A stretch of 64,000 nt of DNA from positions 27,481-91,480 of the forward strand of contig CAWKCA010000046.1 of assembly GCA_963848005.1 (NCBI GenBank). The letters are read 5' to 3'. Below, piece after piece: positions 1-64,000 of the stretch. Source of the DNA: an uncultured Candidatus Rokubacteria bacterium. GTDB taxonomy: Bacteria; Methylomirabilota; Methylomirabilia; Rokubacteriales; CSP1-6. The position numbers and the translations under genes are program-made. Each line of letters starts with the position of its first letter. The stretch's first letter is position 1. Below the pieces are notes generated by a model that saw nothing but the letters and a program-made list of their open reading frames with translations, ran no database searches and had not been told where the DNA came from.

Positions 1-1749
1 ACCGCCCAGGAACGTCGAGTACATGAGCTGCGCGTTGGCGCCCGAACCGGCGGGGTTGAATTTCGAGACGAACGCATCCTGGCCGCCGCCGTGAATCAGC
101 TGGAACGCGGTCGACTTGGTGGGCAGGTTCGCGGAGGTGGTAGAGCCCGTGACGTAGACGAGACCTGTCGAGTCGACGGCGATGCCGAAACCGGCGTCCG
201 CCCCAGTTCCTCCGAAGTACGTGAGGAAGAGGCGCGAAGCCGCCCCGGAAGCGCCGGGGTCGAGCTTCCCGACGAAAGCCTCCTGACCGGTTGACCGCGT
301 CCGGGTGTTCGCCGAGGTGGGGAAGTTGGTCGAGGCCGTGTGGCCCGTGACGTAAGCGAGGCCCGAGGCGTCCACGGCAATGGCGTGGCCCTCGTCAGCG
401 CCGTCGCCGCCCAGGTAGGTCGAATAGACGAGTGCGGTGCCGGCCGCACTCAGCTTCGCCACGAACGCATCGCGGACGTCCTGGTCTCCCTGAAACGCCG
501 AGATGGTCGTCGGGAAGTCGGAAGAGTCTGTCCACCCCGTGACGTACGCGCTGCCCCCGACGTCCACGGCGATGCCGAGCCCCGCATCGTCCGCGCCGCC
601 ACCGAGGTAGGTCGAGTACACGAGCGTGCCTGCCCCATCCAGCCTGGCCACGAACGCGTCGCGCCCACCCTGATTCGCCAAGAGCGGAGTCGCGGGAGCG
701 GTGGGGAAGTCCGTCGAGTCGGTGAAGCCCGTGACGTACGCATCGCCGCTGGAGTCTACCGCGATACCCATCCCGGCATCGTCGGCGCTGCCGCCGAGAT
801 AGGTCGCGTAGAGAAGCGCCGAGCCGGTGGAGTTCAGCTTGGCCACGAAGGCATCCCGGCCAGGCTGGTTCGGCCCGCCCGCGGCCGGAAAATTCAGCGA
901 GTCGGTGTATCCGGTCACGTACGCCTCGCCGTTGCGCACGGCGACGGCCATGCCGCCATCGAGTTCGGACCCCCCCAGATAGGTGGAGTAGCTCAGGACC
1001 GGATCGATCACCAGGGCGCGGCTCGGATCGTAGGCGCCGAGGACAAACCCCAGGTTCCAGGTGCTGTCGCCGGTGGCCGCCAGTGGCCCGACGATGACAT
1101 ACGCGACGTCGATCTGCTGCCGATTGCCCTCGTCGTCTGTCTGATAGGCGATGGGCCGCTTCAGCCGCACGTCGCCGCCCGGCGCGCGGAGCGTCAGGTC
1201 ACCACTGGCGTCGAGCGAGAGCGCCGGCCAGTCCGTCGCCTCGAGGCCGCGGAGGCTCAGGCGAATCGATGCCGGATCGGCACCGGGAGCGAGGACGAAG
1301 TCGTACTCGAGCTGCCGCCCGTTGCCGTAGTAGACGAGGTCAACGCCAGGGTAGACGCCACGGGCCAACACCTTGGCGTAGGTCGGAATCGCGGTGCGCC
1401 ACCGCGCTGGATCTGATCCGATGAGGTAGCTCACGGCTCCGGGGAGCTGGTCGACGCCGATGAGTCGCGCCGGGTCCGCGCCGACGAGGCTCATCCGCAG
1501 CGTGTCCGCCCCGGCTTTCCCGGGCCTTCGCAAGACGAGCACAGCGTCGCCGGCGGTCAGAAAGAGCTGATAGCCGGTGCTCCGAGCCACGAACTCGATC
1601 GACGAGTGAGTCTGGCCGTGGTTGGCCTCGAAGCTGAGGGGCAGCCTACCGTAGGCGTCGGCGAGATTCGCCTCGGAGGCGACCGTTCCGACCAGGCACA
1701 CGAACAGGGCGGGCAGAATGGCGGTCGAGCAGCGGCGGGCTACACTCAT
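1..1749 (-). CDS. Secreted SBBP-repeat (beta-propeller) protein with an N-terminal signal peptide and DUF7948-like domain. The 3' end runs off the window start; the ATG is at 1747-1749.
   Basis: The minus-strand translation begins MSVARRCSTAILPALFVCLVGTVASEA (signal peptide). It is followed by LPLSFEANHGQ...IEFVARSTGYQLFLT (the N-terminal DUF7948-like region). Six or more repeats of the SBBP motif L(V/L)YSTYLGGxxxDxGxGIAVDxxGxAYVTGxTxSxDFPT then run to position 1. This ORF is absent from the supplied track because it has no stop codon inside the window. Confidence 0.8.
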   Translation of the reverse strand, partial: MSVARRCSTAILPALFVCLVGTVASEANLADAYGRLPLSFEANHGQTHSSIEFVARSTGYQLFLTAGDAVLVLRRPGKAGADTLRMSLVGADPARLIGVDQLPGAVSYLIGSDPARWRTAIPTYAKVLARGVYPGVDLVYYGNGRQLEYDFVLAPGADPASIRLSLRGLEATDWPALSLDASGDLTLRAPGGDVRLKRPIAYQTDDEGNRQQIDVAYVIVGPLAATGDSTWNLGFVLGAYDPSRALVIDPVLSYSTYLGGSELDGGMAVAVRNGEAYVTGYTDSLNFPAAGGPNQPGRDAFVAKLNSTGSALLYATYLGGSADDAGMGIAVDSSGDAYVTGFTDSTDFPTAPATPLLANQGGRDAFVARLDGAGTLVYSTYLGGGADDAGLGIAVDVGGSAYVTGWTDSSDFPTTISAFQGDQDVRDAFVAKLSAAGTALVYSTYLGGDGADEGHAIAVDASGLAYVTGHTASTNFPTSANTRTRSTGQEAFVGKLDPGASGAASRLFLTYFGGTGADAGFGIAVDSTGLVYVTGSTTSANLPTKSTAFQLIHGGGQDAFVSKFNPAGSGANAQLMYSTFLGG

Positions 1750-2214
1750 CGGTGACCTCTCTCACTCATCGGCGGCGACCTCTCTCGAGGAAGGGGGAGC
1801 ATGTCCTTCGTGCGGCGACGAAGCCTGATGCCCGGTCCAGTGGACTGTGCGCGCACACACCACGGCAGGAGGGGAGCAAACAACTCGCGTGCCAACCCTA
1901 ATCTCGGAGCCTCACGGTGTGAGCGATTCCTCATGGCTCTCGGCGCCACAAGGCAACAATATTGAGGGCGCCCGGGCTCCAGAGTCGGACGCCGCCGCAG
2001 AACGGGCAGGCTCAACCGTCGCTGTCGAGGGTTCCCCGCCTGTATGTCAGGAGCAGTCAGATTTCGTTACTTGCTTACCCTTTGTTGGGTATGGGGGCGG
2101 TGGTGTCTGGGCGATGCTGTCTGGGAGATGAGAAGCCAGGGCGATCCACCCACCGGGCCCATCGTGAGCACGCGGAGAACATGCGTCCCTGGCATCGGTC
2201 TCGGTCTCGTCTCC

Positions 2215-3057
2215 TCACATCGATCGGATCACGGCGGCGTACGAGTCGACGCGCGGAAGCACCTTGTCGCGCGGCTCCGACGGCAACCCGAAGATCGCGC
2301 GGGCCACCCCGGCCGCGGCCAGCGCTTCCAGCTCGGGCTTCTTGGGGGGCGCGAAGAAGATGGACACCGGCACGGACCGGGGATCGCGACCGGCGCGCTC
2401 GAGTCGCGCGCGGAGCGCGGGAATCTTCTCCACCGGGTTCTGACCCGGTCTCAGGATCGGCATCCAGCCATCACAGAACTCGGCGACGCGATCGAACGTG
2501 GTGGGACCATCGCCGCCCATCAGGATCGGAGGATGCGGCTTCTGCGCGGGCTTCGGCAGTGACCACAGCTTGTCGAAGTTCACGAACTCCCCGTGGAACT
2601 CCGCCTCCTCCTTGGTCCAGATCTCCTTCATGGCCAGGACGCGCTCGCGCAGCACGCGCCACCGCGTCTTGAAGTTCGTCCCGTGGTGCTCCATCTCTTC
2701 GGCATTCCAGCCGCCGCCGATCCCGAAGAGCACCCGACCACCCGAGAGGCGATCGAGGGTGGCCACTTCCTTGGCCATGACGATGGGATCGCGCTCGATG
2801 ACCAGGCAGATGCCCGTGCCGAGACGCAAGCGGCGGGTGGCGCCGGCCGCGGCCATCAGCGCCACGAACGGATCGTAGGCTGACCAGTATTCGCGAGGCA
2901 GCGGGCCGCCGCCCGGCCACGGGCTCCGGCGACTCGCCGGGATGTGCGTGTGCTCGGGGACCCACAGCGACTCGAAGCCTCGCTCCTCGAGGGCCCGCGC
3001 CAGCTCGTCGGGTTGAATCGCGTACTCCGTGGGAAACATCACGACGCCGTAGTCCAT
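2215..3057 (-). CDS. Luciferase-like monooxygenase family oxidoreductase, F420-dependent type (TIGR03619-like).
   Basis: The protein MDYGVVMFPTEYAIQPDELARALEERGFESLWVPEHTHIP...GTGICLVIERDPIVMAKEVATLDRLSGGRVLFGIGGGW has the LLM/F420 signature. The ATG at 3057 is preceded by a GGAGGGAG RBS. The upstream part of the 2215..3129 ORF is low-complexity and was rejected. Confidence 0.75.
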   Translation of the reverse strand: MDYGVVMFPTEYAIQPDELARALEERGFESLWVPEHTHIPASRRSPWPGGGPLPREYWSAYDPFVALMAAAGATRRLRLGTGICLVIERDPIVMAKEVATLDRLSGGRVLFGIGGGWNAEEMEHHGTNFKTRWRVLRERVLAMKEIWTKEEAEFHGEFVNFDKLWSLPKPAQKPHPPILMGGDGPTTFDRVAEFCDGWMPILRPGQNPVEKIPALRARLERAGRDPRSVPVSIFFAPPKKPELEALAAAGVARAIFGLPSEPRDKVLPRVDSYAAVIRSM

Positions 3058-3255
3058 GCCTGCTCCCTCCTTGCTCACCGCTCCCTGTCGTGGCGGCGAT
3101 GCCCCGGCACGGAAGTCGCCTGAAATCATGGGGGAGGCCCGTCACGAGGGCAAGAGCCCTGCCTAGAACGCGAGCACCTGGGACGGGCTGGCCTCGCAGC
3201 CTCCGGCGCCGATACGACGGACTTCCGCTAGACTGGGCAATCGGAGGAGACCAGA

Positions 3256-4041
3256 GTGCCGAAGAGAAAGACGGGTCAGTCGTCGTCCACACGCGTGCGC
3301 CTGGCCACGGATCGGAAGCTGGAGGTCGTGACCGAGGTGCCGGACCGGGCGATGGTGATTTTCGCCCACCCCGACGACGGGGAGATCGGCTCCGGAGGCG
3401 TCGTGGCCAAGTGGGGGGCGGCGGGGTGCGAGGTCACCTACGTGCTGTGCACCAATGGCGGCGCGGGCACCGAGGATCGCTCGCTGTCGGCCGAGCAGCT
3501 CGCGGAGAAGCGGGCGGCCGAGCAGCGCGCCGCCGCGGACTTCATGGGCGTGAAGAACGTGGTGATGCTCGGCTATCCCGACGGCGGGCTCGAGGACACC
3601 CGCGAGTTCCGCGGCGACGTCGTGCGCGCGATCCGCACCTACCGGCCGCATACCGTCTTCACCCACGACCCCTATCGGATCCGCGGGTTCCAGCATCGCG
3701 ACCACCGGATGGTGGGCCTGGCCAGCACGGACGCGGTCTATCCCTTCGCCCGCGACCACCTGCATTTCCATGAGCACATCGCCAACGAGGGCCTCGAGCC
3801 TCACAAGGTTCGCCAGCTCTGGTACTGGGGCGCCGACGAACCCGACGTCATCGTCGACGTCACCGATGGGATCGAGAAGCAGATCGCCGCCCTGATTCGC
3901 CATGAGAGCCAGGTCGCCGGGCTCAACGTCGCGCCGGGAGAGACCATCGCGGACCGCATGAGGAGGGGAGCCGCCGGGCAGGCAAAGGGCTACGGGTTCC
4001 CGTACGGCGCGGCGTTCCGACGCCTGATCGCCCGGAGCTAG
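3256..4041 (+). CDS. PIG-L/LmbE family N-acetylglucosaminyl deacetylase.
   Basis: The AHPDDGEIGSGG motif (LmbE HPDDE) and the conserved HxDH region are present. A GTG start at 3256 has a GGAGGAGA RBS 6 nt upstream. Confidence 0.8.
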   Translation: MPKRKTGQSSSTRVRLATDRKLEVVTEVPDRAMVIFAHPDDGEIGSGGVVAKWGAAGCEVTYVLCTNGGAGTEDRSLSAEQLAEKRAAEQRAAADFMGVKNVVMLGYPDGGLEDTREFRGDVVRAIRTYRPHTVFTHDPYRIRGFQHRDHRMVGLASTDAVYPFARDHLHFHEHIANEGLEPHKVRQLWYWGADEPDVIVDVTDGIEKQIAALIRHESQVAGLNVAPGETIADRMRRGAAGQAKGYGFPYGAAFRRLIARS

Positions 4042-4121
4042 TCTCGTGAGACTAGGAACGTGTCGGAGTATCGAGGAGTGCCCAAAAGACGTCGCTCGAG
4101 GCCAACCTCAACCTGACCGAG

Positions 4122-4826
4122 ATGGGCCAGGCCGCCCTCGACATTCGCGCGGTCTCGTCGCTGCCCCTGATCCTCGACGGAGCCTGCGGGTATGGCGACC
4201 CCATGCACATGCACCGCACCATCGGTATGAGCGAGGCCGCGGGCTTCGCAGCCATCGAGATCGAGGATCAGCTCGTCCCCAAGCGCGCGCACCATCACAT
4301 CGGTATCGAGCACATGATCCCGGAGCCGCTGATGGCGGCCAAGATCAAGGAAGCGGTGGCCGCCCGGCGCAGCCCGGACTTCCTGATCATCGGGCGGACC
4401 AACGCGGTGCGCGCCAGCAGCATGGACGACGCCCTGCACCGCGGCGAGAGCTACCGGAAGGCGGGCGCCGACGTGCTCCTGCTGTCGATGGCGCGCACGC
4501 CCGAGCAGCTTCGCCTCATCGCCGAGCGCCTGGGCGGACCGCTGATGTACCTGACCGGACGCGGCGGGCTCTCGAGCCTCGGCATGACGTTGGCCGACCT
4601 CGGCGCGCTCGGCTACCGGATCGTCGCCGACCCGACGACCCCGCTGATGGCGGCCTACGCGGCGTGGAAGAAAGTCTACGCCGACCTCGCCGACGGCTTC
4701 GGCGCGAAGAGCCAGGCCAGGACCGACTGGGACCCGCTCGAGCGCGACATGCTCGTCACCATCGACATCGAGAAGCTGCTCGCCGTCGAGCGCGCCACCG
4801 TCGAGACGGGGCGCAAGACCGGGTGA
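4122..4826 (+). pseudogene. N-terminally truncated fragment of a PEP-mutase/isocitrate-lyase superfamily enzyme (carboxyvinyl-carboxyphosphonate phosphorylmutase / methylisocitrate-lyase-like). About 60-70 N-terminal residues are missing.
   Basis: The ILDGACGYGDP motif (the D-x-D-x-G-x-G catalytic loop) sits at residue 18 instead of about 85. The ICL/PEPM C-terminal body IEDQ...KRAHHHIG...FLIIGRTNA...YRKAGADVLLL is present. In-frame stops lie at 4047 and 4053 directly upstream. The 80-bp gap to the preceding gene cannot encode the missing barrel strands. Confidence 0.6.
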
Positions 4827-4875
4827 GCGACACGCGAGTTGCCGGCGTGCTGCCGGCAGCCGGGAGGAGGCACTC

Positions 4876-5973
4876 ATGAAGGTCACCGCCGCCGTCCTGT
4901 ACGAGGTCAAGAAGCCCCTGGTCATCGAGGAGGTCGAGCTGCTGGAGCCGGGGCCCCACGAGGTGCAGGTCCGCTGGGTCGCCAACGGCGTCTGCCACAG
5001 CGACCTGCACGTGATGACGGGCGACTCTCCCCATCCCCTGCCCGTGGTGCTGGGGCACGAGGCCGCCGGGGTCGTGGAGAAGGTGGGGCCGAGCGTGGAG
5101 AGCGTCAAGCCTGGCGACCACGTCTGCTCGAGCTACATCCCCTCGTGCGGCAAGTGCTGGTACTGCATCAGCGGCCAGCCCACCATGTGCGCGCTGCGCG
5201 ACAAGCCGCGCTGGTTCATGCTGGACGGCACCCCGCGCTTTCGGAAGAACGGCCAGGGGCTGCACCACTATCTGCAAGTTGCGGGGTACGCCACGCACTC
5301 GGTGCTGCCCGAGGAGAGCGTCATCCCCATCCGCAAGGACGCGCCGCTCGACGTCGCGTGCCTGGTGAGCTGCGGAGTCCTGGCGGGCGCCGGCCCCGTG
5401 TTCAACCGGGCCAAGGTGCCGCCCGGCGCCAGCGTGGCCGTGTTCGGCTGCGGCGGGGTGGGACTCAACACCATCCAGGCCGCGCGGATGGTGGGGGCCG
5501 GGAAGATCATCGCGGTGGACGTGATGAAGCAGAAGCTCGCGTGGGCCGAGGAATTCGGCGCCACTCACGTGGTCGACGCCTCCAAGGACGATCCCGTGGC
5601 GCGCGTGCAAGAGATCAGCGGTACCGGAGGCGTCGACTTCGCCTTCGAGGTCGTCGGGATGCAGAAGACGGTCGAGCAGGCCCTGCTCTCGACCCACCGG
5701 GGTGGCATGGCCGTGGTCGTCGGCGTCTGCCCCGCCGGCACCCGCCTGTCCATCGATCCGTCGCTGTTCCTACAGCAACGCATGCTGACGGGCACGTCGT
5801 TCGGCGGCGGCCATCAGCGCACCGACGTCCCCATGCTGATCGACCTGTTCATGACGGGCCAGTACAAGCTCCGCGAGCTGATCAGCCGGCGCGTGGGCCT
5901 CACCGACGTGAACCACGCCTACGAGCTGCTGCTCCAGGGAGAGGTGAAGCGCAGCGTCGTCGTGTACGAGTAG
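4876..5973 (+). CDS. Zn-dependent alcohol dehydrogenase (class III / S-(hydroxymethyl)glutathione dehydrogenase-like MDR family).
   Basis: The sequence carries GVCHSDLH, GHEAAGVVEKVG, the structural Zn cysteines CGKCWYC and the GxGxxG NAD-binding motif FGCGGVGL. A GGAGG RBS lies before the ATG. Confidence 0.85.
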   Translation: MKVTAAVLYEVKKPLVIEEVELLEPGPHEVQVRWVANGVCHSDLHVMTGDSPHPLPVVLGHEAAGVVEKVGPSVESVKPGDHVCSSYIPSCGKCWYCISGQPTMCALRDKPRWFMLDGTPRFRKNGQGLHHYLQVAGYATHSVLPEESVIPIRKDAPLDVACLVSCGVLAGAGPVFNRAKVPPGASVAVFGCGGVGLNTIQAARMVGAGKIIAVDVMKQKLAWAEEFGATHVVDASKDDPVARVQEISGTGGVDFAFEVVGMQKTVEQALLSTHRGGMAVVVGVCPAGTRLSIDPSLFLQQRMLTGTSFGGGHQRTDVPMLIDLFMTGQYKLRELISRRVGLTDVNHAYELLLQGEVKRSVVVYE

Positions 5974-5996
5974 GCGGCGAGCGGGGGGCCGCGCGC

Positions 5997-7154
5997 TCAG
6001 CCGGCGAACGTCCAGCGCGGGTCGGCGGCGGGAATCTCGACCTCGGGCAGCTTCAGCTCCCGGCGGACGATGTTGGCGCCGAGATTGATCGCCACCGACT
6101 TGTAGAAGGCGATGCGCCGCGCCAGCCCCTCGCGGCCGAAGCCACAATCAGTGGAGAGCACCAGGCGCTCGGGCGGCACGTACTCCAGCGCCTTGCGGAT
6201 GAGGGCCGCCACGACCTCCGGCGGCTCGACGGCCGCGGTGGAGTGGTTCACCACGCCGATGGCGATCTTCTTGTCGGTCCGGTGCTTCGCGAGGAGCGGA
6301 AGGTCCCGGCCGCCGGTGGACGCGCACTCGAGGGTGATCACGTCGGCGTTCGTCGCGAGCAGATAGGGGAGCGAGCGCTCGTACGACGGGCGCTCCCAGT
6401 GGAGCGGCTGCTGGTTGGGATTGCCCCAGCAGGTGTGGAGCCACACTTCCGTGTCGACGCCGGCGATCTCGCGATTGACGGCCTCCGTGAAGAACTCCAG
6501 GTCGCGGTCGGTGGCTCCGGTGGCCCCGGCAATGTGGTGCTGGGGCTCCTCGACCTGGATGACGCGGCAGCCCGCGGCGGCGACTTCCTTCAGCTCGGCG
6601 TTGAACACGTCGGCGAGGGCGAGGATCAGGTCGCGATCCGACGCGTAGTGGCGGTTCAGGAGCATCTTGGCCAGCGACTGGCCCGTGATGGCCCCGAACT
6701 TCACGGGGCGCGTGGTAAATCGCTGGGCCACCTTGAAGAGCGCCGCGTACTGCAGCGCGGCGTCGGTGACATCCTCGCCGACCACGGCAGGCTGATACGC
6801 TTCCATTACCTCGTACAGGATGTGGCCGGGCCGGAGCGCGCGCCAGCCACCACCGGTGGAACGATCCACGTGGCCGGTGATGCCGCGCAGGCGCTCGATC
6901 ACGTAGAAGAACCATGACTTGCCGCCCACGGTGAGGTCGAAGCGGGAGTCGCCGTCAGTGACGATGTCGAGCCCGGCCATCTCCTGCTCGCGGACGAGAC
7001 ACGCCACCGCGTCGAGGTATTGCTCGCGAAAGCGCGAATCACCGAGCGCGTCCTTGAAACCACGCCCGCGCAACTCCTCCGTGAACCAGTGGGGCCGCGG
7101 GTAGGAGCCGGTGATCGTGGTGGGCAGGACCGCGTCGCGGGTGGCGTTGAGCAT
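5997..7154 (-). CDS. MetE-like (cobalamin-independent methionine synthase C-terminal-domain family, UROD/MetE-like) methyltransferase. This is a single-domain form of about 386 aa.
   Basis: The protein MLNATRDAVLPTTITGSYPRPHWF...IQVEEPQHH...LHTCWGNP...STDCGFGREG shows MetE C-domain Zn-ligand and substrate motifs. The start is set at the ATG at 7154. The upstream part of the ORF is Arg-rich junk. Confidence 0.75.
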   Translation of the reverse strand: MLNATRDAVLPTTITGSYPRPHWFTEELRGRGFKDALGDSRFREQYLDAVACLVREQEMAGLDIVTDGDSRFDLTVGGKSWFFYVIERLRGITGHVDRSTGGGWRALRPGHILYEVMEAYQPAVVGEDVTDAALQYAALFKVAQRFTTRPVKFGAITGQSLAKMLLNRHYASDRDLILALADVFNAELKEVAAAGCRVIQVEEPQHHIAGATGATDRDLEFFTEAVNREIAGVDTEVWLHTCWGNPNQQPLHWERPSYERSLPYLLATNADVITLECASTGGRDLPLLAKHRTDKKIAIGVVNHSTAAVEPPEVVAALIRKALEYVPPERLVLSTDCGFGREGLARRIAFYKSVAINLGANIVRRELKLPEVEIPAADPRWTFAG

Positions 7155-7269
7155 GGGGTCGACTCTGCGGCGCCGGTCCCACCCTGTCAAGCCCGCGGGC
7201 CGTGCTATCCTCCGCCCGGTGGCTTCGCCGTCGCTGGGGGCTCGGTCCACACAAGGAGAGGCAGTCCCC

Positions 7270-7669
7270 ATGGCCGAACTCGACCTGCCGCCGCAACGCA
7301 CGCCGCAAGAGCGGTGGCTCAAGTGGTATCTGAAATTTGTCGTCGTCTACTGCGCCGTGGGGTTCGTGATCTTCCAGCTCCCGACCTTCTTCCCGGCCTT
7401 CGGCTCCTTTGCGCGACACCCCGGCTACCTCACCAACACCGCCGTGAAGATGGCGGCCTTGTTCCTGCTGTCGCTCCTGGCCTCCAGCGACGTGGGGCGC
7501 TTCCGGCACCTCATCACCATCTTCGTGGTGGCCTACGGCACCTGCGTCCTCACTGCCGTGGCAGTCCTGATCTGGGTGGTCACGGCGGAGGAAACGCTCG
7601 TCCTGCTCGGATGGACGTTCCCCCTCGGCAAGGCCCTGGCCAGCGTGGCCGCCATGGAGACGGCGCTGA
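7270..7669 (+). CDS. Four-TM membrane segment. It is probably the N-terminal anchor of the downstream GMC oxidoreductase fusion and is out of frame with it in this sequence.
   Basis: An AAGGAGAG RBS precedes the ATG at 7270. The translation MAELDLPPQRTPQERWLKWYLKFVVVYCAVGFVIFQLPTFF...LITIFVVAYGTCVLTAVAVLIWVV...ALASVAAMETALIAG is hydrophobic and helical. The same frame then decays into Arg-rich nonsense up to 8367. The protein-like reading resumes in frame +1 at 7670. Confidence 0.4.
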
Positions 7670-9661
7670 TTGCTGGGTCTGTGGTGGTTGGCCCACGCGG
7701 CCGACCGCGCGCGGCTGGGGCTCCTGTACCTGTCGCCCGCGCAGTTCCGAGCGTTGGTCGCCGTCGCCGACGTGGTCGTTCATGGCCGCGACGAGCGGAT
7801 CCCCGCCGAGGCCATCGCCCGCAATGTCGACGCGTACCTGGCCGAACTGCGGGCGCCCTCGAAGTGGCTGGCCAAGGTGGTCCTGCTGGCTTTGCAGTGG
7901 TACCCCGTGCTGCGGCTTCACCCACCGCTCTCGTTCATGGCGGCCGACGAGCGCTTGGCCTTGCTGCAGCAGCGCTTCTATCGCGATGTGGTCACCCGTG
8001 GAGTGCCGCGCTATCTGCGCATGCTCGTGCAGGCCATGATCCGCTTCGCCAAGCAGCTCTGCTACCTCGGCTACTACAACGATCCGCGCACGTACCGCTC
8101 GGTCGGCTACCGCCCCTTCAGCGAGCGGCATCCCAACACCCCCCGGCTCGCCGATCCGCCCCTGCACGTCGAGAGGCCGGACACCGTGAGGAGCGACCAC
8201 CTGGACGCGGACATCGTCATCGTCGGCTCCGGCGCGGCCGCCTCGATCCTGGCTCACGAGCTGGCCCGCACGGGACGATCCATCCTCGTGCTGGAACGCG
8301 GCCCCTACGTCCCTCGCTCGAAGATGACGGAGGACGAAGTCCAGATGCTCACGCGCCTGTACTCTGACGGGGCGCTGCAGCTCACGAAGGACTTCCGCTT
8401 CCAGGTGCTGCAGGGCCGCGCCGTGGGCGGATCGACGGTGGTCAACAACGCCGTCTGCATCGATCCGCCGGATGCCGTCCTCGAGCGGTGGAACGGCGAG
8501 CTGCACGCGGGGCTCGATCTGCCTCGTCTCCGCCAATCGGTCTACTCGGTGAGGACGCTCATCGGCGCCGTCGACCAGCCGGCGCACGCAAACCCCATCG
8601 CCACGGCATTCGACCAGGGCGTCCGCGCGATGAAGCTGGCCGCGCAGGTGCGACGGGTGAGCGCCAACATGGACGGATGCGCAGGATGCGGCTACTGCAA
8701 CATCGGCTGCGCCTTCGGAGCCAAGCTCGCGATGACCGAGCGCGTGCTGCCCGCCGCGCAGGCCCTGGCGCGGTCCCACGGCGGCGACCTGCGCATCGTC
8801 TCCGACTGCGAGGTCCTCTCGCTGGAGCGACACGGGAACCGTGTGACGCGCGCACGCTGCCGGCAGGGCGACCGCGAGCTCCTGGTCAAGGGCGGCACCT
8901 TCGTCGTCGCGGCGGGCGCCATCGCCTCCAGCCTGCTGCTCGGCCAGTCGCGGCTGGGTGGCCGCCGCGTGGGCAAACGGCTGTCCTTCAACGTGGGCGC
9001 ACCGATCACCGCGGTGTTTCCCCACGAACTGAATGCCTACGACGGCTTGCAGATCTCGCACTACCTCGACCTGGGCGCCGAGCAAGGCTACCTGCTGGAG
9101 ACGTGGTGGAATCCGCCGGCCGCGCAGTCGGTGGTCATGCCGGGCTGGTTCGACACGCACTTCGACAACATGAAGCGGTACTCGCACATGGGCGCGGTGG
9201 GCGTGCTGATGGGGAGCGAGGCGTCTGGCACACTGCGCCCGTGGGGACGCCGGGTCGGCCTGGATCTGTCCTATACGCCGAGCCCTCGCGAAATCGACCG
9301 GCTTCTCGTCGGGATGGCCCTCACGGGACAGATCCTGCTCAAGGGCGGGGCCACCGCGATCCTTCCGCCGACGTTCCGATACCTGGAGCTGAAGCCGGAG
9401 CATGACCTTCTGCAATGCCTGCGCAAGACGGTGAAGGACGGAAGCGACATTAACCTCAATAGCGGTCATCCCCAGGGAGGCAACGCGCTCAGCGGCCGCG
9501 ACGACATCGGGGTGGTTCGCCCCGACTTCACCGTGCGTGGCTGCGACAACCTCTTCCTCTGCGACGCCAGCGTCTTTCCCTCAGCCCTGGGGGTGAACCC
9601 GCAGATCACCGTGATGGCCCTGGCCCACTACGCGGCCCCGCTGGTGGCGCAGCGGCATTGA
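7670..9661 (+). CDS. GMC-family FAD oxidoreductase fused to an N-terminal gluconate-2-dehydrogenase-subunit-3-like domain.
   Basis: LSPAQFRALVAVADVVVHGRDERIPAEAIARNVDAYLAEL matches the Gluconate_2-dh3 signature (LTPAE..L.AvaDriIP..). The Rossmann motif DIVIVGSGAAASILAHELA and GMC C-terminal motifs (GGNAL...DNLFLCDASVFPSALGVNPQITVMALA) follow. The only in-frame starts are TTG codons at 7670 and 7688, immediately after a TGA. The alternative reading is a 1-nt frameshift joining this to the 7270 membrane segment. Confidence 0.7.
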   Translation: MLGLWWLAHAADRARLGLLYLSPAQFRALVAVADVVVHGRDERIPAEAIARNVDAYLAELRAPSKWLAKVVLLALQWYPVLRLHPPLSFMAADERLALLQQRFYRDVVTRGVPRYLRMLVQAMIRFAKQLCYLGYYNDPRTYRSVGYRPFSERHPNTPRLADPPLHVERPDTVRSDHLDADIVIVGSGAAASILAHELARTGRSILVLERGPYVPRSKMTEDEVQMLTRLYSDGALQLTKDFRFQVLQGRAVGGSTVVNNAVCIDPPDAVLERWNGELHAGLDLPRLRQSVYSVRTLIGAVDQPAHANPIATAFDQGVRAMKLAAQVRRVSANMDGCAGCGYCNIGCAFGAKLAMTERVLPAAQALARSHGGDLRIVSDCEVLSLERHGNRVTRARCRQGDRELLVKGGTFVVAAGAIASSLLLGQSRLGGRRVGKRLSFNVGAPITAVFPHELNAYDGLQISHYLDLGAEQGYLLETWWNPPAAQSVVMPGWFDTHFDNMKRYSHMGAVGVLMGSEASGTLRPWGRRVGLDLSYTPSPREIDRLLVGMALTGQILLKGGATAILPPTFRYLELKPEHDLLQCLRKTVKDGSDINLNSGHPQGGNALSGRDDIGVVRPDFTVRGCDNLFLCDASVFPSALGVNPQITVMALAHYAAPLVAQRH

Positions 9662-9709
9662 CGCCGGCTGCCCGCGACGGGGCAGCGCCCGGGGTAAGAT
9701 GGCGTCGCG

Positions 9710-10831
9710 ATGCGCGCGGAGCGTGACGGCGTCGACGTCGACGATCCCTGGGCGGCCATCGAGGTCTGCTACGAGCGGGGCTGGACCGACGGCCTGCCTG
9801 TCGTCCCACCGACCGAGGCGCTGGTGGAGCACACCCTGGCGGCCGGGCCGTGGACCCCCGATCACGTGCTCCTCTTCGAACCGGTCCGGGGCCGCGCGGT
9901 GACGGCCGAGAAGGCGGCGATCAACGCGGTGATGGCCGGCTGCCGGCCGGAGTACTTTCCCGTCGTCGGCGCCGCGCTCACCGCCCTCGGCGATCCCGCG
10001 TTCGAGCTGCACGGCCCGGCCACCAGCACGGGCGGCGCGGCCCTCATGGTGATCGTCAACGGCCCCGCCCGACTCCACCTCGGCGTCAACGGCACCGCCA
10101 ACCTCTTCGGGCCCGGGTTCCGCGCCAACGCCACGATCGGCCGTGCTCTGCGCCTGGTCCTTCTGAACTGTCTCGACTGCCGGCCGGGCGTGCTCGACAA
10201 GTCGACTCAGGGATGGCCGGGGAAATACTCGCTCTGCTTCGCCGAGAACGAGGAGGCGAGCCCTTGGGAGCCTCTCTCGGTGGCCCGCGGTTTCCGGACC
10301 GATCAGTCGACGGTGACCGTGTACGCCGCCGAATCCGGACACAACGTCCTCTCCCACGGGACGCGGTCCCCCGAACGGCTGCTCGCGCTCTTCGCCGACG
10401 CGATGGCGGGGCTCGGAAGCCTGAGCCCGGGGCGCTCCGTCATCGTGGTGGCGCCCGAGCACGCCCAGCATCTCCGCCAGGCCGGATGGGATCGCGCCCG
10501 CACGCAGGCGTGGCTCTACGAGCATGCCTGGCGCTCGCTCGGCGATCTCAAGCGCGCGGGAAAAGTCGAGCCGGCATTCTTCACCAACCCGAAACTCCTG
10601 GAATGGATCTACCGTGACGCCGACGGCAGTACGCCCGCGGGTCCGCTCGACCCCGATCTCGCCGAGCGCGTCACCGCGGCGGACGAGGTCGTTCGGGTGC
10701 ATCGCGGGCTCGGTCCTGAAGACATCCTGCTCTGCGTGGGCGGCGGCGAGGCCGGTGGCCATTCCGCCTTCTTTCCCTCGTGGAGTCGCGGTCGTTCCGT
10801 TCCCTTCGTCACCAGGGAGGTTCCGTCATGA
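9710..10831 (+). CDS. Conserved hypothetical protein (motif GWTDGLPVVPPTE), the gene partner of the UGSC selenoprotein.
   Basis: The 373-aa ORF is clean and non-repetitive. Its stop TGA overlaps the ATG of the next gene (ATGA, translational coupling). A degenerate paralogous fragment occurs at 54821-54913. No confident family assignment could be made from memory. Confidence 0.65.
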   Translation: MRAERDGVDVDDPWAAIEVCYERGWTDGLPVVPPTEALVEHTLAAGPWTPDHVLLFEPVRGRAVTAEKAAINAVMAGCRPEYFPVVGAALTALGDPAFELHGPATSTGGAALMVIVNGPARLHLGVNGTANLFGPGFRANATIGRALRLVLLNCLDCRPGVLDKSTQGWPGKYSLCFAENEEASPWEPLSVARGFRTDQSTVTVYAAESGHNVLSHGTRSPERLLALFADAMAGLGSLSPGRSVIVVAPEHAQHLRQAGWDRARTQAWLYEHAWRSLGDLKRAGKVEPAFFTNPKLLEWIYRDADGSTPAGPLDPDLAERVTAADEVVRVHRGLGPEDILLCVGGGEAGGHSAFFPSWSRGRSVPFVTREVPS

Positions 10832-11355
10832 TCCGCATCCTCGATCCCACCCTGCGCACGGCACTCTCGAGCACGGCCTCACGGGCCCCGCGCGCCCGGC
10901 ACCTCGCAGGGGCGACCATCGGCCTCCTCGCCAACGGGAAGTCCAACGGCAGCATGCTGCTCGACCGCATCGCAGACGTGCTGCGCGAGCGCCACGGCGT
11001 CGGCGAGGTGGTGCGCGTGGCCAAGACCAACGCGAGCGTCCCGGTAAGCGAGGACGACGCGGAGATGCTGGCCAAGCGTTGCGCGGCCGTCGTCACCGCC
11101 ATCGGCGACTGAGGGTCGTGCTCGTCGGGCAGTGTGCTCGACGCCATCTCGTTCGAGAAGCGCGGCATCCCGGCGGCGGTGATCATCACCGAACCCTTCA
11201 TTCCCACCGCCCTCGCCATGGCCGAGCTGTCGGGATTGCCCGGCTACCCCTGCGCGGTGATTCCGCATCCCGTCGGGAGCCTTGGCCCCGCCGAGGTGCT
11301 GGCCCGCGCCGAGGCTGTCGCCTCGCGGGTGGCGGAGCTGTTGCTGGGAAGCTGA
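10828..11355 (+). CDS. UGSC-family selenoprotein. The in-frame TGA at 11110-11112 is read as selenocysteine, giving a full product of about 175 aa.
   Basis: The ORF MIRILDPT...AVVTAIGD stops at TGA 11110. The same frame continues GSCSSGSVLDAISFEKRGIPAAVIITEPFIPTALAMAELSGLPGYPCAVIPHPVGSL...LLGS to TGA 11353-55. The joined sequence reads ...IGD-U-GSC..., the UGSC motif. A CGTCG...CGACG hairpin (SECIS candidate) starts about 12 nt after the TGA. The ATGA overlap with the upstream gene supports co-translation. Confidence 0.7.
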
Positions 11356-11392
11356 CCGTGTCGCCGACGTAAGCGCCTGGCGGAGAATCGAG

Positions 11393-11458
11393 GAGTGTCC
11401 CGGCCTGGCCGGGGCGCTCCGAGCGTTGGGGGTATGGGGGCCATGTCGGGGCCCCCAT
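11393..11458. terminator. GC-rich palindromic hairpins between convergent genes. This is a putative bidirectional terminator.
   Basis: The palindrome CCGGCCTGGCCGGGG is followed by a GGGGGCC-ATGTCG-GGGCCCCC stem-loop. It lies between the selenoprotein stop (11355) and the histidine kinase stop (11462). There is no clear U-tract, which is common in high-GC genomes. Confidence 0.3.
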
Positions 11459-11461
11459 GTC

Positions 11462-13457
11462 CTATCTGTCGACCAGGCGGAGGGCGCGGCGGACGGCGCG
11501 GCGGAGCTGTTCGGGATCCAGCGGCTTGGGCACCACGATGGCCCCGATCTCGTCGGTGAAGTCCGCCCGCTCCTGCCCGACGACGTCGCCCGTGAGAAAG
11601 ATGAAGCGGCGCGCGAGGCGTGGAAAGCGCCGCACGACGTCACGGTAGAGCTCGGGCCCGTCGGGGCCCGGCATCTTGATGTCGCAGATGATCAGCGCGT
11701 ACTCCCCTCCCTGCTCCAGTCGCTCGAGCGCCTGCGGCGCATCGAAGGCGGCATCCGCCCGGTGCCCGTCGAGAGCCAGGATGTCGGCGAGGACAGCGGC
11801 GATACCAGGATCGTCGTCGACGACCAGGATGCGCCGGCCGCGTTCGGCGGTCGGTTCGCCAGCGGCCTCCGGCATCTCCGCCCCGGCCGGAGCCGTCCCC
11901 ACCGGGATCTCGACGGTGAACACCGTCCCTTGACCGGACTCGGTCTCGAAGGTGATCGATCCGCCGTGTGCGTCCACGATGCTGCGCGAGAGCGAGAGCC
12001 CGAGTCCCGCCCCCTGCCCCGCCGCCTTGGTGGTCAAGAAGGGCCGGAAGATCCGGGGGCGAATGTCCTCCGGGATCCCGATGCCGTTGTCGCGGATATT
12101 ACTCGAAGGTCACCGCGGAGCGGCCCGGGTCGACGCCGGTGTGGAGCAGGATCCAGCGCGGCCGGGAGACGCCGCGCAGGGCGTCGATGGCGTTGGCGAT
12201 GAGGCTCACCGCGACCTGATGGAGCCCGTGCGCGTCGCCCCACACCTCGGGCAGCGCCTCGTCGAGCTGCCACCGGATCTCGACGTTATCTACCTGGAGC
12301 ACGTAGCCGAGAAGCTCGACCGCCTCGCGCAGAACCTGGTTGATCTGGACCGGGACGGCCTCCGCCGGGCGGCGGCGCCCGAGGGCGAGGAACTGCCGCA
12401 CGATGCCGGCGCAGCGCGTGGCAGCCTGGGCGAGGTGGTCGACGCGACCCGCGAGCGGGCCGGGTTGGAGCGCGCGCGCGAGGAGGTCCGCCTGCCCGAG
12501 CACGACGGAGAGTGGGTTCGCGAGCTGGTGGACGATGCCGGCCAGGAGCTGGCCCATCCCCGCGAGCCGCTCGGCCTGGTTGAGCGCATCCCGGCGGCGG
12601 GCGAGCTCCTCCTCGACCCGACGCCGCGCCGTCACGTCACGGGCCGTGACGACGAGGCCCACGACCTGCGGCTCGTGGGGCATGCTCGTCGCCACCCCCT
12701 CGAAGACGCGCCAGGATCCATCCTGGTGCCGGAGCTGGAACGTCAGGTCCTCCACGTGACCCCGCGCGTCGAGCTCCCGGGCGACCAGGGCGATCAGGTG
12801 GCCGACGTCCTCGGGGTGGAGGATCTCGACGAAGGGGCGGCCGATCAGGGCGGCGGGCGCGTACCCGAGGACGCGCCGCGCGGACGAGCTCACGTAGCGC
12901 ACGACCCCGCCCGCGTCGAGGAGGAAGACCACGTCGAGCGCGCTCGCCACCATCGACCGGAAGTGCGCCTCGGTGGCCTGCAGGGCCTCCTCCGCCTGCT
13001 TGCGGCTGGTGATGTCGAGGAAGGTCGCGGCGATGGCCGGCTGTCCGCGCCAGGAAGCCACGGACACGAGCGGCTCGATCCAGAACATCTGGCCGTCGCC
13101 CCGCACGGCCTGGAACTCGTAGCGGGGAGGCGCGGGATCGCCGCGACGCCGCGCCGCCGCGTAGCGCTGAAGGCGGAGTCGCTCATGAGGTGGCAGCCAG
13201 TCCCGGAGATCACGCCCGACGATGTCGTCCCCCCGGGCGTAGCCGGCGAGACGCGCGGCGGTGGCGTTGGCAAAGCAAACCACGAAGTCCTGGTGGATGC
13301 AGACGCCCTGGATCGACTCCTCGACGAGGACGGTGTAGAGCGACGTGTCGGCGGGTGGCGCGAGGGCTGCGATCGGGCTCACGGGTTCCGCCCGCTCGAG
13401 CTCGTCGAGCCGCTCCCGGAGGCGCCTGATCTCGTCTGCGGGGCGATCGTCGGCCAT
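11462..13457 (-). pseudogene. Hybrid sensor histidine kinase / response regulator (PAS-PAS-HisKA-HATPase_c-REC), disrupted by a TAA plus frameshift at about 12040-12100.
   Basis: The N-part 12099..13457 contains PAS domains, the H-box HQLANPL and the start of the ATPase (N box). It ends ...GRSAVTFE-TAA. The -1 frame then continues SSNIRDNGIGIPEDIRPRIFRPFLTTKAAGQGAGLGLSLSRSIV (G1/G2 boxes). A receiver domain RILVVDDDP...LIICDIKMPGPDG follows. The break sits in an AT-rich hexamer (gagTAATATccg) that is unusual for this genome. Confidence 0.7.
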
Positions 13458-13545
13458 GGGCGCACCTCTACCCTTCGGGACCGTATCTTAGCGGCCGCGC
13501 CCCCGCATCGCCACCTCAAGCCGCTCATCCGGTAGAGTCAGGGGC

Positions 13546-14706
13546 ATGGCCAGCGGCAGCGTCATTCTCATCGTCGGCGGTGGGCTCATGGGACTCAGCG
13601 CGGCCTGGCACCTCCGGCGCGCCGATCCCACGATTCGAGTAAGGGTGATGGAGCGTGAGCGCGCGGGCGCCGCTGCATCGGGCGCCAGCGCCGCCGGGGT
13701 GCGCGCGATGTTCCGCGACCCGGCCGAGCGGCCCCTCGCGCTGGCCGCCCTCGCGCGCTGGCCTCACCTCGACCGCGAGCTCGAGGGTGACACGCGATAC
13801 CGGCGCGGCGGTGGTCTTCGCGTTGCCCTCGATGCCGCGGCGTGGGCGCTGACGGAGGCCGCGGTTGCTGCCCAGCGCGCCGACGGCGTACCGGTGGAGC
13901 GGGTCGACGCGGCCGCCGTGCAGCGGCTGGCTCCGCGTATCGCGCCACGCGCGCTCGGCGGCATCTGGTGCCCTATCGATGGGCAGGCCGAGGCGCAAGC
14001 AACCGTCGAGGCGTTCGCCGCAGCGGCCCGCCATGCCGGCGCGCGCATCGAAGAGGGTGTCGCGGTCACGGCGCTCATCGTCGAGGGCGGCCGGGTCGTG
14101 GGCGTGCGGCGCGCGGACGGCACGGTGGACGCGGCCGACGTGGTGATCGTTGCGGCCGGGGCCTGGAGTGCGGCGCTGCTCACACCCCTCGGTGTCGCTC
14201 CGTCCCTCGAGCCGCGGGCGCTCCAGATGCTCCTGACCGACGGCGCGCCCCACACTTTGGAGCCGGTGGTGAGCGCGTTCGGCTACAGGTTGAGTCTCAA
14301 GCAACTCGCCGACGGCGCGTTCCTCATTGGCGGCGGCTGGCCGGCCGAGGTCCCCGCGGCGCACGCCAACCGCGTCGTGGTGCGCGACGACAGCGTGGCC
14401 GGGAGCCTTGCCGCCGCCCGCGAGGTATATCCGCCCCTCGCCGCGCGGACTGTCGCCCGGCGCTGGGCGGGCATCGAGGCCTTCGGCGACGGAGATCTGC
14501 CCACCCTCGGCCCGGTCCCCGGCGTCGCCGGCCTGCTCGTCGCCGTGGGCTTCTCCGGTCACGGGTTCGCGCTGGCCCCGGTGGTGGGGGACGTGCTGGC
14601 CCGTCTCGCCCTCGGCCGCGATCCCCTCTCGCCGCTGTGGGCCGGGCTCCGCTGGCGACCGACGCGCCGCGGAGGTGACCCGCTACTGGTGTCGACGCCC
14701 GGGTGA
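13546..14706 (+). CDS. FAD-dependent oxidoreductase (DAO family; glycine/D-amino-acid oxidase or sarcosine-oxidase-beta-like).
   Basis: The sequence has an N-terminal ILIVGGGLMGLSAAWHL dinucleotide-binding motif and the DAO-family C-terminal GFSGHGFALAPVVG. The ORF is uninterrupted. Confidence 0.8.
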   Translation: MASGSVILIVGGGLMGLSAAWHLRRADPTIRVRVMERERAGAAASGASAAGVRAMFRDPAERPLALAALARWPHLDRELEGDTRYRRGGGLRVALDAAAWALTEAAVAAQRADGVPVERVDAAAVQRLAPRIAPRALGGIWCPIDGQAEAQATVEAFAAAARHAGARIEEGVAVTALIVEGGRVVGVRRADGTVDAADVVIVAAGAWSAALLTPLGVAPSLEPRALQMLLTDGAPHTLEPVVSAFGYRLSLKQLADGAFLIGGGWPAEVPAAHANRVVVRDDSVAGSLAAAREVYPPLAARTVARRWAGIEAFGDGDLPTLGPVPGVAGLLVAVGFSGHGFALAPVVGDVLARLALGRDPLSPLWAGLRWRPTRRGGDPLLVSTPG

Positions 14707-14812
14707 AGCGATACTCGTCCTGGTGACCATCCGACACGATCGGCCTTCCTCCCGGTTACAGGGAAACGCGGCCGGGGACATCACCTCATTCGTGGGAATC
14801 GAGGACCCAACC

Positions 14813-15724
14813 ATGCCGAGTCGAAGTGGGGAGAGGAACCAGTACCGCTCGATCTTCACCGACGCCACGCCACGCGAGCGAGAGGAGAACTTCGAGGACT
14901 ACCTCACCTTCACCCGCGCCCAGAACGGAGAGCTGCTCGAGGCGGAGAAGGATCTCGCCCGCAAGCGCCAGACCCTGCGCGCCTTTCACGCGGCGCCCGT
15001 GCGCTCACGGCACCCGCTGTCCGATCCCGAGCAGTTCTACCGCAACCACATCGTCTTCCGGGACGATCCGGCCACCGTCGACCGGAAGACCCTTCTCTTC
15101 ACGTGCATCTACAAGGTCGCGCGGCACGAATGGGTGGGGATCTCGGCGGCCTGGGAGGCCAGCGGAAGCCTGGCCCAGGCGAGGACAACGACCGCGAAGA
15201 TCAGCCGCTACCATCTCGCCGAGGAGTTCTGCCACATGCGGTTCTTCGACGAGATGTTTCGCACCGTGCACCTCGACCACGTGGCCTGGGTGCCCCTCAG
15301 TCCCTTCAAGCAGCGACTCTATCGCCTCTTTCCCGGTATCCCCGACGCGGTGAAGGATCCCCCCGCCTTCGTCACCGAACTCCTCGGGATCACCTTCTAC
15401 CGCCACGTGGACGCGCTGCTGGATCAGCTGCTCGGCGACGAGCCGGAGGCGCGCCAGCGCATTCGCGAATTGCTCCACGAGATCATGGTCGACGAGCTCG
15501 CCCACATCGGGCAGCGTCGAAACTTCCTGGGCTGGGCGGGTACCCGGATGGCTCGGCGGATCGTGGGGCCGCTGTTCCGGGCGTTTCTCCGCGACATTCC
15601 CGAGAGCCGGTATCTCTTCGACGTCGACCGCATGGTTCAGGACGGCCTCGGCTTCGACTACAGCGGCGTGCCGGCCGCCCTCCTCGAGCGCACGTGGGTT
15701 CCCAGCTACTGCCGGCAGGCCTGA
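14813..15724 (+). CDS. Ferritin-like diiron-carboxylate protein, a putative AurF/diiron-oxygenase-like enzyme.
   Basis: A 303-aa product starts at the ATG at 14813. The longer ORF from 14327 is Pro/Arg-rich overlap junk. Two ExxH motifs about 90 aa apart (HLAEEFCH and VDELAHIG) plus intervening conserved Glu (ARHEW, TELLG) give the E...ExxH...E...ExxH diiron ligand pattern. The family assignment is inference. Confidence 0.5.
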   Translation: MPSRSGERNQYRSIFTDATPREREENFEDYLTFTRAQNGELLEAEKDLARKRQTLRAFHAAPVRSRHPLSDPEQFYRNHIVFRDDPATVDRKTLLFTCIYKVARHEWVGISAAWEASGSLAQARTTTAKISRYHLAEEFCHMRFFDEMFRTVHLDHVAWVPLSPFKQRLYRLFPGIPDAVKDPPAFVTELLGITFYRHVDALLDQLLGDEPEARQRIRELLHEIMVDELAHIGQRRNFLGWAGTRMARRIVGPLFRAFLRDIPESRYLFDVDRMVQDGLGFDYSGVPAALLERTWVPSYCRQA

Positions 15725-15784
15725 CCGGGTAGACATCTCAGCCCGCTGCCGAAAGGCCTGACCGGGTAGACATCCTCAGCCCGC
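15716..15784. repeat. Direct repeat of about 27 bp (GGCCTGACCGGGTAGACATC(C)TCAGCCCGC) present twice, spanning both convergent stop codons.
   Basis: Copy 1 (15716-15743) overlaps the stop of the diiron gene. Copy 2 (15756-15784) overlaps the stop of the T1SS ABC gene on the opposite strand. Confidence 0.5.
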
Positions 15785-17932
15785 CCCATCGCGAACCAGG
15801 AGCCCGTCCTGAAGGCGGTGGAGGCGAGCGTAGTGCCCGTTCAGACGGAGCAGCGCCTCGTGCGACCCCTGCTCGACGAGGCGGCCCTGGTTCATGACCA
15901 GGATGCGATGGGCGGGCCGAAGCGTGCTGAGGCGGTGCGCGATGAGGAGCACCGTGCGGCCCCGGCACATCTGGGCCAGGTTGCGCTGGACAATCGACTC
16001 GGATTCGTAATCCAGGGCGCTGGTCGCTTCGTCGAAGATCAGGATCCGCGGATTGGCGATGAGAGCCCGCGCGATGGCGATGCGCTGGCGCTGACCGCCG
16101 GAGAGGGCCAGCCCATGCTCGCCGACCGGCGAGTCGTATCCATCGGGCAGCTCGCGGATGAACTCGTGCGCGCCGGCCAGCTCCGCCGCCCGCACCACCT
16201 GGTCCAGGGAAATCCCGGGATCGGCGAGGGCGATGTTCTCGCGCACGGAGCGGTTGAACAGAAAGCTCTCCTGGAGCACGACGCCGATCTGGCGCCTGAG
16301 CCAGGCGGGGTCGATGAGCGTGACGTCCAGACCGTCGACGAGCACCCGGCCATGCTCGGGCGGGTACAGGCGCTGGATCAGGCGTGCCACCGTGCTCTTG
16401 CCGGACCCGGACCGTCCGACGAGGCCAATGACCTCCCCGGGCGAAATATCGAAGGACATGCCGCGAAGAACCTCCGGGCCATCGGGGCGATAGCGGAAGA
16501 TCACCTCCTCGAAGGTGACGCGGCCGAGGAGCCGAGGGGGACTCGTCCAGCTCGGTCGGTGTGGTTCGGCCGGAGCGTTGAGCACGTCGCCCAGACGCTC
16601 CACCGAGATCCCGGCCTGCTGGAATTCCTGCCATATCTGGACCAGGCGCAACACCGGACCGCTGACCCGTCCGGCGAGCATGTTGAACGCCACGAGCTGG
16701 CCGATGGTGAGACGCCCGTCCATCACGAGCTGGGCCCCCGCCCAGACGATGGCGAGCGTGGTGATCTTCTGCGTCAGGGACGCCACCTGACCCGCACTGT
16801 TGATCAGCGTGAGGGCCCGAAAGCCGGCCCGCACGTAGCCCGCCAGGTGCTCTTCCCATCGCCGTTGCATCTCCGGCTCCACGGCCAGGGCCTTGACCGT
16901 GTGGATGCCGGTCACGGACTCGACCAGGAAGGCCTGGGTATCTGCGCCGCGATTGAACTTGTCGTTGAGGCGACCGCGGATGGCCGGGGTGATGGTCACC
17001 GAGAGCACCCCGTAGACGGGCAGCGCGCCGAGCACGAGCCAGGTCAGCGGGGGACTGTAGAAGTACATCGCCCCCACGAACACGACGGCGAAGAGCAGAT
17101 CGACGACGAGGGTCACGCTCGATCCGGTCAGGAACTGGCGGATCGTCTCCAGTTCCCTGACGCGCGCCACCGAGTCACCCACCCGGCGCGACTCGAAGTA
17201 CGCCAGGGGCAGGGCCAGAAGATGGCGGAACAGCTGGACCCCCAGCTCCACGTCGATCCGGCTCGAGGTGTGCGAGAACAGGTACGCGCGCAGCCCGCCC
17301 AGGACCGCCTCGAAGACGGTGAGCGCCAGCATGCCGACGGCCAGCACGTGGAGGGTGGTCAGCCCCTTGTGGACGAGGACCTTGTCGATCACCACTTGAA
17401 AGAACAGCGGGCTCACGAGGGCAAATACCTGAAGCGCCAGGGAGGCGAGCAGCACCTCCGAGAAGCACCGTCGGTACTTCACGATCGCGGGGAAAAACCA
17501 CGAGAAGCCGAATCGCGCGTTCCCGGACTGCGGAGAGCCGCGCCGGGTCAGGAGAATGACCTCGCCCGACCACGCCGGCTCGAAGGCTGACCGCGTCACG
17601 ACGAGGGGCCGCGGCGCCGTCGGGTCTTGCACCAGCACCGTGTCCGCATCGGCTCTGGCGAGGACGGTCCACTCGCCGTCGCGCATGCGCGCCAGGGCCG
17701 GGAGGGCCAGCACTCTCAGCCGGTCCCAACGGCTCCGGATGCATCGGGCCTTGAGGCCGAGCGAGCGGGCGGCGCGCAGCAACTCCGTCGCCTCGAACCG
17801 CCGGCCAGGCTTGCCGAACTCGCGCCGGAGCCGCTCGGCGTCGGCGGCGATCCCGAGAAATCGGCTCACGATCAGCAGGCCGACGAGCCCGCCGTCGACG
17901 TTGCCGGATGCGGACACGGATTCCTCGGGCAC
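15776..17932 (-). CDS. Type I secretion system permease/ATPase (HlyB family) with an N-terminal C39-like (non-catalytic) domain.
   Basis: The protein is 718 aa. The N-terminal roughly 130-aa domain lacks the C39 catalytic Cys, so it is a CLD as in RTX exporters. A 6-TM ABC membrane domain follows. Walker A is GRSGSGKST, the ABC signature is LSGGQRQR and Walker B is ILIFDEATSALD. A GTG start at 17932 has a GGAGGAG RBS. It lies 90 bp downstream of the giant RTX gene on the same strand. Confidence 0.85.
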   Translation of the reverse strand: MPEESVSASGNVDGGLVGLLIVSRFLGIAADAERLRREFGKPGRRFEATELLRAARSLGLKARCIRSRWDRLRVLALPALARMRDGEWTVLARADADTVLVQDPTAPRPLVVTRSAFEPAWSGEVILLTRRGSPQSGNARFGFSWFFPAIVKYRRCFSEVLLASLALQVFALVSPLFFQVVIDKVLVHKGLTTLHVLAVGMLALTVFEAVLGGLRAYLFSHTSSRIDVELGVQLFRHLLALPLAYFESRRVGDSVARVRELETIRQFLTGSSVTLVVDLLFAVVFVGAMYFYSPPLTWLVLGALPVYGVLSVTITPAIRGRLNDKFNRGADTQAFLVESVTGIHTVKALAVEPEMQRRWEEHLAGYVRAGFRALTLINSAGQVASLTQKITTLAIVWAGAQLVMDGRLTIGQLVAFNMLAGRVSGPVLRLVQIWQEFQQAGISVERLGDVLNAPAEPHRPSWTSPPRLLGRVTFEEVIFRYRPDGPEVLRGMSFDISPGEVIGLVGRSGSGKSTVARLIQRLYPPEHGRVLVDGLDVTLIDPAWLRRQIGVVLQESFLFNRSVRENIALADPGISLDQVVRAAELAGAHEFIRELPDGYDSPVGEHGLALSGGQRQRIAIARALIANPRILIFDEATSALDYESESIVQRNLAQMCRGRTVLLIAHRLSTLRPAHRILVMNQGRLVEQGSHEALLRLNGHYARLHRLQDGLLVRDGAG

Positions 17933-18021
17933 ACGTCTCCTCCGGAGGGCTGACGCCTGATGCCGCGCCCGCGATCTCGCCGCGGGGCGGTTCAGCGGTA
18001 GGTCCAGCTCAGCGAGGCGTT

Positions 18022-27776: not shown

Positions 27777-29099
27777 CTACGTCCCGTCGAACACGCGCTC
27801 CGCCGCCATGGCGCGGAATGCCCGCTCGTAGCTGCCGATCGTTCGCTCGATGTCCTCGTCGGTGTGGACGGCGGAGATCCAGCCGTGGTTGGGCGAGCAA
27901 TCCACGCCGTTGTTGAGCAACGCGCAGCGCAGCAGGTGATACAGCGCGCCTTTCTTCGGCCGATCCGGTCCGGCGAGCCCAGGGCGGCCGTCGAACGACA
28001 CGTGGTAGATCGACGCCTCGCCGTATATCTCGCCGGGCGCGCTCGCCCGTCGCCGCGCGTCGTTCAGCCCCTGGCGGAGCGCATCACCCAGCTTGCCCGC
28101 GTGCGCTTGCAGCGACGGATCCGACACCAGCTCGAGCGTGGCGATCCCGGCCGCCGCCGACATCGGGTTGGCGTTGAACGTCCCGGCGTGAGCCACGCGC
28201 CGCGTGCGATCCCACTCGGCGTCGCCACGATGGGCGAGCATCGACATGATCGCTGCCTGGCCGGTCAACGCGCCGCCGGGCAGGCCGCCTGCCACGATCT
28301 TGGCGAGGGTGGTGAGGTCCGGGGTGACGTCGAAGTATTGCTGCGCGCCACCGGGCGCGTAGCGGAAGCCGGTGATGACCTCGTCGAAGATCAGCACGAC
28401 ACCATGCTTGCGGGTGAGCGCGCGCAATTCATGCAGATATCCGGGAATCGTCGGGGTGGTGCCGGACTGACCGCCGGCCGGCTCGAGGATGATGGCGGCC
28501 ACGTCGCCCGCGTCGAAGGCCAGCTCGACGGCCTTGATGTCGTTGGCTGGGCACACCACCACGTGATCGAGGGTTCCCGCCGGCACTCCAGCCGAGATCG
28601 GCATCTCGTACGGCGGGTTGACGCCCACGGTGACGGCATCGTGCCAGCCGTGGAAGTGACCCGAGAGCTTCACCACCTTCGAGCGTCCGGTGTACGCGCG
28701 GGCCACGCGCATGGCGAGGTGCGTGGCCTCCGTGCCCGACATGGTGAAGCGCGTCAGCTCCGCGCTGGGGACGAGGCCGTTGACCAGCTCCGCCCAGCGG
28801 ATCTCCAGCTCGTGGCTGCCCCCCACGTGGGTGACGCGCGCCACCTGCTCCTGGACCGCCTTCACGACGGCCGGGTGGCAGTGACCGACGAAGAGGGCGC
28901 CGTGGCCCATCCAGTAGTCGACGTACTCGTGGCCGTCCACGTCCCACTTGCGGCTGCCCAGCGACCGCGCCACGTAGGTCCCGAACGGCAGCAGGTAGCG
29001 GATGTCGTGGGTGATGCCGCCCGGAATGGCCTGGCGGGCGCGCTCGGCCAGGGCGGCCGACGTCGGATGTTTAGCCCGGTAGTCCTCGAGGATAGTCAT
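27777..29099 (-). CDS. Class III pyridoxal-phosphate aminotransferase (glutamate-1-semialdehyde 2,1-aminomutase-like).
   Basis: The protein MTILEDYRAKHPTSAALAERARQAIPGGITHD...FDEVITGFR...PDLTTLAKIVAGGLPGGAL...GTFNANP has the class III AT motifs with the PLP Lys in TLAK. The ATG at 29099 has a GAAGGAAGG RBS. The long upstream extension of ORF 27777..30029 belongs to a different gene. Confidence 0.85.
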   Translation of the reverse strand: MTILEDYRAKHPTSAALAERARQAIPGGITHDIRYLLPFGTYVARSLGSRKWDVDGHEYVDYWMGHGALFVGHCHPAVVKAVQEQVARVTHVGGSHELEIRWAELVNGLVPSAELTRFTMSGTEATHLAMRVARAYTGRSKVVKLSGHFHGWHDAVTVGVNPPYEMPISAGVPAGTLDHVVVCPANDIKAVELAFDAGDVAAIILEPAGGQSGTTPTIPGYLHELRALTRKHGVVLIFDEVITGFRYAPGGAQQYFDVTPDLTTLAKIVAGGLPGGALTGQAAIMSMLAHRGDAEWDRTRRVAHAGTFNANPMSAAAGIATLELVSDPSLQAHAGKLGDALRQGLNDARRRASAPGEIYGEASIYHVSFDGRPGLAGPDRPKKGALYHLLRCALLNNGVDCSPNHGWISAVHTDEDIERTIGSYERAFRAMAAERVFDGT

Positions 29100-29102
29100 G
29101 GT

Positions 29103-30130
29103 CGCGTCGCCTTCCTTCGTGAGAGTGACCGTGGGCTCGACCGCGGTGAGGTCGACGGTGACGCCGACCGCGATGCGGCGTCCATGATACCGGAACCGGT
29201 GGCGATCCCGGAGTCCGCGGCAACCTGAAGGAGGCGCACGAACGCCGCGTGGACGTCGAGGCCCAGCCCGTCCACGGTGGCTTCGCGGCGGCGCGAAAGG
29301 CCGTCGATGGCCCCGGCCGTCCACACACGCCTCGATCACGCGTCGCTCGACCTCCGGCGTGTGAAGCAGCGCTTGCCCGGCGAGTCGGCCCAGCGCCGCC
29401 ACGATGCCGTACGCGCCCCAGTTCGACACGCCGGCCACCACGAGGTGATCGGTCTCGACCACGGTGGCGATACGAGTCATGAGCGGTCCGAGTCGCCGGA
29501 GTCGCACCCGCACCTTGCCCATGCCGATCTCGTTGCCACCGTCCCCCACCCCGATGGTCACCACGTGCGAGAGCGGGCGATCGGAGCCACGCGCACTTCG
29601 AACAGGCCGCCCGCGTACTGATCCGGGCTGGCGGACCCCGCTGCAAACAAACAGCTCGTCGATGGGGCGGTTCCACGCCGCCACGGAGGCACCGCGCGCA
29701 TTGAGGTAGTCGCCCTCGCGGCTGCGCCCTGGGCGCTCGATGGCGATCATGTGAGTCGGGCGCTCGCGGCGCAGCAGGGCGGGCGCCACACCGTCACCCT
29801 CCGGATACACCATGATGTCGGCCCGCTGGCCCAGCGCCGTCAGGGCTGACGTCAGAATCGGCACGTTCACCGGATCGGTGACGTAGCGCACCCGCGCGCC
29901 GAGCACGCTCAGGCGCGTGTCCGAGCACGGCGGCCCCGGGGGGCCCGTCGGTCTCGGGCGCGTCGGCGGCCACGGCGAAGCCTGTGGTGATGAGCACGCG
30001 CCGCGCGCCGAGCAGCGCGCGCGCGGCATCCTGCGCCGCGCCGGGGGTGAAGAAGGCGGCGATGCCGCGCCCTCCGGGATCGAGGGCGAGCAGATGATCG
30101 ATGGGGTCCCAGGGACGCGACACGCCCGAG
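29103..30130 (-). pseudogene. DUF4392/D-glutamate-cyclase-like protein, fragmented over at least two frames.
   Basis: Frame A (ORF 29794..30306) gives ...DPGGRGIAAFF...VLITTGFAVAADAPETDGPPGAAVLG. Frame B (the upstream part of ORF 27777..30029) gives ...YLNARGASVAAWN...IGVGDGGNEIGMGKV...LVVAGVSNWGAYGIVAALG. Together these are the family motifs in the correct order but in different frames. A CCCCGGGGGGCCC homopolymer lies at about 29933. Confidence 0.5.
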
Positions 30131-30133
30131 AGT

Positions 30134-31913
30134 TTACTGTGACGAGCCGACCTCGAACAGGAGCGCCTGGTAGGGCCGCAACGGGGCACCGCCCGCGCCA
30201 CCGAAGCGCGAGTCGGCGCTGTCGAGCAACACGCGCGCACCCGGAGCCAGCGGCGGCAGCGGCTGCGCCGTGGCGCCCAGGTTGGCCACCAAGACCACGC
30301 GCTCACCCGTCGCTGCCTCGCGCGCCAGCATGAGCACGCCGAGGGTCGTCTCCACTCGCGTGCTCCGCTTGCCGCGCGCGCCCAGTGCGGGGTGAGATCG
30401 ACGCAACGCGAGCCAGGCGCGATAGTACGCGCGCAGGTCGCGGTGCCCGGACGCGTCCGCCAGCACGTGCTCCAGCCGTGCGCGCGAGAAGGTGGTCGGA
30501 TCGCCGGGATCGTCGATCAGCGTTCTCCAGCCGAAGCGCTCGACCTCACGCTGGCGTCCCCGCCGCACGGCCTCGTTCAGGCCCGGCTCCAGGAATGACG
30601 TGAAGAAGGGAAACGGCGCCACCTCTCCGTATTCCTCGCCCATGAAGAGCAGCGGGATGGCCGGGGTCACAAACAGGAGCGCGGCCGCCACCTTGACGGC
30701 GTCGGCACCCAGCAAGGCACCCAGGCGATGGCTGCCCGGGCGGTTGCCGACCTGGTCGTGGTTCTGCATTGAGATCACGAAGCGGTCGCCCTCGAGATCT
30801 GCGCTGGGCGTGCCGCGCGGCCGGCCCCAGTAGGCCGAGGGCTCGCCTTGGAAGGCGAACCCATCGGCAATCGCGCGCTCGAGCCCGCGCCCCCCGGGGA
30901 AGTCCGCGTAGTAGCCCACCGGCTCGCCCGTCAGTCGCGCATGGAGGGCGTGGTGGAAGTCGTCCGACCACACGGCATCGAGCGCGAGCCCGTTCGGCGG
31001 CGAGAGCACCAGGCGCCGATCGTTGTCATGCGACTCGGCGACGAGGTGCGCGGGCCGGCCGAGCGTCATCGCTTCTTCACGCGCGGCCGCCGCCACGCTC
31101 GGTGAGAATGTGGACGGCACTCGCATCGACGATGGCATGGACGGCATCGAGGCGCAGCCCATCGAGGTGGAACTCTCGCACCCAGTACCGGGCGTTCTCG
31201 GCGAAGTGCCGGCGCACACCCGCGGCCTCGGGGCCATCGAAGTCGAGCCCCGGGCCCCAGGGCGTCCGGTGGCGCGTGGTGAAGTAGGGGCCGAACTCCG
31301 CGAGATAGTTTCCCTCGGGTCCCAGGTGGTTGTAGACCACGTCCAGGATCACCGACAGGCCGGCCGCATGACAGGCATCGACGAGGCGCCGGAGGCCATG
31401 GGGCCCTCCGTAGGTGGACTGGGGCGCGTAGAGGTGCACGCCGTCGTAGCCCCAGCCGCGCGCGCCGGGGAACTCCGCCACCGGCATCAGCTCCACGGCT
31501 GTCACGCCGAGGTCAACCAGGACCGGGAGGTGTGGAATCACCGCCTCGAAAGTCCCCGCCCGCGTGAAGGTCCCGACGTGAAGCTCGTAGATGACCAGGT
31601 CGCGCCGCGCGTGGCCGCGAAACCTCTGGTCGGTCCACGGAAAGGCCACGCCGTCGACCACCGCGGACGGGCCGTGCACTCCCTCGGGCTGGGAGCGCGA
31701 CACCGGGTCGGGCCGGGCGCGGTCCCCGTCAAGGCGGTAGAGGTAGCGCGTCCCGGCCGGCGCGCCGTCAACCTGCCCTTCAAACAGGCAGCCGGGGCAC
31801 GCTCGGAGAGGCACGGCACGACCGTTCACGAGGACGTCCACTGACCGGCAGTAGGGCGCCCACACCCGAAATTCGGTTCCGCCTGTCATAGCACTTGCAC
31901 CTAGCGCGGTCAT
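30134..31913 (-). CDS. treZ: Malto-oligosyltrehalose trehalohydrolase TreZ (GH13 with N-terminal CBM48-like domain), with a single frameshift near 31120.
   Basis: The N-part (ORF 31077..32060, start MTALGASAMTGGTEFRVWAP at 31913) reads through GWGYDGV...LDVVYNHLGPEGNYL...LDGLRLDAVHAIVDASAVHILTE. The C-part, in a frame shifted by one base, gives AAAAREEAMTLGRPAHLVAESHDNDRRLV...WSDDFHHALH...QNHDQVGNR. The conserved order is preserved. Deleting one base between them restores HILTE-VAAAAREE. Confidence 0.75.
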
Positions 31914-32031
31914 ACGGTCCAATTGTGAAGGTTGATCGCTGCGGCTCCGTGGCGAGCCACGCAGGCTCGGCCCAACCGGACGAGGCAGGCGCCGCGCCGC
32001 GCCCTGGTTCGCGGAAAAGGTGCACACACGA

Positions 32032-33738
32032 ATGAATCCGTTCACCCTGGTGCTCCACAACCACCTGCCAATGGTGGTCCACCATGGGCGCTGGCCCCAC
32101 GGGAGCGACTGGCTTACCGAGGCGGCCTTCGAGTGCTATCTGCCTCTGCTCGACACCGCGCACCGGCTCATCGCCGACGGCATCTCGCCGAAGTGGACCG
32201 TCAACCTCTCCCCCGTGCTCGTCGAGCAACTCGCCTCCCCTGATTTCCAGAAGGAGCTGGCGTTCTACTACGAGACCTTCCGCCGCAACTGCGTCGAGAC
32301 GCGCCAGTACTTCGCGCAGCACGACGTCAAGGAGGGTGTCCAGCTCACCGACTTCTGGGAGGGGGTGTACGAGCGCATGTGGGAGCTGCACCGGCGCATC
32401 GGCGGCGACATCCCGGGCACGTTCGCCGAGCTGGAGCGCGACCGGCACATCGAGATCATCACCTGCGCGGCCACCCATGGCTACCTGCCGCTCCTCTCGC
32501 GCGACGAGTCCATTCACCTCCAGCTTCGCACCGCGGTGGAGACGCACCGGCGGCATTTCGGCCGAGCCCCGCGCGGTATCTGGCTCCCCGAGTGCGCGTA
32601 TCGGCCGCGCTACGAGTGGACGCCCCCCACCGGGCCCGATCGGGGCCGCGTCCGGCAGCTGCGCCCGGGCATCGAGGAGATGCTGGCTCAGCACGGGATC
32701 GAGTACTTCGTGGTCGACGCGCATCTGGTGGCGGCCGGCGCGCCGGTGTTCCCCTACCGCGACTACTTCGCGCTGCCCGGCAGCCTGGAGCAGCGCACGC
32801 CGACGGTCCAAGGAGCACACCGGTCTCCGTACCACACTTACCGTGTGGCCTCCCGGGGCGGGACCGGCTCCGCCGTCGCCTTCTTCCGCGATCCCCGGAC
32901 CACGCTTCAGGTGTGGAGCCGCGATCATGGCTACCCGGGCGACTTCGCGTATCTGGAGTTCCACAAGAAGCACTGGCCGGGCGGGCTCAAGCTGTGGCGC
33001 ATCACCGACGCCAAGCGCGATCTGGCCACCAAGATCTTCTACGATCCCGCCTACGCTTGGCAGAAAGTACGGCTCCACGCTCGGCACTTCGCGGAGCTGG
33101 TGCAGGACACGCTCGCGAAGGCGAGCAGTGACGGGCCGGCCGCGGTGTGCTCACCCTACGACGGCGAGCTGTTCGGTCACTGGTGGTTCGAAGGCCCCAC
33201 CTGGCTCGAGCAGATGGCCCGTGAGATGCACCGGGTTGGCGTGGCGTGCATGACGATGGGGGAGACGCTCGAAGCCGTGCCGCCCGCGGCCACCCTGTCC
33301 CTTCCCGAAGGCTCGTGGGGGGAGGGCGGGGATCACCGCGTGTGGCTCAATCGCGACACCGAGTGGGCGTGGGACCGCGTGTACAGCGCGGAAGCCGAGT
33401 GGGTGCGGCTCCTCGCGCGCCTGCCCGACGCCGGGCCCGACGCGCGCCGTGTGCTCGCGCAGGTCTCGCGCGAGTTGCTCGTGCTCGAATCCTCCGACTG
33501 GCAGTTCCTCATCACGACCGGGGCCGCTCGAGACTACGCCGAGCGGCGCGTGGCCGAGCACTACGTGGAGTTCAAGCGCCTGTCCGAGCTGGCCGACATG
33601 CTGCTGCGCGGCGAGGCCATGTCGCCGGAGGCAAACGCCCTCGTACAGCGGCTCGAACGCGAGGACTTCTGCTTCCCCGACCTGGACGCCTCCTGGGGCC
33701 AGGCCCCTCCGCCGCGCGGGAGCCGCGCGAGCGCCTGA
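32032..33738 (+). CDS. GH57-family 1,4-alpha-glucan branching enzyme.
   Basis: The protein MNPFTLVLHNHLPMVVHHGRWPHGSDWLTEAAFECYLPLL... has the GH57 N-terminal HxHxP catalytic-region signature, and the 569-aa length is typical. The ORF is intact. It is divergent from treZ. Confidence 0.75.
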   Translation: MNPFTLVLHNHLPMVVHHGRWPHGSDWLTEAAFECYLPLLDTAHRLIADGISPKWTVNLSPVLVEQLASPDFQKELAFYYETFRRNCVETRQYFAQHDVKEGVQLTDFWEGVYERMWELHRRIGGDIPGTFAELERDRHIEIITCAATHGYLPLLSRDESIHLQLRTAVETHRRHFGRAPRGIWLPECAYRPRYEWTPPTGPDRGRVRQLRPGIEEMLAQHGIEYFVVDAHLVAAGAPVFPYRDYFALPGSLEQRTPTVQGAHRSPYHTYRVASRGGTGSAVAFFRDPRTTLQVWSRDHGYPGDFAYLEFHKKHWPGGLKLWRITDAKRDLATKIFYDPAYAWQKVRLHARHFAELVQDTLAKASSDGPAAVCSPYDGELFGHWWFEGPTWLEQMAREMHRVGVACMTMGETLEAVPPAATLSLPEGSWGEGGDHRVWLNRDTEWAWDRVYSAEAEWVRLLARLPDAGPDARRVLAQVSRELLVLESSDWQFLITTGAARDYAERRVAEHYVEFKRLSELADMLLRGEAMSPEANALVQRLEREDFCFPDLDASWGQAPPPRGSRASA

Positions 33739-33742
33739 ACCG

Positions 33743-34984
33743 ATGCCGCGCGCGCCGCGCGTCCTGACGATGATCATGGCGGGAGGCAAGGGGGAGCGCC
33801 TCTTTCCGCTCACGCGCGATCGCTCGAAGCCATCCGTACCGTTCGGCGGGCGCTACCGCATCATCGACTTCGTCATCTCCAACCTCGTCAACTCCGGCTT
33901 CTTCTCCATGTACGTGCTCGTGCAGTACCGGTCGCAGAGCCTCATCGAGCATCTGCGGATGGCCTGGCGCACGACGGGCATTCTCAGCGACGCCTTCATC
34001 GCAGTGGTGCCGCCCCAGCAGCGCGCGGGCGAGGCCTGGTACCGGGGGACGGCGGACGCCGTGCTGCAGAACCTGCACCTGGTCGACGACTTCGCCCCCG
34101 ACGTCGTGGCCGTCTTCGGCGCCGACCACATCTACCGGATGGATATCAGCCAGATGCTGGCCTTCCACCTGGAGTCGGGGGCCGACGCCACGGTGGCCGC
34201 GCGTCCCGTGCGCCTGGAGCAGGGGTCCGCCTTCGGGGTGCTGGGCGTGGACCGGCAGCATCGCGTGGTGGCGTGGGACGAGAAGCCCACGGCGCCCACC
34301 GCCATGCCCGACGATCCCGCGCGCGCCCTCGTCTCCATGGGCAACTACGTCTTCCGGCGCGGCGCCCTGGTCGATGCGCTGCTCGACGACGCGCGGCGCA
34401 GTACGGACCACGACTTCGGGCGCTCCATCATCCCGGAGATGGTGCCGGGCGGCCGGGTGTTCGCCTACGACTTCCAGCAGAACGAGGTGCCGGGGGTGAA
34501 GCCCTACGAGGAGCCCGCCTACTGGCGCGACGTGGGCACCATCGAGAGCTACTGGGACGCGCACATGGACATCCTCGGCGAGTCCCCGCGCTTCGACCTC
34601 GACAACCGCACGTGGCCGATCCAGGCCGGCGCGCATCCCGGCCCCCCGGCCCGCTTCATCGGGGGCGACGTGGAGAACTCGATGATCGCCGAGGGATGTC
34701 TCATCAAGCGCGCCACCATTCGCAACTCGATCCTCGGCCGCAACGTGTGGGTGAACGAGGGGGCGCGCATCGAGGATTCGATCGTCATGGACTACACCTC
34801 GGTGGGCAAGGGCGCCCACATCCGCCGCGCCATCATCGACCGCTACAACATCATCCCGGCCGACCACGAGGTCGGCCTCGATGCCGGGCGGGACCGCGTG
34901 CGCTTCCACCTTGACCCATCGGGGCTCGTCGTGGTGCCGCGGGGAGGGCGGCGCGAATATCTCCTCCGTCTCGAGGAGCTCTAG
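33743..34984 (+). CDS. glgC: Glucose-1-phosphate adenylyltransferase.
   Basis: The protein MPRAPRVLTMIMAGGKGERLFPLTRDRSKPSVPFGGRYRIIDFVISNLVNSG... has the GlgC signatures, including the C-terminal left-handed beta-helix region. The ORF is intact. Confidence 0.9.
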   Translation: MPRAPRVLTMIMAGGKGERLFPLTRDRSKPSVPFGGRYRIIDFVISNLVNSGFFSMYVLVQYRSQSLIEHLRMAWRTTGILSDAFIAVVPPQQRAGEAWYRGTADAVLQNLHLVDDFAPDVVAVFGADHIYRMDISQMLAFHLESGADATVAARPVRLEQGSAFGVLGVDRQHRVVAWDEKPTAPTAMPDDPARALVSMGNYVFRRGALVDALLDDARRSTDHDFGRSIIPEMVPGGRVFAYDFQQNEVPGVKPYEEPAYWRDVGTIESYWDAHMDILGESPRFDLDNRTWPIQAGAHPGPPARFIGGDVENSMIAEGCLIKRATIRNSILGRNVWVNEGARIEDSIVMDYTSVGKGAHIRRAIIDRYNIIPADHEVGLDAGRDRVRFHLDPSGLVVVPRGGRREYLLRLEEL

Positions 34985-37366
34985 TGGCCGCCGACCCCGC
35001 TTCGTCGCCGTCCACGGGCACTTCTACCAGCCGCCCCGCGAGAACCCCTGGCTCGAAACCGTGGAGGTGCAGGACTCCGCGGCCCCCGCCCACGACTGGA
35101 ACGCGCGGGTCACCGAGGAGTGCTACGCGCCCAACACCGCGGCCCGGCGACTGTCCGCGGATAACCGCGTCATCGGCATCGTCAACAACTTCGAGAAGAT
35201 TTCCTTCAACGTGGGGCCGACGCTCATGGCGTGGCTGGCCCGGCACCGCCCCGATGTCCACCGGAGCATCGTCGAGGCGGACCGGGCCAGCCGGGAGGCC
35301 CGGGGGCACGGCAACGCCATCGCACAGGTCTACAACCACATGATCATGCCGCTGGCCCCGCGGCGCGACCGGATCACCCAGGTGCGCTGGGGCATGGCGG
35401 ACTTCCGCGCCCGATTCGGGCGGGATCCCGAAGGGATGTGGCTGCCCGAGACGGCCGTCGACAGCGAGACGCTGGAGATACTGGCCCAGGCAGGTCTTCA
35501 GTTCACCATCCTGGCCCCGCACCAGGCCTCGCGCATACGGCCGGTCGCCGGCGGAGACTGGCAGGAGGTCGGCGAGACCATCGACCCCAGCCGCGCCCTA
35601 TCGCTGGACGGGTCCCTCCGGCCACACCTTGGCGCTGTTCTTCTACGATGCGCCCATCTCCCGGGCCATCGCCTTCGAGAACGTCCTCCAGTCCGGGGAG
35701 GCCTTCGCCACTCGACTGCGCGGCGCCTTCCACGACGAGCGCCCGAGGCCACAGCTCGTCCACTGCGCCACGGACGGCGAGTCCTACGGCCACCACAGTC
35801 GCTTCGGCGAGATGGCGCTGGCCGACGCCCTCGAGCGGATCGAGACGACGGGGGCCGCCATCCTGACCAACTACGCGACGTTTCTCGCCCTGAACCCGCC
35901 CGACCACGAGGTGGAGATCCGCGAGAACACGTCGTGGAGCTGCGCCCACGGGGCGGAGCGCTGGCGCCGCGACTGCGGCTGCCGCATGGCCCCGGACACG
36001 CGGCAGGACTGGCGCGCGCCCTGCGCGGGTCCCTCGACTGGCTGGGGGCCGAGATCGACGCCTTCTACGAGGCGCGTGTCTCGGGACTTCTCAAGGATCC
36101 GTGGGAGGCGCGCGATGCTTACATCGAGGTGATCGTGGCGCGCGAGCCCGCCGTCCTCGACCGCTTCTTCGCCGCCCAGGCCTCGGCCCCGCTCGAGGCG
36201 GCGGCCCGAGTCGAGGCGCGGCGACTGCTGGAGATGCAGCGCCAGCGACTCTTGATGTTCACCTCCTGCGGCTGGTTCTTCGACGACCTCGCCGGGCTGG
36301 AGCCCGTGCAAGACCTCCGCTACGCGGCCATGGCCCTGCAGTATCTGCGGGAGCTGGGTGGCGCCGACCTCGAGCCTGCGTTCCTGGATCGCCTGCGCGC
36401 GGCAGTCAGCAACGATCCGGAAGAGGGCACGGGGGCCGACGTGTACCGCCGGCGCGTGCGGCCAGCGGCGGCGGACGTGCGCCGCCTCACCGCGCACTAC
36501 GCCATCAACGGCCTCTTCGAGACACCGCCCCGCGAGGCCCGCGTCTACGCCTACCAGGTCACACGCCTCGACGAGACCAGCGCGGAGTACAGGGACACGG
36601 CGCTGCGCGTGGGCCGGGTGCGCGTCAGCTCGGAGCTGACCGGGCAGGTCCGCGACGCCCTCTACGCCGTGGCCCATTTCGGCGGACACGACATCACGTG
36701 CGGCGTACGCCTCAGCGACGATCCCGCCGCGTACGCGGCCCTCCAGCGAGACCTGCTCGATCGCTACGCCCGCCGCAGCCTCAGCGAGGTGGTGCGCGGC
36801 TTCGACGCCGCCTTCGGCCGCGAGACCTTCTCGGTGACCGATCTCTTCCTCGAAGAGCGCCGGCGCGTCCTCGCCGCCCTCCTCGCCAAGGTGGTGGCCC
36901 TCCATGAGTCCACGGTGCGTCACGTGTGGGACGAGACTCACGCCCTGCTCGACTATCTGCAGGCGGCCGACGTGCCACTCCCGGAGACCCTCGGCGTGGT
37001 CGCCCGGCGCGTCCTGGAGCAGGACGTGCTCTCGGCGCTCGAGGAGGCAGCCCGCCGACTCATCATCCCCGCGCGCGTCTTCGAGCTGCTCGCCCACGCC
37101 CGCAAGCTCCATCTCGACCTGAACCTCGTCGCCGCACGCCCGCTCATCCGCAGCGCGGTGGAGCGCGCCATCGACCGCGTCGCCCAGACGCCGACGGAGG
37201 CTGCCGTGGCCCAGGCCGTGGTGCTGGTGGAGGCTGCTCAACGACTGCGGCAGCGGCTTCGGACACTGGGCCGCGCAGAACCGCTTCTTTCGCGCTCTGG
37301 ACGGAGCGGCCGGAGGCGCGCGACGTGCTGGCTCCGCTCGCTCACGTCCTGGGATTCGCGACATGA
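34984..37366 (+). pseudogene. GH57-family alpha-amylase/4-alpha-glucanotransferase-like protein with C-terminal DUF3536, with at least 3 frameshifts.
   Basis: The GTG at 34984 overlaps the glgC stop and is immediately out of frame. Adding one C to the CCCC run at 34996-34999 gives MAADPRFVAVHGHFYQPPRENPWLE, a canonical GH57 N-terminus. The reading continues in frame A to about 35600. Frame B gives FFYDAPISRAIAFENVLQ...HCATDGESYGHH. Frame A resumes with LDWLGAEIDAFYEAR...CGWFFDDLAGLEP.... A final shift leads to ...WTERPEARDVLAPLAHVLGFAT-TGA at 37366. Confidence 0.65.
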
Positions 37367-37409
37367 CGCACAAGGGCGCCCTCCAGTCCCCACGCCGGAC
37401 CGGCCTGCC

Positions 37410-39380
37410 TTGAAGCAGACGGTGATCATCGAGCACGTTGAGCCCACCGTCGACGGAGGTCGCTATCCGGCCAAGCGCGAGGTCGGCGACCTCCTCGAGG
37501 TGACCGCCGACATCCTTCGCGAGGGGCACGACGTGCTGGTGGCCTTTCTCCACTACCGTGGGCCCGGCGCGACCCGGTGGCAAGAGACGCCGATGCGCCT
37601 CGTGGACAACGACCGCTGGGCCGGCGAGTTCCCGCTGGAAGAGAACGGTCGCTATCGCTTCTTCATCGAGGCCCTGGCCGACCCCTTCCTCTCCTGGCTG
37701 GCCGACCTCGCCAAGCGCACGGAGGCCGGGCAGGACGTGGCCAGCGAGCTCTCCGAAGGCCGCGCCCTCATCGACGCCGCCGCACGTCGCGCCCGCGGCG
37801 TCGATGCCCGCGAACTGCGCGCCATGGGCGAGCGCCTGGCGGCCTCGCCCAGCCAGGCCGACGCTGTCGCCGTGGCCCAGGAAGCGGCGCTGGCCGAGCT
37901 CATGGCCCGTCATCTCGACCGGGGCAGGCCACCCGCACCGAGCGCGACTACGAGATCGTGGTCGACCGCGTGCGCGCGCGCTTTGCCGCCTGGTACGAGA
38001 TGTTCCCGCGCTCGGCGCGCGGCGACGGCCAGCACGCGACCTTCAAGGACGCCGAGCGGGAGCTGGAGCGGATCGCCGCGATGGGGTTCGACGTCGTCTA
38101 CCTGCCACCGATCCACCCCATCGGACGCGCCTTCCGCAAGGGGCGCAACAATGCGCTAACTCCCGCCCCCGGCGATCCCGGCAGCCCCTGGGCCATCGGG
38201 GGCGAAGAGGGCGGCCACACCGCCGTGCACCCCCAGCTCGGCACCCTGGACGACTTCGATCACTTCGTGGAGGCCGCGTCGGGGTTGGGACTCGAGGTGG
38301 CCCTCGACTTCGCCATCCAGTGTTCGCCCGACCACCCCTACGTTCGCGAGCACCCCGAGTGGTTCTTCCACCGGCCCGACGGCACCATCAAGTACGCGGA
38401 GAATCCGCCCAAGAAGTACCAGGACGTCTACCCGCTGAACTTCTACAGTGCCGATCCCGGACCGCTGTGGGAGGAGATGCGCCGCATCGTCGAGTTCTGG
38501 GTGGCCCACGGGGTGCGGACCTTCCGCGTGGACAACCCCCACACCAAGCCGGTGAAGTTCTGGGAATGGCTGATCGAGAGCGTGCAGACCTCGCGGCCGG
38601 ACGTCATCTTCCTCGCCGAGGCCTTCACCCGGCCCAAGGTGATGAAGGTCCTGGCCAAGGCGGGCTTCACCCAGTCCTACACCTACTTCACCTGGCGCAA
38701 CGAGAAGCGGGAGCTGACCGAGTACTTCGAGGAGATCACGGAGCCCCCGGTGGCCGAGTACTTCCGCGGCCACCTGTGGCCGAACACGCCCGACATCCTG
38801 CACGAGACCTTGCAGAAGGGCGGGCGGGCCGCCTTCACGATGCGGCTGGTGCTCGCCGCCACGCTCTCGTCCCTCTACGGGATGTATAGCGGCTACGAGC
38901 TGTGCGAGAACGTGCCCGTCGGCGAGGGCTCGGAGGAGTATCTGAACTCCGAGAAGTACGAGATCAAGGCGCGCGACTGGGATGCGCCCGGCAACCTCGT
39001 CGACTTCGTCACCACCATCAACCGGATCCGCCGCGAGAATCGCGCCCTGCACCTCTACCGGAATCTGGCGTTCTACGGCGCCGATGACCCCAACATCGTC
39101 TGGTACGGCAAGATGACGCCAGACCGCGACAACGTGGTCTTCGTGGCGGTGAATCTCGACCTCGACGGCCCGCACGCCTCGCCGGTGGACATGCCGCTCG
39201 CCGAGCTGGGGCTCGGCCCCGGCGAGCCGTACGTGATGCACGAGCTGCTGAGTGATCGCCGCTACGAGTGGCGCGGGCCCCGCGGCTCCGTGGTGCTCGA
39301 TCCCGCCGTCGACTCCGCCCAGATCTTCGCCTTCCAGCCGCGCGTGATGTCACTGCTCTACCGTCGGCCGCCGCCCTCGC
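37410..39380 (+). CDS. glgE: Alpha-1,4-glucan:maltose-1-phosphate maltosyltransferase GlgE, with one frameshift near 37920.
   Basis: A TTG/GTG start at about 37410-37422 gives (M)KQTVIIEHVEPTVDGGRYPAKREVGDLLEVTADILREGHDVLVAFLHYRG.... After ...ARHLDRGRP the reading shifts to ...RTERDYEIVVDRVRARFAAWYEMFPRS...MGFDVVYLPPIHPIG...FRVDNPHTKP...FTWRNEK. The C-terminal end after ...FAFQPRV is uncertain. Confidence 0.75.
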
Positions 39381-40725
39381 CGCCTGGCTCCCGTCTCAGC
39401 GTTGGTTCGCCGGCAAGGCCCGGCGCATCGAGGGGGTGGCCGTGGAGGCCGTCGTCCCCCTCGGGCGCCAGCCGCGCTGGTCGTGGCGCGCGTGCGGCTC
39501 GACGACGGCGTGGAGGATCGCTACGCGCTGTCCCTGGCCACGACCGCGACGCCCGTCGACGTTCTGGCCGAGCCCGCCGTCGCGCGCGATCTTCTCCGCG
39601 TGATGACCACCGGCGCCCGCGTCGGCGGCGAGGCGGGGTCCATCCAGAGGACGCCCGACCTCGGCGGGCGGGCTACTCGTCCCCGACGATGTGACGGTTC
39701 GCGGACTCGGAGGCGAACAGAGCAACACCTCCATCGCCTTCGGTGACCGGCTCGTCCTCAAGCAGTTCCGCCGGTTGCTCCCGGAATCAACCCGGAGGAA
39801 GAGATCACCCGGTTCCTGACCGAGCGGACGTCGTTCCGTCACGCGCCGCGGCTCCTCGGCTCTCTCGCCTTTGAACCGTCCATGGGTCAGGCGGGCACCC
39901 TGGCCGTGGCGCACGAGTTCGTGGGCGGCGCCGAGGACGGCTGGCGCTGGATGCTCGGCCAGCTCCGCACCGTGGCCGCGCGGTTCGAGGACGCGCCGTG
40001 CGACGTCGAGGAGGTGCGCCGGCGGGCCGCGATGAGTCTCGGCGCTCTGCGACGGCTGGGCGAGCGCACGGGTCAGCTCCACGCGGCGCTCGCCTCCGAT
40101 CCCGGCGACCCCGAGTTCGCGCCGGAGCCCATCACCGGCGATGACGTCCGGGCTGGGCCGATGGAGTCTCCCGACAGCTCGAGGCGGCGCGCGCGGCTCT
40201 GGGCCGGCGCTCCCCGCGACGATTCCGGACGTCGCCTCCGCGCTCGCCGGCTTGGTGGGCGTGCTCAAGATCCGCCACCACGGCGACTTTCACCTGGGCC
40301 AGACTCTCTACCGGACCGCCGAGGCGGACTTCGTGATCGTCGACTTCGAGGGTGAGCCCCTGCGTCCGCTCGCTGAACGGCGGCGCAAGCACGCGGCCAT
40401 GCGCGACGTCGCCGGCCTCCTGCGCTCGATCAGCTACGCGGCGGCCGCCGAGCACGACGGCCGGCCCGCGAGGTGGCGCGAGATCTGGGAGGTGGAGGGG
40501 CGGCGCGCCTTCGTCGACGGCTATCGGTCCGCCGTCCACGGCAGCCGCTTCGTCCCGGCGACGGCGGCGGCATTCACGCGGCCGTGGCGGTTCGAGCTGG
40601 AGAAGGCGGCCTACGAGATCGTCTACGAGGCTGGCCACCGGCCCGCGTGGGTGGCCATCCCCCTGAGGGGCCTGGTCAGCGCGGCGGCGCAGGTTCGGGC
40701 GGCGGGATCTTCTGCCTCGGCGTGA
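39268..40725 (+). pseudogene. mak: Maltokinase (Mak/Pep2), with at least 3 frameshifts.
   Basis: Three frames carry successive maltokinase segments. The first is LPSAAALAAWLPSQRWFAGKARRIEGVAVEAVVPLGRQP. The second is ALVVARVRLDDGVEDRYALSLA. The third runs from ...LAVAHEFVGGAEDGWRW... to IRHHGDFHLGQTLYRT..DFVIVDFEGEPLRPLAERR...MRDVAGLLRSISYAA...WVAIPLRGL. Restoring a single G at about 39478 rejoins the first two. Confidence 0.65.
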
Positions 40726-41062
40726 AGAGCATCGGTCCTCACGTCCCACCCGTCCTGGTCGAAGGAGACGAAGAGGCCCTCCTCGTACATGAAGGCCGGA
40801 GACCCGCTCTGCTCCCCGACGCCGGTGGGCTGCCCCAGCCCTGGATGACGAGGGCGCGATTGAAGGTGCCCGGCCGGGGATGGAGCAGGAAGCTGCGGAC
40901 GATCTGCGGCCGGTAACCCTCGGGGGTGAGAAGTCCGAAGTCCACGACCATCCGCTCCATCCCCACCGGCGCCTGCGTCCCCTCGTACACCCACTGGGTG
41001 GAGTCGTAGCCGTCAATCTTCTGCGTGGAGCTGCGCGTGGCATCGCCATAGCGCCCGCGCAC
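40700..41062 (-). CDS. Small hypothetical protein, apparently frameshifted once.
   Basis: Two overlapping minus-strand ORFs, 40739..41062 and 40623..40994, carry protein-like segments: MERMVVDFGLLTPEGYRPQIVRSFLLHPRPGTFNRALVIQGWGSP and TGVGEQSGSPAFMYEEGLFVSFDQDGWDVRTDAL. No family was recognised. Confidence 0.25.
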
Positions 41063-41200
41063 GCGCCTCCATGGTGGTCTGGCCCGGATCGATCAATCCC
41101 CAGTCGAGCGCGTGGGCGCGCGAGGGACGTTCCGGCCACCCCGCGATCAGGAGCACGAGGAGGGCGACGCTCCCGCCCGCCGCGCCGACCCACGGCCTGC

Positions 41201-42747
41201 TCAGAAGCCCAGGGCCGCGCCGTCGCCACGCGGATCCGCGCCACCCCACAGCGTCCCGTCGCGCCACACGATGGCGTGCGCGTGGCCGACCCGATGGAGG
41301 AAGTCCGACTCCACCAGCAGGTGGTGTCCACGGCGCCGGAGGGCGGCGAGCACGCGCCGCGACACGCGGCCCTCGATGCGCGTGATGTCCGGCGGGTCGT
41401 CGGGCAGGAACGCGCCGATGAGAAAGCGCGGGCGCTCGATGGCCTCCTGAGGATCCATGCCGTAGTCGAGAAGGTTCGTGAGGACTTGCAGATGGAACAT
41501 GGCCTGGCCGTTGCCGCCCATGGTGGCGAATCCCGCCACGGGCTGGTCGTCCCGCGTCACGATGGAGGCCATCAGCGTGTGGAAGGGGCGCTTGCCCGGC
41601 GCCAGGGCGCTGGGATGCGCGGGATCCGTGCGAAAGTGGCGCCCGCGGTTGTGGAGCACGATGCCCGTGCCCGGCGGGACCACGCCCGAGCCGAAGGAGT
41701 GGAACAGGCTCTGGATCACGCTGATCACGTTGCCCTGGCCGTCGGCGACCACGAAGCCGGTGGTGTCTCCCTCCGGATCGCCGGCTTCATAGCTCTGGGC
41801 CTTCTTGCGGTCCAGGGCGCGCCGGCGATGCTCCGCGTACGTCTTGGCCAGGAGCCCCTCCACCGGCACGGAGGCGTGGGCGGGATCGCCGATCCAGCGA
41901 TCGCGATCGGCGTAGGCAAGCTTGGCCGTCTCGATCAGCAGGTGCAGGTGCTCGACGGAGTGCACGCGATGCCGCGCGAGGGACAGGCCCTCGAGGATGT
42001 TCAGGCCGATGAGCGCGGCCAGCCCCTGCGTGGGAGGCGGCGTCTCGTAGACCGTCAGCCCTCGATATGTCGTGGAGAGCGGCTCGCCCCACTCACCCTG
42101 GTGCGCGGCGAGATCGCCGGCGGTCACGAAGCCGTCGGCGTCCAGCCGACGCGCGATCGCCTCCGCGACGCGTCCCCGGTAGAACAGGTCCGGCCCCTCC
42201 GCGGCGAGGTCGCGAAGGGTCCGGGCGAGATCCGCCTGCACGAGCACCTCGCCCTGCGCCGGCGGCCGGCCGCCCGGGACGAAGATGCGATGCCACTCGG
42301 CATCATCGAGGCGCGGCGCCATCTCCTCCGCGGCCTGGCTGACCAGCCGCGTGCACGGAAAGCCGTGCTCCGCGTAGTGAATGGCCGGCGCGAGGAGCTC
42401 GCCCAGGGTCCGGGTGCCGAAGCGCTCGAGAAGCATGGCCCACGCCCGGACGCAGCCGGGGACGCTCACGGTGGCCGGGCCTGCCATGGGCAGGTCGGCC
42501 AGTCCGCGGCGGTGGAGCTCGTCGAGGCTCGCGCGACTGCCCGAGCGTCCGGCGCCGTTCAAGAAGTGCACCCGACGGGTGGCCGCCTCGTAGTAGAGGC
42601 AGAAGAAATCACCGCCCACGCCGCAGCAGTACGGCTGCGTCACCGCGAGCACCGCGTTGACGGCGACGGCGGCGTCGGCGACGGTCCCACCGGACTTCAG
42701 CAGCTCGACCCCGGCCAAAGTGGCCAGGGATGGCCCGAGGCCACCAT
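41201..42747 (-). CDS. ggt: Gamma-glutamyltransferase, with a single frameshift at the CCC run about 42727-42729.
   Basis: The ATG at 42747 gives MVASGHP in one frame. Then ...LATLAGVELLKSGGTVADAAVAVNAVLAVTQPYCCGVGGDFF...TTGFVVADGQGNVISVIQSL...GGADPRGDG continues in the adjacent frame. Inserting one C (CCC to CCCC) yields GMVASGHPLATLAGVELL, the GGT N-terminal signature. The catalytic Thr (TTGF) is present. Confidence 0.75.
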
Positions 42748-42759
42748 CCCCTCGCGTCC

Positions 42760-43843
42760 AAGGGCCACGGGCGGATGAGCTATAGCCGATCTGCGGCACG
42801 GCTAGGCCCGCCGCGAAGATCTTGGTGATCTCGTCCTGCTCGAAGATGGGGAGTGGCTCCTGGCGAGTGCCGTCGACGAGGAGCAGCCCCTGCTCCCGGG
42901 GCACGACCTGGCCGATGTAGTGACTGTCGATCCCCTCGCGGGCGAGCGCGTGGATCACGATGCCGGCCTCGGCGGGAGCCAAGGTCATGAGCAGCGCGCC
43001 CGAGGCGATGGTGCCGAGGGGGTCGAGCCCGAAGGCCCGGCACAGCGCGGCCCCTTCGGGAATCACGGTGATCCGGCTCCGGTCGATCCGAAGTCCCACA
43101 CCCGCGGCGTCGGCCAGCTCGCGCAAGGCGGTGGCGACCCCGCCTTCCGTCGGGTCGTGCATGGCGTGCACGGTGGCCAGCTCGCACGCGATCTCGGCCT
43201 CGGGCAGCACGCTGAGGCCGGGCTGGCGCAGGAGCTTCTTGGCCCGCGCCACCACGGGAGCCGGCACGCCGCGCGCGAGCAGCTCCGCGCTCCTTCTCGC
43301 GCGCGATGATGGCCGCGCCCTCCAGGGGCACGCCCTTGGTGAGGACGATGGCATCGCCGATCCGAGCGCCGCCCGTGGTCACCAGCTTGTCCTTCGCGAC
43401 CTCGCCCAGCATGGTGCCCATCGCGATCGGGCGATCGAGCCCGTACGTCACCTCGGTATGGCCGCCGACGAGAGCCACGTCCAGCTCGTCGCACGCCGCG
43501 CCGAGCTGCGCGAAGAGCGTGGTCACCGCGGCTTCATCCGTGCGCCCCTCGGGCAGCAGCAGGGTGGCGAGGAACCAGCGCGGTCTGGCCCCCCGCACGG
43601 CGATGTCGTTCGCGTTCACCTGCAGCGCGTACCACGCCAGCTCGTCGGTGGCGAAGGTGACGGGGTCGCTGGTGGCCACCAGGTAGCGGTCACCCATGTC
43701 GATCACCGCCGCGTCCTCGCCGAGGCGCGGGCCCCACGACGACGCGCGGGTCTTTGGGCGCGTGCCGCTCGAGCAGACTCCCGAGCAGCGCGGGGCGGAG
43801 CTTTCCGACGGGCAGGGGGCCGATCGGCCGTTCAGCGGGCATG
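42760..43843 (-). CDS. AIR-synthase-related (PurM-like; COG2144 selenophosphate-synthetase-related / HypE-like) protein, with 2 frameshifts.
   Basis: The ATG at about 43843 gives MPAERPIGPLPVGKLRPALLGSLLERHAPKDPRVVVGP. After a shift the N-domain ..LGEDAAVIDMGDRYLVATSDPVTFATDELAWYALQVNANDIAVRGARP...ALVGGHTEV... follows. After a second shift near 43290 the C-domain ...ATVHAMHDPTEGGVATALRELADAAGVGLRID...GALLMTL appears. It is not SelD because it lacks the GCGCK motif. The exact 3' end is unclear, and it abuts or overlaps ggt. Confidence 0.6.
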
Positions 43844-43869
43844 CGCTCGACCGCGCCCGGTCTCACGTA

Positions 43870-44580
43870 TACACGCGCGCTGCCGGTGCGACGGCGAGCT
43901 TCAGCAGGTCGGTGGTCAGATCGAAGAGCTGCGCGCAGCCGGTCGCGCCGCCCAGGAGCGACTGCACGCGCTTGGACAGCCCCGCGTCAAGGATCTCGCC
44001 CAACAGCGCCTGGATCTTGCCCTGCGGCTCCGAGCAGATGCCCGGGTACGGGAGCCGCGAGATCGTCGAGTCGCGCGCGCACGATGCGGCCGGAGGCGAG
44101 GTCGACCTCGTACAGGATCTCGAAGCCGTGCACGTTGTCGTGCATGGAGTGGGCGAGGCGCAGACGCTCGCCATCGCGCTCCAGGCGCGACACCTTGCGG
44201 CGCTCGAAGACGCGGCGCCTGTCCGGGGCGCGGACTGTAGAGGTCGGCGGTGGCCGCGGCCGCCACGCCGGCCATGCCCGAGCCGAGCGCCGTCCGGCCG
44301 TCGCTGTACGTGAAGCAGGAGTCGGGAAGGTCGATCCATCCCTCCCGGTCCAGCGCCCAGAGCCCCGCCGGCCCGCGGGCCGCCGCGCGCTCCACGCGCT
44401 CCCGGGGAAGGCAGGCGACCTGACGGGCGAGCCGGGCCACCTCGATCACCGCGTCGAGGAGCGCGTCGGCGCCGGCGCCGCCTCCCGGTCGCCTCGCGCA
44501 CGCGGCGGCCAAGGCCCGCCACCATGGCGGTACCCACCAGCGCGGCCGCCCCGTCGAGGGCGCGGGGATCGACGGCACCG
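43870..44580 (-). pseudogene. Hypothetical protein fragmented over three frames.
   Basis: Three minus frames carry protein-like pieces: ...ALDREGWIDLPDSCFTYSDGRTALGSGMAGVAAA, then ERDGERLRLAHSMHDNVHGFEILYEVDLASGRIVRARLDD, then LPYPGICSEPQGKIQALLGEILDAGLSKRVQSLLGGATGCAQLFDLTTDLLKLA. No family was assigned. Confidence 0.25.
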
Positions 44581-44829
44581 GCCACGGCGCGGGCGTGAAC
44601 GGAGCGGATGGCGTAGCTCGGCGAGGGCACGACCTCGGCGCTCAGCTCGATCCGCGGTCGGGATCGGTGATGCGAGACGGTGTGCACGAAGGCGTCGCCC
44701 GTCGCGGCACAATCCGACCAGCCGTGCAGCGACCCGCTCGTAGCGCGGCCGGCCCTCGAGCAGCGGAGGGATGTTCACGCGCGGATGGGAGGCCGCCAGC
44801 GCCGGAGGCGGAGACTGTTCGTCACCACC

Positions 44830-47034
44830 GAGACCGACGAGAACGCCATGGCCAGCCCGGCCAGGATCGGGTGAGAGGAGGATGCCCCACAGCGGATAGA
44901 GCAGGCCCGCCGCCACGGGAATCAGGACCACGTTGTAGCCGAAGGCCCAGACGCAGATTCTCCTTGACGATGCGGATGGTCCGCCGCGAGAGGTCGATGG
45001 CGGCCAGCACGCCGCGCAGGTCGCTGCGCATGAGGGTGACGTCGGCGGCGTCCATGGCCACGTCGGTGCCCGATCCCATGGCGATGCCCACGTCGGCCTG
45101 GACGAGGGCCGGGGCATCGTTGATGCCGTCGCCGACCATGGCCACCCGGCGGCCCTCCGCCTGGAGGGCCTGCACCTCGCGCGCCTTGTCCTCCGGCAGC
45201 ACCTCGGCCAGCACGCGATCGACGCCAGCCTGGTGGGCGATGGCCGCGGCCGTGGCGCGGTGGTCGCCGGTGAGCATGACCGCGGCGAGCCCGAGCGCAC
45301 GCAAGCCCTCGACCGTGGCGCGCGCCTCGGGCGGAGGCACGTCGGCGACGGCGAGCGATCCCGACGAGCCGCCCGGCCAGCGCGACGTGGACGACCGTCT
45401 TGCCCGTCGCCGGCCAGCGCGGCGGCGCGGGCGGCGAGCGGCGTGACGTCGATCCCTCTGCGCGTCCATGAGTCGCCGGTTGCCGAGCAGCACAGGCCCC
45501 TCGGCGAGGCGTGGCCACGATGCCCTGCCCGGGCAGGCGCCTGGAACCCGCTCACCGGCGGGAGCGCCAGCCCCAGCGCCTTGGCCCGGCCGACGACGGC
45601 CTCGCCGATGGGATGCTCGGAGCCCTGCTCGACCGCGGCGGCCAGGGCGAGCAGCGTCTCCGGCGTCTCGCCGGGGGCGGGCACGACGTCGCTCACCGCG
45701 GGGCGGCCCACGGTGAGCGTGCCGGTCTTGTCGAAGACCACGGTGTCCACGCGGTGGAGCGTCTCCAGCGCCGTCGCGCTGCGGATGAGCACCCCAGCCT
45801 CGGCCCCGCGCCCGGTCGCCACCATGATGGCCGTCGGCGTGGCGAGCCCCATGGCGCACGGACAGGCGATGACGAGGACGGCCACCGAGTTCGTCAGAGC
45901 CAGGAGGATGCTGGGGGCGGGTCCGAACAGCCACCAGGCGGCGAAGGTCAGCGCCGCGATGATGAGGACGGCCGGCACGAACACCGCCGCCACGCGGTCG
46001 GCCAGACGCTGGATCGGCGCTCGCGAGCCCTGGGCTTCTTCCACCAGCTTGATGACCCGGGCGAGCGCGGTCTCCGCGCCGACCCGGGTGGCGCGGAACA
46101 CGAAGGTGCCCGTGCGGTTCACGGTGCCCGCCGAAGACCGAGGACTCGGGTCCCTTGTCCACGGGAAGGCTCTCGCCGGTGAGCATCGACTCGTCGATGC
46201 TGGAGGCGCCCTCCACCACCACGCCATCCACCGGCACCCGGTCGCCGGGACGGATGCGCACGAGATCGCCCACGCGCACATCGGCGGCGGCCATGTCCGT
46301 TTCCGCGCCGCCCCGAATCACGCGCGCCGTGGGCGGGGCCAGGCTCATCAGCCGGCGGATGGCCTCGGAGGTGCGCCCGCGCGCGCGTGCCTCGAGCCAG
46401 CGCCCGAGGACCACCAAGGTGATGACCACCGCCGCCGTCTCGTAGTACGTCATGGCCCCGAGGGGCATGAACGCGTGCGGCCACAGGGTCACGGCGAGGC
46501 TGAAGAGATAGGCCGCGCCCGTGCCGATCGACACCAGGCTCGACATGCTGGCGGACCGATAGCGAAGATCGTGCAGGAGCCCGCGGTGGAACTGGGCGCC
46601 CACCCAGAACATCACCGGCGTCGTGAGGGCGAGCAGGATCCAGGGCTCCCGCAGCCAGGCCGGCGCCCAGGGAAACACCTCGGGCATGCTGCCCACCACG
46701 ACGGGCGCGGAGAGGAGCGCGCCCACCGTGACCTTGGCGCGCAACCGGCGCTGTTCTCGCTCGCGCTCTGCCGACTCGTCGGGCCGCGCGGGCCCGGCGG
46801 CGGGGGCGAAGCGCCAGCTCGTAGCCGGCGCGCGCCACGGCGGCTTGGAGGCCCGCGAGGTCCACGCGTCCGGCATCGAAGCTGACGGTGGCGCGCTCGG
46901 TGGCGAGATTCACCGACGCCTCGGCGACCCCCTCCACCTGGCGCAGGGCGCGCTCGACCTTGCCCACGCAGCCCGCGCAGTGCATGCCGCGCACCGGAGC
47001 GATGACCTGAGCCATCAGCGGCTTCCCGAAGCGC
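44830..47034 (-). pseudogene. copA: Heavy-metal (Cu+) translocating P1B-type ATPase CopA, with at least 4 frameshifts.
   Basis: An N-terminal HMA domain [24 protein letters not shown] sits at 47034. The TM and actuator regions and the CPC motif (VIACPCAMGLATP) appear in a second frame. DKTGTLT follows. The P-domain MLTGDHRATAAAIA...MVGDGINDAPAL...VGIAMGSGTDVA is back in the first frame, and ...IPVAAGLLYP is again shifted. All motifs are in canonical order. Confidence 0.7.
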
Positions 47035-47297
47035 GCGAAGATCTCGAGCAGCTCGTCGATCTTTCGCTGGCGATCACCCCGAGAGCCGGAGCGGAGGGCG
47101 TCCGCCACGCACGTCTCGATGTGGCGGCCGAGGAGGATCTTCTGGACCTGGGCCAGGGCGCCCTGCACCGCGGAGATCTGCAGGAGGATGTCCGCGCAGG
47201 AGGCGTCGGCGGCGATCATGCGCTGGAGCCCCTGCACCTGCCCCTCGATGCGCCGCAGGCGCCCCCGGGCCTTGCTCCGGACCTGGTCGTCGAGCAT
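47035..47297 (-). CDS. csoR: CsoR/RcnR-family metal-sensing transcriptional repressor.
   Basis: The protein [63 protein letters not shown]... contains the C-H-C ligand set of Cu-CsoR. As sequenced, it reads through in-frame into the copA start with no stop. Confidence 0.65.
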
Positions 47298-47343
47298 GCC
47301 TCATTACCCCTGGGGGGTACTATGGCCGTCCCCGCGAAACCTG

Positions 47344-47739
47344 TCAATCCAGGGGGGCTGGCGGCGCCCACCCCAGGTCATCGGAGGTCGAAGAGCGTCG
47401 GCTGGCCCTCGTCGCCCCGAGGCGTCGCGCGAGGGCGGCGACGCGCGGGGGCGCGGGCTTCTCCCCGCGAGCGGGCACGGCCCGGGCGGGGCGCGGGGGC
47501 TTCCAGCCCTTCTGATGCGCGATGCGCTCGCCCTGCTTGATGACCAGCAGGTCCACCAGGCGCGCCAGCGGATTGCGCAGCAGGAGGAGATAGCGCTCCC
47601 AGTAGCGCGGCGAGAGGGCCAGGGTCTTCATCTGGTCGACGGCCACGGTCAGGGCCGATCGGTCGCCCTTGCGGGATGCCGTGCGGAGGTCGGCCACGAT
47701 GCGGGCGGCGCTGACGCGCGAAGCGGGGGCGCGCGCCAT
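47344..47739 (-). CDS. Hypothetical protein (131 aa), translationally coupled to rng.
   Basis: The ATG at 47739 overlaps the rng TGA (ATGA). The sequence MARAPASRVSAARIVADLRTASRKGDRSALTVAVDQMKTLALSPRYWERYLLLLRNPLARLVDLLVIKQGERIAHQKGWKPP... is moderately complex. Confidence 0.4.
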   Translation of the reverse strand: MARAPASRVSAARIVADLRTASRKGDRSALTVAVDQMKTLALSPRYWERYLLLLRNPLARLVDLLVIKQGERIAHQKGWKPPRPARAVPARGEKPAPPRVAALARRLGATRASRRSSTSDDLGWAPPAPLD

Positions 47740-49263
47740 CAGCGCAGGAGGACCTCGAACTCATCGCGATGGACGTGGCCGGTCACCGCCTGCACGGTGA
47801 TCTTGCGGTCCAGGGTGGCCGCGAGCTTCTCCAGACCGTCCCGCGTCTCGGTCTCCAGGAAGGCGGCGAGGTCCGGGTGCACGCGGACCACCAGCTCCCG
47901 GCGGACGTCGGCGGCGGCCTTGGCCCGCAGGGCGCGGAAGACCTCGGCCGCCAGGGTGGCGTCGGTCTTGGTGACCCCGGAGCCCTGGCAGGCCGGACAC
48001 GCCATGGTGAGGAGCGAGCGGAGATCCTGGCGCACGCGCTTGCGCGTCATCTCCACCAGGCCCAGCTCCGAGATCTGCAGCACGTTGGTGCGCGCCTTGT
48101 CCTCGGCCATGGCGCGCTTGAGGGCCCGGTACACCTGCTCGCGGTGCTCCTCCCGCTCCATGTCGATGAAGTCGATGATGATGATGCCGCCGAGGTCGCG
48201 CAGGCGGATCTGCCGGACGATCTCGCCCACCGACTCGAGATTGACCTTGAGGACGGTCTGCTCGAAGTCCCGCTTGCCCACGTACTTGCCGGTGTTGACG
48301 TCGATGGAGACCAGGGCCTCCGTCTGGTCGATCACGATGTAGCCCCCCGAGCGCAGCCACACGCGACGGCGCAGGGCCTTCTCCATGTCTTTCTCGATGC
48401 CGAGCGACTCGAAGAGGGGCACCGCGCCTTCGTCGAGGCGCACGCGGTCGACCAGGGCGGGCACCAGGGAGCGCGCGTAATTCACGCACCGCTCGAAGAC
48501 GTCCCGGGTGTCGACCACGAACTCCTCCACGTCCGGGGAGAAGAGGTCGCGCACCACCCGGAAGGCGAGATCCATCTCCTCGTGGAGCGCGGCGGGCGCC
48601 GCCGCCTGCTCGAAGCGGCTCTGGATCTGATCCCACAGGCGACCCAGGAAGGCGATGTCAGCGGCGAACTCCTCCTCGCCTTTGCCCTCGGCGTTGGTGC
48701 GCACGATGAAGCCGCCGGGCGGGCGGAGTGAGGCCGCGCACCACCGCGCGCAGCCGGTCCCGCTCGTGCTCGTCGTGGATGCGGCGGGAGACGCCGACGT
48801 GACGGGCCTGCGGCATGTACACCAGATAGCGACCGGGGATGGAGATGAACGAGGTGACCCGGGCGCCCTTGCTCCCCAGCGGCTCCTTCGACACCTGGAC
48901 GAGAATCGTCTGGCCCTTGCGGAGCAGGTCCTCGATGGGGGCCGTGGCTTCCCGGCGGGGCGGCTCGTCCACGTCGGTCTCGGCCTCCGGATCCGCGTCG
49001 TCCTGCTCCAGCGACGGCGCACTCAGGCTCCCGGTGTTGGCCGTGTAGTCCCCGCCGTAGAGGAAGGCGTCCTTGACCAGTCCGATGTCGACGAAGGCCG
49101 CCTGCATCCCCGGCAGCACGTTGGTGACCACGCCCTTGTACACGCTGCCCACGATCGAACGCCGGTCGTGCCGTTCGATGAACAGCTCGGTGAGGAGGTT
49201 ACCCTCCTGCACCGCGATGCGGGTTTCCGTGAGTTCCGCGTTGACGACGATCCGTTTGCCCAC
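47739..49263 (-). CDS. rng: Ribonuclease G/E-family endoribonuclease (Rng/CafA-like), with one frameshift near 48700.
   Basis: The N-part MGKRIVVNAELTETRIAVQEGNLLTELFIERHDRRSIVGSVYKGVVTNVLPGMQAAFVDIG...ILVQVSKEPLGSKGARVTSFISIPGRYLVYMP has the S1 domain. The C-part, in a different frame, gives ...FIVRTNAEG...GGYIVIDQTEALVSIDVNTG...GGIIIIDFIDM...LVEMTRKR...ACPACQGSG, the RNase E/G catalytic core and Zn-link. Confidence 0.8.
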
Positions 49264-49317
49264 GGCAGCACCTCGCTGACGCCGGACCGCCCATCCACCT
49301 CGGGCAATCCGCGCGTC

Positions 49318-50409
49318 TCATTGGAACTGCCGCATCCGAACCGAGAGCAGGAGCCCGAGCGTCATGAGCGTGACGAGCATCGACGAGCCACCATAGCTCA
49401 TGAGCGGCAAGGGAACGCCCACTACCGGGAGAAGCCCGGTGACCATCCCCACGTTGATCAGGATCTGCGTGGCGAGGAGGGCGGTCGCCCCCAGCGCCAC
49501 CAGACGTCCCACGGGTTCGCGAGCCGAAGCCGCGATGTCGAAGCCCCGTGAGAGGAGGACAGCATAGCAGGCGAGGAGCAAGAAACAGCCGACGAATCCC
49601 CACATCTCGGCGAATACGGCGAAGATGAAATCCGTGTGACGCTCCGGGAGAAAGGACAGGCGGCTCTGCGTGGCGCCCGCCACCCCCTTGCCCAGGAGCT
49701 GTCCCGAGCCGATAGCGATCTTCGCCTGGATCACGTTGTACGCGCTCCCCAGGGGGTCGCGCACGGGATCCAGGTACACCATGATGCGTTCCCGCTGATA
49801 GTCCTTCATGACGAACCACGCCACGGGCATCACCGCGAGCCCGCCCGCGAGCAGCCCTCCCACCAGCCGCAGGGACAATCCCGCGCCCAGCAGCAGGGCG
49901 AGGAGGACGGGCAGGAGGACGAGCGCGGTGCCCAGGTCCGGCTGCTTCACGATCAGGGCGAACGGAACGGCCAGCGCCACCAGGCTCAGGCCCAGGGTCA
50001 GGAGACCGTTCGTCCGCGCCACCCGCGAGGTGAGGACCCAGACCGCCATGAGGACAAAAGCCACCTTGAACATTTCCGAGGGCTGGATGGCGAACGGCCC
50101 CACGCCGATCCATCGGCGAGCCCCGGATACGGTCCGTCCCAAAACGAGCACAGCGACGAGGGCCACCAATCCGGCCGCGTAGAGGGCGGGGGCCGCCCGG
50201 ACGATCCGGCGGTAATCGAAGCTCGCCACCACGAGCAGGGCGACGCCGCCGAGGCCGAACCACGCCAGCTGACGCCCGAGCACCCCGCCACCCGCGCGAT
50301 CGACGTGCAGGCTCTTGAGGGTGAGCGCGCTGAGGGCGAGGAGGACGACGGCGGTGGCCAGGAGCGCCCAGTCCACGTTCTGGAGAAGCCGACGATCGAC
50401 ACGAATCAC
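49318..50409 (-). CDS. rodA: Rod-shape-determining protein RodA (SEDS family).
   Basis: From a GTG at 50409 the protein reads (M)IRVDRRLLQNVDWALLATAVVLL...VGPFAIQPSEMFKVAFVL...FIFAVFAEMWGFVG...PLMSYGGSSML, the FtsW/RodA/SpoVE signatures. The ORF is intact. Confidence 0.85.
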   Translation of the reverse strand: MIRVDRRLLQNVDWALLATAVVLLALSALTLKSLHVDRAGGGVLGRQLAWFGLGGVALLVVASFDYRRIVRAAPALYAAGLVALVAVLVLGRTVSGARRWIGVGPFAIQPSEMFKVAFVLMAVWVLTSRVARTNGLLTLGLSLVALAVPFALIVKQPDLGTALVLLPVLLALLLGAGLSLRLVGGLLAGGLAVMPVAWFVMKDYQRERIMVYLDPVRDPLGSAYNVIQAKIAIGSGQLLGKGVAGATQSRLSFLPERHTDFIFAVFAEMWGFVGCFLLLACYAVLLSRGFDIAASAREPVGRLVALGATALLATQILINVGMVTGLLPVVGVPLPLMSYGGSSMLVTLMTLGLLLSVRMRQFQ

Positions 50410-50414
50410 GTACC

Positions 50415-52215
50415 CTACCCCGCCCACTCTACCGCGGCCACCTTCTCGTGGAAGATGGCCTTCAGAATCTTGCGCGCGATGGGCGCGGCCACTTGGCCTC
50501 CCTTGCCCCCGCGCTCGACGAGGACCACCACGACGACCTCGGGGGCGCGCACCGGCGCGAAGCTGGCGAACCACGCATGGTCCTCGCCCTTGTCGGCGCG
50601 CGACTTCGCGATGATCTGCGCGGTACCGGTCTTGCCCGCGACGTCCAGGCCCGGGAATGCGCGCGGCGGCCCCGGTGCCGCCCTGGTTCACCACCGACCA
50701 CAGGCTTTGGCGGAGGAACGCCCAGACCATGGGCGACAACTCCACATGGCCGGCCACCTCGCCGCCGTCGCTCCACACCACGGCCTGCCCGCGCACCACG
50801 CGTTGGACCAGGCGCGGACGCCACAGGACGCCGCCGTTGGCCACGGCGGCCATGACGCCAGCGACCTGCATGGGCGTAACCAGGAGCGCGCCCTGCCCGA
50901 TCGACATGTTGACCGTTTCTCCGGCGGGCCATCCCGCGCTCCGTCGGCCACGCGGACGCCGAGGCTGGGGGATCAGGCCCGCCTTCTCACCGCTGAACGC
51001 GATTCCCGTGGGACGCCCGAGCCCGAACGCCGCAGCGTAGCGGGCGATGGCGGCGCCCCCGATCTTGAGTCCGTACTGATAGAAGTAGACGTTGCACGAC
51101 TGATTCATGGCCCGGAGCAAGTCGACGGAGCCGTGCCCGCCCTCCTTCCAGTCCTTGAAGGTCACGCCGCCGATGTGAAATGCCCCGGTGCAGTGCACGC
51201 GATCCATGGGCGTGAGCGTGCCTTCCTGCAGCCCGGCGGCGGTGACGATGATCTTGAAGAGGGAGCCCGGCGCGTACTGGCTCTGGATGGTGCGATTCAG
51301 CAGCGGGTACGCCGGGTCCTTCACCACGGCCAGCCACGCCGCCCGATCGATGGTACCGGTGAAGCGGTCGATGTCGAACGCTGGCGTGGACACCATGGCC
51401 AGCACGTCGCCATTGCGCGGATCCATGACGACCACGGCGCCCGCGAGGCCATCCATGGCGCGTTCCGCCGCTTCCTGGATGCGGCGATCGATGGTGGTGA
51501 CGACCTCCGCCCCCGGCGTCGGTTCCGTGCGCTGGAGGACGCCGAGCTGCCGACCCGCGGCGTCGACCTCGGTGCTCTCGCCGCCGTCCTGGCCTCGCAG
51601 ATGGTCGTCGAGCACGCGCTCGAGCCCCGTCTGTCCCACCATGTCGCCTCGGCGGTAGCGGCCCTGGCGGACCTGCTCCTCGCTCACCTCCCGCACGTAC
51701 CCGAGGAGGTGGGCGGCGAAGCGGCTGGTGGGATAGACGCGCTGGGGCTCGACCTCGACGATGACCCCCGGCAGCTCGAGCTTCCACTCCTCGATCTTGG
51801 CCACATCCTCCAGGGTCAGGCCCCGCCGCACGCGCACCGGCGCGATGGAGTCGCCGGGAACGCGCGCGATCGCGTCGATCAATTCCTTGTAGGGAATGCC
51901 GAGGAGCGCCGAGACGCGGCCGAGCACGGCGGCCCGTCGGTCCTCTTCCTCGTCCAGCTCGCGGGGAATCAGCGAGAGCGTGAAGGCCGGGCGGTTGTCG
52001 ACGAGGGGAACGTGATGGCGGTCATACAGGATGCCACGCGGGGCGGCCACCGGCCGCACGCGCATCCGATTCTTGTCGGACGCTTCCCGGAAGTGGCCCC
52101 CGGAGATGACTTGCAGATACCAGAGCTGGACGACGATGACGAGGAAGGCGAGGCCGACCGTCGCCGCCATGACCAGCACTCGGCGCTGGGCCCCGTCGCG
52201 ACGATCGAGCGTCAC
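50415..52215 (-). CDS. mrdA: Penicillin-binding protein 2 (MrdA), with a C-terminal frameshift near 50690.
   Basis: A GTG at 52215 gives MTLDRRDGAQRRVLVMAATVGLAFLVIVVQLWYLQ (TM anchor). The dimerisation and transpeptidase domains follow with SLFK, the active-site Ser in GSLFKIIV, SCN and the KTG region ...GGTGAAARIPG. The frame then becomes nonsense. The true stop is probably the TAG at 50417-50415 in another frame. Confidence 0.75.
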
Positions 52216-52703
52216 GACGCGCGGCCCGGACGCAGATAGTCAGCCGTGGCCAGCGCCACGACCACGACGGCACCGAGAAAACCGTTGTAGAGAGCCTGCG
52301 GCAGCACCTGGTAGGCCATCAGCTCGCCAAAGGGCGCCGGGAACCGGAACATCTGGAGCAGGCCGAACCGCACGACCCCTTCGGCCACGGTGAGCAGGAC
52401 GAGCCCCGGCACCTGGACGAGGGGCGACGTCACGCTGAGTCGCGCCCCCGAGGCCCCGATCGCGAAGCCCACCAGCGCCTTGGTGAGCGCCTGCACGCCG
52501 AGGAGGCCCCCGGTGGTGACATCCTGGAGCAGTCCCGCGACCAGGCCAGCCAGGCAGCCGAACTCCGGACCGCGCCGCAGCGCCAGCATCACCACCACGA
52601 CCAGAGGGATGTCGGGGACGACGTCTCCCACGCGCAGCAGGGAGGCAAGCGACCCGTGGGCGACCCCGCCGCCGAACACGGCTAGGACGGCCAGCACGCG
52701 CAC
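52212..52703 (-). CDS. mreD: Rod-shape-determining protein MreD.
   Basis: A 163-aa polytopic membrane protein lies between mreC and mrdA. Its sequence is MRVLAVLAVFGGGVAHGSLASLLRVGDVVPDIPLVVVVMLA.... Confidence 0.7.
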   Translation of the reverse strand: MRVLAVLAVFGGGVAHGSLASLLRVGDVVPDIPLVVVVMLALRRGPEFGCLAGLVAGLLQDVTTGGLLGVQALTKALVGFAIGASGARLSVTSPLVQVPGLVLLTVAEGVVRFGLLQMFRFPAPFGELMAYQVLPQALYNGFLGAVVVVALATADYLRPGRAS

Positions 52704-52704
52704 C

Positions 52705-53547
52705 CTACTTGTCTCCCGGTCGGAAGAACGCCGTCAGGTCCGGCGCCCCACCCTGGTTCATGACGACCAGCACGTCCTCCAGACGCGAGAGGTCGACCAC
52801 GGGGGTCAACGCGGCGAAGTGGAAGAGCGCGGAGCCCCGATCGTCGATGGACTGGATCCGCCCGATGGGAAGCCCACGCGGGATGAGACCCCCCACCCCC
52901 GAGGTGACGACGAGGTCGCCAACCTTGAGGCCGGCGCCGTCCCGCGCCATGAATTTGAACCGCATGGTGCCACGCGCCTGCCCCTCCACGATGCCGGCCG
53001 TGCGCGTGCCGACCACGTGCGCGCCGACGGTGGAGGCCGGATCGGTCAGCAGCTGCACGATCGCCGTGGCGTGACGAACCTCGACCACACGCCCCACCAG
53101 CCCTGCGGGCGTGATCACGGCCATCAGCCGCGTGACGCCGTCCTGGCGGCCCCGGCCGATGGTGAGCGAGCGGACCCAGCCACCCCACTCACGGGCAATG
53201 ATCTCGCTGGCCAGGGTGGCGAGAGGCAAGCGCTCCTGCAGGGAGAGCAGGAGGCGCAGGCGACGGTTCTCATCGACGGTCTCGTCCACCTGGAGCGTGG
53301 CGGTGCGCAGGCGCTGGATCTCATCGCGGAGCCGAACGTTCTCCGCACGCACGTTCCTCCACTCGCGATAGGTCGACCACGCGCCGACGGCGAAGTGCCC
53401 AGTGCGGGCCACGGCAGTCTGGATGGGCGCGGTGAGGGCGGCGAGCGCGTCGGCGGGGGCCGAGGACTGACTGCGCGCCTGCACGGTCAGCAGGACCAGG
53501 CAGAGGAGCACCGTTCCCCCCAGGAGCACCAGCCCTCGTGTCTTCAC
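52705..53547 (-). CDS. mreC: Rod-shape-determining protein MreC.
   Basis: The protein has a signal anchor and a coiled coil (NVRLRDEIQRLRTA...). The beta-barrel core ends ...GDLVVTSGVGGLIPRGLPIGRI. The start is a GTG at 53547. Confidence 0.8.
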   Translation of the reverse strand: MKTRGLVLLGGTVLLCLVLLTVQARSQSSAPADALAALTAPIQTAVARTGHFAVGAWSTYREWRNVRAENVRLRDEIQRLRTATLQVDETVDENRRLRLLLSLQERLPLATLASEIIAREWGGWVRSLTIGRGRQDGVTRLMAVITPAGLVGRVVEVRHATAIVQLLTDPASTVGAHVVGTRTAGIVEGQARGTMRFKFMARDGAGLKVGDLVVTSGVGGLIPRGLPIGRIQSIDDRGSALFHFAALTPVVDLSRLEDVLVVMNQGGAPDLTAFFRPGDK

Positions 53548-53569
53548 GCTCGAGTTCCGCGGCGAACGC

Positions 53570-54643
<1,074 letters not shown>

Positions 54644-54820
54644 CTATCGTAGCAAAGCTCGGGCATCGGACAAAGGCGAAAGATCAATGTTGACAGGGAC
54701 TTAGATGGACAGGATGGCCGACCCGAAACCGTAGGGTTTTCCAGCGGTTGTCGGGCAACGCCCTGGACACCCGGATTGTCCGAGCGCCCCGTTCCGGTAT
54801 GGTATCTCGGGGCGGTCGTC

Positions 54821-54913
54821 ATGGAGGACGAGTTCGAACTGTTCTTCGCGAGAGGCGTCACGGACGGCCTGCCCGTGGTGCCGCCCATCCGCGAGCGCGT
54901 GGAGCGTGGCGGG
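54821..54913 (+). pseudogene. Short remnant paralogous to the N-terminus of the UGSC-partner protein (9710..10831).
   Basis: The fragment MEDEFELFFARGVTDGLPVVPPIRERVE aligns with EVCYERGWTDGLPVVPPTEALVE of the 9710 gene. The frame then becomes Arg/Gly-rich nonsense. Confidence 0.4.
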
Positions 54914-55092
54914 CGGAACCGCTGGCCGGTTTTCGGTGGCGATCCCGGGCTGGCTGGGCACCAGGAACGGGTCCCGCCCATCACCCGGCGCATAAGATTT
55001 CGATTGACTTTCCCTCGCTTGTATGTCACCCTGCTGGCCGTTCTGAGTCCACTGGGAGTTCGAGAATCAAACGGGTCAGGAATCAAACGGGA

Positions 55093-55140
55093 AAGTCGAA
55101 GAGCACGCCGCGCGGTTGCCGTCCGCGCGGCGTTTTTCTT
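55093..55140 (+). terminator. Strong intrinsic-terminator-like hairpin with a T-tract, located inside the mreB-csp divergent intergenic region.
   Basis: CGCCGCGCGG-TTGCCGT-CCGCGCGGCG is followed by TTTTTCTTTG. It is a 10-bp perfect stem with a U-tract, rare in this genome. It sits about 90 nt upstream of the csp2 start and just downstream of the remnant ORF. Confidence 0.45.
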
Positions 55141-55223
55141 TGCCCTCCAATGCCGGAGGGCAACCCCGCCTGAACGGCGGGAGAACACAGGGGCTTGAAG
55201 ACCCCCTAAAGAGAGGTCGCAGG

Positions 55224-55424
55224 ATGCCACAGGGACAAGTGAAGTGGTTCAACGACGCAAAGGGGTACGGCTTCATCACTCAGGAGGGCGGGGAGGACGT
55301 GTTCGTCCACTACAGTGCCATCCAGGCCAACGGTTTCAAGAGTCTCTCCGAGGGTGATCGGGTCGAGTTCGAGGTCACGCGCGGCCCGAAGGGTCTTCAG
55401 GCCAGCAACGTCAGGAAGGCCTAG
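55224..55424 (+). CDS. cspA: Cold-shock protein (CspA family), paralogue 2.
   Basis: [66 protein letters not shown] is about 85% identical to the 26149..26349 product. An AGAGAGG RBS is present. Confidence 0.9.
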
Positions 55425-55440
55425 CGCCCCGCTCGTGGTG

Positions 55441-55478
55441 CCCCGGGCCAGTACCGGCCCGGGGCGCCAGCCGCCGCT
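55441..55478 (+). terminator. GC-rich hairpin downstream of csp2, a putative terminator.
   Basis: GCCCCGGGCC-AGTACC-GGCCCGGGGC is a perfect 10-bp stem starting 17 nt after the stop codon. There is no U-tract. Confidence 0.3.
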
Positions 55479-55898
55479 GCCGCATCGTTCGCCTCGCACG
55501 AAAGCAAAAGCCCCGACGATCGCTGCGACGCGCTGTCGATCTCGGTCCTGCGCGCGCGCCGCCCCGCTGGTGTCGGCGGGATCGTCGGGGCCGGTGGTGC
55601 CTGGGAACCCCAGGCGTTCCACCTCGAGCTAGCGTGGAGCCTGCCTAGGAGGCAACCACCTCACAGATCACCGTAGGTTTACACATCGGCTGGATCACCT
55701 CCTATTCTCGGCAAGGGCGCCACGCGGGCCCAGTTCCCACTCACCCAGAACCGGATGCCGACTCCCGGCCCGGGGCTCGGTCACGTTCAGCCGCCGACCC
55801 TAATGCCGACGGGGACGCTGGGGGAGCGCTGTGACGCTCCGACCGACTTGTGATTTATCTTACATAACCCTCGCCCGGGACCAAGGAAAATTTGCGCC

Positions 55899-56258
55899 TC
55901 AGCGAGTGACGATTCGGGCGCGGTTCTTCTCCCAGAGCCCCTCGCCCATACCGTCCACCTTCCTGACGTCGTCCGGCTTCTTGAAGGGTCCGTGGGCCTC
56001 GCGATAGGCGACGATGCGCTGGGCGACCTTGCGCCCGACGCCGGGCAGGGTCATCAGTTCCTTGACGTCGGCGGTGTTGACGTTCACGCGCGCCTCGCTC
56101 GGTGCCGCGACCACGCGCGCGGGGCGCGCGGCTTTCGACGCCGGCTGGGCGCCGCTGGCCGGCTCCTCGGTGCGCCGTGAGCTCTGCGCATACGCCGGCC
56201 AGGACATCAGGGACGTTCCGAGGACCACGAGAACGGGTAGGGCTTGAAGGATCGTCAT
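55899..56258 (-). CDS. comEA: ComEA-family helix-hairpin-helix DNA-binding protein (competence/DNA-uptake type).
   Basis: The ATG at 56258 has an AGGAGG RBS. A signal peptide MTILQALPVLVVLGTSLMSWPAYAQ is followed by the C-terminal VNVNTADVKELMTLPGVGRKVAQRIVAYREAHGPFKKPDDVRKVDGMGEGLWEKN tandem HhH. Confidence 0.8.
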   Translation of the reverse strand: MTILQALPVLVVLGTSLMSWPAYAQSSRRTEEPASGAQPASKAARPARVVAAPSEARVNVNTADVKELMTLPGVGRKVAQRIVAYREAHGPFKKPDDVRKVDGMGEGLWEKNRARIVTR

Positions 56259-56464
56259 GGCGTCCTCCTGCGGGGTGTGGGGTGAACAGCACGCTCGACG
56301 GATCGAGCGTGGCCATTCAACCGGCTCCCGCGGAGGCCAATCAATGTCCAGTCTTGTGGACACTCAGGAGAGATACGGGTATGTCGCGGTACGCGACAGC
56401 ATCGGATACATGGGCTCCTGGTGAGGGTGACGAGGAGGAGCGGGATCGTTCCCCCTACCCTGAA

Positions 56465-56764
56465 TCAGTCGTCGCGGGCGAGCCGATCCAGATACTCCTG
56501 CCACTCCACCGGGAGCATCCACTTCTTGCGGGCATTGCAGTCCTGGCAGGCGGGGGCGACGTTGCCGCGCACGCTCCGTCCCCCGCGGCCGAGGGGGACG
56601 ACGTGGTCCATCGTCAGGGCCCGGCCGCCTACACGCCGACGGCAATAGACGCAGACGCCGTCGGCGATCCGGCGCTTCCACCACGGGCTCGCGCGCAACT
56701 CGCGGGCCCGCCCCCGCTCACGCTTGAGCGCGTCGGGATCGATCGGGGTCCACGCCTCACTCAT
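56465..56764 (-). CDS. Small HNH endonuclease.
   Basis: The HNH motif C..C...H..P...GG.....N...C..CN is present in CVYCRRRVGGRALTMDHVVPLGRGGRSVRGNVAPACQDCNARKK. The ATG overlaps the ABC-F stop by 8 nt (ATGAGTGA). Confidence 0.7.
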   Translation of the reverse strand: MSEAWTPIDPDALKRERGRARELRASPWWKRRIADGVCVYCRRRVGGRALTMDHVVPLGRGGRSVRGNVAPACQDCNARKKWMLPVEWQEYLDRLARDD

Positions 56765-58659
56765 GGGCGACCAGGCGGGAGGACAGCGCCTCCCACTCGC
56801 GCATGAGCCCGGCCACCTGCCTCTCGGCGTCGCGGCGCTCCTGGGTGAACGCGCGCACCCGGTCGCCGTCCACATAGAGCTGCGGATCACTGAACGCGGC
56901 GGCCAAATCTTGAAGTCGGGCCTCCAGGGCGTGGATCTGCGCCTCTACGTCGTCCAGGCGGCGCCGGAGCTCGCGGACTTCGGCCGACGGGCGAGCCCGG
57001 GGCGATGCCGAGGCCGTGCGGCCGCCGCGCGAGGGCTCGGCGGCCGGCCCGGTCGGGGCTGGACGTCACCGCCCTCGCCTTGGCCTCCCGATAGTCGTCG
57101 TAGCCGCCCAGGTACGGGGTGAGGATGCCCGCGTCCACCTCGACGATCCTCGTGGCCACCCGGTTGATAAAGTACCGATCGTGCGAGATGAACACGATGG
57201 TTCCGGCAAAGGCGGCGAGCGCATCCTCCAGCACCTCGCGCGAGACGAGATCCAGGTGGTTGGTGGGCTCGTCGAGGGCGAGCAGCGCGGCGGGACGCAC
57301 CAGCATCCTCGCCAGGGCCACCCGGGCTTTCTCGCCTCCGGACAGGACAGCCACCTTCTTGTCGACGGCGTCGCCCGAGAGCAGAAAGGTGCCCAGGATG
57401 GTGCGCAGCCGCGTCTGGGTGAGAGCGGGGGCCACTGTCTCCAGCTCCTCGAGCGCGCTCCGGGCGGGATCGAGGGCGTCGAGCTGGTGCTGGGCGTAGT
57501 AGTGCACGCTGACGTGACTGCCCAGAACACGCTCACCGCTCTCGAAGGGCAGGACGCCGGCCACGATGCGCAGCAGTGTCGACTTCCCGGCGCCGTTGGG
57601 CCCGACGAGCGCCAATTTGTCGCCCCGCTCCACGTCGAAATCCACCCCGGCGTACACGACCTTCCCTCCATAGGCCTTGTGCACGCCCCGCAAGGTGATC
57701 ACGCGCCGGCCGGTGCGGGGCGGCTCGGGAAAGCTGAAGCGGATCTGGCGCGCCCGCTCGGGCGATTCCACCCGCTCCAGGCGCTCGAGCATCTTGATCC
57801 GGCTCTGCACCTGCCGCGCCTTGGTGGCCTTGTAGCGGAAGCGCTCGATGAAGCGCTCGATCTCCGCCACCTGTTTGGCCTGGTTGCGGGCGCGCGCCTC
57901 GAGCAGCTGGCGGCGCGCCTCCCGCTCGACGAGAAAGTCGTCGTAGTCGCCCGGGTAGAGGGAGAGCCCGGCCGGCCCCAGCTCGGCGATGGAGGTGACC
58001 ATCCGGTTCAAGAAGTAGCGGTCGTGCGAGACGACGACAACGGCCCCTTCATAGGTGGCGAGAAACGCCTCCAGCCAGGCCAGCGACTCGAGGTCGAGGT
58101 GATTGGTGGGCTCGTCCAGCAAGAGCAGGAACGGCCGCAGGAGGAGGAGTCGAGCCAGGGCGGCCCGCATCCGCCAGCCTCCTGAGAACTCGACGAGCGG
58201 ACGCACCGCGTCCGCGTCGGCAAAACCCAAACCACCCAGGATGGCCCGGGCCTCGCTCTCGAGACGATAGCCGCCCAGCGCCTCGAAGCGGTGCTGGAGA
58301 TCGCCGTACCGTGCGGTGAGCGCATCGTCGGCGGCCGTGGCCAGCGCCCGCGCCACCTCGTTCATCTCGTGCTCGATGGCCCACACGTCGGCGAATCCGC
58401 TCAGCGCTTCGGCGAGGACCGATCCGACTGCCGCGCCCGCGGCCTCCTGCGGCAGATACCCGATGGTGGCGTCACGGGCCCGGGTCACCTGCCCGTCATC
58501 CAGCTCCTCCAGGCCAGCCAGCGCGCGACAGAGGGTCGTCTTGCCGGCGCCGTTCGGCCCCACCAGGCCCACGCGCTCGCCCGCCGTGATCCGCCATGAG
58601 AGATCGCGAAAGAGCGGCCGGCCGCCGTAGCTCTTCGCGGCGCCCTCGATCTGGATCAC
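56757..58659 (-). CDS. ABC-F family ATPase (EttA/Uup-like translation factor), with one C-terminal frameshift near 57040.
   Basis: Two ABC cassettes are present (GPNGAGKTTL...LSGGWRMRAAL...LLLDEPTNHLD, then GPNGAGKSTL...LSGGEKARVAL...LALDEPTNHLD). The ABC-F linker is present and there are no TM domains. After ...YLGGYDDYREAKARA, the +1 frame gives the expected C-terminal coiled coil SAEVRELRRRLDDVEAQIHALEARLQDLAAAFSDP...REWEALSSRLVAHE-TGA. Confidence 0.8.
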
Positions 58660-58662
58660 CCG

Positions 58663-59058
58663 TTACCCCATGGTCTGGACGCGCTCGGGGGTGATCTTCA
58701 CCACCATCCGCACCTCGCCGGGACGGCGGAAGGGATACGTGTCCTGGCCGAGGTACTTCTTGGCGAGCGCATCGATGTGGGCGTCGGCGCCCTGCTCGGT
58801 CATCTCCGCCACGCGCCCGCGGACCTGGATGTACCGGTAGGGGTTCTCCGGGTCCAGAATGGACAGGGCCACCCGGGGATTCGCCGTCAAGTTCTTGTCC
58901 TTGATCCGACCGCGGGCGGTGTTGAAGCGCACGTAGGTTCCGTCGAAATCCACCCACACCGGCGTCGACTGCGGCGCGCCCGCCGCCGACACGGTGGCGA
59001 GGTGCGCGAAGGCCTTCTTCTCGAAGAGATCGCGATAGTTCTCGGGAATACCAGCCAC
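58663..59058 (-). CDS. Pyridoxamine 5'-phosphate oxidase-family (PPOX class, probably F420-dependent) protein.
   Basis: The 131-aa product is MAGIPENYRDLFEKKAFAHLATVSAAGAPQSTPVWVDFDGTYVRFNTARGRIKDKNLTANPRVALSILDPENPYRYIQVRGRVAE... with the split-barrel FMN/F420-binding pattern. Confidence 0.75.
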   Translation of the reverse strand: MAGIPENYRDLFEKKAFAHLATVSAAGAPQSTPVWVDFDGTYVRFNTARGRIKDKNLTANPRVALSILDPENPYRYIQVRGRVAEMTEQGADAHIDALAKKYLGQDTYPFRRPGEVRMVVKITPERVQTMG

Positions 59059-59071
59059 ACGGGTCTCCTTT

Positions 59072-59614
59072 CTAGCTCTCGACCCCCGGGGGGGAGCCGG
59101 CGGTATCGCTCCGGGGCGGAAGCAGCTCGGCGGCGCGCGCCTCCGCCATCGTGCGGAGCGCGAGCAGCGCGCGCACCACGCATTGCTGAACCAGCATCAG
59201 GTCCTGGCTGAACGGATCGGCCAGCCACTCCCGCGCCCAGTCCCCCTGCTCCGACGCGAATCCCAAGGTCGGCGAGAGCGCTTGCAGGCGCAAGAGCAGG
59301 TCGTCGGGAGGCAACCCGGAGGCCCGCAGCTTGGCCACCACTGCCGAGCGGACCGCCGCATTCCAGATGCCGGTCAGCCCCTCGAGCAGCGCGGCGTAAC
59401 AGGTCAAGTCACCCTTGTTCTGGAATTGCTGGAGCACGGCGGGGACCAGCGCGTTCACGACGGGATCACCGTCGTCATCGACACCGAACAAGGGGCCGAG
59501 GAGCGGATCTTGATGTGGCGCGGGCAGGCTCTCGATCAGGGCCAGCGCGGACGTCGCGGGGACCGGGGAGAGGTGGGCCAGTCGGTCGAGCAGGGGCGCG
59601 TCGTTCGCCACGGC
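59072..59614 (-). CDS. Hypothetical protein (about 180 aa, alpha-helical).
   Basis: A GTG start gives (M)ANDAPLLDRLAHLSPVPATSALALIESLPAPHQDPLLGPLFGVDDDGDPVVNALVPAVLQQFQNKGDLTCYAALLEGLTGIWN.... This is the clean C-terminal part of ORF 59072..60424, whose upstream portion is the out-of-frame MFS gene. Confidence 0.4.
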   Translation of the reverse strand, partial: AVANDAPLLDRLAHLSPVPATSALALIESLPAPHQDPLLGPLFGVDDDGDPVVNALVPAVLQQFQNKGDLTCYAALLEGLTGIWNAAVRSAVVAKLRASGLPPDDLLLRLQALSPTLGFASEQGDWAREWLADPFSQDLMLVQQCVVRALLALRTMAEARAAELLPPRSDTAGSPPGVES

Positions 59615-61070
59615 TAGCCCTCCGCGCGGCTCGGCTCGCCGCGCATGTCGGCGCGCGCGAGGTCCTGGGCGCGGCCGGCGGGAACCAAGAACGCGGACAG
59701 GAGCGCGAGCACGCAGATGCCCGTTCCCACCACGAACACTCCGTGCAGAGCCGCCCCGACGGTCGAGCCCGCGTACAGTCGGTGCGCCATCACTGCTCCC
59801 ATCACCGAGAGCCCGAGGGCTCCACCGATCGTGCGAAAGAACTGGGTGACTGACGTGGCGAGCCCCAGCTCGTGCCGCGGCACCGCGCTCTGCACGGCGA
59901 TGAGCATGGGAACGAAGACCAGCCCCATCCCGACGCCAGCCAGCGTGACGTGGACCACGGCCATCACTCCCCGTGAGGTCCTCGGCCCAGGTCGAGAAGA
60001 ACAGAAACGCCACGGTCAGGAACATCATGCCGCACATGACCGGGACCCGGTAGCCGGTGCGCAGGACGAGGCGGGCACTGGTGACCGACATGGTCGACCC
60101 AGCCGAGCACGAATGGCGTGAGCACGAAGCCGGCGACCATGGCCGACCTTCCGAGCACCGCCTGCATGAAGAGCGGGACGAACGAGATGGCTCCGAACAT
60201 GGCCATTCCCGACAGGAATCCGGTGGCGAGGGCCGCGAGGACCATCCGATTGCCGAACAGCCCGAGCGGCACGATCGGCTCCCGAGCCCGCCGCTCGACC
60301 CTGACGAACGCCACCGCCGCGAGCGCCGCCGCCGCGAGAGGAACGAGGACGCCGGGTCTCGCCCACGGGCCTGGACGGCTGGCCTCCAGCACCCCGAGCA
60401 GCAGGGCGGTGACGGCGCAGGCAAAGAGCCCGAGGCCCGCGTAGTCGATGACCGGCCGGCGAGCAGGCGCTCGTTCCCCGGCCAGCCCGGTGCCGATCAT
60501 CGCCATGGCGAGCACGCCGAAGGGGAGGTTGATGTAGAACACCCACCGCCATGACGCGTGATCGGTGAGCACACCGCCGAGGAGCGGCCCCACGAGCGAC
60601 GCCACGCCCCAGACCCCGGAGATGTACCCTTGCTTCTTGGCCCGCTCCTCCAGCCCGTAGAGATCGCCCACGATCGTCATGCCGAGGGTGATGAGCGAGC
60701 CCGCCCCTGCTCCCTGCACCATGCGAAAGACAATGAGCTGGACCATGTCCTGAGCGAGCCCCGAGAGCGCCGAACCGACGAGGAACGTGCACATGCCGAC
60801 CATGTACATGGCGCGACGACCGAAGAGGTCGGAGAGCCGGCCCCAGAGCGGCATGGTCACCGTCGACGTCAGGAGGAAGCCCGAGAAGACCCAGGAATAG
60901 ATCTCCATCCCGCCGAGCGCCGCCACGACCGTGGGCATGGCGGTGGCCACCACCGTGGACTCCATGGCGCCCAGGAAGATCGAGAGCATCACCCCGAAGA
61001 GGACCCGGCCCCGCGTCCGCGACGCGTCCGCCTGAGCATGGTGCAGCACGGGGGAGAGGCCGGCCGGCAT
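59614..61070 (-). pseudogene. MFS transporter (DHA2/EmrB-like, 14-TM type), with 2 frameshifts.
   Basis: Three frames carry consecutive TM segments. The first has ...MPLWGRLSDLFGRRAMYMVGM...LGPLLGGVLTD... (MFS motif A). The second is ...TMSVTSARLVLRTGYRVPVMCGMMFLTVAFLFFSTWAED. The third is MMAVVHVTLAGVGMGLVFVPMLIAVQSAVPRHELGLATSVTQFFRTIGGALGLSVMGAV. Confidence 0.65.
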
Positions 61071-61073
61071 CGC

Positions 61074-61400
61074 TCAGTGCCCGCCCGTGCAACCCGCGCA
61101 CTGGCAGAGGGCGCGAAGATCCGCGTAGGGCCAGAGGCTCTCGTGAGCGTCCGCCCACAGCACCCGGAGGCCCGCCGGCGTCCGGGTGATCTCCTGGGGC
61201 CAGGCGCGCGCAGCGGGTGTCAGGTCGAGGGTCTGGCACACTCCACACGCGCAGGCGCGACGCAGACGATCGAAGGGGAAGATGCTGCCGTGATCATCGC
61301 TCCACGTCACCCCGACCGCGTAGCGTCCCACCAGGTGGACGTCCTTGGGCACGTTGGGATCGGGCTGGCCGAGGAGCGGGAGCAAGACCTTCTTGTTCAT
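61074..61400 (-). CDS. DUF971-family protein (gamma-butyrobetaine-hydroxylase-like N-terminal Zn-ribbon domain).
   Basis: The 108-aa product MNKKVLLPLLGQPDPNVPKDVHLVGRYAVGVTWSDDHGSIFPFDRLRRACACGVCQ...LCQCAGC has a paired CxC...CxxC pattern. Its start overlaps the stop of the upstream glycosylase (ATGA). Confidence 0.65.
   Translation of the reverse strand: MNKKVLLPLLGQPDPNVPKDVHLVGRYAVGVTWSDDHGSIFPFDRLRRACACGVCQTLDLTPAARAWPQEITRTPAGLRVLWADAHESLWPYADLRALCQCAGCTGGH

Positions 61401-64000: not shown

Follow-up and report, generated by a model that had tools for sequence, protein, structure and literature searches.

The UGSC family (NF041046, PF24696) was described by Zhang and Gladyshev as the 'UGSC-containing protein' (for example ABI76733.1, Hyphomonas neptunium). 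Within GOS, 255 Sec forms of this family were counted against 21 Cys forms, and the protein was regarded as a thioredoxin-like redox protein whose function was not known (PMC2398784). The same work described a 'UGSC/Unknown_1' fusion in aquatic organisms, in which UGSC is joined to a conserved domain of unknown function (PMC2398784, Fig. S1A). The locus is also compared here with the selenoprotein B enzymes: in C. difficile PrdB, the Sec is at residue 151 and attacks the substrate bound to PrdA (PMC11229817).

The stretch of DNA analysed here (the window, 64 kb) contains a UGSC gene and, directly upstream of it, a longer gene here called the partner. The main features of the two genes are as follows.

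9710..10831, + strand: partner gene, 373 aa, from the ORF and its translation
10814..10820, + strand: Shine-Dalgarno sequence AGGGAGG, which falls within the 3' end of the partner gene, 7 nt ahead of the UGSC start, read from the sequence
10828..10831, + strand: ATGA overlap, with the UGSC start ATG at 10828-10830 and the partner stop TGA at 10829-10831, read from the sequence
10828..11355, + strand: UGSC-family selenoprotein gene, 175 aa, Sec at residue 95, from the translation; stop at 11353-11355
11110..11112, + strand: UGA read as U95, the first residue of the U-G-S-C motif (11110-11121); TGA conserved in homologues

The original prediction was that reading through the TGA would give a 175-aa protein with the UGSC signature, and this is what is found. 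The frame is open from the ATG at 10828 to the TGA and then on to the stop, giving 175 codons, and around the TGA the joined protein reads ...TAIGD-U-GSC-SSG..., with TAIGD-U-GSC at residues 90-98. With U entered as C for HMM scoring, the joined protein reaches 143.1 bits with NF041046 (NCBIfam, cut-off 125) and 189.1 bits with PF24696 (Pfam, cut-off 25). Both matches run across the TGA, the Pfam one from position 1 to position 171 of the 172 in the model. Positions C95, G96, S97 and C98 are invariant in the UGSC alignment (A3). In most members of the family the motif is closely followed by a third Cys and a His, which are missing throughout the subgroup of the window protein (UGSCSSGSVL). Full-length Cys forms of UGSC also occur. 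The clear conclusion is that the window protein is a full-length member of an already described family, and not a new selenoprotein.

Sec decoding of the TGA had also been proposed, and it is supported by a conserved TGA within coding sequence that is conserved on both sides. At the homologous codon, 70 of the 71 partner-linked homologues have TGA and one has TGC; all 71 read on past this position, and those with TGA contain just that one in-frame TGA and no further stop. Two further relatives (L082 and L083) also have TGA at the Sec codon, bringing the partner-linked TGA homologues to 72, and these span Chloroflexota, Proteobacteria, Acidobacteriota, Methylomirabilota, Actinomycetes and others. 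The Sec form thus dominates among the homologues found here, matching the pattern reported for the family. Judged from this comparison of sequences, the in-frame UGA is very probably a real selenocysteine codon.

The opposing explanation takes the TGA for a genuine stop codon, or else for a sequencing error or pseudogene lesion, leaving fragments of 94 and 73 aa or nothing functional. Several genes of the window do look broken by frameshifts, namely a histidine kinase (11462-13457), an AIR-synthase-related gene (42780-43706) and a P-type ATPase (44446-47297), and the 64-kb window showed neither a tRNA-Sec nor, among the ORFs that were scanned, a recognisable selA, selB or selD. Nevertheless, these other lesions are frameshifts and not in-frame stops, whereas the TGA recurs in 72 independent homologues from many phyla, within one continuous frame and with the protein conserved on both sides; it is followed by a hairpin specific to the TGA forms (described below); and Sec forms greatly outnumber Cys forms in the GOS counts (PMC2398784). 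We therefore regard this explanation as extremely improbable. Scanning the window for other in-frame TGAs with coding-like flanks gave two gene junctions only. It may be added that the one tRNA in the window is for Phe, and that the AIR-synthase-related gene is not counted here as a selD gene.

As anticipated, automatic annotation divides such genes in two: in three close relatives (L001, L082 and L083), the public gene calls for UGSC are fragments of 94-95 aa and 80-82 aa. The error is a systematic one, the selenoprotein being split in two and fusion proteins being truncated at the UGA in public gene calls.

In the bacterial SECIS consensus, a hairpin lies about 11 nt past the UGA and carries G-U in its apical loop. 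The hairpin following the UGA in the window is the following.

11123..11143, + strand: predicted SECIS hairpin from folding, with a 9-bp stem (11123-11131 paired with 11135-11143) and the loop GUG (11132-11134)

It reads CGUCGGGCA-GUG-UGCUCGACG and starts 10 nt past the UGA, close to the 12 nt or so originally suggested, and its loop contains the expected G-U. The hairpin lies in the same register in the other TGA homologues. Its conserved core of 6 bp (11126-11131 paired with 11135-11140) forms in almost all of the 69 distinct sequences compared, with 86.3% of cells paired in the pair counts, and compensatory changes are seen in L042 and L047. Covariation scores 0.140 here and 0.068 in shuffled data, and none of 500 shuffles reaches the observed value. 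Both loop letters, G and U, are the same in all 69 sequences: serine is encoded here by AGT without exception, and the six sequences that have Cys instead use TGT; in the window this AGT is kept despite a G+C content of about 86% at the third codon positions of the window genes. Homologues with TGC had been suggested as a comparison: four were found, and the hairpin is absent in all of them. The folding energy of the 61-nt region is not unusual for its G+C content (z = -0.14); the significance of the hairpin lies in its conservation and not in its energy. One part of the covariation (pair 22-32) coincides with an amino-acid coupling, Gly/Ser with Leu versus Cys with His, and could be driven by the protein rather than by the RNA. 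A search of Rfam with the hairpin gave no match at gathering or relaxed thresholds. Overall, the conservation pattern supports the view that the hairpin behaves as a SECIS. It resembles the E. coli fdhF type in being located within the coding sequence at a similar distance past the UGA, with G-U in the apical loop, but differs in having an uninterrupted stem, with no bulged U in the upper stem, and a loop of 3 nt. The bulged U is specific to the E. coli model SECIS and is not known to be general among bacteria.

The fold of UGSC was approached through an AlphaFold2 model of P0125, the closest full-length Cys homologue (47% identical to the window protein). Searches of the PDB by sequence and by profile with UGSC returned only noise. 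The model has a pLDDT of 89.9 and shows a five-stranded β-α-β arrangement. Among solved structures it comes closest to azoreductase, WrbA, flavodoxin and ArsH (TM-scores 0.45-0.59). The predicted fold is flavodoxin-like and not thioredoxin-like, so that the model does not support the thioredoxin-like fold suggested for UGSC in print. In the model, C92 (equivalent to U95) is directly before the helix formed by residues 93-108, and C95 is in its first turn, which places a redox C/U-x-x-C motif at the N-terminus of a helix.

The partner ends in an ATGA overlap with the UGSC start, as had been noted, and this is consistent with translational coupling of the two genes. The same 4-nt overlap is found in the three close relatives. 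Among 58 scored loci, a 4-nt overlap occurs in 9 and a 1-nt overlap in 3 more; the gap between the genes is mostly ≤40 nt, with overlaps in 13 loci. Of 81 partner loci, 72 have a UGSC gene in the fetched flanks, usually directly downstream on the same strand. The other nine comprise three that are cut at a contig end and six partner genes with no UGSC nearby. In the three close relatives the pair is kept while the flanks are entirely different, and no conserved third gene was found around the pair across the loci. The varied neighbours, identified mostly by eye, include luciferase-like monooxygenases, SDRs, GMC oxidoreductases, CoA-transferases, NHL-repeat proteins and ABC or TTT transporters. 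In the window a GMC oxidoreductase is directly upstream, an arrangement that is not conserved even in L001, L082 and L083.

Fusions point in the same direction. Among the best 150 cluster representatives of the partner family, 36 (24%) are fused to UGSC, in either order: UGSC is N-terminal in 7 of them, another 23 begin immediately past the Sec position, and 6 stop immediately short of it. A few partner proteins are fused instead to AhpC/TSA-like or CxxC thioredoxin-like domains, as judged by Pfam for P0294 and by inspection for P0280, P0297 and P0305. The functional pairing originally suggested is supported by gene adjacency and by fusions in both orders; this pairing is real, and was poorly described previously.

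It could be argued that UGSC is a general-purpose redox carrier or antioxidant and that the upstream gene often lies beside it without being coupled to it physically or catalytically. This would suit its earlier treatment as a thioredoxin-like redox protein (PMC2398784) and the six partner genes with no UGSC nearby. It is however difficult to reconcile with fusions in both orders in 24% of the sampled partner clusters, with the presence of UGSC beside the partner in 72 of 81 loci while the flanks differ even between close relatives, with the stop/start overlap that links the two genes, and with the lack of any third gene conserved around them. We consider such a role very unlikely.

Some relatives provide a link to the thioredoxin system. 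In actinomycete operons of the Cys type, the gene that runs 4 nt into the partner start encodes either a thioredoxin (L084) or a thioredoxin-reductase-like protein with a CATC motif (L086). A thioredoxin-reductase-like gene also comes directly after UGSC in L004. The Cys forms of cultured actinomycetes (Nonomuraea, Microbacterium) are likewise in operons with thioredoxin genes. A thioredoxin-system gene is nearby in only a minority of loci, and in the window none adjoins the pair.

The partner was originally described as uncharacterised, which agrees with a search of Pfam and NCBIfam models that gave no match. Among 74 partner sequences searched against models, none matches PrdA or GrdE, and no other model recurs. 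A protein database search gave at least 8,000 homologues, and at 50% identity 4,984 clusters were counted. The partner is a member of a very large, still unnamed family with no curated model. Residues 24-36 of the ORF translation are GWTDGLPVVPPTE. The conserved features of the protein are listed below.

Residues 24-35: conserved motif GWTDGLPVVPPT
Residues 72-78: conserved motif NAVMAGC
Residues 138-146: conserved motif RANATIGRA
Residues 169-186: conserved motif PGKYxxCxAExEExSPW
9938..9943, + strand: codons of Gly77 (invariant) and Cys78 (nearly invariant) in the 74-sequence alignment A1
10235..10237, + strand: codon of Cys176, nearly invariant, in the motif KYxxCxAE, from the conserved columns of alignment A1

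Cys78 is a candidate redox or active-site cysteine, and Cys176 may also have a functional role. Searches of the PDB with the partner, by sequence and by profile, found nothing. AlphaFold2 gives a model with pLDDT 93.6 and pTM 0.93, for which the best match among solved structures is the alpha subunit of a class I Fe-S fumarate hydratase (7xky_A, E 7e-4), at TM-scores of 0.26-0.32 and 8% identity. Weak matches to a 'Toblerone fold' prompted a search for internal repeats in the partner, which were rejected (hhalign probabilities <1%).

The fumarate hydratase match bears on another possibility, that the pair houses a metal or Fe-S centre and not a dithiol/selenol relay, with the U/C-x-x-C(-x-x-C) of UGSC and Cys78/Cys176 of the partner ligating a cluster and the partner being a hydro-lyase-like enzyme or cluster acceptor. 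The sequence G-D-C-G-S-C-S-S of UGSC resembles the cluster-binding G-A-C-G-S-C-P-S-S of Nfu (2z51, E = 1), 7 of 20 Cys-type UGSC proteins, as well as P0258, carry a fused NifU/Nfu-like domain, and the third Cys and the His after the motif in most UGSC members could be read in the same way. The Nfu match is however not significant, and the fumarate hydratase match is limited by its low TM-scores and identity; the partner has two conserved cysteines, whereas class I hydro-lyases use three to bind the cluster; and the window protein, like all of its subgroup (SSGSVL), lacks the third UGSC Cys. Peroxiredoxin-like and thioredoxin-like replacements of UGSC, together with the operon linkage to thioredoxin and its reductase, fit thiol redox chemistry better. 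On balance, a metal centre seems unlikely.

From the genomic evidence, UGSC and the partner probably form a two-subunit redox enzyme. Our preferred reading, argued by analogy and in our view reasonably likely, is that the locus is a two-gene module for a heteromeric redox enzyme, a two-subunit selenoenzyme fed by thioredoxin and having PrdB-like chemistry. The UGA at 11110-11112 would be recoded to Sec by the SelB-type SECIS hairpin downstream. Sec95 would cap the N-terminus of helix 3, with Cys98 one turn later, and a redox-active selenenylsulfide is therefore possible. The partner would be the dedicated substrate-binding or catalytic subunit, its conserved Asp27, Cys78, Arg145, Cys176 and Glu179 being the residues of interest. 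Within the complex, the partner would hold a substrate or an oxidised cysteine, on which Sec95 would act as nucleophile or reductant; the adduct would be resolved by Cys98 as an Se-S bond; and this bond would be re-reduced by the thioredoxin system, from which electrons would presumably flow towards the partner.

UGSC almost always occurs with one specific partner, and this partner belongs to a family of thousands of clusters with no Pfam or NCBIfam model. The pairing, the fusions to UGSC or to thiol-redox domains, and the existence of cultured carriers of Cys forms make the question of UGSC experimentally approachable.

The closest mechanistic analogues of the proposed enzyme would be D-proline reductase (PrdB/PrdA) and protein B of glycine reductase (GrdB/GrdE). 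Among 20 UGSC members, weak matches were obtained to TIGR04483 (PrdB) in 12, TIGR01917 (GrdB) in 11, NF040794 (GrdF) in 8 and TIGR01918 in 2, with E values from 1e-3 to 10 and located around the Sec site. In the window protein, residues 78-125 match positions 131-178 of the PrdB profile (about 48 residues), U95 falling near profile position 148, and the score against TIGR04483 is 14.8 bits, far below the cut-off of 300. For comparison, the Sec of C. difficile PrdB is residue 151 of that protein. As in PrdA/PrdB and in GrdE with GrdB, GrdF or GrdH, a small Sec subunit with U-x-x-C is encoded beside a larger subunit, and as in PrdA/PrdB and GrdE/GrdB, thioredoxin-system genes are in the operon of some UGSC relatives. 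The differences are that no likeness between the partner and the pyruvoyl proproteins PrdA and GrdE could be detected, that UGSC has 175 aa against about 240 for PrdB, and that no GrdA, GrdC, GrdD or PrdC-like gene is present. The hosts of the pair also differ, as we take them to be mostly aerobic soil and marine heterotrophs, and not amino-acid-fermenting anaerobes.

A broader proposal, which we put forward tentatively and think rather doubtful, is that UGSC and its partner represent a widespread, unrecognised class of Se-dependent two-subunit reductases in aerobic soil and marine bacteria, whose mechanism would parallel that of PrdAB and GrdBE. Such enzymes would use the Sec subunit to attack a substrate on a large subunit of undescribed fold, with the thioredoxin system as reductant, and the many paralogues per genome would handle different small-molecule substrates. 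More speculatively still, Gly77-Cys78 of the partner might be a cysteinolysis site giving a pyruvoyl group, like T420-C421 of PrdA.

With respect to the UGSC family itself, the window protein has the motif at the position usual for the family and is structurally no different, apart from the third Cys and the His that its subgroup lacks. Compared with 'UGSC/Unknown_1', the window has two separate genes with an overlapping stop and start, and not one fused gene; as far as the published description allows comparison, the likeness is that the partner family found here is also fused to UGSC.

The partner gene and the UGSC gene both lie on the forward strand, with the predicted ATGA overlap between them.

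Features of the partner-UGSC gene pair
9710..10831, forward strand: partner gene, an ORF of 373 aa
10814-10820, forward strand: Shine-Dalgarno sequence AGGGAGG, 7 nt upstream of the UGSC ATG
10828-10830, forward strand: UGSC start ATG, overlapped by the partner stop
10829-10831, forward strand: partner stop TGA, overlapping the UGSC start
11110-11112, forward strand: in-frame TGA (Sec codon), the frame being open from the ATG up to here
11123-11131 / 11135-11143, forward strand: hairpin stem, beginning 10 nt after the UGA
11132-11134, forward strand: hairpin loop, GUG
11353-11355, forward strand: UGSC stop, 80 codons past the in-frame TGA

The joined UGSC ORF encodes 175 residues and reads ...AVVTAIGD-U-GSC-SSGSVLDAISFE..., the U being residue 95 and the last Cys residue 98. 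With U replaced by C for scoring, it exceeds both curated cut-offs, with 143.1 bits for NCBIfam NF041046 ('UGSC family (seleno)protein'; cut-off 125) and 189.1 bits for Pfam PF24696 ('UGSC'; cut-off 25), which bears out the original prediction of a read-through protein with the UGSC signature. The 80 residues after the TGA are indeed protein-like: the Pfam match (positions 1-171 of 172) runs uninterrupted across the TGA, and third-position G+C in the two halves of the ORF (0.91 and 0.89, in a window of 69% G+C) has the bias typical of genuine genes here. Judged by its sequence, the selenoprotein is thus an additional member of a known family, recognised by current NCBI and Pfam models. A 'UGSC-containing protein' with unknown function was already recorded in 2007 (PMC1976440), and reviews of 2022 and 2026 still give the family as functionally uncharacterised. 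What has been under-described so far is the partner family, together with the evidence that UGSC and partner make one thioredoxin-system-linked enzyme.

By way of partner-homologue alignment, 80 loci were fetched from species-representative genomes, and their six-frame translations were searched with the window UGSC protein. Of the 71 UGSC genes adjoining partner genes, 70 have TGA at the homologous position and one has TGC, each match having a single in-frame TGA and no other stop. The carriers include Dehalococcoidia and other Chloroflexota, Alpha-, Beta- and Gammaproteobacteria, Methylomirabilota, Acidobacteriota, Binatia, Actinomycetes and Poribacteria. TGA is also found in two further close relatives (loci L082 and L083), and homologues with Cys (TGC) do exist, four being found with DNA (L034, L084, L085 and L086). 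The conserved TGA, with the hairpin kept, supports its reading as Sec. Several genes in the window do look frameshifted, as might favour a sequencing error, but the comparative data contradict both this and a true stop, and the two are effectively excluded. Three genes look broken by frameshifts and not cut by in-frame stops, which suggests assembly indel errors, or pseudogenes.

Frameshifted-looking genes in the window
11462-13457, reverse strand: PAS-HisKA / HATPase_c-receiver histidine kinase
42780-43706, reverse strand: AIR-synthase-related (PurM/SelD-superfamily) gene, running into a gamma-glutamyltranspeptidase ORF (with 41201-43354, reverse strand)
44446-47297, reverse strand: CopA-like P-type ATPase, spread across three frames

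Within the 64 kb, tRNA-Phe is the sole tRNA, and no sel gene was recognisable among the ORFs scanned. As had been anticipated of automatic annotators, public gene calls break the selenoprotein into pieces of 94-95 aa and 80-82 aa (L001 11119-11670, L082 9131-9415, L083 9116-9673), and many database proteins of the partner family have a terminus at the UGA of the UGSC domain to which they are fused. Such splitting or truncation is a systematic annotation error.

A SECIS hairpin had been proposed about 12 nt after the UGA, and the one found 10 nt after it has G-U in its loop and is conserved in register. Its region has a folding energy that is nothing unusual for the base composition (z = -0.14), and the case for it therefore rests on comparison. 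The other TGA homologues share this hairpin, in the same register; its 6-bp core is paired nearly always across 69 distinct sequences. The G and U of the loop do not vary, a consequence of the Ser codon, which even in G+C-rich genomes is AGT throughout (TGT in the six sequences that have Cys at this residue). Standard pairs occupy 86.3% of cells, against 17-53% in controls with the 3' partner shifted by 1-3 columns, and covariation scores 0.140, a value reached by none of 500 shuffles (0.068). Double compensatory changes are found in L042 (CGUGGA...UCCACG) and L047 (CGGCCA...UGGCCG). As a negative control, all four TGC homologues with DNA lack the hairpin and use other Ser codons. The most variable pair (alignment columns 22 and 32, window 11128 and 11138) coincides with an amino-acid coupling, Gly/Ser+Leu versus Cys+His, at UGSC residues 101 and 104 (6 and 9 after Sec), whose codons supply one SECIS pair (G.U or A-U versus U-A). 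This coupling might reflect selection at the level of the protein, not the RNA. The majority form across the family is U-x-x-C-x-x-C-x-x-H. No Rfam family matches the hairpin.

Of 81 partner loci, 72 have a UGSC gene inside the flanks that were fetched, usually on the same strand and directly downstream; three of the other nine loci end at a contig break. The gap is mostly no more than 40 nt; in 12 loci the genes overlap by 4 nt or 1 nt, and in another by more. In L001, L082 and L083 (76-86% identity) the pair and its 4-nt overlap are kept while the flanking genes are wholly different, which places the window's upstream GMC oxidoreductase outside the unit, and no conserved third gene was found around the pair. 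Natural fusions rule out a merely coincidental neighbourhood. They make up 36 of the best 150 cluster representatives of the partner family: seven have a full N-terminal UGSC, 23 start just past the Sec position and six stop just short of it. The latter two forms are the expected gene-caller output when a Sec fusion is cut at the UGA, implying fusions in both orders. A 'UGSC/Unknown_1' fusion was mentioned in 2008 in a paper on the GOS metagenome (PMC2398784), and Unknown_1 is probably the same domain as the partner. Adjacency, overlaps and fusions thus support the predicted functional pair, and the original prediction as a whole is judged correct in both observation and interpretation. Two pairs occur within a few kb in each of L031, L042 and L045, and OX638345.1 and CBDBMT010000003.1 each give two partner loci.

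Some other genes of the window are worth recording. In a 965-aa ORF (49318-52215, reverse strand), PBP2 domains (PBP_dimer, Transpeptidase) are joined to a RodA/FtsW domain, in what looks like a natural fusion between the transpeptidase and the glycosyltransferase of the elongasome. A 1,953-aa protein (15776-23883, reverse), which has an M23 peptidase domain and RTX calcium-binding repeats (14 matched), adjoins an ABC exporter that contains a C39 peptidase domain. Two ORFs are unusual: one of 750 aa (27777-30029, reverse) with a D-glutamate cyclase-like domain and a class III aminotransferase, and one of 1,092 aa (34881-38159, forward) with GH57, DUF3536 and GlgE N/S domains, within a glycogen-metabolism cluster.

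The partner is uncharacterised, as had been stated: the 373-aa protein has no Pfam or NCBIfam match, and 74 diverse members gave no recurrent weak match either. The family is very large, with at least 8,000 sequences, all labelled hypothetical, and, at 50% identity, 4,984 clusters (E 1e-3 or better), the nearest named sources being Candidatus Limnocylindria MAGs (Chloroflexota, 77-81% identity). Invariant or nearly invariant residues include Asp27 (within GWTDGLPVVPPTE, residues 24-36), Thr65, Asn72, Gly77, Cys78, Asn140, Arg145, Cys176, Glu179 and Trp186. The AlphaFold2 model is confident (pLDDT 93.6, pTM 0.93). Foldseek against the PDB gave weak matches, to the class I Fe-S fumarate hydratase alpha subunit (E 7e-4, TM-scores 0.26-0.32) and 'Toblerone fold' cyclic amide hydrolases (E ~1e-2, TM-scores <0.2), so that, at this sensitivity, no solved structure is close to the predicted fold. 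The partner gave no sign of internal repeats. In six proteins of about 700 aa (P0165, P0166, P0172, P0176, P0189, P0264) two or three stretches match it, and these may be tandem duplications.

Thiol/selenol redox chemistry is indicated by four observations. First, P0294 (by Pfam) and P0280, P0297 and P0305 (by inspection) have an AhpC/TSA-like or CxxC thioredoxin-like domain at the N-terminus of the partner, where others have UGSC. In Cys-type operons of actinomycetes, whose partners are 55-56% identical to that of the window, the gene overlapping the partner start by 4 nt encodes a thioredoxin in Nonomuraea (L084) and, in L086, a thioredoxin-reductase-like protein with a CATC motif; in L004 UGSC is immediately followed by a TrxR-like gene. 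In the model of P0125, the closest full-length Cys homologue (pLDDT 89.9), the C/U caps helix 3 at its N-terminus, following strand 3, and the second Cys comes one turn on, a predicted placement with classic redox C-x-x-C geometry. Its fold is flavodoxin-like (best matches azoreductase, WrbA, flavodoxin and ArsH, TM-scores 0.45-0.59), whereas a thioredoxin-like one had been suggested in 2008. Finally, the PrdB, GrdB and GrdF NCBIfam models weakly match 12, 11 and 8 of 20 UGSC members (best E ~1e-3). It is worth adding that in L085, from a relative of Microbacterium invictum, the Cys-type UGSC start is overlapped by an ORF of 88 aa (5738-6004) that matches nothing in Pfam and is of about the size of PrdH, the proline reductase maturation factor.

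From these observations we infer that the module is a thioredoxin-fed two-subunit selenoenzyme, in which the partner would hold the substrate, Sec95 would attack or reduce it, and Cys98 would resolve the adduct. The main alternative, a metal or Fe-S site shared by the two proteins, is unlikely. The UGSC motif resembles the motif by which Nfu binds its cluster, though not significantly (E = 1), some Cys-type UGSC proteins are fused to Nfu-like domains, and the best fold match of the partner model is an Fe-S hydro-lyase; but the window UGSC subgroup has no third Cys, the conserved partner cysteines number only two, and the Trx, TrxR and peroxiredoxin-like associations better fit a redox relay. 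For the selenoenzyme, the variable catabolic neighbours and the several paralogous pairs per genome or locus suggest a family acting on different small-molecule substrates.

The closest parallels are with D-proline reductase and glycine reductase. PrdB profile positions 131-178 align with window UGSC residues 78-125, centred on Sec, U95 falling at about position 148; in C. difficile PrdB, Sec at 151 attacks the substrate carried by PrdA, the large subunit, and a separate electron-transfer protein regenerates the enzyme (PMC11229817). The likeness to PrdAB, and to GrdBE of glycine reductase, is functional and not a family assignment: UGSC scores far under the family cut-offs, no similarity was detected between the partner and the PrdA/GrdE pyruvoyl proproteins, and the hosts of the UGSC-partner pairs are, presumably, aerobic heterotrophs.
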